64,000 bases of DNA from an uncultured Clostridium sp. (GTDB lineage Bacteria; Bacillota; Clostridia; TANB77; CAG-508). The translations under genes and the position numbers were made by a program. Positions 1-64,000 of this stretch are shown here, in pieces; positions within the stretch are counted from its first letter, which is position 1, and the number at the start of each line of letters is the position of its first letter. Location of the stretch: positions 26,701-90,700 of the forward strand of contig CANSOA010000003.1 of NCBI GenBank assembly GCA_947648495.1. Reading direction: 5' to 3'. A model generated the notes under the pieces. It was not told where the DNA came from. It did not search any database and worked only from the letters and a program-made list of their open reading frames with translations.

Positions 1-750
1 ATACGTATCAAAAATACAAATAATTCCATAAAAAATAGCACCAAATAAAATGTAGGATTTCATTCTTCTGGACTTCGAAATAAATTTCATTGATATTTTT
101 AAGTCATCTTTATACTCCTTCAAGAATTTTCCTATCGCTTTTTGTTCCTCTTCTTTCGGCGGATAAATCTCTTTAAAGAATAAAGAAATAATCGTTGATG
201 TCAGTACAAATCCTAAACAAATATAAATTGGCAAATAATTATGAATCACAAATAAATAACCAGCTGTTAAAGAAGCAATGCCATCTAATAAATAATATAA
301 GCTTCCACCTTTGGCATCTAATTTGGTGTATAAACCGTCTCCACCACGCGTTGCAACAGAATCATATACAAGATTAGATTCGGAAATGGCTTTCATCATC
401 CAACCTAAAGAAGAAATTAAATTAGCTAATATGACACTACTTGCGCCTGGCATTACAATTAATATGACTATATTTAAAAGCACTAAAATATTTCCCCAAA
501 TAATGCTATTTCGTTTGCCAATTCTATCACAAATGGCAATAGCTGGAATGTTCATTAGAACTTTAAATATAATATAAAGTCCATTAATCATTAATATTTC
601 TGAGGCTGTTAGACCTTTGGTTATGGTATAAAATAAGAATTCTATCGAATAGAAAAATAGTAAATCCCACGAAAACATTTTATAAATAGGATATAATTTT
701 GCGTTTGTTCTTCTGGCTTTGTTTAATTGAGTACGCTTATTGTTCTGCAT
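1..750 (-). CDS. MFS-type transporter, N-terminal part (3' end runs off the left edge)
   Basis: My own minus-strand translation from the ATG at 748-750 gives MQNNKRTQLNKARR... followed by repeated hydrophobic spans. It contains an MFS motif-A-like AICDRIGKRNSII. It is not in the ORF track because it is truncated by the window edge. Confidence 0.6.
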   Translation of the reverse strand, partial: MQNNKRTQLNKARRTNAKLYPIYKMFSWDLLFFYSIEFLFYTITKGLTASEILMINGLYIIFKVLMNIPAIAICDRIGKRNSIIWGNILVLLNIVILIVMPGASSVILANLISSLGWMMKAISESNLVYDSVATRGGDGLYTKLDAKGGSLYYLLDGIASLTAGYLFVIHNYLPIYICLGFVLTSTIISLFFKEIYPPKEEEQKAIGKFLKEYKDDLKISMKFISKSRRMKSYILFGAIFYGIICIFDTY

Positions 751-814
751 TTTGGCTCCTTTCTTGATAAATTCTTTATTTCTAAACACAGTCCTCCACG
801 TGTCTCTATGTGTT

Positions 815-2506
815 TTATACATTGACTAATTTGTAATATTCGCCTTGTTTTTGCATCAAATTTTGGTGATTTCCTTGTTCAATTATTTTTCCGTCTGCCA
901 TTAGAAGAATTTTATCACAATCTTTTATGGTAGACAAACGATGTGCAATAATAAAACTGATTTTATTTTTTGTAATTTCAGTAATCGCATTTCTGACAAG
1001 CATTTCAGATTTATAACTAAGTGAGGCAGTCGCCTCATCCAAAATAATAATTTCTGGATTTTCTACCATGACTCTTGCAAAATTTATTAATTGCTTTTCC
1101 CCATTGGAAAACAAGTCTGTATCACAATTAATAAACGTTTCATAACCTTTTTCAAATGCCATAATTTTATCATGTAAGTTTAGTTTTTTGCAAATCTCCA
1201 TGATTTCTTCTTTGGAAATGTCTTTGTTATCATAATTAATATTTTCCAAAATAGTACCATCAAAAATGACAACTTTTTGCATAATATAGCCAATTTTATC
1301 ACGCAAACTGCGTATGCTATAATTTTTGTAATTTTGTCCATTGATTAAAATTTGACCTTCTTTTAAATCGTAAAATCGACAAATTAAATTGACTAAACTT
1401 GTTTTTCCACTTCCTGTTCGCCCAATCAAAGCAACTTTTTCATTTTTTTCTACTGCCAAAGAAATTCCATTTAACACTTTTTGATTTTCATTGTAAGCAA
1501 AATGAATGTCTTGAAATTCGATATTTTCAACTTTATTGAGAACCTCTCCTGTTTCTATCTCCTCTTCTCTTTTTTCCAAAATCTCAAGAATTTTTTGATA
1601 CGAAGTGCGACAAACATTTCTAATCTGAAACCCCTCTATAACCCATTTGGCATATATTTTCGGAGATGAAATATACCTTGCCAAAATAACTAATACCCCA
1701 TAAGAAATCAGTCCCTGCAAAGCCCCTATTCCACTTAACAATATTGTCACAACCAAAACAAACGACACAATATAATCATACAAACAGGTATAAATTTGAA
1801 CATTTTTCTCCAATTGATTGACACTTTTTTCATAATTTTTCAGCAATTGTTTCAAATCTGCCATTCTTTGTCCTTGTACTTCTAACGATTTTATGGTCTC
1901 AAATCCATCAATTTGTTCATTAGAAAAATTTAAAATTTCACTATTGATTTTCCTTTTTTGCTCTGTAAATTTTAAAGATTTTTTATTAAAAACAAAAGCA
2001 ATCAAAAAACCAATTCCATAAATCACCACTGAGATTAAGATAATTGGCACATTCAAATACATTAAAGCAAGTAATGATCCAATTAATCTGAAAACTCCGC
2101 CCATATAAGAACGGTCAATTCCCCAAGTATAATATTTGCTTACTTCTTTTGTATCATTTAACATATTTTCTAAAATATCGCCAGTTTTTAATGACTCAAT
2201 GTCTGCTTGTTTCATGTTTTGTAATTTCACAAATATTTTTTCTCGATAATCTGCACAGATATTTTTCTTCATATTAATATCAGAAAAGTCCTCAAACAAT
2301 GTAGCAATCGCCCTAAATATATTGACAAACATATACGTTATTCCTAATTTCACAATTAGATTAATATCGCCACTTGGAATTGCATATTCTACCATAACAA
2401 TCATAAACGCAATAAAAACAATCACCATAATACTTGTAGCACTTCTTCCTAAAGTAGCACAAATCGCTTTTTTTCTATAATTATTAAATATCTCTTTAAA
2501 CATCAT
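815..2506 (-). CDS. ABC exporter half-transporter (fused permease + ATPase), 563 aa
   Basis: N-terminal multi-TM region. Walker A GRTGSGKTS, signature-like FSNGEKQL, Walker B IIILDEATA, H-loop IIAHRLSTI. Its start overlaps the stop of the upstream partner gene by 4 nt. Confidence 0.9.
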   Translation of the reverse strand: MMFKEIFNNYRKKAICATLGRSATSIMVIVFIAFMIVMVEYAIPSGDINLIVKLGITYMFVNIFRAIATLFEDFSDINMKKNICADYREKIFVKLQNMKQADIESLKTGDILENMLNDTKEVSKYYTWGIDRSYMGGVFRLIGSLLALMYLNVPIILISVVIYGIGFLIAFVFNKKSLKFTEQKRKINSEILNFSNEQIDGFETIKSLEVQGQRMADLKQLLKNYEKSVNQLEKNVQIYTCLYDYIVSFVLVVTILLSGIGALQGLISYGVLVILARYISSPKIYAKWVIEGFQIRNVCRTSYQKILEILEKREEEIETGEVLNKVENIEFQDIHFAYNENQKVLNGISLAVEKNEKVALIGRTGSGKTSLVNLICRFYDLKEGQILINGQNYKNYSIRSLRDKIGYIMQKVVIFDGTILENINYDNKDISKEEIMEICKKLNLHDKIMAFEKGYETFINCDTDLFSNGEKQLINFARVMVENPEIIILDEATASLSYKSEMLVRNAITEITKNKISFIIAHRLSTIKDCDKILLMADGKIIEQGNHQNLMQKQGEYYKLVNV

Positions 2507-4279
2507 TTTTCCTCTTCTAAAATATTGTTTCGCCTCATTTCAACAATTTGTCGATATGCCTCATTATGTTCCATAAAATTCTCATGTGTATTCACTTCAA
2601 CTTTTTGTTGATGAATAAACACAACTTTATGGCAAGCCTTCACAACGTTCATATCATGCGATATAATAATCATTCCTTTATTAATCGCAATAATATTCTC
2701 TAAAATATTAAGTTTCGTACGTGTATCTAACTTAGACAAAGAATCATCCAAAATAATAAATTCATTTTCTGATAAAATATTTCTAGCAATCGCTAACCTT
2801 TGTTTTTGCCCACCAGACAAATTATCTCCGCCACTTTCTAACATGGTATCTAGTTTCTGATCAAATTTTTGAATATCCTGATAAATATCCGCTACCTTCA
2901 AGGCTTCTTCAATTTCACATTCTAATAATTCTTTATTCGTAATATTTACATTATTCAAAATCGTATCATGAAACAAATACGTATCTTGCAAAGCAATTCC
3001 TATGTAATCACGAACACTTTTAGGATTAACCTGTTTTATGTTAGTTTCACCAATCCAAATATTTCCTTCATATTCATAAAAACCAATTAAAGTCTTTGCT
3101 AGCACCGTTTTTCCGTGCTCCATTGTCTCCAATAATGGCAATATTTTCACCCTGTTTTATTTCCAAATTAATATTTCGGATAATTTCTGTTTCTCCTGCC
3201 TTTATCGTTACATTTTCAAACACAATATTTCCATGCAATGGCACATATTCTTTTTCAGCATTTTCCTCCTCTACTTTCATCAAATTTGATAATTTTTTAT
3301 ACGAAACCAAAAATTCATTTACATCTTTTAATTTGTCTACTGACTCATAAATATAATCTGAAATCTTCGTCGCATATGTTAGCAAAATTGACACAATAGC
3401 AAGCGTCATCTGTCCTTGCACAACCAAAATTCCACCAAACAGCAAAATAAACGGCTCTTTAAAGTTTCGAATACTATGTGTTCCAATACCATACATAGTT
3501 CTATATTTTCCAAGTTTGACATCCTTTTTTCGGTAATCTTCATTTATTTTTCTAAATTCTTCTATCTCTATCTTTCTTCGATTAAAAATTCTTTGCATTT
3601 TTGAATTTGTCACCGCATTTCGTGTTTTCTCAATCACGTTTTTATTTGCCTCAATTGTATCTTCCACCAAAGGCTTTGACACCTTATAATACCAAACAGA
3701 CAAAACAACTATCAAAAAACAAATCACTAACACAAAAACTCCAACCATTTTATTTAACTCAAAAATCTGAAAAATAGAAAAACCAACAATAAAAATCGTA
3801 TCCAAAAACAAATTCATTTGAGAGTTAAAAAATTCCGAATAAACCATCGCATCATTATTTACTCTTTGAATAATGTCAGAATGATTAATGGTACTAAATT
3901 GCTTATATTCTAAATTAGCAACATGTTTTAAAATCTCCTGTTTCACATTTCGATTGATTTTTAAATTAAACTTTATATTCATTCTATTTCTGAAATATTG
4001 TAAAACAATTATAATCGTATTTATCAAAACCAGCACAGCAACCAAAATCAACAATTTTACTACGGCAGAATCACAATAAAATAAATTTCTAATACATTGT
4101 GGAATTACGGCTTCATTTTGCAACACAATTCCATCTAACGCATACTCAATGAACATTGGCACATACACATTTAATTTGGAACCAATGATGGTTAAGACTA
4201 AAATTAATCCAATTAATTCTTTTGTTCCTTTTAACGTTTCTCGTAAAAAACTATATTTTTTCTTCATTTTCTTTTGCAC
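2503..4279 (-). CDS. ABC exporter half-transporter (partner subunit), reading frame broken inside Walker A by a CGG +1 site
   Basis: The track splits it into 3074..4279 (TMD, ending IIGDNGARKNG...) and 2503..3150 (MEHGKTVLAKTL..., LSGGQKQRLAIARN, FIILDD). Skipping the C of the coding-strand CGG (plus-strand CCG 3113-3115) gives IIGDNGAGKTVLAKTL, a perfect GxxGxGKT. Confidence 0.85.
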
Positions 4280-4708
4280 CTATACTTTAATTAAATTTTC
4301 CCTTTCACATTATACAAATCAACCCTTACCTGCTTAAAACCTTGTAACAAATCCTCCACCATTTTTATCATAATATTCCAAATGCCTTCTCGCAAAATTT
4401 CGCTTCAAAGATTCATTCAATTTTTGCTTTGCATTTGAAAAATCAAACGTATTTTTATCCATACAAATAAAAACACTTCCCCAATCATGATGGTTTTCAA
4501 ATTTCCTTTATAAAATCACGTGGATTTTTCAAATCCAACTCTTCTCCTTTTTTGGCTTATAATATATTTTGTGAGCTATTCCTGTTGGAAGATAATACAA
4601 CTTTTTTACATCTATTTCTTTTATTTTTATGTCATCTTTCTTCTCATTCTTAGGTATTATATCTAAAAATTAAAAATAATGCAACAGCTAAAAATTATTT
4701 TTGTTTTT

Positions 4709-4787
4709 GGAGATTTGGGTGGTGGAATTTTTTTGAGGAATTTGGGGAGGATTATTTGGGGGAGTTATTTTATTTAGGGGATATTTG
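4709..4787 (+). repeat. Degenerate G-tract array (TTTGGGG-like runs spaced about 8-14 nt)
   Basis: Sequence ggagatttgggtggtgg...tttggggagg attatttggggg agttattttatttagggg atatttggggg, leading directly into TIR element copy 1. Confidence 0.7.
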
Positions 4788-4876
4788 GGGGACGGGGACA
4801 CTCTTAATTACTACAAAAAACAAAGAAAAAACGAGTAAACATGAGAAAAAAGGAGTTCAAGACTGTCCCCGTCCCC
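4788..4876 (+). repeat. 89-bp GC-rich terminal-inverted-repeat element, copy 1 (MITE-like or hairpin-forming)
   Basis: GGGGACGGGGACActctt ... aagactGTCCCCGTCCCC. The 13-bp perfect TIR extends to 17/18 and encloses a purine-rich 59-nt interior. It is 88/89 identical to copy 2. Confidence 0.85.
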
Positions 4877-4958
4877 AAAATACTCCCTAAAAATTTCAAA
4901 AAATCATCAAAAAATAAAAAAATGACATCAAACACAACCATTTAATGTCACTTTTCTA

Positions 4959-5621
4959 TTATTCTCTCTCCCTCACTTGAGGTTCCAAAACCTCTTTTTT
5001 CTCTTCGGCTTTTTGTGGAACAAGCGCATCCATTGCCTTTTGTATCTTACCAGACAATGCATTTTCTGGTTGAAGATTTTGAAAATGTTCCAGATTTCGT
5101 TCAAATCCATACCTTTCATACAAGTCTGGATGCAAAGTTTTTAATGTTCTTGAATCTTCAATAAGTTCATATAATTGTGCTGCATTATCAAATTTCATTT
5201 CTTCTCCTTTATAATGCTGTCTATATAAAACTAAGCCTATATCAGCCATTGTTCTAAGTGCACAATGTGAATCTACATCATTCACCCACGCTTTTTCTTC
5301 TTGCGAAGCCTTATAGGCATCTTCACAAATTCCATAAACAAAACTTCCTTCACCCACTCCACATCTTGCAAAGTCTTTAGAACGTATATCCCACAACTCT
5401 TTCAAAGTTTCTTTATTAATATCAAAACCTTCTTCTGCATATTTTGCACCTAATAAAAATATATTCGTCATTTGAAAAACATTTGGGTCTTTTGCCCACT
5501 CCTCTTTTTCTCTAAATTCCTTTGTCCAATCAAGAATTCCTTTACTTGTTTCATTAAATTGTTCAGGATAAATATTTTCATGTATGTGTCTATATTCCAT
5601 AAATACTATTCCTTTCACCAT
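4959..5621 (-). CDS. Hypothetical protein (220 aa; real start may be the internal MEYRH...)
   Basis: Long ORF with non-repetitive composition and no family motif I can name. It is bracketed by direct copies 1 and 2 of the 89-bp element. Confidence 0.55.
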   Translation of the reverse strand: MVKGIVFMEYRHIHENIYPEQFNETSKGILDWTKEFREKEEWAKDPNVFQMTNIFLLGAKYAEEGFDINKETLKELWDIRSKDFARCGVGEGSFVYGICEDAYKASQEEKAWVNDVDSHCALRTMADIGLVLYRQHYKGEEMKFDNAAQLYELIEDSRTLKTLHPDLYERYGFERNLEHFQNLQPENALSGKIQKAMDALVPQKAEEKKEVLEPQVRERE

Positions 5622-5696
5622 TTTAAAAATAGTATTTACAATTTTTAATATTACTTACAAGTAATTTTTACCAATTAAAAATTTAAATATATTTTT

Positions 5697-5785
5697 GGGG
5701 ACGGGGACACTCTTAATTACTACAAAAAACAAAGAAAAAACGAGTAAACATGAGAAAAAAGGAATTCAAGACTGTCCCCGTCCCC
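5697..5785 (+). repeat. 89-bp GC-rich TIR element, copy 2
   Basis: Same termini and interior as copy 1, with one mismatch (ggagttc vs ggaattc), in direct orientation. Confidence 0.85.
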
Positions 5786-5860
5786 AAAAATATCCCCCAA
5801 ATACCAAAATAAAACAAAAAACCACCAAAACCTAAAACCTAAAGACAAAAACCCAAAAAT
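5786..5860 (+). repeat. Degenerate C-tract array, mirror image of the 4709-4787 G-tract array
   Basis: Sequence ccccaaaaatatcccccaaataccaaaat...accaccaaaacctaaaacctaaagacaaaaaccc. It is approximately the reverse complement in style of the array left of copy 1. Confidence 0.6.
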
Positions 5861-5876
5861 CATTCTAATATTATAT

Positions 5877-6728
5877 TTAAACCAAACCCAATTTCTTCAA
5901 GCTTTCCTTTGTCTGAACATACCCTTGCTCATACAACTCATCCACTCTTCTAAAATCCAGTAATCCCACATTTTGTGTCTCAATCTCCAACAAATAATCT
6001 GTTCCATCCCACTCATAATGTGCCAGCTCATGGCACAAAATTCCAAACGATTTATCCAACACTTGAATAATATTATCACAACATTTCTTCTGCGTTCTAT
6101 CCACAAAAACAATACTCAAAACTTTATCTGCCCCAATCCTTTTCGTCTCACGCCACGGCAAATTTTCCGCCAAACCACCATCTACTAAAAGTGTATTCTT
6201 ATATTCACACGGACAAAAAACACCCGGATAACTACAACTTGCTTGAACCGCCGTCCCAATATCCACATTATTAATATATTTAATATTTCCTTCATTTTTA
6301 ATTTGCGGTCCCGAATGAAAAACATACAACTCTTCCGTATGAATATTCACCGTCGGAATAATTAATTTTCTCTCAATTTGATTAATATTTTGAATTCCCT
6401 TTTTCCCACACAATTTATGCGCAAAATGATAAATCGACTTTCCACTATTTAAACCATTTATCTTTATTTTTCCCGTTTTTACAAAATTTTTTCCAACATT
6501 CCAAACATTCTGTAAATCCCAATAACCAATTTTTTTTGCATATTTTTTAAACGCTACAAAAATCTCATCAGTCGAATAACCACACGCATACAAAGTCGCA
6601 ACAATACTCCCAGAAGACGTTCCCGAAATATAATCAAAATACATTCCTGCCTCTTTCAATGCTTTTATTGCTCCAATATGTGCCGCGCCTTTAATCCCGC
6701 CACCAGACAAACATAAACCTAACTTCAT
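5877..6728 (-). CDS. Patatin-like phospholipase
   Basis: Oxyanion GGGIKG, nucleophile elbow GTSSG, catalytic DGG; 283 aa. Confidence 0.88.
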   Translation of the reverse strand: MKLGLCLSGGGIKGAAHIGAIKALKEAGMYFDYISGTSSGSIVATLYACGYSTDEIFVAFKKYAKKIGYWDLQNVWNVGKNFVKTGKIKINGLNSGKSIYHFAHKLCGKKGIQNINQIERKLIIPTVNIHTEELYVFHSGPQIKNEGNIKYINNVDIGTAVQASCSYPGVFCPCEYKNTLLVDGGLAENLPWRETKRIGADKVLSIVFVDRTQKKCCDNIIQVLDKSFGILCHELAHYEWDGTDYLLEIETQNVGLLDFRRVDELYEQGYVQTKESLKKLGLV

Positions 6729-6782
6729 AAAAAATCACCTAGAATATCATATTCTAAGTCATTCTAATTTGTTATTCTAAAA

Positions 6783-6807
6783 CAAAAAAAATACCACAAA
6801 TGTGGTA
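6783..6807 (-). terminator. Rho-independent terminator downstream of the DUF3800 gene
   Basis: Minus strand reads taccacatttgtggta followed by a T-run (the plus-strand A-run at 6783-6791). Confidence 0.6.
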
Positions 6808-6932
6808 AAATTTTGTTAACTGCCTTAGCATGATGATAACACATATCACTTACCGAGATTATGGCATGTTTCTAAGGACTTACTGTTTAACTTAAAAATA
6901 GAATAACACATAATTTTACATTTGTCAATATT

Positions 6933-7640
6933 TTATGATATATTTTTATCTTTGTTTTCCATTGGAAATCGAAACAATGGTAATATATATCCTTCTCTCC
7001 TAAGTCTTATCAATTCTTGATTGTAGCCCCCAAGTGTCACCATATTTGAATACAAAATATTAGAAAAAACATCTGCAATTTGAATGAGCTTATTTTGTGC
7101 CGAATCAAAATACTGCACCCTGACATTCTCAAGCAAATCCATATTCAAAACCATTTCTTGATTCAAATAATCCTCCAAAGAAAACTTCGAATCCGTTCTC
7201 ACATTTCTTTCATCAATTTGCAAAAACAACTGCCTATCCCAAATATATTTTCGCTTTACAGCATTCAAAAAAAACAACTTCAGCAAATAATTAAAAGTCC
7301 TCGCCTTATTTGAAATAAACTTCTTCTGCAGTTTATCATTATCCAAAACAATATAACCAACCCTCAGCAAATCGTTTTGGCAAAAAAACTCTAAAAACTG
7401 CAACTTCATATTTCGGTCAAAACACGAACCCTTAAGCTCCATAAACTTTCCATTTTTCTGAAACATTCTATTTTGTTTATCCAAAACCCTCAATCGCTCA
7501 AAATTTCTCCTCACAAAAACTTTATAAACCCTTTTCAATCTCTCCTCATTCTTAGGCATCACAACCCCAATCACAAAAAAGCGATTTAACCTCTTTGACA
7601 CAGGATGCACACTACCCGACTCATCCATATACATATTCAT
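6933..7640 (-). CDS. DUF3800-family protein
   Basis: N-terminal MYMDESGS... followed by FFVIGVVM, the pattern I associate with DUF3800; 235 aa. Confidence 0.65.
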   Translation of the reverse strand: MNMYMDESGSVHPVSKRLNRFFVIGVVMPKNEERLKRVYKVFVRRNFERLRVLDKQNRMFQKNGKFMELKGSCFDRNMKLQFLEFFCQNDLLRVGYIVLDNDKLQKKFISNKARTFNYLLKLFFLNAVKRKYIWDRQLFLQIDERNVRTDSKFSLEDYLNQEMVLNMDLLENVRVQYFDSAQNKLIQIADVFSNILYSNMVTLGGYNQELIRLRREGYILPLFRFPMENKDKNIS

Positions 7641-7765
7641 ACCATATTAATCCTTACATTTAATCCTGAAAATCACGGCAAGAAACTGCCTCGAACCAAT
7701 TTTTCTCATTCTATCACACAAAATCACAAACGTCAAGCAAAAAACAAAAAAAGTAAAAAACAAAA

Positions 7766-7908
7766 CCCCCTCGCGCGGTCACCAACCAGCTTTCAAACGA
7801 AAAACTCGACAAAGCCAATGCCTTACCGTCTGAGGTGCAGGTACAAGGGGCAGAGCCCTTGCGGGGATTTTAAAGGGGCAGATGCCCCCTTAAAGCCCGC
7901 TCAACAAT
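7766..7908. repeat. GC-rich structured intergenic repeat, copy A (immediately 3' of fabI)
   Basis: Shares these blocks with copy B: cgcggtcac, aaccagctttca, ccaatgcct, gaggtgc, caagggg, ggggatt, aacaatcc. It contains the hairpin ttaaagggg-cagatg-cccccttaa. GC content is far above the local background. Confidence 0.75.
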
Positions 7909-7910
7909 CC

Positions 7911-8681
7911 TCAAATCCCCATAACATTATAACCACTATCCGCATAAACAACTTGCCCCGTAATTGCCCCAGCCATCGAACTAAGCAAAAACGCAACACA
8001 ATCGCCAACCTGTTCCTTTGTCACATTTCTTCTAAGCGGAGACTTCTCCTCCACCACATTCAAAATCGAACCAAAATCCTTAATTCCCTTCGCAGAAAGC
8101 GTCTTAATCGGCCCCGCCGAAACCGCATTTACACGAACACCCATTGGACCCAAATTATCCGCCAAATAGCGCACACTGCACTCCAAAGCTGCCTTTGCAA
8201 CACCCATCACATTATAATTTGGTAATACTTTTGTAGACCCATGATACGTCAAACTCACCAAACTAGTCTCCTCAGTCAAAACATCCTTCTCCTTTGCAAT
8301 TCTAGCCGTTGCCACAAACGTATACGCACTTACATCCACCGCATGCGAATATCCCTCTTTACTCGTCTCCACAAACGCATTATGCAAATCCTCCGTAAAA
8401 GCATGCGCAATACAATGCACAATTCCATCAATTTTGCCAAAATCCTTTTTCACATTTTCAAACAAAGTTTCCAATTCACTATCCACAGACGCATCACAGC
8501 TATAAGCCTTCGTCTCACCAAACTCAGCTATTAATTCTTCAATTTTGTCTCTATTCTCCTCGCCCATAAACGTAAAAATCACCTTTGCCCCTTGCTCAAA
8601 AGCAGACTTCGCCGCTCCATACGCAATACTCCATTTGTTTCTAATTCCCATAATTAGAACTGTTTTATCCTTCAAAATCAT
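7911..8681 (-). CDS. fabI: Enoyl-ACP reductase FabI (NADH-dependent, SDR family)
   Basis: 256 aa. N-terminal GIRNKWSIAYG, catalytic Y-x6-K region YNVMGVAKAALE, C-terminal SGPIKTLSA. Confidence 0.88.
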   Translation of the reverse strand: MILKDKTVLIMGIRNKWSIAYGAAKSAFEQGAKVIFTFMGEENRDKIEELIAEFGETKAYSCDASVDSELETLFENVKKDFGKIDGIVHCIAHAFTEDLHNAFVETSKEGYSHAVDVSAYTFVATARIAKEKDVLTEETSLVSLTYHGSTKVLPNYNVMGVAKAALECSVRYLADNLGPMGVRVNAVSAGPIKTLSAKGIKDFGSILNVVEEKSPLRRNVTKEQVGDCVAFLLSSMAGAITGQVVYADSGYNVMGI

Positions 8682-8717
8682 CTCAAAATCCTCCTTAAAA
8701 TATTTTTATATCAAATT

Positions 8718-8868
8718 CCCTCGCGTGCTCATCGCGCGGTCACAAACCAGCTTTCACAACCCAATTAGGCAAACCAATGCCTCACCAGACGAGGTGCTGG
8801 GGTCAAGGGGACAGCGTCCGTTGTGGGGATTCTTAAGGAGCAAAGCCCTTTAAGACCCTAACAATCCA
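8718..8868. repeat. GC-rich structured intergenic repeat, copy B (between accA and fabI)
   Basis: Homologous to copy A in the same orientation, roughly 70% by eye. The equivalent hairpin cttaagg-agcaaag-ccctttaag has changed stem bases. Confidence 0.75.
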
Positions 8869-9825
8869 CTAAACATACTCCCCCATCCCACGAAACTTCT
8901 CATATCTTTCTTCCACCAACTCATCCTTCGACTTTTTCTTAAGCTTCTTCACCGCCGACAAAATCTCCTTCTTCAAATTCTCAGCAACACATTCCACATC
9001 ATTTTGTGCCCCACCAATTGGTTCAGCAATAATTTTATCAATTACCTTAAATTTTTTCAAATCTCCAGCCGTCATTTTCATTTTTTCAGCCGCTTCTTTC
9101 ACACGTGTTCCATCCTTCCACAAAATACTCGAAAAACCTTCTGGTGAAAGTACTGAATAAACTGCATTCTCCAACATCAAAATTTCATCTCCAACACCAA
9201 TCGCTAATGCCCCACCACTCGAACCTTCACCAATCACAATACAAATAATTGGTGTCTTCAAATGTGCCATTTCCATCATACTTTTTGCAATTGCTTCACC
9301 CTGACCGCGTTCTTCCGCGCCTATACCGGGATACGCACCTTTTGTATCAATAAACGTAACAATCGGTCTACTAAATTTTTCCGCCTGTTTCATCAAACGA
9401 ATCGCTTTTCGGTAACTTTCTGGATTCGGCATACCAAAATTACGTTTGATGTTTTCCTTCGTATTTCTCCCTTTTTGTTCAGCAATAATCGTAAAATTCT
9501 GTTTTCCAATACTTGCTAATCCGCAAACCATTGCTCCATCATCACTAAAGACTCGGTCACCATGAAGTTCCATAAATTCATCAAAAATAATATTGATATA
9601 ATCTAAGGCAGTTGGGCGTTTCGGATTTCGTGCAATTTCCAATCTCTCCCACGCTGTTAATTTGCTATTTTCTTTACGTGCAATTTTCTCCAACTTGCTG
9701 GTCGCCTCTTTTAATTCCTTTGTCACTTCTAGCATTTCATCTTTGCTCAAATTTTTCAGTTCTTTTATGGTATTTTCCAGTTCCTCAATTTCTGTTAAAT
9801 GTTTATCTTTCGGCAGAATCATCAC
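8869..9825 (-). CDS. accA: Acetyl-CoA carboxylase carboxyltransferase alpha subunit
   Basis: 318 aa with typical AccA blocks: RPTALDYI, FIDTKGAYPGIGAEERGQGEAIA, VIGEGSSGGALA. Confidence 0.9.
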   Translation of the reverse strand: MMILPKDKHLTEIEELENTIKELKNLSKDEMLEVTKELKEATSKLEKIARKENSKLTAWERLEIARNPKRPTALDYINIIFDEFMELHGDRVFSDDGAMVCGLASIGKQNFTIIAEQKGRNTKENIKRNFGMPNPESYRKAIRLMKQAEKFSRPIVTFIDTKGAYPGIGAEERGQGEAIAKSMMEMAHLKTPIICIVIGEGSSGGALAIGVGDEILMLENAVYSVLSPEGFSSILWKDGTRVKEAAEKMKMTAGDLKKFKVIDKIIAEPIGGAQNDVECVAENLKKEILSAVKKLKKKSKDELVEERYEKFRGMGEYV

Positions 9826-9848
9826 CTCCTTTAAAAATTGTAAGTTGT

Positions 9849-29227: not shown

Positions 29228-29490
29228 ATATGTCTAGAAAAGGATTTTTTTAGATAATGCTTGTGCTGAAAACTTTTTTGGATTACTAAAATCTGAATCG
29301 TTGTATTTGCAGGAATTTAAGTCAATAGAACATTTTAAACAAGAATTAAATGATTATATAGATTATTATAATAATAAAAGGATTAAAGGTAAATTAAAAG
29401 GAATGAGCCCTGTAAATTACAGAACTCATTTCCTTCGAGTTGCTTAATATAAACTTAATCAAAAAGTGTCTAACTTTTTGGGTTCAGTAC
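29228..29490 (+). mobile_element. IS3-family transposase 3' remnant with the right terminal inverted repeat
   Basis: Translates to SRKGFF(frameshift in a T-run)[58 protein letters not shown], the conserved C-terminus of IS3/IS150 OrfB. It ends ...gtgtctaactttttgggttcagtac. Confidence 0.75.
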
Positions 29491-29524
29491 ATTTATAATC
29501 CCGCCTATTTTTATTTATAAAATA

Positions 29525-31444
29525 TTATTTTTCTTTTTTTACATTTCCTTCAAATATAAAATTTACAATTCTTTTACTAGCGTTTTCTGTAGCTGTCTCT
29601 ATATCAGACTTTGTCCAATATGGTTTTGGCTCTTTTTTATATCTTTCTACTAAATATTGTGCTAATGGATACTTACTATCAATATATCCAGATTTTTCAC
29701 TAATTTCCGTTGATACTTTAGTTCTGAACCATTCATTTCCAATTGTTCGATTTATATTATATTCTAATAATATTTTATTGCCAATTTTATTAACATAATT
29801 AGCAAACATATCATCATTTTCTATACCAGCATCATTTTGTATCAATTTTTTATTCTTTCCACTTTGTGGCATAATATGTTCGATATCAATATTTGAACCA
29901 ATTCTTAATTCTTTTTTGTTTTCTTTAGCAAATAAATATTCATTTAAATAAACTATATCATTTTTTTCATAATCATTTATTTTTGATATAATATTATCTT
30001 TTTGCCAACATTTATTAATGTGTTCGTCAAAATCTTTTTTAATCTCTTCAAAAGAAATTGAATTATGTGTAAACTTTATTTCTTCTTTAAAAAGGAATGA
30101 CTTAAAATTTGAACTTGAATAACCAGCTTCTACTAATGATAAAATAACAAGTAATCTAAGCATTAGCTCAGCTATCTCTTCAATTTTATTAATAAGATTA
30201 TTTTTATCCTTTTCACTAATAATAAATTTTTCATTATCCCCATTAACAAAATAAGAATCATATCTATGGAAATAACTTGCTAGAAATAATTTTGAGTTAT
30301 CATTAAACTTAAATAAAACTTTCATTGTATTATTTTCTTTTGCAATATTCCATATTTCAGCAAGTTTAATTAATTCATTACAAAATTCTATAGGTTTTTT
30401 AATCAAATCTGTGTTTTGGTCAGTATAATATTTTCTTAATCCTGGAGTAGTAACATCAATATTACCACTAGCATTCATCGTATCCCCATTAATACTACGA
30501 TATAAGTACATTTTTTGATTTAAAAGTCCATTTAAACTTACAATTTTCTCATTTTCCAATTCATTTGTTAAGTCAATCAAATATTTCCATTTTTCCCCCA
30601 ATATTTTTTTCTCTTCATCATCTTGAGTGGCAGCGAACATTTTTGAATAAATAATATCTGAATCAGTTAATGGCATACCATCAGAGTTTAAGGAATTAAA
30701 CATAGTTATTGCTTGTTCAACTTTCCAACTTTTGATTTCGATTACTTGACATTCTTCTAAAATTTTTCTTGTAAATTTATTTAAAAAATCTATTTTATTT
30801 AAATCTTCTTTAAAATAAAAATGTTTATAATTTTTAAAAAAATTAGTATATCGATTGTCTCTTTGTTTGTACGGAATCTTGATTGCACTTTCTTCAGCTT
30901 CTTCATATTTTAAAGATTTCATAATATTTATAAGTTCTTCTTTATATTCATCTTTTTCTTGATTAGAATTATTTATTAAACTACTGAAACTACTATATAT
31001 TTCTTTATCTTTTTTCTCATCTGGCTCATCAGTTATATCGTCTGGATCGGTTTTATATAATATACTAATTAAATTTCTTCTTCTTTCTCTAAGTCCTCTT
31101 TTTAATTGTTCAGACTCAGGGTCATCAACCATATTTTCTAATGTTTCATTAATTTTAGTAAGTAATGCTTTTAATAAAAGCATAAATGTTGTCGTTCTTT
31201 GTTGTCCATCTATCAATCCTAATTCTGTATCATCATTTGAACAATTTATTATAATAGTTCCAAAAAAGTATAAATCTTTACTTTTACTTTCTATAAAGTC
31301 TGTAATATCTGACCATAATTTATCGCAATTTGATATTTCCCATGCATACTTTCTTTGGTATTCAGGTATTATAAATTTGGCATCATTTTCTAATTTTAAA
31401 TAATTTCCTATAGTTACTAATTTGGGTTCAATATTTTTAGCCAT
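29525..31444 (-). CDS. DUF262 + DUF1524 (GmrSD-like) putative modification-dependent nuclease
   Basis: N-terminal IPEYQRKYAW and DGQQRTTT (DUF262). C-terminal His-Me-like DIEHIMPQS (DUF1524). 639 aa. Confidence 0.8.
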   Translation of the reverse strand: MAKNIEPKLVTIGNYLKLENDAKFIIPEYQRKYAWEISNCDKLWSDITDFIESKSKDLYFFGTIIINCSNDDTELGLIDGQQRTTTFMLLLKALLTKINETLENMVDDPESEQLKRGLRERRRNLISILYKTDPDDITDEPDEKKDKEIYSSFSSLINNSNQEKDEYKEELINIMKSLKYEEAEESAIKIPYKQRDNRYTNFFKNYKHFYFKEDLNKIDFLNKFTRKILEECQVIEIKSWKVEQAITMFNSLNSDGMPLTDSDIIYSKMFAATQDDEEKKILGEKWKYLIDLTNELENEKIVSLNGLLNQKMYLYRSINGDTMNASGNIDVTTPGLRKYYTDQNTDLIKKPIEFCNELIKLAEIWNIAKENNTMKVLFKFNDNSKLFLASYFHRYDSYFVNGDNEKFIISEKDKNNLINKIEEIAELMLRLLVILSLVEAGYSSSNFKSFLFKEEIKFTHNSISFEEIKKDFDEHINKCWQKDNIISKINDYEKNDIVYLNEYLFAKENKKELRIGSNIDIEHIMPQSGKNKKLIQNDAGIENDDMFANYVNKIGNKILLEYNINRTIGNEWFRTKVSTEISEKSGYIDSKYPLAQYLVERYKKEPKPYWTKSDIETATENASKRIVNFIFEGNVKKEK

Positions 31445-31471
31445 ATTTCAAATCTCCTTTATATAAATATA

Positions 31472-34400
31472 TTAATTCTTATTTATGTTCACCTTATATT
31501 CTTCTCCTTCTTCTGCTACCATACTTAAACTTTCATTATAATTTTCCGTAATATCATATACCATAGTCTTTTCATCATTATTATCTGATTGCCAAATTCC
31601 AAAATATCTTTCAAAAAATTTCTTTATTTTTTTAATAATTGTTTCTTTTCTTTCGGCTCTATTTCCTCCTCCAAATCTTTTCATTGGTGGTAAAATCTTA
31701 TCAATATCAGTTCCTGTAGTTTTAATCTGTCCATCTCTAAATGAATTGTCTATAAATTTTCTTGTTTCTTCTTCATTAAGATTTTCATCTTCAATTAATT
31801 TCTTTAAATCTGTTTCTTCTTGTTCCTTTACAAACTTAGTCCAGTCATTCATAACATCCATATTTGTATTTATTTTTGATATAAATGTTTCAATAAGCTC
31901 TTTTTTAGAACGAAGTGCTAAGCTTGATTTTATCGCTTTATCAATTGAACCTAATATTTCTTTATCTGCACAATTTGATTGATGATATTTGGAAACTAAC
32001 ATTAATATATAATCAATATTTACTTCTACTTGTTTTACAAGTTCCATCTCAAATACTACATCATCTTTTATAGTTTCTACTTCTTCATTATCTTTTCTGG
32101 ATTTAAATTCTTCATATAAATCTGTATAAGTTCCTATGTAGTCTTGAAAATCTCTTTCAGAAAGTATTTCATTTCCTTCAAATTTATCAAATGAAGATAG
32201 TATATTTTTCAGTCTTAAAATATTTCCCATAGAAACAATAAAGTCTTTTTGGGCTTGTTCTCCTATAATTTGCTCTCCCAAAGGATATTTTTGAAGTAAA
32301 ATCGCAATTCTTTCTTCATAGCCCAACTGTTTCTTGCCTTTTTCATTTTCATACCCATAGTAATAATCTTCATAAGATTTTAACAAAACTATTCCTGATG
32401 CATCCTTATCTCCAAATAAGCTAATTGCATCATTTGTTTGTTCTTGTAAATCTCTAAAACAAACTATATTACCATAAGATTTTACAGAATTTAAAATACG
32501 ATTAGTTCTTGAATATGCTTGAATTAGCCCATGTTGTTTTAAATTTTTATCCACCCATAATGTATTTAATGTTGTAGCATCAAAACCTGTTAAAAACATA
32601 TTGACAACTATAAGTAAATCAACTTCTCTTTTCTTAACTCTATCAGATAAATCTTTATAATAATCTTGAAAGCCATTTCCTTCTGATGAAAAGTTTGTTT
32701 TAAATTTTTTATTATATTCGTCTATTGCAAAATCTAAAAATTCTCTTGAACTTTGGTCTAATAAATCAGTTTCAAATCCTTCATCATCTAATATTCCATT
32801 AGATGTGTCTTCTTCGTTTGTTGTAAAAGAATATATTGTTGCAATAGATAAATCTTTATGTTTTTCTTCTAATTGCTTTTTAAATTCTAAATAATATTTC
32901 TTTGCCATTGGTATTGAGTTAACAGCAAACATTGAATTAAATCCATTTACTCTTTGCCCTTTTAAATCATAAAATGAATTTCTTCTTGTTTTTTGGTCAA
33001 AGTGTTCAATTATATAATTTACTACATTACTAATTCTTTCATGAGAAGACAAAGCTTCTTCAGTATTTATAGCTTGCACTTCTTTGTCCGTCATTCCCTC
33101 TTTTTTCTTAATTGTATTTATATAATCGATTCTAAATGGAAGTACATTTCCATCATTGATAGCATCAACTATTGTATATGTATGTAACTTGTCTCCAAAA
33201 GCTTGTTCAGTTGTGCAAAAATCAGGATTAGATTTATTCGTAGCATTTTTAGCAAATATCGGTGTACCAGTAAATCCAAAAAAATGATAATTTTTGAAGT
33301 TCTTAACTATCATTTTGTGCATATCGCCAAATTGAGAACGATGACATTCATCAAATATTAAGACAATATGCTTTTGAAATACTGAATGATTTGGATTTCT
33401 TTTTACAAATTCACTTAATTTTTGGATAGTTGTAACAATTATTTTTGAAGTTGTATTTTCTAATTGTTTTTGAAGTATTTTTGTACTTCTATTTCCATTT
33501 GCAGCACCTTTTTCAAATCTATCGTATTCTTTCATTGTTTGATAATCTAAATCTTTTCTGTCAACAACAAATAAGACTTTATCTATGTATTCTAAATTAC
33601 TTGCAAGTTGAGCGGTTTTGAATGATGTAAGCGTTTTTCCAGAACCAGTTGTGTGCCAAATATAACCTCCTGCTTCAAGTGTTCCCATTTTCCTATAATT
33701 AGTTGATATTTCTATTTTGTTTAAAATTCTTTCTGTAGCAACTATTTGATATGGTCTCATGACAAGTAGTAATTCTTCAGATGTAAATACACAATATTTT
33801 ATTAGTATATTTAGAATAGTATGTTTTGATAAAAATGTTCTAGTAAAGTCAACTAAATCATTTATTACTTTATTATTGCTATCCGCCCAATAGCTAGTGA
33901 ATTCAAAACTATTACTTGTTTTTTTACTTTTATTTCTAGTCTGTGATTGCTCTTTTATATGACTTTTTCTTGTAGTATTTGAATAATATTTTGTATTAGT
34001 TCCGTTTGAAATTACAAATATTTGGATGTATTCATAAAGTCCACTACCTGCCCAAAAGCTATCTCTTTGATACCTATTTATTTGATTAAAAGCCTCTTTT
34101 AAAGCTACTCCTCTTCTCTTTAACTCAACATGAACCAAAGGAAGTCCATTTACAAGTATCGTTACATCATATCTGTTATTATAATTCCCCTCATTTTCAA
34201 CATATTGATTTATAACTTGTAATCTATTATTATGAATATTCTTTTTATCTAACAAATAGATATTTTTACTTGTTCCATCATCTTTTTTTAATACTTGAAT
34301 ATAGTCTTCTTGAATTCTTCTAGTCTTTTCAACAATTCCATCATTTTTATTAGCAATGCTATTATTGAAAAATCTTGCCCATTCACTATCACTAAATTGA

Positions 34401-34618
34401 TAATTATTTAATAATTCTAATTGGGTACGAAGGTTTTTTTTAAGTGTTTTAGAATCATGGATTATTAAATAATCATAACCTTGTTCAGTTAACATTCTAA
34501 TAAACTCTTTTTCAAGTTCTGCTTCACTCTGGTAAGCTTTTGATTTTCTTTTTAATGGCTCATATTCCGTAACAACAGTAGAATTACTTGTTTCCATTAC
34601 CACATTATATTTACTCAT
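31472..34618 (-). CDS. hsdR: Type I restriction enzyme R subunit
   Basis: 1048 aa. N-terminal nuclease region, helicase motif I TGSGKTLT, motif II DECHRSQ, and FTGTP. Confidence 0.9.
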   Translation of the reverse strand: MSKYNVVMETSNSTVVTEYEPLKRKSKAYQSEAELEKEFIRMLTEQGYDYLIIHDSKTLKKNLRTQLELLNNYQFSDSEWARFFNNSIANKNDGIVEKTRRIQEDYIQVLKKDDGTSKNIYLLDKKNIHNNRLQVINQYVENEGNYNNRYDVTILVNGLPLVHVELKRRGVALKEAFNQINRYQRDSFWAGSGLYEYIQIFVISNGTNTKYYSNTTRKSHIKEQSQTRNKSKKTSNSFEFTSYWADSNNKVINDLVDFTRTFLSKHTILNILIKYCVFTSEELLLVMRPYQIVATERILNKIEISTNYRKMGTLEAGGYIWHTTGSGKTLTSFKTAQLASNLEYIDKVLFVVDRKDLDYQTMKEYDRFEKGAANGNRSTKILQKQLENTTSKIIVTTIQKLSEFVKRNPNHSVFQKHIVLIFDECHRSQFGDMHKMIVKNFKNYHFFGFTGTPIFAKNATNKSNPDFCTTEQAFGDKLHTYTIVDAINDGNVLPFRIDYINTIKKKEGMTDKEVQAINTEEALSSHERISNVVNYIIEHFDQKTRRNSFYDLKGQRVNGFNSMFAVNSIPMAKKYYLEFKKQLEEKHKDLSIATIYSFTTNEEDTSNGILDDEGFETDLLDQSSREFLDFAIDEYNKKFKTNFSSEGNGFQDYYKDLSDRVKKREVDLLIVVNMFLTGFDATTLNTLWVDKNLKQHGLIQAYSRTNRILNSVKSYGNIVCFRDLQEQTNDAISLFGDKDASGIVLLKSYEDYYYGYENEKGKKQLGYEERIAILLQKYPLGEQIIGEQAQKDFIVSMGNILRLKNILSSFDKFEGNEILSERDFQDYIGTYTDLYEEFKSRKDNEEVETIKDDVVFEMELVKQVEVNIDYILMLVSKYHQSNCADKEILGSIDKAIKSSLALRSKKELIETFISKINTNMDVMNDWTKFVKEQEETDLKKLIEDENLNEEETRKFIDNSFRDGQIKTTGTDIDKILPPMKRFGGGNRAERKETIIKKIKKFFERYFGIWQSDNNDEKTMVYDITENYNESLSMVAEEGEEYKVNINKN

Positions 34619-34628
34619 AATTTACTCC

Positions 34629-35213
34629 CTAATTTGCTTGTTTTAACTCTTTAAAATTAAGTAATTTATCTCTATAATACTCATATTGTTTTTGTCTAGC
34701 TTTCAGCTCTGCTGAAAGCTCTTCTGAAAGTAATGTAAAATCGTCCAAAATACGCACGATTTCGCATTGTACCTCCATTGGAGGTACAGCAATTTGAAGC
34801 TTTCTAAAATCACCCTGATTTAATTTTGGTATATTTCCATGTATAAAACTCGTTACATTAATTGTTTGAATATAATGATATAAATATCTTAAAGAAACTC
34901 CTTCTATTTCTTCAATAATATGTGCATGATTATTTACCCATATTTTTCCTTCAGCCCATGTTACTATCGGATTCCCATTTTCATTTATCACAGAACCATC
35001 TTCTCCAACTAATACATATTTTCCATCAAATATGTAGTCGGCTACATAATCTTGAATTCCATTTGCTCCATAATATGGATATTCTCCTGCTTTTCTTGCA
35101 GACTTTGTAACAGGCTTCCTTTTATTATCTAATATGTTACAGCATTTTTCCAAATCTAAAAGTTTTACGCTATTAGGATATTTGTTTTTTATTAAATCAT
35201 CTATTTTTCCCAT
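34629..35213 (-). CDS. hsdS: Type I specificity subunit, half-size (single target-recognition domain)
   Basis: 194 aa: one TRD plus one conserved C-terminal helix (LSAELKARQKQYEYYRDKLL). Start abuts the hsdM stop. Confidence 0.8.
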   Translation of the reverse strand: MGKIDDLIKNKYPNSVKLLDLEKCCNILDNKRKPVTKSARKAGEYPYYGANGIQDYVADYIFDGKYVLVGEDGSVINENGNPIVTWAEGKIWVNNHAHIIEEIEGVSLRYLYHYIQTINVTSFIHGNIPKLNQGDFRKLQIAVPPMEVQCEIVRILDDFTLLSEELSAELKARQKQYEYYRDKLLNFKELKQAN

Positions 35214-35214
35214 T

Positions 35215-36786
35215 TTACACCTCTATCTCTGCAATTATTTTAGCTATTTCAATACGAAGTTTATTTTCTCCCTCAACTATTTCCTCTATTTCTTTATTTA
35301 ATTCAACAATATCTATCTTCTCTCTTGTATCTTCTTTTTCTACATAAGTAGAAACTGATAAATTATAATCATTTTCTTCTATTTCTTTATTAGAAGCAAG
35401 TTTAGCAACATATTCTTTATCTTCTCTTTTAGTAAATATTTCAACTATATTATTTATATTTTCATCTGTTAGTTTATTATTATTTGTTACCTTAACACAT
35501 TCATTTGTTGCATCTATAAATAATGTACTGTTATCTTTTTTACTTTTCTTTAAAACCATAATACAAGTAGCAATACTTGTACCAAAAAATAGATTATCTG
35601 GTAACTGAATAATACAATCTACAAAGTTATTATCTATCAAATATTTTCTTATTTTTTGTTCTGCTCCACCTCTATATAAAATACCCGGAAAACAAACTAT
35701 TGATGCAGTTCCATTTGTAGCTAACCATGAAAGAGAATGCATAATGAAAGCAAAATCTGCTTTTGATTTTGGAGCTAATACTCCTGCGGGTGAATATCTT
35801 GGATCATTTATTAAAACTGTATTATCATCTCCTGCCCATTTAATTGAATATGGTGGATTTGAAACAATTACTTCAAAAGGTTCATCATCCCAATGCTCAG
35901 GAGAAACTAAAGTGTCCTCACATGCAATATCAAATTTGTCATACCCTATATCATGTAAAAACATATTTATTCTGCAAAGATTGTATGTAGTTAAATTTAT
36001 TTCTTGCCCATAAAAACCATTTCTAACATTCTCTTTACCTAGTATTTTGGCAGACTTTAGCAATAATGAACCTGAACCACAGGCAGGGTCATATACCTTG
36101 TTTACTGACGTTTTTCCTACAATAGCAAGTTTAGTTAAAAGTTCACTTACTTCTTGTGGTGTATAAAACTCTCCTCCAGACTTACCTGCATTTGATGCAT
36201 ACATACTCATTAAAAATTCATAAGCATCTCCAAAAGCATCTATTTTGTTATCTTGATAATTACCTAAATTTATACTTGCTATTCCTTCTAAAATTTTAAC
36301 AAGCTTTTCATTTCTTTTTGCAACCGTTGCCCCTAATTTATTACTATTTACATCTATATCATCAAATAGTCCAGAAAAATTATCTTCACTCTCGTGACCT
36401 TTAGCTGAATTCTCTATATTATTAAATATTTTTTCAAGTGTTTCATTTAAGTTTTCATCATTTCTTGCTCTTTTGCAAACATTAACAAAAAGTTCTGAAG
36501 GAAGAATAAAAAATCCCTTAACTTTTACCATTTCATCTCTTACCGTTTCTGCTTCACTATCTTTTAATGTTGCATAATTAAATTCAATATCTCCTGCTTT
36601 TCTTTCTCCTTCATTAATATAATTCGTTATATTTTCTGAAATATATCTATAAAACATGATACCTAAAATATATTGTTTGAAATCCCATCCATCTACTGAA
36701 CCTCTTAGATCATCTGCTATTGACCATATTGCTTTATGCAATTCTTCTCTTTGTCGATTATTTTTATTATCCATTTTCCCCTCCAT
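35215..36786 (-). CDS. hsdM: Type I N6-adenine DNA methyltransferase M subunit
   Basis: GGEFYTPQEV, motif I DPACGSGSLL, FYGQEINLTTYNLCRINMFLH, motif IV NPPYS. Confidence 0.92.
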   Translation of the reverse strand: MEGKMDNKNNRQREELHKAIWSIADDLRGSVDGWDFKQYILGIMFYRYISENITNYINEGERKAGDIEFNYATLKDSEAETVRDEMVKVKGFFILPSELFVNVCKRARNDENLNETLEKIFNNIENSAKGHESEDNFSGLFDDIDVNSNKLGATVAKRNEKLVKILEGIASINLGNYQDNKIDAFGDAYEFLMSMYASNAGKSGGEFYTPQEVSELLTKLAIVGKTSVNKVYDPACGSGSLLLKSAKILGKENVRNGFYGQEINLTTYNLCRINMFLHDIGYDKFDIACEDTLVSPEHWDDEPFEVIVSNPPYSIKWAGDDNTVLINDPRYSPAGVLAPKSKADFAFIMHSLSWLATNGTASIVCFPGILYRGGAEQKIRKYLIDNNFVDCIIQLPDNLFFGTSIATCIMVLKKSKKDNSTLFIDATNECVKVTNNNKLTDENINNIVEIFTKREDKEYVAKLASNKEIEENDYNLSVSTYVEKEDTREKIDIVELNKEIEEIVEGENKLRIEIAKIIAEIEV

Positions 36787-36851
36787 CAGTTTATAACTAT
36801 TCTATTATATCTTATATCACAAATACATTATTTTAACAACACATTTATCAC

Positions 36852-36878
36852 ATTTTGTCGAAAACCTATCGACAAAAT
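36852..36878. promoter_or_regulatory. Perfect 10-bp-arm palindrome upstream of hsdM (candidate operator)
   Basis: attttgtcga-aaaccta-tcgacaaaat, about 70 nt upstream of the hsdM start. Confidence 0.4.
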
Positions 36879-37080
36879 TCGATAAGTAATAACCTGTCTC
36901 TAGAAGCTCTCTTCATCGATTCTCTGTTTCACGCTCCACAAACTTGTCATCACCATTTTTTACCTCCTTACAATTTTTCTTAAAAGAAGATTGGGGGACC
37001 CCATAGTTTAGCATTTGTGTATATACAAATGCCATGCTTGTTAGGAAGTAAAGAACATAAATTATAGTTATATTTTTACT

Positions 37081-37347
37081 TCAATTTTTCTCAAAATTTT
37101 TAAATAAAAAAATCGGCTGGTATATAAATTCTTCCAAATCCGTTATCCAACCAGAAACCGTATTGGTTCCAACATTCAATTTATCCGCTAAATATTTATT
37201 CGATGCAAAACAATATCCTTCTTTATTGCTAAGTGATGTTATCACTGTATATAAAATCTTTTGATTTGCTTTTAAGTTCCTATTATAAAAAATAGTTGCT
37301 GGTATGATAGAATAATACCCTATATTCTGCTTTTCTTCCACTTTCAC
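37081..37347 (-). CDS. Helix-turn-helix protein of the phage/ICE replication-organiser type, probably C-terminally truncated
   Basis: YYSIIPATIFYNRNLKANQKILYTVITSLSNKEGYCFASNKYLADKLNVGTNTVSGWITDLEE matches a widespread Firmicutes mobile-element HTH family. The ORF ends abruptly after the HTH. Confidence 0.5.
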   Translation of the reverse strand: MKVEEKQNIGYYSIIPATIFYNRNLKANQKILYTVITSLSNKEGYCFASNKYLADKLNVGTNTVSGWITDLEEFIYQPIFLFKNFEKN

Positions 37348-37496
37348 TCCTTTCTATGCAGTATAGAAAAAGAGCAAATTAACTCTCAAAATTAATTTAC
37401 TCTTTTCAACTTATCCTTTATTTTTTCTTTAACCCTTGAACGCAGTTTACTGTAAGCATTTCCTCGATTATCGTTTTTTGCTATTCTTCCCAGAAC

Positions 37497-37673
37497 CCAG
37501 TTTTTGTGCTATTCGCAAGAATTCGTTAAAACTAATTCTTAAATGAATATCAATTTTATTGTCATAGACAACAATTTCTTTTATCATCGCTGATAATATC
37601 ATTTTTTCCTTTCGCAACTAGCTTTTTTTAAACTTCTTTCCAATCTAGAATCATACTTTTCATTCTCCCATAA
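37497..37673 (-). pseudogene. 3'-terminal remnant of a second LSR-1-type serine recombinase gene
   Basis: About 90% identical to 27013-27183 (the last ~55 codons of LSR-1) with two 1-nt indels. Homology stops on both sides, and nothing corresponds to the rest of the gene. Confidence 0.75.
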
Positions 37674-37712
37674 TAAAAAAGACAAAATATCACCAATATA
37701 ATATTTTGTCTT
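37674..37712 (-). terminator. Rho-independent terminator of the 1355-aa gene
   Basis: Minus strand reads agacaaaatat-tatattggtg-atattttgtct, then tttttt. Confidence 0.7.
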
Positions 37713-37727
37713 CTATATAATTTTTAT

Positions 37728-40700
37728 CTATTCCATTTCTTTAATTTTACTTTCAATATATGAGATTTCATCCTCTATTAAATTGTATTTTTTATATAAT
37801 TGTAAGTCTATTTCATGAATAGTTTTTGACCAATCTATATCAGAATTGTTTGTAAAATCTTGTATCGGAACAAATTTATACACATTTTGATATATTGCCC
37901 TAGAAGATTTCATAATTCCCACCATTACTCTTAAAAATTTTGTTTCCATATACTTTTTTAAATTTACTGCCTCTGTTTCTGATTCAAAATTTCCAAACGT
38001 AATCAATGCACCAGAGCATATAGATTTAGGTTCACCAATAAAAGCTTTACCAATTATGGCAACTTGTTTCGCATCCATTAACGTTCCAGCCGCACCATTC
38101 ATTTTTGATGAAAAAACTTTCCACCTATCTACTAATTCAAAATTTCTACTTACAATATCAATTGAAGTATACTTTATCGTGTCATTTGCACATCTAATGC
38201 AAATACTATTCTTTTTATCTTTTTTATCTACAACTACCTTATTTAGTGTTTCATTAGTTTCAGGAACTTTAAATGGATTTCTACCTGTTGTTATTTTTGT
38301 TAATGATTCAAAATCGTCCCTTTTATATACTTTATTTAAAATATTTACTAAAACATTTAAATGAATTATTTCATCCATATCATCTTCAAAAAGAGGTCTA
38401 TTAGCATATGTTTTTTTCCCATTTACTATCTCTATAAAATCAACATTGCCTTTATATTCTTTATCATATAAAAAATAATTAACACTTCCTATATTTTCTT
38501 CCGTAAATACCTCCTTATTATCTCCATAATTTACTATAGTTTTTATATGATTATTTTCTTTAATAAATTTTCTTAATGGTGGGAATGACGCATCTTGTCC
38601 CTCACCTGTAAACCATCTAGAAGGAGTTATAAATGTCATATAATCTGGTTCTAATTTAATTCCAATAGTCATAAAAAGAGGATATAATTGCTTTGCTAAA
38701 GATGCATTAGACTTACTTCCTATATTTTCTTGATATGGTGGGTTTCCAACAACAACATCAAAATTCATTTTTTCATCTCCTTCTTTATAAAAAATATTTT
38801 CCTTTAACTCAATTTCAGAAAACTTTTTCTGTTGTAATAGAAGTCTTTTTACTTTGCTATAATCAATACTTGCATTTTTATCAGTTATCTTAAGTAATTG
38901 ATATGCATTAAAGAATGCTGCTATATTATCAACATTTAATCCTAAAATCTCGTATATCTTTCTTGTGAATTCATACGCTATACTTGAAGTTGGTATTGAA
39001 TATATTATATCGTTAATTATATGGTTATCTATATTTAATTCCGTCAATATTTGATAAATTACTAAAGAAAATTCTCCCATTTTACTAGCAATATCTAGAA
39101 TTTTACCTTTTTTATTACAAATATCAATTATATTTTCCTTTGGTATTAATTCCATCATTTCTCTGCAAATATTATTTGGTGTAACTATTTCAGATTGTGA
39201 CAATTTTTTGAACTTATTCATTGCTATAATAGCTCTTTCAATTGGTTGCATACTATCATCTTTAGATAGCATGTTAATATTTTGTATTTTATAATCTAAT
39301 TGACTTAATTTAAAAGCATCCATTTTGTCATACATCAATTTTAATATAACATTACTCAATCCAAGATTTTTAGCAATCCTTTTATTGTCTTCATTACTAT
39401 CAATTGAATTAATAACTTGCGATAAAGAAATTATCTCATTTTCTGTCAGGAATGAATAAAATAATACTCTTGCAAAATAAGTTCTAATTTTCTTCTCATA
39501 GTTTATTGGTTCTTCTTCGTTATTCTCCTCATTTTCTCTACTATTATCTATTGTACTATTCTGTGCGTTATTATCTCTTGAGTCAGATGTAGAAATATCT
39601 AAATCTTCTCCATCTTCATCATTTGTATTATCAATTGATAATCCTTTATTTGAGCCAAGTTCAGCTTGTCTATCTATTACATTTTTTATTTCTTCATTAT
39701 CTAATAGTTTTAAATCTACAGGAATATCATTTACCTCATCAATCACGCCTTTTTCTTTTGAATACTCACTTACAGCATCCATTATACTTTTAGGTTTAAT
39801 TTCTATAATTTTGTTTTTATTTATTGTGATTATCGGTGAAATTCTTAATTCATTTTTCAATCTTTCCTCTAACAATGAATTTCCTGCTTCTTCAACATTT
39901 ACATTATATATCTTTGATTTTTGTTCTTGTAATGTAAACATTCTATATGGATTAAAATCAACTAATAATGTTTGTGGCTTCATATTATACTTTATAACAT
40001 TTTTTTCATTATTTACATATTCTTTTATATACTGATTTTGTAATCTAAAAATTGCTTGATCATATTCTTGTGGAGATGCTGTATCTTTTAAATAAATCAT
40101 TGTATCCCATTCTTCTACTGTTGAGCCTGTTAACATTCTATTTACTGTTAAAGTTAATGTTTTTATGTTGTTTTTTTCAGATTCTTTTATTTGGTGTTTT
40201 ATTTCTACAATAGATTTATATTTATTAGAATTTTCAACTCCAGAAATATTTATAATTTCATATTCATTCAAATTTTTAAATTTATCTTTGTTATTGTTTA
40301 GTAATTCCTCTAAAGCATCACATGAAGCACAATAAGGTAAAACACATACAATGTGCCTACACATTTTTCCTTGTTTTATTTTTTCATAGTTTAAAAAACC
40401 TAATACATTTTCATCTTCTTTACTTCCATCAATAACTTCAAATAATTCTAATATTTCTTGTTTGTTTTCAAATTTTTTGTGTAATCCATCTTTGGCTTTT
40501 TTTACTGATTTTGGTTTTAGTAAAGCAGAAAAAGCATATGTATATCCATTCTTTTGATATTCTTTTAACTTTTCTTTTGCCTTTTTGCTTGGATTAAAAG
40601 CAAATCTAATCATTTGTGGGAAACCAAAATAAGGATTATCCCATTCTTTAACTTCATCATTTAATATATTTTCATTATTCCATTTTTCCTGTTCTTCAAC

Positions 40701-41795
40701 TATATCTGAAAATTGACAAAAAGAAATAATGTCTTCTTTTTCAAATTCGCTTCCCATCAATATTCTATATGGTGTACCAGATAAATGTAGTGTCATATCA
40801 ACATCTAAAATCTTTAAGTTATCATCCAATTCATTGATATTATTTTCCTCTTTCTGATATTTATCCTTTATATCTTTTTCATATTTAGTATTCTCTAACA
40901 CTTTTCCATACTTTTCTGCTCTTGCACCAAAATGAGTTTCATCAACAATTAATAAATCAATTTTATTTTTAAAAATATCTTCATGTTTTTCTTTAATTAA
41001 ATCTCCTTGCAAATCTTGTAGTGTCAAAAATACAGCTACTTTTTCACCTTTAGATAATCTTTCCGTGATTTCATTATTATTCCTTGATAATTCATCAGAA
41101 GAAATAAAACTATATCCTTCAAAATTTTTAGGAACTTCCACTGTCTTCTTCCATTCAAATTTTACATCAGCTTTAGCAGAAACAATTACTACTAAATTGG
41201 CATTTATTTCTTTTGCACACATCATTGAAGTAAATGATTTTCCAAATCTCATAACAGCATACATTAATAATTTTTTTCTTCCATTCGCCCTTGCATTTAT
41301 AAAATTGCTAATTGCATCCTCTTGATTTGATCTAGGCTTCCATTCTTTATCTTCTCTTCTGAATTGAAATACTTCTGGACGGTTTGTTTTTGCATCATAA
41401 TATTGATATTTATTATCATTTTTTTCATAACTTTCTTTGATATTCTTAATTGCCTCTTTTACATCATTATCAGTTGCATTTTTAAAAAATTCATTTGAAT
41501 AATATATTTCTTTTGGTAAATCATTTTCTTTTAGTCTTTCTTTGCTCAATTCTTCTTCAACATATTTGTGTACTGCATAATCTCTAAAAAACACATCCGA
41601 GTTAACCATAGCTTTTTCTTTATATTCTTCTTTCAAATCAGGAAAAAATCTTTTCCATTCATTCAATCTAATAGAAACAGGTCTATATGTATCACCTATT
41701 TTCAAATAGTTTGGTACAGTATTAGTAGTAAACGCGTAAATATATGGTTCAACTCTGCCAATTATAATATTATCTATTATTTCTTTTCCTTCCAT
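37728..41795 (-). CDS. Single-polypeptide T5orf172 (GIY-YIG-like) + SF2 helicase + gamma-class N6-adenine methyltransferase/TRD fusion (Type ISP-like R-M enzyme candidate)
   Basis: N-terminus: PYIYAFTTNTVPNYLKIGDTYRPVSIRLNEW...SNEFF (T5orf172/MUG113-like). Helicase motif I RFGKSFT, motif II LLIVDETHFG, motif III LSGTPYR, motif VI-like QAIFRLQN. Acidic low-complexity linker. MTase motif I ILDIASKMGEFS and motif IV VVGNPPYQ, followed by a C-terminal region of about 300 aa. Confidence 0.8.
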   Translation of the reverse strand: MEGKEIIDNIIIGRVEPYIYAFTTNTVPNYLKIGDTYRPVSIRLNEWKRFFPDLKEEYKEKAMVNSDVFFRDYAVHKYVEEELSKERLKENDLPKEIYYSNEFFKNATDNDVKEAIKNIKESYEKNDNKYQYYDAKTNRPEVFQFRREDKEWKPRSNQEDAISNFINARANGRKKLLMYAVMRFGKSFTSMMCAKEINANLVVIVSAKADVKFEWKKTVEVPKNFEGYSFISSDELSRNNNEITERLSKGEKVAVFLTLQDLQGDLIKEKHEDIFKNKIDLLIVDETHFGARAEKYGKVLENTKYEKDIKDKYQKEENNINELDDNLKILDVDMTLHLSGTPYRILMGSEFEKEDIISFCQFSDIVEEQEKWNNENILNDEVKEWDNPYFGFPQMIRFAFNPSKKAKEKLKEYQKNGYTYAFSALLKPKSVKKAKDGLHKKFENKQEILELFEVIDGSKEDENVLGFLNYEKIKQGKMCRHIVCVLPYCASCDALEELLNNNKDKFKNLNEYEIINISGVENSNKYKSIVEIKHQIKESEKNNIKTLTLTVNRMLTGSTVEEWDTMIYLKDTASPQEYDQAIFRLQNQYIKEYVNNEKNVIKYNMKPQTLLVDFNPYRMFTLQEQKSKIYNVNVEEAGNSLLEERLKNELRISPIITINKNKIIEIKPKSIMDAVSEYSKEKGVIDEVNDIPVDLKLLDNEEIKNVIDRQAELGSNKGLSIDNTNDEDGEDLDISTSDSRDNNAQNSTIDNSRENEENNEEEPINYEKKIRTYFARVLFYSFLTENEIISLSQVINSIDSNEDNKRIAKNLGLSNVILKLMYDKMDAFKLSQLDYKIQNINMLSKDDSMQPIERAIIAMNKFKKLSQSEIVTPNNICREMMELIPKENIIDICNKKGKILDIASKMGEFSLVIYQILTELNIDNHIINDIIYSIPTSSIAYEFTRKIYEILGLNVDNIAAFFNAYQLLKITDKNASIDYSKVKRLLLQQKKFSEIELKENIFYKEGDEKMNFDVVVGNPPYQENIGSKSNASLAKQLYPLFMTIGIKLEPDYMTFITPSRWFTGEGQDASFPPLRKFIKENNHIKTIVNYGDNKEVFTEENIGSVNYFLYDKEYKGNVDFIEIVNGKKTYANRPLFEDDMDEIIHLNVLVNILNKVYKRDDFESLTKITTGRNPFKVPETNETLNKVVVDKKDKKNSICIRCANDTIKYTSIDIVSRNFELVDRWKVFSSKMNGAAGTLMDAKQVAIIGKAFIGEPKSICSGALITFGNFESETEAVNLKKYMETKFLRVMVGIMKSSRAIYQNVYKFVPIQDFTNNSDIDWSKTIHEIDLQLYKKYNLIEDEISYIESKIKEME

Positions 41796-41803
41796 ATTTC
41801 CTC

Positions 41804-42772
41804 CTATTTTTTATTTAATAGAGTTTCAAATTTTATTTTCCTATTTGTATCCCAATTCATTATTTTGCAGTATATTCCATTATGTTTTTTATTATTTCCA
41901 CTTTTACATCCTTCACATATGTATTCCTCTGTTATCTCACCAAATAATGTTATTTCCAGTATCTTTTCATTTCTGCAACTATTCGGTATTACATATTTGA
42001 TTCCATCCATTTGCCATATATTCCAACTTATAATATTCGCAATATTTTTTATTAATTGAATATCTGGTTTTTTATTAAACTTTTTAAAATAGTAATCTAT
42101 GTAAGTATATAATAAGTTTTCTCTAGCTAATAGAACATTATCCCCTTGCCAATCAAAGCCATAAACACTTTTTACAGCAATAGTTGACCATTCAGTCCAC
42201 ACATCTTCATCATTATTATTTTCAGATACAATCCTTAATTTTCTGTCTAATAGTCCAATTCTATCTTCTACCTTAATTGCTTTTCCTGTAACAGTATCAT
42301 ATCTACTTACAAGATATGGTGCTTCACCACAAGAAATTTCTAATCTTGTACTTTTAACATAATCTTGCCATGTATTTTTATTAAATTCTATTTTATTATA
42401 GTTTGTTATCCATTTCTTATCTGATGATACATTAAAAATATTCTTTCTTCCAAACCATGCTTCATCTGTCAAATTATTTTGTTCATTGCAAATCCATGAA
42501 GGAGTAAAAACTTCTGCATTATTTCTTGCTCTCGTTTCTTTCTCTTCTTTAGATTTTCTTGAACGAGGTTTAATTAAATCCTTATATCTACCCGTTATCT
42601 TATTTATTGTTATTTCTGATTCAAATTCAAATCCTATTCCATTTTGCTGATAATCAGCTGTAGCCCATATTATATTTTTACTACTACTATTATCTTTTAA
42701 TAAAATATTTAATAATTCTATATCAATTGATAACAGTTTTTCTTCTTTAACATCAATTAACTCATTAAACAT
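41804..42772 (-). CDS. Methyltransferase-fold-like accessory protein, probably catalytically inactive (322 aa)
   Basis: AEVFTPSWICNEQNN (motif X-like), LEISCGEAPYL (degenerate version of EPSCGxGxFL), and VYGFDWQGDNVLLARENL (resembles the HsdM FYGQE...N block). No NPPY/DPPY motif. Cys-rich C-terminus. 9 nt upstream of the fusion gene. Confidence 0.45.
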   Translation of the reverse strand: MFNELIDVKEEKLLSIDIELLNILLKDNSSSKNIIWATADYQQNGIGFEFESEITINKITGRYKDLIKPRSRKSKEEKETRARNNAEVFTPSWICNEQNNLTDEAWFGRKNIFNVSSDKKWITNYNKIEFNKNTWQDYVKSTRLEISCGEAPYLVSRYDTVTGKAIKVEDRIGLLDRKLRIVSENNNDEDVWTEWSTIAVKSVYGFDWQGDNVLLARENLLYTYIDYYFKKFNKKPDIQLIKNIANIISWNIWQMDGIKYVIPNSCRNEKILEITLFGEITEEYICEGCKSGNNKKHNGIYCKIMNWDTNRKIKFETLLNKK

Positions 42773-42794
42773 TTTATCATCTCCTATTTTGTTT

Positions 42795-42977
42795 TTATTT
42801 CATCTCTACAATATCATCTAATGTATCATCTAAAACTCTACAAATCCTAACTAATGTTTCCATCTTTACCCTTTTAGCCATTTCATTTGTAGTTATTTCA
42901 GCTTTTTGACTTAAGTAAGTTTTACTGATTTTCTTATCTATTATTAATTTCCATAGCTTATCATAATTTACCTGCAT
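42795..42977 (-). CDS. Small XRE/Cro-type HTH protein (candidate controller of the downstream two genes)
   Basis: 60 aa; ISKTYLSQKAEITTNEMAKRVKMETLVRICRVLD fits HTH_XRE. Confidence 0.65.
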   Translation of the reverse strand: MQVNYDKLWKLIIDKKISKTYLSQKAEITTNEMAKRVKMETLVRICRVLDDTLDDIVEMK

Positions 42978-43040
42978 AAATTATTCCTTTATAAAACAAT
43001 TTTTTATTACAAAATTATTCTATCATTTTCTCTTCTTTTA

Positions 43041-43067
43041 TTCAAGATTTTCTTGAAATTTTCAAGG
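43041..43067. promoter_or_regulatory. Palindrome TTCAAGAttttCTTGAA plus a third TTCAAG half-site upstream of the HTH gene
   Basis: Directly visible at 43041-43057 and 43062-43067, about 65-90 nt upstream of the HTH start. Confidence 0.4.
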
Positions 43068-43102
43068 AACATTTTCATGTAATAAAACACACTGTGCTAT
43101 AT

Positions 43103-43357
43103 TTATAATTCCATCTTTCTTATCTTTTCTTTCTGTTTCTTCAATTTCCCTTTTTCTTCTACTTCTCGTATCTGATTCCTCATTTTAGAAGGATTATTTA
43201 TAACTTCATCACACATCTTAATTTTCTTTTTTACTTTTTTAAGTTTGTCTGTAACTTGTATTATCTGTTTTGCAATTTGGTTCTTCTCGCTTTCATTCTC
43301 AGTATTTTTTCTTTTATAATACAATTTATTTCTAGTATTCAATATAAAAAAGAGCAA
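43103..43357 (-). CDS. Hypothetical Lys/Glu-rich coiled-coil fragment (84 aa, non-ATG start)
   Basis: ORF only. May be the tail of a degraded mobile-element gene. Confidence 0.3.
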   Translation of the reverse strand: MLFFILNTRNKLYYKRKNTENESEKNQIAKQIIQVTDKLKKVKKKIKMCDEVINNPSKMRNQIREVEEKGKLKKQKEKIRKMEL

Positions 43358-43617
43358 ATTAATTCACTCTTCTTAGCTTGTCCTCTATTTTTTCTTTAAC
43401 CCTCGAACGCACTTTACTGTAGGCATTTCCTCGATTATCATTTCTTCCTCAAAACCTATGTTGCATCCTCCACATACGTCCAAATCCCCGAACTTGCCGC
43501 CAAATTCCTCATAGCCAATCTCTCCGAAGAAGACAAATTTTGTCCCACATCAAAAGCTGTACCAGCATAATGTTGTGATTGTGCATACCCAGTTGAACAT
43601 TTTTTGCTCTAATCCAT

Positions 43618-45203
43618 TTAGAGCATTTTCTCTATATCTATCTTTAATACAAATTTAACCGATTTATCATGATAAATATAAATTTTATCGATTAGCATAT
43701 TTAATATTGCTTTATCAGGAACTCTACTATCTATTACTTGATTAAAATAGTCTATACTTTTTTTTAATTTCTCCTCTTTAACCTTCAAATCTTCTTGTCC
43801 TAAATTCTCAATTTGTTTTTTTGTATTTTCGATTTCTTTGTATTTTTCATCTTCCATACTTTTATAGGTGCTTTCTATAAAAGATTTTTTATCTGGATTA
43901 CAAGAACTTAGTTCCTTTATTTTTTCAGATAATATTACTTTATATTCTGTTTCTAAAATTCTTAAACTATCTTTCAATTTATTTAGATCATTTTGTTTAT
44001 TTGACTTGTATTCTTCCAATCTCAAATTTGCTATTTCTTGTTTGTAATTATCCTTTAAGGCTATTAAAAAATTTTTTAAACTTGCAAGTAGGACATCTTC
44101 TCTTACATTATGGCATACACACCTTGCTTTTCCATATTTTCTATAACTAAGGCATTCATATAATTTTTTAGGCACATATCCTTCTCTTTGACTTCGAACT
44201 CTTGCAACCCCTGTAACCGAACCACCGACACTCTGCACATTTTAAAAAGCCACCAAATATGTAGTCCCTTTGTTTTTTGGTATACATACTTGAATTTCCA
44301 ATTCTTTTTTTCATCAATTCTTGTACTCTCTCAAATTGTTCTTTTGAAATAATTGCTTCGTGATGATTTTCAAATTTATATTGATTTTCCTTTTTTACTT
44401 TTCTTCCCTCTTTATGAATATCATATCTTTCTGTCTTATGAGTAATCAATGTTCCAATATAAATTTCATCTTTTAAAATTCTTTTTATCATATACATATC
44501 CCATAATTTTTTTACGGGTTTCTTATAGGCTTTGCCTTTTTGTTTTAAATCTCTTTCAATGACTTGTGATGGAGTTAAAAAATGATATTCAGAATTTAAT
44601 TTTTTACAAATTTTTAACATTCCTAATCCTTGTTCATATAAATCAAATATGGTTTTTATTGTCTCTCGAACTGTCTCATCTACAATCAATTCTCCTTTTT
44701 TAGCAGTTTTCCTATAGCCAAACTTAGGTCCTTGAAGTAATATTCCTTTCTCTAATTGTTTGTGCATACCAATTTTTACTTTTTTGGATACTTCCTTTAC
44801 ATACCTTTCATTAAACCAGGTAGAAAGTCCTAATAAATCATCATCTCCTTCTAATAAATTGAAATCTCCAAAAGTATCTTTCGTTAGTATTAAATTCACA
44901 TTTCGCTCTTTCAGTTCGTCGATAAATGTAAGTGTTCTGCTACCTTTACGCCCTATTCTTGATAAGTCTTTTGCTAAAATAATATCTACTTTTCCTGCTC
45001 TAATGTCTTGTAACATTCTACTAAACGCTGGTCTTTCATCATTTGAAATATAGCCGTGATACATTATCATCTATGTAATATTCTGATATTTCAAAACCTT
45101 GCGAATCCGCATATTCTTTAGCCAGTTCCTGTTGTGCTTCAATACTGCTATATCTACTTTTATTATCATCCTTACTTAATCTACAGTAACATACAACTTT
45201 CAA
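43618..45203 (-). CDS. Large serine recombinase (LSR-2), TTG start, frame broken twice by CGG +1 sites
   Basis: LKVVCYCRLSKDD...YYIDDNVS|GYISNDERPAFSRMLQDIRAGKVDIILAKDLSRIGR joins at plus CCG 45054-45056. FLKCAEC|GGSVTGVARV...YECLSYRKYGKARCVCHNV joins at plus CCG 44225-44227. Resolvase catalytic block, recombinase domain, Zn-ribbon and coiled coil are all present once the shifts are made. Confidence 0.85.
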
Positions 45204-45287
45204 TATATCTATCCTTTCCGAAGATAAATATATTTATGTTTTTAGACAAGTTTATATTATCTTCTTTTTCAGCAAAATGCAATAGTT

Positions 45288-45506
45288 TTATATGATATTT
45301 TTGGCTTTTTCATAATTTAAAATTTCTTGTATTGTATTAATCGGATTTTTTTCTCCACTTACAAATACTGTCACATTTGATTGTTTGCCTTTGAGCTGAT
45401 TTATTTTTTCTAAAATTTCTTTATTTTTTTCCTCTTGTTCGGTTATATAGATTTGGAACAACTCAACATTTTCGTATATAAATTTTTGAATTTCCAATTT
45501 TATCAC
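45288..45506 (-). CDS. Hypothetical small protein (72 aa) immediately upstream of LSR-2
   Basis: ORF only. Confidence 0.35.
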   Translation of the reverse strand: MIKLEIQKFIYENVELFQIYITEQEEKNKEILEKINQLKGKQSNVTVFVSGEKNPINTIQEILNYEKAKNII

Positions 45507-45631
45507 TTACCCTTCCTTTTCATGTATATTGTAAAATTTTGCTATACATTACTTTTTTAAAGCAAAAAAAGAAACCATACTTTAATTATTTCTAATTAAA
45601 ATATAGTCTTTTATTTTTAATACTTTTACTT

Positions 45632-45907
45632 AACTTTTTGCTAACACTTTTGGGGCATGACGGTCTAAATGAGATTTTCTCTCATTTCTGGATTTATCAT
45701 TGATTTTAAGAAGTCTTCCGTCTGTTTTATAGCTTTATTCATTTCAATTCTTCTTTCTTTTTAATTATATAATATTTTGCAACTTTTTGCTAACAGTTTT
45801 TGAACATGACAGTCTATATGAGACTTCGCCTCATTTCTCGTTTTTTAATTATTTTTAAGAAAAATTTTGATTGTTTGATTTGTTTCTTCATTTTAATTCT
45901 TCTTTCT
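45632..45907 (-). repeat. Two tandem 149-bp units, each carrying a conserved 25-codon mini-ORF plus hairpin
   Basis: The units start at 45632 and 45781 (aactttttgctaaca...). The minus-strand mini-ORFs are 45665..45742 (MNKAIKQTEDFLKSMINPEMRENLI) and 45814..45891 (MKKQIKQSKFFLKIIKKREMRRSLI). Confidence 0.7.
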
Positions 45908-46053
45908 AAAAATATCAAAGTTATTGTAGCATGATTACTAGAGTTTGTCTAGTAAAAATATCTTATTTTTTAATAAAGTTAACGACATTTTTCGACAACA
46001 TTTAAAAAATTTCTAGTATGATTATTGTATTCAGAACATAAATTTTTCTTCTT

Positions 46054-46311
46054 TTATTTCCTTTTCTTCTTTAAAATTTTGAAAAAAAATCTTTTGAAAT
46101 CAAGTGATTTTCCTCTTTTTTCTACTTCTTTTTCTTTCAACATCACATCTATTTTCTCATTTAATCTTCTGATTTCTAATTCTGTACATTCTGGACACAA
46201 CGCCAAAATTGGATTCAAAATTGTAATTTTACTACAATTTTTACATTTTCTCTTTTTACTATAATATTTTTGAATTCTCATTTGCTCCCATAGATCACAA
46301 CAATTAAACAC
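46054..46311 (-). CDS. Small Cys-rich (zinc-ribbon-like) basic protein
   Basis: 85 aa with CKNC...CPEC. Confidence 0.4.
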   Translation of the reverse strand: MFNCCDLWEQMRIQKYYSKKRKCKNCSKITILNPILALCPECTELEIRRLNEKIDVMLKEKEVEKRGKSLDFKRFFFKILKKKRK

Positions 46312-46431
46312 ATTTTCACCTCCTTTTCAAATTTCACTAGCTTTATTTTACCGCATTAAAATGCGGTTATGCTGTATAAAAATTTGCTATCCTCTAAATA
46401 ATAGAATTACAAAATGGGAGGATAGCAATAA

Positions 46432-46680
46432 ATGACATTATCTCAAGCCATCGTACAAAGAATCAAAAACTTAATAAATCAAAGTACATATATAGAAAAT
46501 TATCATCAATTAGCAACAAGAGCTGGTCTAAACGAATCAGTCGTTCGTGCCATACTTTCTGGAGAAACTAAAAATCCTTCTACTGAAACAATCTTTTTTA
46601 TTTCAGTAGCTTTTGGCATTACATTATCAGAGTTTTATAACGACAAATTGTTTGATATTGGTAATATAGAAGATAATTAA
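46432..46680 (+). CDS. XRE-family HTH protein
   Basis: 82 aa; NYHQLATRAGLNESVVRAILSGETKNPSTETIFFISVAFGITLSEF; GGAGG RBS. Confidence 0.7.
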   Translation: MTLSQAIVQRIKNLINQSTYIENYHQLATRAGLNESVVRAILSGETKNPSTETIFFISVAFGITLSEFYNDKLFDIGNIEDN

Positions 46681-46780
46681 CTTTTATTTCCATATTTTAT
46701 CGCACTGGTTTGATAAAATCAAGTCAAAATTGATATAAAATTTAAAATATTAAATAATTCTATTTTGGAGATATAATACA

Positions 46781-47041
46781 ATGGGAACAACATCAAAGTA
46801 TAATGGAAAACTTAATGTTTTTGGAAATATTTTAAAAGAATATCGATTAAAAAATGATTTATCAATGGCACAATTATCTAATAAATTTCAACTTTTAGGC
46901 ATTGATCTTCCTGCTCAATCGATTCATTTGATAGAAAATAACCGCAGAATTATTAAAGATTATGAACTAGGCGGATTTGCAAAGATATTTAATATTTCTA
47001 CAGATAAATTGTTTAAAGAATTTTATAAAGAATTAGAATAA
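46781..47041 (+). CDS. XRE-family HTH protein
   Basis: 86 aa; LKEYRLKNDLSMAQLSNKFQLLGIDLPAQSIHLIENNRR. Confidence 0.7.
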   Translation: MGTTSKYNGKLNVFGNILKEYRLKNDLSMAQLSNKFQLLGIDLPAQSIHLIENNRRIIKDYELGGFAKIFNISTDKLFKEFYKELE

Positions 47042-47075
47042 AATGCCAATACAAGTTAATGTATTGGCATTTTTC
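47042..47075 (+). terminator. Rho-independent terminator
   Basis: aatgccaatac-aagttaat-gtattggcatt, then ttttt. Confidence 0.8.
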
Positions 47076-47117
47076 TCTATAGCTTTGTAAAAAAGTATTT
47101 TTTTGATAAATTGTAAT

Positions 47118-47981
47118 TTACAAATTACTTGGTATTTTATTTTTCATCTTCTTATAAATTAAACACACAATCATAAACGAAATTATTTGTGCTATTAAAA
47201 TCCTTACTATTTGCAATTCATCTGCTCCTGTATTAGTTACTATATGAAGCACATTTGTAGCAATAATATTATTAAATAAATGATCACCTATACCAATAAA
47301 TAAACTACCAGTCATTTTGTATAACATACCCCATTTAATGCTCATAATTCCTGCAAGTACAATATATCCTAATATCATTACAATAAAAGAAATAAGATTC
47401 ATATCTCCATTTATAACTGACCTTAATGGCATTACAAAATGCCATAATCCAAATAATAAAGCAACTATCATATTTGATTTTAAAAAATTATTTTTATTAT
47501 TGATAACTTTTAAGAAAAAACCTCTAAATATTCCTTCTTCCATAATAACATTAACAATATTTAGTAGAATACACAAAATAAAAAATATAATTTCAGTATG
47601 TTTGACTTCATTTCCAACTAAAGAAAATCCATTAACATAAAGTTCAAAACTAGGGTTTCTTGAATTTGCATAAAGTGTTATATATTCTATAAAATAAGAT
47701 ATTCCAAAACAAATCCCCCCTAATATCAATCCATAAATTAAATATTTAAAAAATTTATTTTTTTCAAAACCAATATCTTTAAACTTATAATTCATTACTT
47801 TTAGAAAAAATAATAATATGATAATGCCTATCAATTTGTGAATAAAGTTTTCAGAAATAAAAGTTGTATCAGTCTTTATTATAAAGTATTCTACAATTCT
47901 TATTACTAAACATATCATAAATATTATAAAACTATATAGAATAGGTTTATTTAGTATATTTTCTTTTAATATTTCTTTCAT
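47118..47981 (-). CDS. CPBP-family intramembrane metalloprotease
   Basis: Multi-TM protein with EEGIFRGFF (EExxxR) and LFGLWHF (FxxxH) motifs. Confidence 0.8.
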   Translation of the reverse strand: MKEILKENILNKPILYSFIIFMICLVIRIVEYFIIKTDTTFISENFIHKLIGIIILLFFLKVMNYKFKDIGFEKNKFFKYLIYGLILGGICFGISYFIEYITLYANSRNPSFELYVNGFSLVGNEVKHTEIIFFILCILLNIVNVIMEEGIFRGFFLKVINNKNNFLKSNMIVALLFGLWHFVMPLRSVINGDMNLISFIVMILGYIVLAGIMSIKWGMLYKMTGSLFIGIGDHLFNNIIATNVLHIVTNTGADELQIVRILIAQIISFMIVCLIYKKMKNKIPSNL

Positions 47982-48007
47982 TTCTTACCTCACTTTTAAA
48001 TTGTAAT

Positions 48008-48727
48008 TTATCTAATTAACCTTTTTATATATTCATCTGTATTTTCCCTAAAATAACCACAATGACCTAGCGACTCAATCTGGATAAATTCGCTATTTTT
48101 ATATTTTTTAATTCTAGGTAAGCAAAGTCTTGCTATATCATTTGTGCCATAAACAAAAGTTATTTTTCTCTGTGAATCATTTTCTAATTTAGGTGCTTCA
48201 ATATTATAACAACTTTCTAATAAGTTTTTTAGACTTTCTATTGTTACTATTGGTGCAACATATTGCTGTACTTCGCCCATACCATTAAAGCACTTATTTA
48301 ATTCTTTAACTGTATCTTCTGGATGTTCTTTTATATTGAGCAAACATTTTTTATATCTATTATAAAAATATTTTTTAATAATGTTTGGAAATTTAAAGAT
48401 AGGAGCACTATCTACTATTACTTGATCGACTTTATCTTGATTATTGCAAAAATAATGAAATGCAATATTACCACCTAAAGAAAATCCTATAATTGCTTTT
48501 AATTTATCAATGTTATTTTCTTTTAGAAATTCATCAATAGTTTTTTCTTCATCTTTCATTGATATATAGTATGAATCTTGGTAATGCCCACTATATGTTG
48601 GAATAATCAAATAATATTTATTACTTAATCTATCTATTACAAAATCAAAAAATTTGGCACTTGTAAACACAGGGTGTAATAATAATATCTTTTCATTTTC
48701 TTTCTTCCCATAAGTAACTATTTTCAA
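48008..48727 (-). CDS. Alpha/beta-fold hydrolase
   Basis: 239 aa; nucleophile elbow GFSLGG; C-terminal LGHCGYF. Confidence 0.72.
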   Translation of the reverse strand: MKIVTYGKKENEKILLLHPVFTSAKFFDFVIDRLSNKYYLIIPTYSGHYQDSYYISMKDEEKTIDEFLKENNIDKLKAIIGFSLGGNIAFHYFCNNQDKVDQVIVDSAPIFKFPNIIKKYFYNRYKKCLLNIKEHPEDTVKELNKCFNGMGEVQQYVAPIVTIESLKNLLESCYNIEAPKLENDSQRKITFVYGTNDIARLCLPRIKKYKNSEFIQIESLGHCGYFRENTDEYIKRLIR

Positions 48728-48756
48728 TTAAAATCAACTCCTATCTAAATTGTAAT

Positions 48757-49494
48757 TTATATAATTTTTAATTTATTATCTTTTTGTATTTGCTTTCTAT
48801 AATTTACAAATATTATTACTAATAATATAATTGTTATACCTGCATAAATTGTACTTTCTATTGTCATTTTAGGAAATTGGCTATACTTTAAAATATAAGT
48901 AACAAATGCATTGGGCAAATTAACAAAATACGACACAACAAAATTATTATTAGATAATTTAAAAGCAATTGCAAAAGCTATACCTACTACAAAAAGAAGC
49001 ATAATATCACTAAATGTTCTAAAACCTGGATAACCTAAATGGTAAAGTGAAAATAACAAACCTGAAATTATAATAGCAATACCATATCCAAATTCTTTCT
49101 CTATTCTTGTTTGAATGAAACCACGAAACAAAAATTCCTCAAAAAAAGTAGTCATAATAAGTGGTAAAATAGCAATAGGCAATACATTCCAAGACATTTG
49201 TTCCCCTGTTATAGTTTTAGGTATAATTTGTCCACCGATAGAAAATAATACGAAAGAAAATAATACAATAAACTCTCGTTTACCTAACTTTTTTATTCCA
49301 ACTTCTTCAAAATTTTTCTTCTCTTTTAGTAAAATTAAAAGTGGTAATAATACACTTATAACTATACCATAAATTAAATTATAAAATATATAATATATAG
49401 AATTATTAAAAAGACAGGCTATACTAATAAATATCACAATTGCTAATTCTATTAAGCAACAAAATAATATAAATTTCCAATTTTTCACAATCAT
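48757..49494 (-). CDS. CPBP-family intramembrane metalloprotease
   Basis: FEEFLFRGFI and LFSLYHL motifs; multi-TM. Confidence 0.8.
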   Translation of the reverse strand: MIVKNWKFILFCCLIELAIVIFISIACLFNNSIYYIFYNLIYGIVISVLLPLLILLKEKKNFEEVGIKKLGKREFIVLFSFVLFSIGGQIIPKTITGEQMSWNVLPIAILPLIMTTFFEEFLFRGFIQTRIEKEFGYGIAIIISGLLFSLYHLGYPGFRTFSDIMLLFVVGIAFAIAFKLSNNNFVVSYFVNLPNAFVTYILKYSQFPKMTIESTIYAGITIILLVIIFVNYRKQIQKDNKLKII

Positions 49495-49575
49495 ATTTCT
49501 CCCACAAATTACTTATACTGATATTATCATAAAAGCAGACAATCATCAACTAATCATCTACTCTATACATGTAAT

Positions 49576-50385
49576 TTATCTTTCTTTTTTCATAATGTAT
49601 AAACTATATATTCCAAGTAATATATAAGTAGGTAAAATAATATATAGACTTATATTAGGATAACTTGTAATACTTGTAAAGCAATATGGTAAAGCACACA
49701 CATTTATTATAAAATGCAAAATAATTGGTAACCATAGATTATTTGTTTTCTTGTATATTGCTCCAAAATACATTCCCATAGCAATAGTCCATACTATTTT
49801 TGTAATTATAATAATTATTGATTGTCCCAAAACTCCGAATATATGTCCTAATCCAAAAATAACAGAAGATAGAATAATTGCTATAATAGTATTATTTTTC
49901 TTTTTATAACATAGTTTTTCAATAAGATTTAATAAGAAACCTCTCACATATAATTCTTCAACTAATGCAACACCTATATAATAAATAATACCCTCAATTA
50001 AAACTTTCCATATTGTTGGACTATAATTGAAAGGTGTTAATCCCATATAAAAGGCAATACCTGATATAATGCCTACAACAGCTCCAATTATACCATATTT
50101 CTTAAATCCATTTTTCAATTCATTTTTATTAAGTCCTAATTTCCAACTAGGGCAAAGATATTTTAATGTTAAAAAGGTAATTACCCCAATAATTATGAAA
50201 TTAAACATAAGTGTCCAATAGAATGGAGTAATATCTAGCACTTCAATATTTATAAATAATGCACTAGGTAATCCACTTATATCCATAAATGCTAATAATA
50301 TTGTGAGAATGCCAATTATAATTAACTCTTTCTTTTTCATACTATACCTACTTTCAAAATTGTAATTTTTTGTTATCCTAGCCAA
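49576..50385 (-). CDS. CPBP-family intramembrane metalloprotease (start may be the internal MKKKELII at about 50340)
   Basis: VEELYVRGFLL and IFGLGHI motifs; multi-TM. Confidence 0.8.
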   Translation of the reverse strand: MARITKNYNFESRYSMKKKELIIIGILTILLAFMDISGLPSALFINIEVLDITPFYWTLMFNFIIIGVITFLTLKYLCPSWKLGLNKNELKNGFKKYGIIGAVVGIISGIAFYMGLTPFNYSPTIWKVLIEGIIYYIGVALVEELYVRGFLLNLIEKLCYKKKNNTIIAIILSSVIFGLGHIFGVLGQSIIIIITKIVWTIAMGMYFGAIYKKTNNLWLPIILHFIINVCALPYCFTSITSYPNISLYIILPTYILLGIYSLYIMKKER

Positions 50386-50557
50386 CCATTATAAAATGCT
50401 ATAACTCCTAACATTGCACCTATAACCATTGCAATTAATGTTGTAACTATTAACATTGGATTTTCCTTAAATAATTTTACTAATTCTCTCAAATCTTTCA
50501 TTTCATATTTTCTCCCATTCAATACTTATAACTTATGGTTCAGTAATATCTTTTGGA

Positions 50558-50812
50558 TTATAGTATTTGCTTTTTTATCTCATCAATAGATAACCCCTGA
50601 TCTTTTAGTTCTTTTATATCATCTATTCTGCTAATACTTTCAACTCTTTTATATCTTCTCGTTAAACCATTATCTTCTTGTTCAAAAGGTAAAATTCCTT
50701 CTTCTGTATAATATTTAAGTGTACTATATCTCATGTTTGTAATTCGTACTAATTCTCCTATTGTTACATATTCAGAGTTCATAATTATTTCCATATTTCT
50801 TTGTCTTGACAT
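50558..50812 (-). CDS. Small MerR-family HTH regulator
   Basis: VTIGELVRITNMRYSTLKYYTEEGILP is the MerR N-terminal HTH; 84 aa. Confidence 0.8.
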   Translation of the reverse strand: MSRQRNMEIIMNSEYVTIGELVRITNMRYSTLKYYTEEGILPFEQEDNGLTRRYKRVESISRIDDIKELKDQGLSIDEIKKQIL

Positions 50813-50828
50813 AGTATTATCACCTTCC

Positions 50829-51494
50829 TTAATTTAGTGAAGTTAGTAGAATACTAGCTGTTAGTGCTGACATATCACTTATAACTGATTGGGCTACTTT
50901 TACTTTTTTTGATATTTGTGTATTTTTTATTTCGTTTAATCTATTATTTAATTCTTCTTTTTCATATTTCGTAAAAATATTTTTTAGAAATTTAGTAGAA
51001 TTTAGTAAAGATGTTAATAAAATTAAATCTTCTGTTAGTTTTCCTTTTTCTAACACTTCAGACCTTATTTCTTCTATAATATTGTTAAATTTACTTTCAT
51101 TTATTTGAATTTTTTCTTTACTTCCAAGCAATCCTTTTTTATTTTCTATAACTATAAGTTCTTTTTCTAACATACCTTCTTTTAATGCTTCAATAACACT
51201 TTGTAATTTTTTATTTGGCAATGTATAACAAATTGATGTTATTATATTTTTTAAAGGTATTTCTTCTTTCTTTAAGTCTTTCATAATTTCATATAAGTTT
51301 TTGTTATAATTGGAAATTGGTAGTTTTTCATTAAGTTTTACTTTGTTTTTATCAGTAATTTCTAAATTTCCATCTAACATCATTTCTATCATCATAGATA
51401 CAATTAGATGTGGTGTTAATTCGTTTTCATATAACATCTTTTTCTCTTTCAACATACATAAAGTATATTTTTCCGTAATATTTACATTATTCAT
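50829..51494 (-). CDS. GPP34/GOLPH3-like family protein
   Basis: 221 aa. The N-terminal pattern LCMLKEKK...LIVSMMIEMMLDGNLEI resembles bacterial GPP34 proteins. Weak call. Confidence 0.5.
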   Translation of the reverse strand: MNNVNITEKYTLCMLKEKKMLYENELTPHLIVSMMIEMMLDGNLEITDKNKVKLNEKLPISNYNKNLYEIMKDLKKEEIPLKNIITSICYTLPNKKLQSVIEALKEGMLEKELIVIENKKGLLGSKEKIQINESKFNNIIEEIRSEVLEKGKLTEDLILLTSLLNSTKFLKNIFTKYEKEELNNRLNEIKNTQISKKVKVAQSVISDMSALTASILLTSLN

Positions 51495-51670
51495 AATACA
51501 TTTCTCCTTTTCTATAAATAGTTACTACTTATTACTTACTACTTACGATTTAATTATAGTACTCTTTTTTAAAATTGTCAATAATATTTAATGAAAAAGG
51601 CTCTAATTAAGAATTAGAACCTTTGTGCTAATTAAACTATTTTGAAATTTGCATTTTTCTATAAATTGTA

Positions 51671-52066
51671 TTACTTTCTATTTTTCTTTTCTAATATAAT
51701 TGCCATAATAGATATAATTAAAAATAATCCTGTATAGTTTATAAATATATCTTGATATGCTGATGAAGCAAGTGGTTCTCTAAAACCAGTTAGCCAAATA
51801 TAAAAGAAAGTAAGCAACATTGTTGGAATATAAGTTACTATCATTCTAACAAGTGTATTCTTAATAGGTAGTTTTGTCGCCATTTTATAAGCTAAAACAC
51901 CTATTAAAACTACCAATGCTCTATCTATCTCATGCCAATTTCCATTAGGATCTGAATATGCACCACTCACTAAATAAGCAATGCTATTTACTAAAGTTGT
52001 TATTGTATATATAACACAGTATATAAATACTGAATCTTTAAGCCATTCATTCCATATTTTTTTCAT
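51671..52066 (-). CDS. Small integral membrane protein (about 4 TM)
   Basis: Hydrophobic profile only; 131 aa. Confidence 0.45.
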   Translation of the reverse strand: MKKIWNEWLKDSVFIYCVIYTITTLVNSIAYLVSGAYSDPNGNWHEIDRALVVLIGVLAYKMATKLPIKNTLVRMIVTYIPTMLLTFFYIWLTGFREPLASSAYQDIFINYTGLFLIISIMAIILEKKNRK

Positions 52067-52251
52067 TTTAAATTTTCCTCCAATTATTTTGATAATTCGA
52101 TTATATTATAAATTTAAAAAAGAAGCAAATCATTTAACTTGCTTCCTTTATTACTCATTATCTTATAAACCATACTCTGAATGTGGTAATTCCAAATATC
52201 TATTTCATATTAGCTTTATAATAATATATAAAATTATATAATCTTATTTAC

Positions 52252-53503
52252 TTACTCTACTTGGTGTTTACTATATGTTTTCTTTGCACAAATTAATGCT
52301 ATAACCATCATAAAAATATAAGTAATTATAGTCATCATAGGTAAATCAATAACAATACTTCCAAACTTATATGATACCATTTGAGAAAAGTTTGAGTATA
52401 TTGCATTATATGGCATTAAGAATAATATTTTATTGAATATTCCAAATGCTGATTTTATGCTCAAAAATACTGGCAACATAATAATAGCAATATCTATTAC
52501 TAATACTGTCATAGGGTTTTTAAGTTTAGATGATAGGAATAAGGTTAATCCAACCATACCAAATAATACTGTATATGAAATCGCTATATTGTATAAAAGT
52601 GATTGGAAGAAAGTTAATGCGTATGGGCTTAATATTGAGTTAAGCTGTATTGGTAAATTTCCTCCATCTGTACCAAACATTAAAAATATACTTCCGATTA
52701 GCAAATATTAAATATATCGTAAATACTATGCTAGCAAATATATAGCAAGCAAGTATTTTTGCTGTTACACCTTTACTTTTTCCATATTTTGTAGTTAATA
52801 ATATTTTATCTGTACCATTTTGATACTCTCCTGCAAAAACAGATGCTAAACATATACATATAGCAATTACCCCAATTATAAGCATTTCATAAGTACTATA
52901 TAAATTAGAATATCCATAATAAAAGCCGTATTCAAATGGTGTTTTTGTGTTATTAGATTTCTCTAACCAATATTCTTTTTCTTGGTTTGAATATGTCTTT
53001 CCATCATAACTTTGATTCAACTTTTCTTCTATTCTCTGCCCTCTTGTTTCATAAAAATCTTTCTGTTCTTTTAAATTTAAATTAAATAGTTCAGTTATAT
53101 AACTAGCATTATAGTTTGCATATACACGGTTTATATTTGTTAATAGATTTAGTCTATTATTTAAATATTCATTATATATTTTAGGATTAAAATCTGTTTC
53201 TCCATCACTATTGGTAATAAGGTTCTTTGGATCATTGTGTAACTCTTGTAGTTTTTCTATTTCTTCTATAATATTTTTGTTTGTTAAAGCTCCAGATATT
53301 TCTTTTATTTGCTCTTTCCTAACACTAATAGCCTCTTTTCCCTTATATGATTTTCCACTCTTGTCGGTTGCTAGGAAGTCTTTTCCTGACATAGAAAATA
53401 GTAATGTTATTAAAATCAAACAAACTGCGATTACAATAATATTCATCTTTTTACTAAGTAATTTTTTTAATTCAAATTTCACTAACGTTCCCATATTTTT
53501 CAT
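52252..53503 (-). CDS. ABC-2-type permease, frame broken by a CGG +1 site
   Basis: Pieces 52640..53503 and 52252..52704 join as ...FTIYLIFAN|GSIFLMFGTDGGNLPIQ... when the C of CGG (plus CCG 52694-52696) is skipped. N-terminal TM, large soluble loop, then multiple TMs. Confidence 0.7.
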
Positions 53504-53514
53504 TCCTTTCTCTT

Positions 53515-54387
53515 TTATTTTTCATTTTCTTGAAAGTATGCTAAGTATAAATCTTCTAGGTTTGGTTCTACATTAACAGCATGCAAATATGGTTGTTTAT
53601 CACTCACAATTCTTAATTCTGTATAATTATTTTCTTGATGAATATTGATGATACAATATATACTATTAAGCTTCGCTACTTCTTTTTTATCATAAACTGT
53701 ACATTTCCATACCTTACCATTTAGAGATTTTAAAAGTTCTTCTGGTGTTCCTTCCAAAATTTTATTACCTTTTTTCATAACGATTATTCTATCTGCAATA
53801 AACTCTATATCTGATACAATATGAGTTGATAATATAACAATTTTGTCTTGTGAAAAACTGCTAATTAAGTTTCTAAATTTTACTCTCTCTTTCGGATCTA
53901 GTCCTGCTGTTGGCTCATCTAAAATTAAAATCTTTGGATTATTTAACATTGCTTGTGCAATTCCTAATCTTTGTTTCATTCCTCCAGAAAATGTTTTTAT
54001 TTTTTGTTTTCTTTCATTTTCTAAATTAACTATTTGTAACAATTCATTTGTTCTTATCTCAGCTTTTTCCTTTGATATTCCCTTTAATGCAGCAATATAC
54101 ATTAAAAAGTCATAAGCTGTGAAATCTGGATAATACCCAAAATCTTGTGGTAAATATCCTAGAACTGTTCTATAATTCTCTCCCAATTGCTTAATATCTT
54201 TTCCATTATATTTAATTTGACCAGAAGTTGGTTTTTGAATATCACATATCATTCTCATAAGTGTTGTTTTTCCTGCTCCATTGCTACCCAATAATCCATA
54301 AACTCCTGGTTTTAAATTGATAGAAAATCTATCTACTGCAATTTTATTTTTATATTGTTTCGTTAGTCTATCTATTGCAAGTTCCAT
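53515..54387 (-). CDS. ABC transporter ATP-binding protein
   Basis: Walker A GSNGAGKTT, signature FSGGMKQRLGIAQ, Walker B ILILDEPTAGLD. Confidence 0.9.
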   Translation of the reverse strand: MELAIDRLTKQYKNKIAVDRFSINLKPGVYGLLGSNGAGKTTLMRMICDIQKPTSGQIKYNGKDIKQLGENYRTVLGYLPQDFGYYPDFTAYDFLMYIAALKGISKEKAEIRTNELLQIVNLENERKQKIKTFSGGMKQRLGIAQAMLNNPKILILDEPTAGLDPKERVKFRNLISSFSQDKIVILSTHIVSDIEFIADRIIVMKKGNKILEGTPEELLKSLNGKVWKCTVYDKKEVAKLNSIYCIINIHQENNYTELRIVSDKQPYLHAVNVEPNLEDLYLAYFQENEK

Positions 54388-55118
54388 ATATAATCATCCT
54401 CCTCTTCAAAAAAACGATAAACAGCTTTTGTAAAATAAAATACTGTTATACATAATAAACCTATCCATACTAAAATACTTGACATTTCATATACACAAGG
54501 AAATTTTATATTAAGTATAAGTAAAATCGCATTAATTAATAACATTATCGTCATATTTACAATTTCATTTGACTTATGTTTTAATAAACGCATTGTTACA
54601 ATGTTAGCAACATTGGCTATCATAAATGGCACTAAAAAATAAAGAATTAATACATAACTTTCCTGCTCAAAATGAGTTCCAGTCACTACAGCCAATATTG
54701 TCATTACACATAAATTAATAATTGTATTAATTATCAACTTAATTGAAATCAATTCCTTTAAGTTCATCTTACAACTCATTTCAATTTCGTACATATTATA
54801 TTTAAAACTTTTTTGTAACTCCATCATTTGAAGAAAAGCTAATATTGGCATAACTAATGATAAAATTAGTCTTGTTTTTTCAAAAGCCATCGACTTTATT
54901 ACAAATATTCCTATTAGCAATAATACAAATTGAATAAGAAAAGTTGTTTTATTCATAAAAGGAACATATCTTCTTATCTTTTCAAAATAATTTTCCTTTA
55001 CTGTTATTTCAGTATTTGCTATTTCTATTCTTAATCTTTCTATCGACTGTTGCTTTTTTTGCTTATCAATTTTAGGTAAAGTGTTTTTATTTAAAATTTC
55101 TTTCCATTTCTCACTCAT
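54372..55118 (-). CDS. Polytopic membrane protein, candidate anti-sigma factor
   Basis: Overlaps the ECF sigma stop and the ABC ATPase start. Soluble N-terminus of about 55 aa, then 5-6 TM. Confidence 0.45.
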   Translation of the reverse strand: MSEKWKEILNKNTLPKIDKQKKQQSIERLRIEIANTEITVKENYFEKIRRYVPFMNKTTFLIQFVLLLIGIFVIKSMAFEKTRLILSLVMPILAFLQMMELQKSFKYNMYEIEMSCKMNLKELISIKLIINTIINLCVMTILAVVTGTHFEQESYVLILYFLVPFMIANVANIVTMRLLKHKSNEIVNMTIMLLINAILLILNIKFPCVYEMSSILVWIGLLCITVFYFTKAVYRFFEEEDDYIWNLQ

Positions 55119-55644
55119 AAACTTCCTCCTTTCCTAAATACCTACTCAATTTTTCTATTCCCTGCTTTAGTCTTGATTTAATGGTAGGTACTTTTTCATC
55201 AAGTATTTTAGATATATTTTTAATTTTCAAATCTTCATAATACTTCAAAATAATTACTTCTTTTTGTTTTTCTGGTAGCACTCTTAATGCTTTGTCAATT
55301 GAATTTTTTTGTTCTATTTTTGATAATTCATTAGAATCATTTCCTTTATAAGTTTGATTACCATCCAGTTCTTCTAACTCTACTTTATTTTCATCAAAAT
55401 AAGTGTTACACACATTCATTGCTATTGTAATTAAATAACTTTTAAATTTTCCTCTATGCTTATAAGTCCCTATATATTTAATCAATTTCAAGAATGTTTC
55501 CTGTGTTAAATCATAAGAAAGTGAGCTATTTCCTGTTTTATAATAACAAAATCTATAAATATCATCATAATATTTCTCAATTAATATCTCTAATAATTCT
55601 TTGTTTCCGTGCTGTATTTTATAGATTAATTCTTTATCTTCCAA
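55111..55644 (-). CDS. ECF-type sigma-70 family factor
   Basis: 177 aa. Region 2 (DIYRFCYYKTGNSSLSYDLTQETFLK) and region 4 (LPEKQKEVIILKYYEDLKIKNISKILDEKVPTIKSRL). Confidence 0.85.
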   Translation of the reverse strand: MEDKELIYKIQHGNKELLEILIEKYYDDIYRFCYYKTGNSSLSYDLTQETFLKLIKYIGTYKHRGKFKSYLITIAMNVCNTYFDENKVELEELDGNQTYKGNDSNELSKIEQKNSIDKALRVLPEKQKEVIILKYYEDLKIKNISKILDEKVPTIKSRLKQGIEKLSRYLGKEEVYE

Positions 55645-55832
55645 GTAAATACCTCCTTTCTTTTATAAACTAGCTTACATATAATATAACCTAAAAAATC
55701 ACAAAAAAGATTTAAAATTTTATTAAATTTTTTATTTTCTATAAAATTTAGTAATGGTATGGAAAAAAATATCAAGTTTTTTCAAAAGCTACTCAAAAAT
55801 ACTTAGATGAATTACAAAAAGAAATTAATATA

Positions 55833-55865
55833 CAAAAATAAGATGGTTCAACCGAATCATCTTAT
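55833..55865 (-). terminator. Rho-independent terminator
   Basis: Stem ataagatg (55838-55845) / catcttat (55858-55865) with T-runs on both strands. Confidence 0.6.
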
Positions 55866-55897
55866 TTTAAAAATCTATTTAACACATTCATTTTTAT

Positions 55898-57478
55898 CTA
55901 TTCTTTTGTAGAATCTATTATTTCTAAATGATTAATTTTTGCAGTTTGTTCATCTTGAGTTGGAACCTGTAATTCAGCAAAATTTCCTATGTTTTCAGTG
56001 GTACAACCAAATAATAACGTGAATTCCAAATTATCTAGGTTATCAAATGACACTTTATCTAAGTTAAGACCAGTAGCTAGATTAGGGTTTCTCGAGAATA
56101 CAATTTTATTTTCATTACTATTGACGCCTTTTATTTGCTCTTCTACAGGAAATACATAATTCATATCATCTATTTTTTGTCTCATTAAAATTTTCCATTC
56201 ATCTCCAATACACCCATTCTCATCATAGTAAAATGTAATATTTTCATCATTTATATCAATCTTTTGAATAATGAAATCTCCGCCTAAACCACTTGTAGCA
56301 GTATATGTTTTACCATCCGATTTTACAGGATACCATGTCGCTTTATCATACATTTCTTCTTCCTGAGTTTTTCCATTTTCATTAACGTTTCTATCCTCAA
56401 ATATTTTGCTCTTAGTTGGTGTTACTTTTAACGCACTCGTTGCGTTTTCTGAGCTAAGTAGTATGATGAAATTTTCTTCTTCCATAATTGTTTCGGTTTC
56501 TTTTATTTCATATTCAAATTTTTCTTGTATTTGTCCATTTTCTTTTACATATAGCCTTTTACCTGCAACACTTCCGCCATAAATCATGTTTGGTATTGAA
56601 TTATCGTTTCCATCTGTAACGTTAAAGCTAATATACTCCATTGGATTTTCATTATATTCTTTGTAAGTAATGCCATCTACAATTTTTTTAGCCTTTATAA
56701 ATTTTTGAAATTTTGTATTTGCAATTTTTTCAATGATAATTTTTGTATGCTCATCGACTTGTTGTTCTGTTAGTATAGCAGTGTTTTCATTTTCTGTTAA
56801 TTCGATTTCTGATTTTATCGTTTTTCCGATTGTTATAGCTTCATTATCACCATTTTCAAATCCAAGTATGATGCCAGAAGAAATATCTTCGATTTCGATT
56901 TCTAGATTTAAATGATTTGTGTTTTCATCCATAATATTGATAACTTGTGTATAGACATATTCATTGTCAGAAACTTTATCAACATATTCACTTACATTGG
57001 TAATTTCCCTTGAATTTACCAATACTTTTTCAGAAACGTGTAAATCATATCCCATTTCACCTATCTTTTCGATTGGTTTTGTCATTTTTTCAAAAGCTTT
57101 ATCTTTTAATTTTATTTTATATTCTGCAATAATATAGGCTTTATCTCCAGCCATACTTTCTAATGTTATATTACAATATTCATTTTCTATGGATTGATTA
57201 ATTTCTACTAAATTGTTTTCATAATTTTGACTTAATTTTAAAAACCCCATTTTTTGCATATTGGTATTTTTACTGATTCCAGCATAAGCAGTTATACTTA
57301 CAGTACTTACAATAATAAATGCTGCAACTTTTTGTAAACTATTTAATTTCATTTTATTTTTGATTTTGATATCTTCAAATTCATTTTTCTGGGGTTCAGT
57401 AAATTTTAAATTTTCATATTTTAAATAAACAGAATCTTTAAAATACTTTCTTTTTTCTTCTAACTTTTTATCCATCAT
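55898..57478 (-). CDS. Anti-sigma-like membrane-anchored protein (DUF4179-type) with a large extracytoplasmic domain
   Basis: Cytoplasmic N-terminus, single TM (VAAFIIVSTVSITAYAG), then about 450 aa outside. The start overlaps the stop of the upstream ECF sigma gene. Confidence 0.55.
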   Translation of the reverse strand: MMDKKLEEKRKYFKDSVYLKYENLKFTEPQKNEFEDIKIKNKMKLNSLQKVAAFIIVSTVSITAYAGISKNTNMQKMGFLKLSQNYENNLVEINQSIENEYCNITLESMAGDKAYIIAEYKIKLKDKAFEKMTKPIEKIGEMGYDLHVSEKVLVNSREITNVSEYVDKVSDNEYVYTQVINIMDENTNHLNLEIEIEDISSGIILGFENGDNEAITIGKTIKSEIELTENENTAILTEQQVDEHTKIIIEKIANTKFQKFIKAKKIVDGITYKEYNENPMEYISFNVTDGNDNSIPNMIYGGSVAGKRLYVKENGQIQEKFEYEIKETETIMEEENFIILLSSENATSALKVTPTKSKIFEDRNVNENGKTQEEEMYDKATWYPVKSDGKTYTATSGLGGDFIIQKIDINDENITFYYDENGCIGDEWKILMRQKIDDMNYVFPVEEQIKGVNSNENKIVFSRNPNLATGLNLDKVSFDNLDNLEFTLLFGCTTENIGNFAELQVPTQDEQTAKINHLEIIDSTKE

Positions 57479-58025
57479 AATTATTTACCTCTTTCCTTAA
57501 TATTTCTTTTAATTTTTTTCTACCTCTATGAATTAATGTTTTTACTTGTGATAAGGACATATCAAATATTGTACATATTTCCTTATAAGACAATTCTTCT
57601 ATATCAACAAGATAAATGATTTGATTCTGTGGTTCTGGTAAATGATCGATTGCAATTTTTAATTTTTGACTCTGTTCTTTATCAAAAATAGCATCTTCAA
57701 TTTCTTGTTCATTAAAAATGTATTCATTCTCTTGCAAATAGGTAATTTTCTTTTCTCTTTTGATATAATTAAGTGTTTTACTTTTTGCAATTGTATACAG
57801 GTATGCTTTTAGAGAATATTTAGAATCATATTTTTCTTGATTTATAAGAATATAAACAAAAACATCTTGTGCTAAATCTTCAGCAACATCCATACTCTTT
57901 ACAAATTTATAAATAAAATAAATTATTTTTTCCATGTATTTGTTTATGATAATTTCAAATGATTCATTATCTCCATTCAAGAATTTCTTATACAGTTTTT
58001 TATCTTCCTCCATTTTTTCCTCCAT
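57468..58025 (-). CDS. ECF-type sigma-70 family factor
   Basis: 185 aa. Region 2 (VAEDLAQDVFVYI) and region 4 (LPEPQNQIIYLVDIEELSYKEICTIFDMSLSQVKTLIHRGRKKL). Confidence 0.85.
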   Translation of the reverse strand: MEEKMEEDKKLYKKFLNGDNESFEIIINKYMEKIIYFIYKFVKSMDVAEDLAQDVFVYILINQEKYDSKYSLKAYLYTIAKSKTLNYIKREKKITYLQENEYIFNEQEIEDAIFDKEQSQKLKIAIDHLPEPQNQIIYLVDIEELSYKEICTIFDMSLSQVKTLIHRGRKKLKEILRKEVNNYDG

Positions 58026-58581
58026 TTGAATATAAGATCTTAATTCTAATTATAATACAATTTTGAAATAGGAAAAGTTGCACTTTTTATAAAATAAATA
58101 CATCAATTTTTTATACGTCTTATTGAAACCTATAAAAAATTGGGTGTAAAACACTTTTCAAATGCTTTACACCTTTCAACTTCATAATATTATATTTTAT
58201 TAAAAATTATTGTCTTTTCTTTCATTGATATTTTACTAACTTCATATCCATATTCTTTAGATTCTTGTTTATAGGTTAACTATAAATCTATAAATTGCAT
58301 AAACTACCCATATAAGCCAAGAATATATCCAAGCCTTAAATACAATGCTTACTGTTAAATACACAATAGCAACTATTATTGCTATTATCCAATTCATCAT
58401 TTTTTTCTTATCCATTATTTCTTACATCCTTAATAAATTACTCGCTTTCATTATAACATTATTATAAAAAAATGTATATAAAAATAATAAGCCAGAAAAT
58501 TTTATTATAAACTATTTTAGTGTATATCATATAAATATGACATCTGTCTGTCATATTTAGAACAAAGTGAACAATTTATTA

Positions 58582-64000: not shown

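What the first reader, a model, noticed from the sequence alone, without database searches (positions are those of the whole stretch)
37728..42977. Three-gene module: HTH + inactive-looking MTase-fold protein + 1355-aa T5orf172/helicase/methyltransferase fusion
The large protein has the layout of Type ISP restriction-modification enzymes (nuclease, SF2 motor, gamma N6A-MTase, TRD in one chain). Its N-terminal nuclease slot is filled by a T5orf172/GIY-YIG-like domain rather than the usual Mrr/PD-(D/E)xK.

Nine nt upstream is a 322-aa protein that keeps MTase motifs X and I in degenerate form (AEVFTP, LEISCGEAPYL). It lacks motif IV and ends in a Cys-rich tail. Upstream again is a 60-aa XRE HTH with a TTCAAGAttttCTTGAA palindrome in its promoter region.

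The module sits in a defence/mobile island next to a Type I system and a GmrSD-like enzyme. I do not recognise this exact combination as a named system.
Basis: partly seen in the sequence, partly recalled or inferred. Interest (0 to 1): 0.72.

Follow-up and report, generated by a model that had tools for sequence, protein, structure and literature searches.

The report
Restriction enzyme with a half-methylase partner
This is a member of a very common but unstudied family of ATP-driven restriction-modification systems, and its small partner protein is one conserved half of a DNA methylase, not a dead enzyme, which suggests the methylase is assembled from separate pieces.

Summary
The three ORFs exist as described and form one minus-strand operon. 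It has an operator/promoter upstream and a strong terminator downstream.

The 1355-aa protein has four parts:
- a T5orf172 (GIY-YIG-type) nuclease;
- a DExH motor;
- a gamma N6-adenine methylase;
- a hypervariable target-recognition region.

PADLOC, whose RM models I believe derive from REBASE, already labels both proteins: Type IIG R-M plus Type II MTase. The module is therefore not unnamed, but I found no paper that characterises it.

The 322-aa protein is the AdoMet-binding N-half (motifs X, I, II, III) of a methylase. It stops just before motif IV. In 59 of 60 related loci with enough downstream sequence, a helicase/methylase gene follows it.

Wherever the nuclease-motor gene is intact, the family keeps two N-halves (Na, Nb) and one catalytic/TRD half (C). 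C is found in three states:
- fused to Nb, as here;
- fused to Na;
- free-standing.

Methylase-only derivatives, including phage PTm1, keep Na plus a free C while Nb decays.

My best reading is a Type ISP-like enzyme whose small partner complements C in trans. The HTH is an optional controller-type regulator. Nothing here has been tested biochemically.

The parts
43041..43066 (-). Operator-like element with three half-sites: CTTGAA-aat-TTCAAG-aaaat-CTTGAA
   Evidence: Read directly from the sequence. It is the only match in the window, against 0.02 expected by chance. The closest relative, L006, keeps the same three half-sites with the same spacing although the flanks differ.
43017..43045 (-). 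Promoter-like site: -35 TTGAAT, 17-nt spacer, TG-extended -10 TAGAAT. It overlaps the last operator half-site.
   Evidence: Consensus scan. This is only a consensus match in AT-rich DNA, and the scan found no excess of such sites over shuffled sequence.
42795..42977 (-). 60-aa XRE/Cro-type HTH protein, a likely controller (C-protein-like) autoregulator. It is an optional accessory of the family.
   Evidence: Pfam HTH_26, E 1.1e-9. Homologous or analogous small HTH genes lie upstream of the half-methylase gene in about 10 of 75 related loci, and also in L094, L096 and phage PTm1.
41804..42772 (-). Na: a 322-aa stand-alone N-terminal (AdoMet-binding) half of a gamma-class N6-adenine DNA methylase. 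It has motifs X, I, II and III plus an optional Zn-ribbon-like tail, and ends just before motif IV.
   Evidence: - PADLOC MTase_II PDLC03390, 394 bits, full length.
- AlphaFold2 model: pLDDT 90.2, pTM 0.90.
- No significant PDB fold match for the protein on its own.
- The natural Na-C fusion P0123 models as a complete methylase like CamA, M.BseCI and M.TaqI, E down to 6.6e-15.
41391..41795 (-). Large protein aa 1-135: T5orf172 (GIY-YIG superfamily) nuclease domain
   Evidence: Pfam PF10544, E 8.6e-7. K32, G34, R43, E102 and F104 are invariant across both subtypes of the family. T5orf172 belongs to the GIY-YIG endonuclease superfamily, with a catalytic Arg and Glu (PMC8263062).
39696..41390 (-). 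Large protein aa 136-700: SF2 helicase-like ATPase motor
   Evidence: Pfam ResIII, E 1.1e-11. Invariant across the family: GK186 (Walker A), D285-E286-x-H288, S339-G340-T341, and Q580..F583-R584.
39216..39695 (-). Large protein aa 701-860: linker containing an acidic, Asn-rich low-complexity stretch
   Evidence: Sequence read. Together with the adjacent Nb half it is the least conserved part among distant subtype-B homologues, and it is well below the motor in close ones.
38796..39215 (-). Large protein aa 861-1000: Nb, the enzyme's own N-half of the methylase (motif X SEIVTP, motif I ILDIASKMGEF, motifs II and III)
   Evidence: - The Pfam Eco57I match covers model positions 3-171.
- A family profile matches DrdV (PDB 7lo5) at profile positions 870-1031, E 2e-4.
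- The same type of N-half ends the nuclease-motor protein in loci where C is elsewhere.
- It is also the N-half of roughly 525-aa stand-alone methylases.
37728..38795 (-). Large protein aa 1001-1355: C-half. It holds catalytic motif IV (FDVVVGNPPYQ) through VIII, a hypervariable target-recognition region (about aa 1111-1265) and a conserved tail (DIDWSKTIHEIDLQLYKKY...).
   Evidence: - PADLOC MTase_II PDLC03375 (348 positions) matches aa 1004-1354.
- Identity is mosaic: 21-33% here in proteins whose motor is about 80% identical.
- Homologous C-halves exist as free roughly 344-aa proteins, or fused to Na.
37674..37711 (-). Intrinsic terminator after the large gene: an AU-rich stem of 11 or more pairs followed by a U-run
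   Evidence: Sequence. RNA fold -17.4 kcal/mol, z = -6.0 against shuffles.
37389..37664 (-). Remnant of the 3' end of a large serine recombinase gene, marking the downstream edge of the cargo unit that carries the module
   Evidence: Direct repeats of 87-93% identity with 27013-27182 (the 3' end of the intact recombinase gene at 26942-28660) and with 43356-43449 (next to the broken recombinase gene at 43618-45070).

Best explanation
**What it is.** The locus is a two-gene, ATP-dependent restriction-modification system with a lineage-specific HTH controller. It is carried as cargo of a decayed serine-recombinase element.

**The large protein.**
- It works like a Type ISP enzyme.
- Its C-terminal half recognises a short DNA target and carries the catalytic NPPY site.
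- The DExH motor translocates DNA from unmodified sites.
- The N-terminal T5orf172 (GIY-YIG-type) nuclease cuts.

**The small protein, Na.**
- It is the AdoMet-binding half of a split gamma-class adenine methylase.
- I infer that it docks in trans onto the catalytic/TRD half (C) of the large protein to form the protective methylase, or one of two.
- The large protein's own N-half (Nb) ties the same C-half to the motor and nuclease.
- One recognition/catalytic module would then be shared between a methylating partner and a restricting partner.

**The HTH protein.** I infer that it binds the three-half-site operator over its own -35 box and times expression of the operon.

**Shown:**
- the domain content;
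- the operon structure;
- the gene linkage;
- the three alternative placements of C;
- survival of Na plus free C in methylase-only loci.

**Inferred:**
- physical Na-C complementation;
- AdoMet binding by Na;
- translocation-coupled cleavage;
- the defence function.
For: **Domains and intact catalytic motifs.**

**PADLOC matches.** The REase_MTase_IIG model matches the large protein over its full length at 1386 bits. The MTase_II model matches the small protein at 394 bits.

**Operon features.**
- 8-nt gap with the ribosome-binding site over the stop codon.
- Terminator, z = -6.
- Operator and promoter.

**Linkage.**
- Of 60 related loci with at least 4.3 kb downstream, 55 have helicase plus MTase-C directly after the Na gene, and 59 have at least one of the two.
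- At least 582 related loci were found in a one-genome-per-species collection.

**Na is a real half-methylase.**
- Stand-alone forms end just before motif IV. About a quarter of the 50%-identity representatives continue into KFDxVIGNPPYQ plus a C-half homologous to large-protein aa 1000-1355.
- The fused form P0123 models at pLDDT 90 and matches CamA, M.BseCI, PglX, MmeI, M.TaqI and LlaGI over its whole length, E down to 6.6e-15.
- Orphan and fused Na are equally conserved at E87, F89, E145, C148, G149, E150, P152, E/D207 and N251.

**Alternative placements of C.**
- Na-C followed by nuclease-motor-Nb: L049, L087, L088, L091.
- Na, then free C, then nuclease-motor-Nb: L100 and L101; L098 has a GmrSD gene inserted.
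- C-halves attached to Na are up to 62% identical over their full length to C-halves attached to Nb.

**Methylase-only derivatives keep intact Na and free C while Nb is a broken remnant.**
- Phage PTm1.
- Chromosomal L094 and L095.
- Phage-like L097 keeps the Na + C pair, but I did not look for an Nb remnant there.

**TRD mosaicism.**
Against: - There is no biochemical or methylome evidence for any member that I could find.
- In the window, C is already covalently joined to a complete-looking Nb. Nb-type N-halves also occur in ordinary stand-alone methylases. A free C-half for Na to complete is therefore not obviously available, and Nb-C may methylate on its own.
- Na models as a compact, confident fold by itself (pTM 0.90), so it may not need a partner strand.
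- I could not model the Na-C interface, because only monomer models without coordinates were available.
- Profile comparison links Na to Nb only through motif X, at 33% probability.
- The methylase-only examples come from only three lineages.
- The domain-analogous dnmA-yeeB-yeeC cluster of B. subtilis showed no restriction or phage defence (PMC9973331).
Confidence: 0.6

Rival explanations
1. Na is a non-catalytic accessory subunit. It could be an AdoMet sensor, an assembly factor or a pseudo-dimer partner, as in methylases where one protomer reads the DNA and the other methylates. It would bind the large protein, perhaps through an Na-Nb contact, without completing the Rossmann fold. All methylation would be done in cis by Nb-C.
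For: - Nb-C looks complete: the Pfam Eco57I match covers model positions 3-171 and the family profile matches DrdV.
- Nb-type N-halves serve ordinary stand-alone methylases.
- Na is predicted to be a compact independent fold.
- Na tracks the motor lineage, not the C-half. In L006 Na is 84% identical, the nuclease and motor segments 86-89%, and C 28%.
Against: - It does not explain why methylase-only loci and phages keep Na plus a free C-half that starts exactly at motif IV while Nb decays.
- It does not explain why C occurs covalently fused to Na as a complete methylase fold.
- It does not explain why the putative AdoMet-pocket residues are as constrained in orphan Na as in fused Na.
Confidence: 0.25
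2. The module is a classical Type IIG system of the Eco57I kind, as the PADLOC labels imply. That would be a fused R-M enzyme plus an autonomous companion methylase, the small protein, that modifies the other strand.
For: PADLOC labels the pair REase_MTase_IIG and MTase_II. NCBI calls homologues of the small protein 'restriction endonuclease subunit M'.
Against: - The small protein has no motif IV-VIII and no TRD.
- Its model has no significant match to any solved methylase.
- The large protein carries a DExH motor with intact motifs, which classical Type IIG enzymes lack.
Confidence: 0.03
3. The small gene is an evolutionary remnant of a truncated Na-C methylase gene and has no present function. 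Alternatively, the whole module is a non-restricting relic whose methylase acts epigenetically, as proposed for B. subtilis DnmA.
For: Full-length Na-C genes exist. The dnmA-yeeB-yeeC cluster gave no restriction or defence phenotype (PMC9973331). The module sits in a decayed mobile element.
Against: - Orphan Na occurs in hundreds of species across phyla. It has about 20 invariant residues and the same constraint as fused forms.
- The spacing to the large gene is tight, with translational-coupling geometry.
- All nuclease, motor and methylase motifs of the large protein are intact.
- Homologues of a dnmA-yeeB-type cluster did affect phage sensitivity in Vibrio crassostreae, according to PMC9973331.
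Confidence: 0.1

Closest known systems
Type ISP restriction-modification enzymes (LlaGI, LlaBIII)
   Same: One chain with the order nuclease, SF2 translocase, gamma N6-adenine methylase, C-terminal TRD (definition in PMC3874165). They are often carried on mobile elements. The family's methylase fold resembles the LlaGI methylase-TRD (5ffj among the matches to the Na-C model).
   Different: - The nuclease is T5orf172/GIY-YIG type, not Mrr PD-(D/E/Q)xK.
- There is no sequence or profile match to LlaGI or LlaBIII chains in the PDB.
- A conserved second gene encoding a half-methylase accompanies it.
- The catalytic/TRD half can be detached from the motor protein.
Type IIG / IIL fused R-M enzymes (Eco57I, MmeI, DrdV, BpuSI)
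   Same: Eco57I-family gamma methylase fused to a nuclease. PADLOC files the large protein under REase_MTase_IIG. DrdV is the only solved protein the family profile reaches. Eco57I-type systems also have a second 'M' gene (my own knowledge).
   Different: These enzymes have no ATPase motor and a PD-(D/E)xK nuclease. Their companion methylases are complete enzymes. Here the companion is only the N-half.
dnmA(yeeA)-yeeB-yeeC cluster of Bacillus subtilis and its relatives
   Same: The same three activities are linked in defence islands: an MmeI-like adenine methylase, an SF2 helicase and a T5orf172 protein (PMC9973331).
   Different: It has three separate genes in a different order, and the T5orf172 domain is C-terminal in YeeC. 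No half-methylase partner is described. I did not test homology to the window proteins. The B. subtilis version showed no restriction.
Naturally split DNA methylases (for example M.AquI and M.EcoHK31I, two-polypeptide C5 methylases; my own knowledge)
   Same: One methylase fold made from two separately encoded polypeptides. This is what the pairs of Na plus free C in PTm1, L094, L097 and L100 imply.
   Different: Those are cytosine-5 enzymes with one copy of each piece. Here there are two alternative N-halves for one catalytic/TRD half, and a nuclease-motor is attached to one of them.
Solved gamma-class adenine methylases CamA, M.BseCI and M.TaqI
   Same: The fused Na-C homologue P0123 matches them over its whole length: Foldseek E 6.6e-15 to 1.9e-8, probability 1.00.
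   Different: About 12-13% sequence identity. Na has large insertions, including an N-terminal extension of about 85 aa and a Zn-ribbon-like hairpin before motif IV. In the window the two halves lie on different polypeptides.
Controller (C) proteins of Type II R-M systems
   Same: A small XRE-type HTH gene is first in the operon, with an inverted-repeat operator overlapping its own promoter.
   Different: It is only 60 aa. It is present in a minority of related loci, and at least two unrelated HTH sequence types are used. Binding has not been tested.

Membership tests
Type ISP R-M enzymes | Single polypeptide with, in order, nuclease, SF2 DNA translocase, gamma-MTase and C-terminal TRD | tested here: met
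   Pfam T5orf172 aa 18-119, ResIII aa 153-305, Eco57I aa 950-1097. Hypervariable region at aa 1111-1265. Definition taken from PMC3874165.
Type ISP R-M enzymes | N-terminal Mrr-like PD-(D/E/Q)xK nuclease | tested here: not met
   The N-terminus is T5orf172 (GIY-YIG superfamily). Its Arg43 and Glu102 are invariant.
Type ISP R-M enzymes | Self-contained: no second subunit needed | tested here: inconclusive
   A half-methylase gene precedes the large gene in 59 of 60 informative loci. Whether it is required has not been tested.
Type ISP R-M enzymes | Detectable homology to LlaGI or LlaBIII | tested here: not met
   phmmer and a family profile against all PDB chains gave only DrdV (E 2e-4) and sub-threshold UvrB. 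LlaGI and LlaBIII were not matched.
Type ISP R-M enzymes | ATP-driven translocation, with cleavage on collision of two enzymes from head-to-head sites | not testable with these tools
   Needs biochemistry.
Type IIG R-M (REBASE/PADLOC sense) | Nuclease and gamma-MTase in one chain, and a match to the family model | tested here: met
   PADLOC PDLC03626: 1386.6 bits, protein aa 2-1354 against model positions 7-1359 of 1359.
Type IIG R-M (classical Eco57I/MmeI sense) | No NTP-dependent motor, and cleavage at a fixed distance from the site | tested here: not met
   A DExH motor with invariant Walker A, DExH, SGT and Q..FR motifs is present. Cleavage position cannot be tested here.
Gamma-class N6-adenine DNA methylase (applied to the 322-aa protein) | AdoMet-binding motifs X, I, II and III | tested here: met
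   AEVFTP; LEISCGEAPYL; an acidic residue at position 207; N251. All are invariant or nearly so in 94 orphan and 34 fused family members. Assigning these residues to SAM contacts is an inference by analogy with M.TaqI.
Gamma-class N6-adenine DNA methylase (applied to the 322-aa protein) | Catalytic motif IV (N/D)PP(Y/F/W), motifs V-VIII and a TRD | tested here: not met
   There is no NPPY, and the protein ends where fused homologues begin KFDxVIGNPPYQ. The model has no significant match to a solved methylase, whereas the fused homologue does.
dnmA-yeeB-yeeC type cluster | MmeI-like methylase, SF2 helicase and T5orf172 protein encoded together | tested here: inconclusive
   The same three domain types are present, but fused and in a different order. 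I did not test sequence homology to YeeA, YeeB or YeeC. The description comes from PMC9973331.
R-M controller (C) protein | Small HTH gene at the head of the operon, with an inverted-repeat operator at its own promoter | tested here: met
   HTH_26. Operator at 43041-43066, overlapping the -35 box and conserved in L006.
R-M controller (C) protein | Binds the operator and regulates the R-M genes | not testable with these tools
   Needs EMSA or reporter assays.

The most novel reading that the evidence does not exclude
The catalytic/target-recognition half of the methylase is a shared module. It can complete its Rossmann fold with either of two competing AdoMet-binding halves. Paired with the free half (Na) it methylates. 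Paired with the half tethered to the motor and nuclease (Nb) it licenses translocation and cutting. Choosing between 'modify' and 'restrict' by alternative complementation of a split fold would be a previously undescribed way of coupling the two activities. It would also explain why phages such as PTm1 carry only Na plus C.
Probability: 0.2. Interest if true: 0.85.

Novelty: new variant of a known kind. Interest (0 to 1): 0.6.

Why it matters
The family is large:
- at least 582 loci in a one-genome-per-species collection;
- 1,785 clusters at 50% identity;
- present on plasmids and phages as well as chromosomes, and common in gut and rumen bacteria.

Databases label it simply as 'Type IIG plus methylase'.

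If the methylase really is assembled from a free AdoMet-binding half and a swappable catalytic/recognition cassette, four things follow:
1. Annotation pipelines miscount these systems' methylases.
2. Specificity could be changed by exchanging a single cassette.
3. There would be a concrete, testable mechanism for how an R-M enzyme decides between methylating and cutting.
4. The phage-borne Na + C pairs would be a self-protection (anti-restriction) device built from the host system's own parts.

Tried and rejected
- **Direct sequence search of the PDB.** The small protein gave nothing and the large protein gave nothing. The family profile reached only DrdV.
- **Fold search with the small-protein model alone.** No significant match; only weak alignments of about 200 columns to PglX, DrdV, BrxX and LlaGI. 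The fused homologue was needed to place it.
- **Profile-profile comparison of Na with the large protein.** Only motif X aligned, at 33% probability. The claim that Na and Nb are paralogous halves therefore rests on motifs, position and the fusions, not on profile similarity.
- **Idea that Nb is a degenerate, AdoMet-blind pseudo-half** because of its K-x-G motif I and the lack of a motif II acid in the window protein. I rejected this as unsupported: the same type of N-half (FLDPVSKSGVF, YGIAITD) is found in ordinary 525-aa stand-alone methylases with a homologous C-half.
- **Idea that the HTH is a core third gene.** Rejected, because it is present in only about 10 of 75 loci.
- **N-terminal extensions on some Na homologues.** No Pfam domain found.
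- **NCBIfam.** No model for either main protein.
- **Literature searches.** Searches on T5orf172, helicase, methylase, Type ISP, Type IIG and split methylases found no description of this family.
- **A simple tree of Na.** Fused and orphan forms are interleaved, but metagenomic fragments make the nearest-neighbour calls noisy, so I do not claim a number of independent transitions.

Full report

Yes. Three minus-strand ORFs lie at 37728-41795 (1355 aa), 41804-42772 (322 aa) and 42795-42977 (60 aa).

Pfam confirms the domains of the large protein: T5orf172 (aa 18-119), ResIII (aa 153-305) and Eco57I methylase (aa 950-1097). It also confirms HTH_26 for the small regulator. The 322-aa protein has no Pfam or NCBIfam match.

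The genes form one operon:
- Only 8 nt separate the small and large genes, and AGGAGG overlaps the stop codon.
- A hairpin plus U-run follows the large gene (-17.4 kcal/mol, z = -6.0).

Upstream of the HTH gene lies CTTGAA-aat-TTCAAG-aaaat-CTTGAA (43041-43066):
- It overlaps a -35 TTGAAT / TG-extended -10 TAGAAT promoter-like site.
- The closest relative, L006, keeps the three half-sites. Other relatives have different inverted repeats ahead of their own HTH genes.

**2. Is it already named?**

Partly. PADLOC's restriction-modification models match both proteins end to end:
- REase_MTase_IIG (PDLC03626), 1386 bits, for the large protein;
- MTase_II (PDLC03390), 394 bits, for the small protein;
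- a third model, MTase_II (PDLC03375, 348 positions), matches only aa 1004-1354 of the large protein, that is, from motif IV onward.

NCBI calls homologues 'restriction endonuclease subunit M' and 'Eco57I restriction-modification methylase domain-containing protein'. I found no paper describing the family.

**3. Linkage.**

The small protein's family is very large:
- 1,785 clusters at 50% identity;
- at least 582 loci in a one-genome-per-species collection, across Bacillota, Bacteroidota, Spirochaetota and others.

In the 80 closest loci the roughly 320-350-aa gene is followed, within -58 to +31 nt in nearly all cases (one at +92), by a gene of roughly 1300-1380 aa. Of 60 loci with at least 4.3 kb downstream, 55 show both helicase and methylase-C similarity and 59 show at least one.

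Two subtypes of the large protein exist, about 20-25% identical in the motor. Both keep these motifs:
- the T5orf172 signature (K32, G34, R43, E102, F104);
- Walker A;
- DExH;
- SGT;
- Q..FR;
- motif X (TP);
- GNPPY.

Plasmid examples include Pediococcus pRS5.

**4. What the small protein is.**

About a quarter of its 50%-identity representatives are 640-710 aa long. The same module continues directly into KFDxVIGNPPYQ and a C-terminal half. That half is homologous to large-protein aa 1000-1355, down to the tail DIDWSKxIxEIDxQLYKKY. The stand-alone forms stop just before motif IV.

Structure predictions:
- The window protein models confidently (pLDDT 90.2, pTM 0.90). It shows only three Rossmann strands (beta-1, beta-2 and beta-3) plus hairpins. 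It has no significant match in the PDB.
- The fused homologue P0123 models equally well (pLDDT 90.0, pTM 0.89). It matches complete gamma-class adenine methylases over its whole length: CamA at E 6.6e-15, then M.BseCI, BrxX/PglX, MmeI, DrdV, M.TaqI and LlaGI.

The 322-aa protein, which I call Na, is therefore the N-terminal AdoMet-binding half of such an enzyme.

It is not degenerate. Positions in motifs X, I, II and III are as conserved in 94 orphan forms as in 34 fused forms. These positions are E87, F89, E145, C148, G149, E150, P152, E/D207 and N251. Its motif I resembles M.TaqI's EPACAHGPF; that comparison is from my own knowledge.

**5. One catalytic half, two N-halves.**

The large protein has its own N-half, Nb (aa 861-1000: SEIVTP, ILDIASKMGEF), followed by the catalytic/TRD half C.

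In loci where C is fused to Na, the next gene encodes T5orf172-helicase and ends in an orphan Nb that stops where motif IV would begin. Examples:
- L049;
- L087, a B. longum plasmid where IS256 has split the methylase gene;
- L088;
- L091.

In L100 and L101, which are plasmid-like, all three pieces are separate genes:
- Na, 316 aa;
- C, 341 aa, starting MKFDFVIGNPPYQ with its own ribosome-binding site;
- nuclease-motor-Nb, 1107 aa.

L098 has the same arrangement with a GmrSD gene inserted. L096 has the window arrangement plus an extra free C-half that is 71% identical to the fused one.

C-halves attached to Na are up to 62% identical over their full length to C-halves attached to Nb. Among close relatives of the window protein, the motor stays about 80% identical while aa 1111-1265 drop to 21-33%. 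A relative with only 19% motor identity has a C-half that is 41-59% identical. C therefore behaves as a mobile specificity cassette.

**6. Methylase-only derivatives.**

- Jumbo phage PTm1 carries an HTH gene, an intact Na (335 aa) and an intact free C (gp277, 344 aa). It has no nuclease-motor. Between the genes lie broken Nb fragments.
- Chromosomal loci L094 and L095 have HTH, Na, an Nb remnant with an in-frame stop, and an intact C.
- Phage-like L097 has Na and C adjacent.
- L076 lost the helicase by deletion but keeps Na and Nb-C.

That Na and C persist together while Nb decays is the strongest indication that Na and C work together in trans.

**7. Mechanism.**

I commit to the following reading.

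The system is a Type ISP-like translocating R-M enzyme. Its recognition/catalytic half is shared between two partners. One is a free AdoMet-binding half, Na, which would give methylation. The other is the motor-tethered half, Nb, which would give coupling to restriction. The HTH protein acts as an optional controller.

What is shown: domain content, operon structure, linkage, the three placements of C, and the methylase-only survivors.

What is inferred: the physical complementation, AdoMet binding, translocation-coupled cleavage and the defence function.

The main caveats are these:
- In the window, C is already fused to a complete-looking Nb.
- Nb-type halves serve ordinary stand-alone methylases.
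- Na may therefore instead be a regulatory or structural subunit.

**8. Comparison with known systems.**

- **Type ISP.** It works most like this class, as defined in PMC3874165. It fails membership on the nuclease type, on homology and probably on self-sufficiency.
- **Type IIG.** It is filed as Type IIG by PADLOC, but it has a motor, and its 'companion methylase' is half an enzyme.
- **dnmA-yeeB-yeeC.** This cluster shares the three activities as separate genes. In B. subtilis it showed no restriction (PMC9973331).

**9. Context.**

The module lies between remnants of large serine recombinase genes: 37389-37664, and the broken gene at 43618-45070. It sits in an island with these other genes:
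- Type I R-M;
- GmrSD;
- an intact serine recombinase, 26942-28660;
- a ParB_N plus PAPS-reductase/DUF3440 pair.

**10. Verdict.**

I rate this a new variant of a known kind. It has one notable unexplained feature, the conserved orphan half-methylase and the movable catalytic cassette, and that feature can be tested directly.

Noticed in passing
window 26942-28660, 37389-37664, 43103-45070: There are three copies of the 3' end of a large serine recombinase gene: one intact gene, one short remnant and one gene broken into at least two ORFs. Repeats are 87-93% identical. The island looks built by successive insertions of related recombinase-plus-defence-cargo elements.
   Followed up: partly
window 24339-24872 and 25252-26541: A ParB_N protein (177 aa) sits next to a PAPS-reductase + DUF3440 protein (429 aa). 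From memory this resembles an IbrA/IbrB-like pair. It lies just beyond the intact serine recombinase.
   Followed up: no
window 45632-45907: A 149-nt tandem repeat of 1.9 copies, 77% matching, lies in the non-coding stretch upstream of the broken recombinase gene.
   Followed up: no
window 34629-35213: The Type I specificity subunit is only 194 aa, with a single Methylase_S domain. This half-size HsdS would have to dimerise and would give a palindromic bipartite site.
   Followed up: no
window 47118-50385: Three paralogous Rce1-like CAAX protease genes (287, 245 and 269 aa) are interleaved with an alpha/beta-hydrolase gene.
   Followed up: no
L092 (Tenacibaculum phage PTm1, NC_049340.1) 4230-6996: A jumbo phage carries only the methylase pieces of this family: a free catalytic half (gp277), an HTH gene (gp278) and the N-half (gp279), plus decayed Nb fragments. 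It has no nuclease-motor. This may be phage self-protection built from host defence parts.
   Followed up: partly
L096 6001-7032: A locus with the window's architecture carries an extra free-standing catalytic/TRD half. It is 71% identical to the one fused in the large protein. It may be a spare specificity cassette or a second methylase specificity.
   Followed up: partly
L098 / L099 3080-10327: A GmrSD gene is inserted between the N-half gene and the free catalytic-half gene of a three-piece version of the system. The nuclease-motor there is split into two ORFs. In the window, too, a GmrSD gene lies in the same island.
   Followed up: no
P0155, P0159, P0177, P0187, P0218, P0220: Some homologues of the N-half carry an N-terminal extension of 140-240 aa with no Pfam match.
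   Followed up: partly
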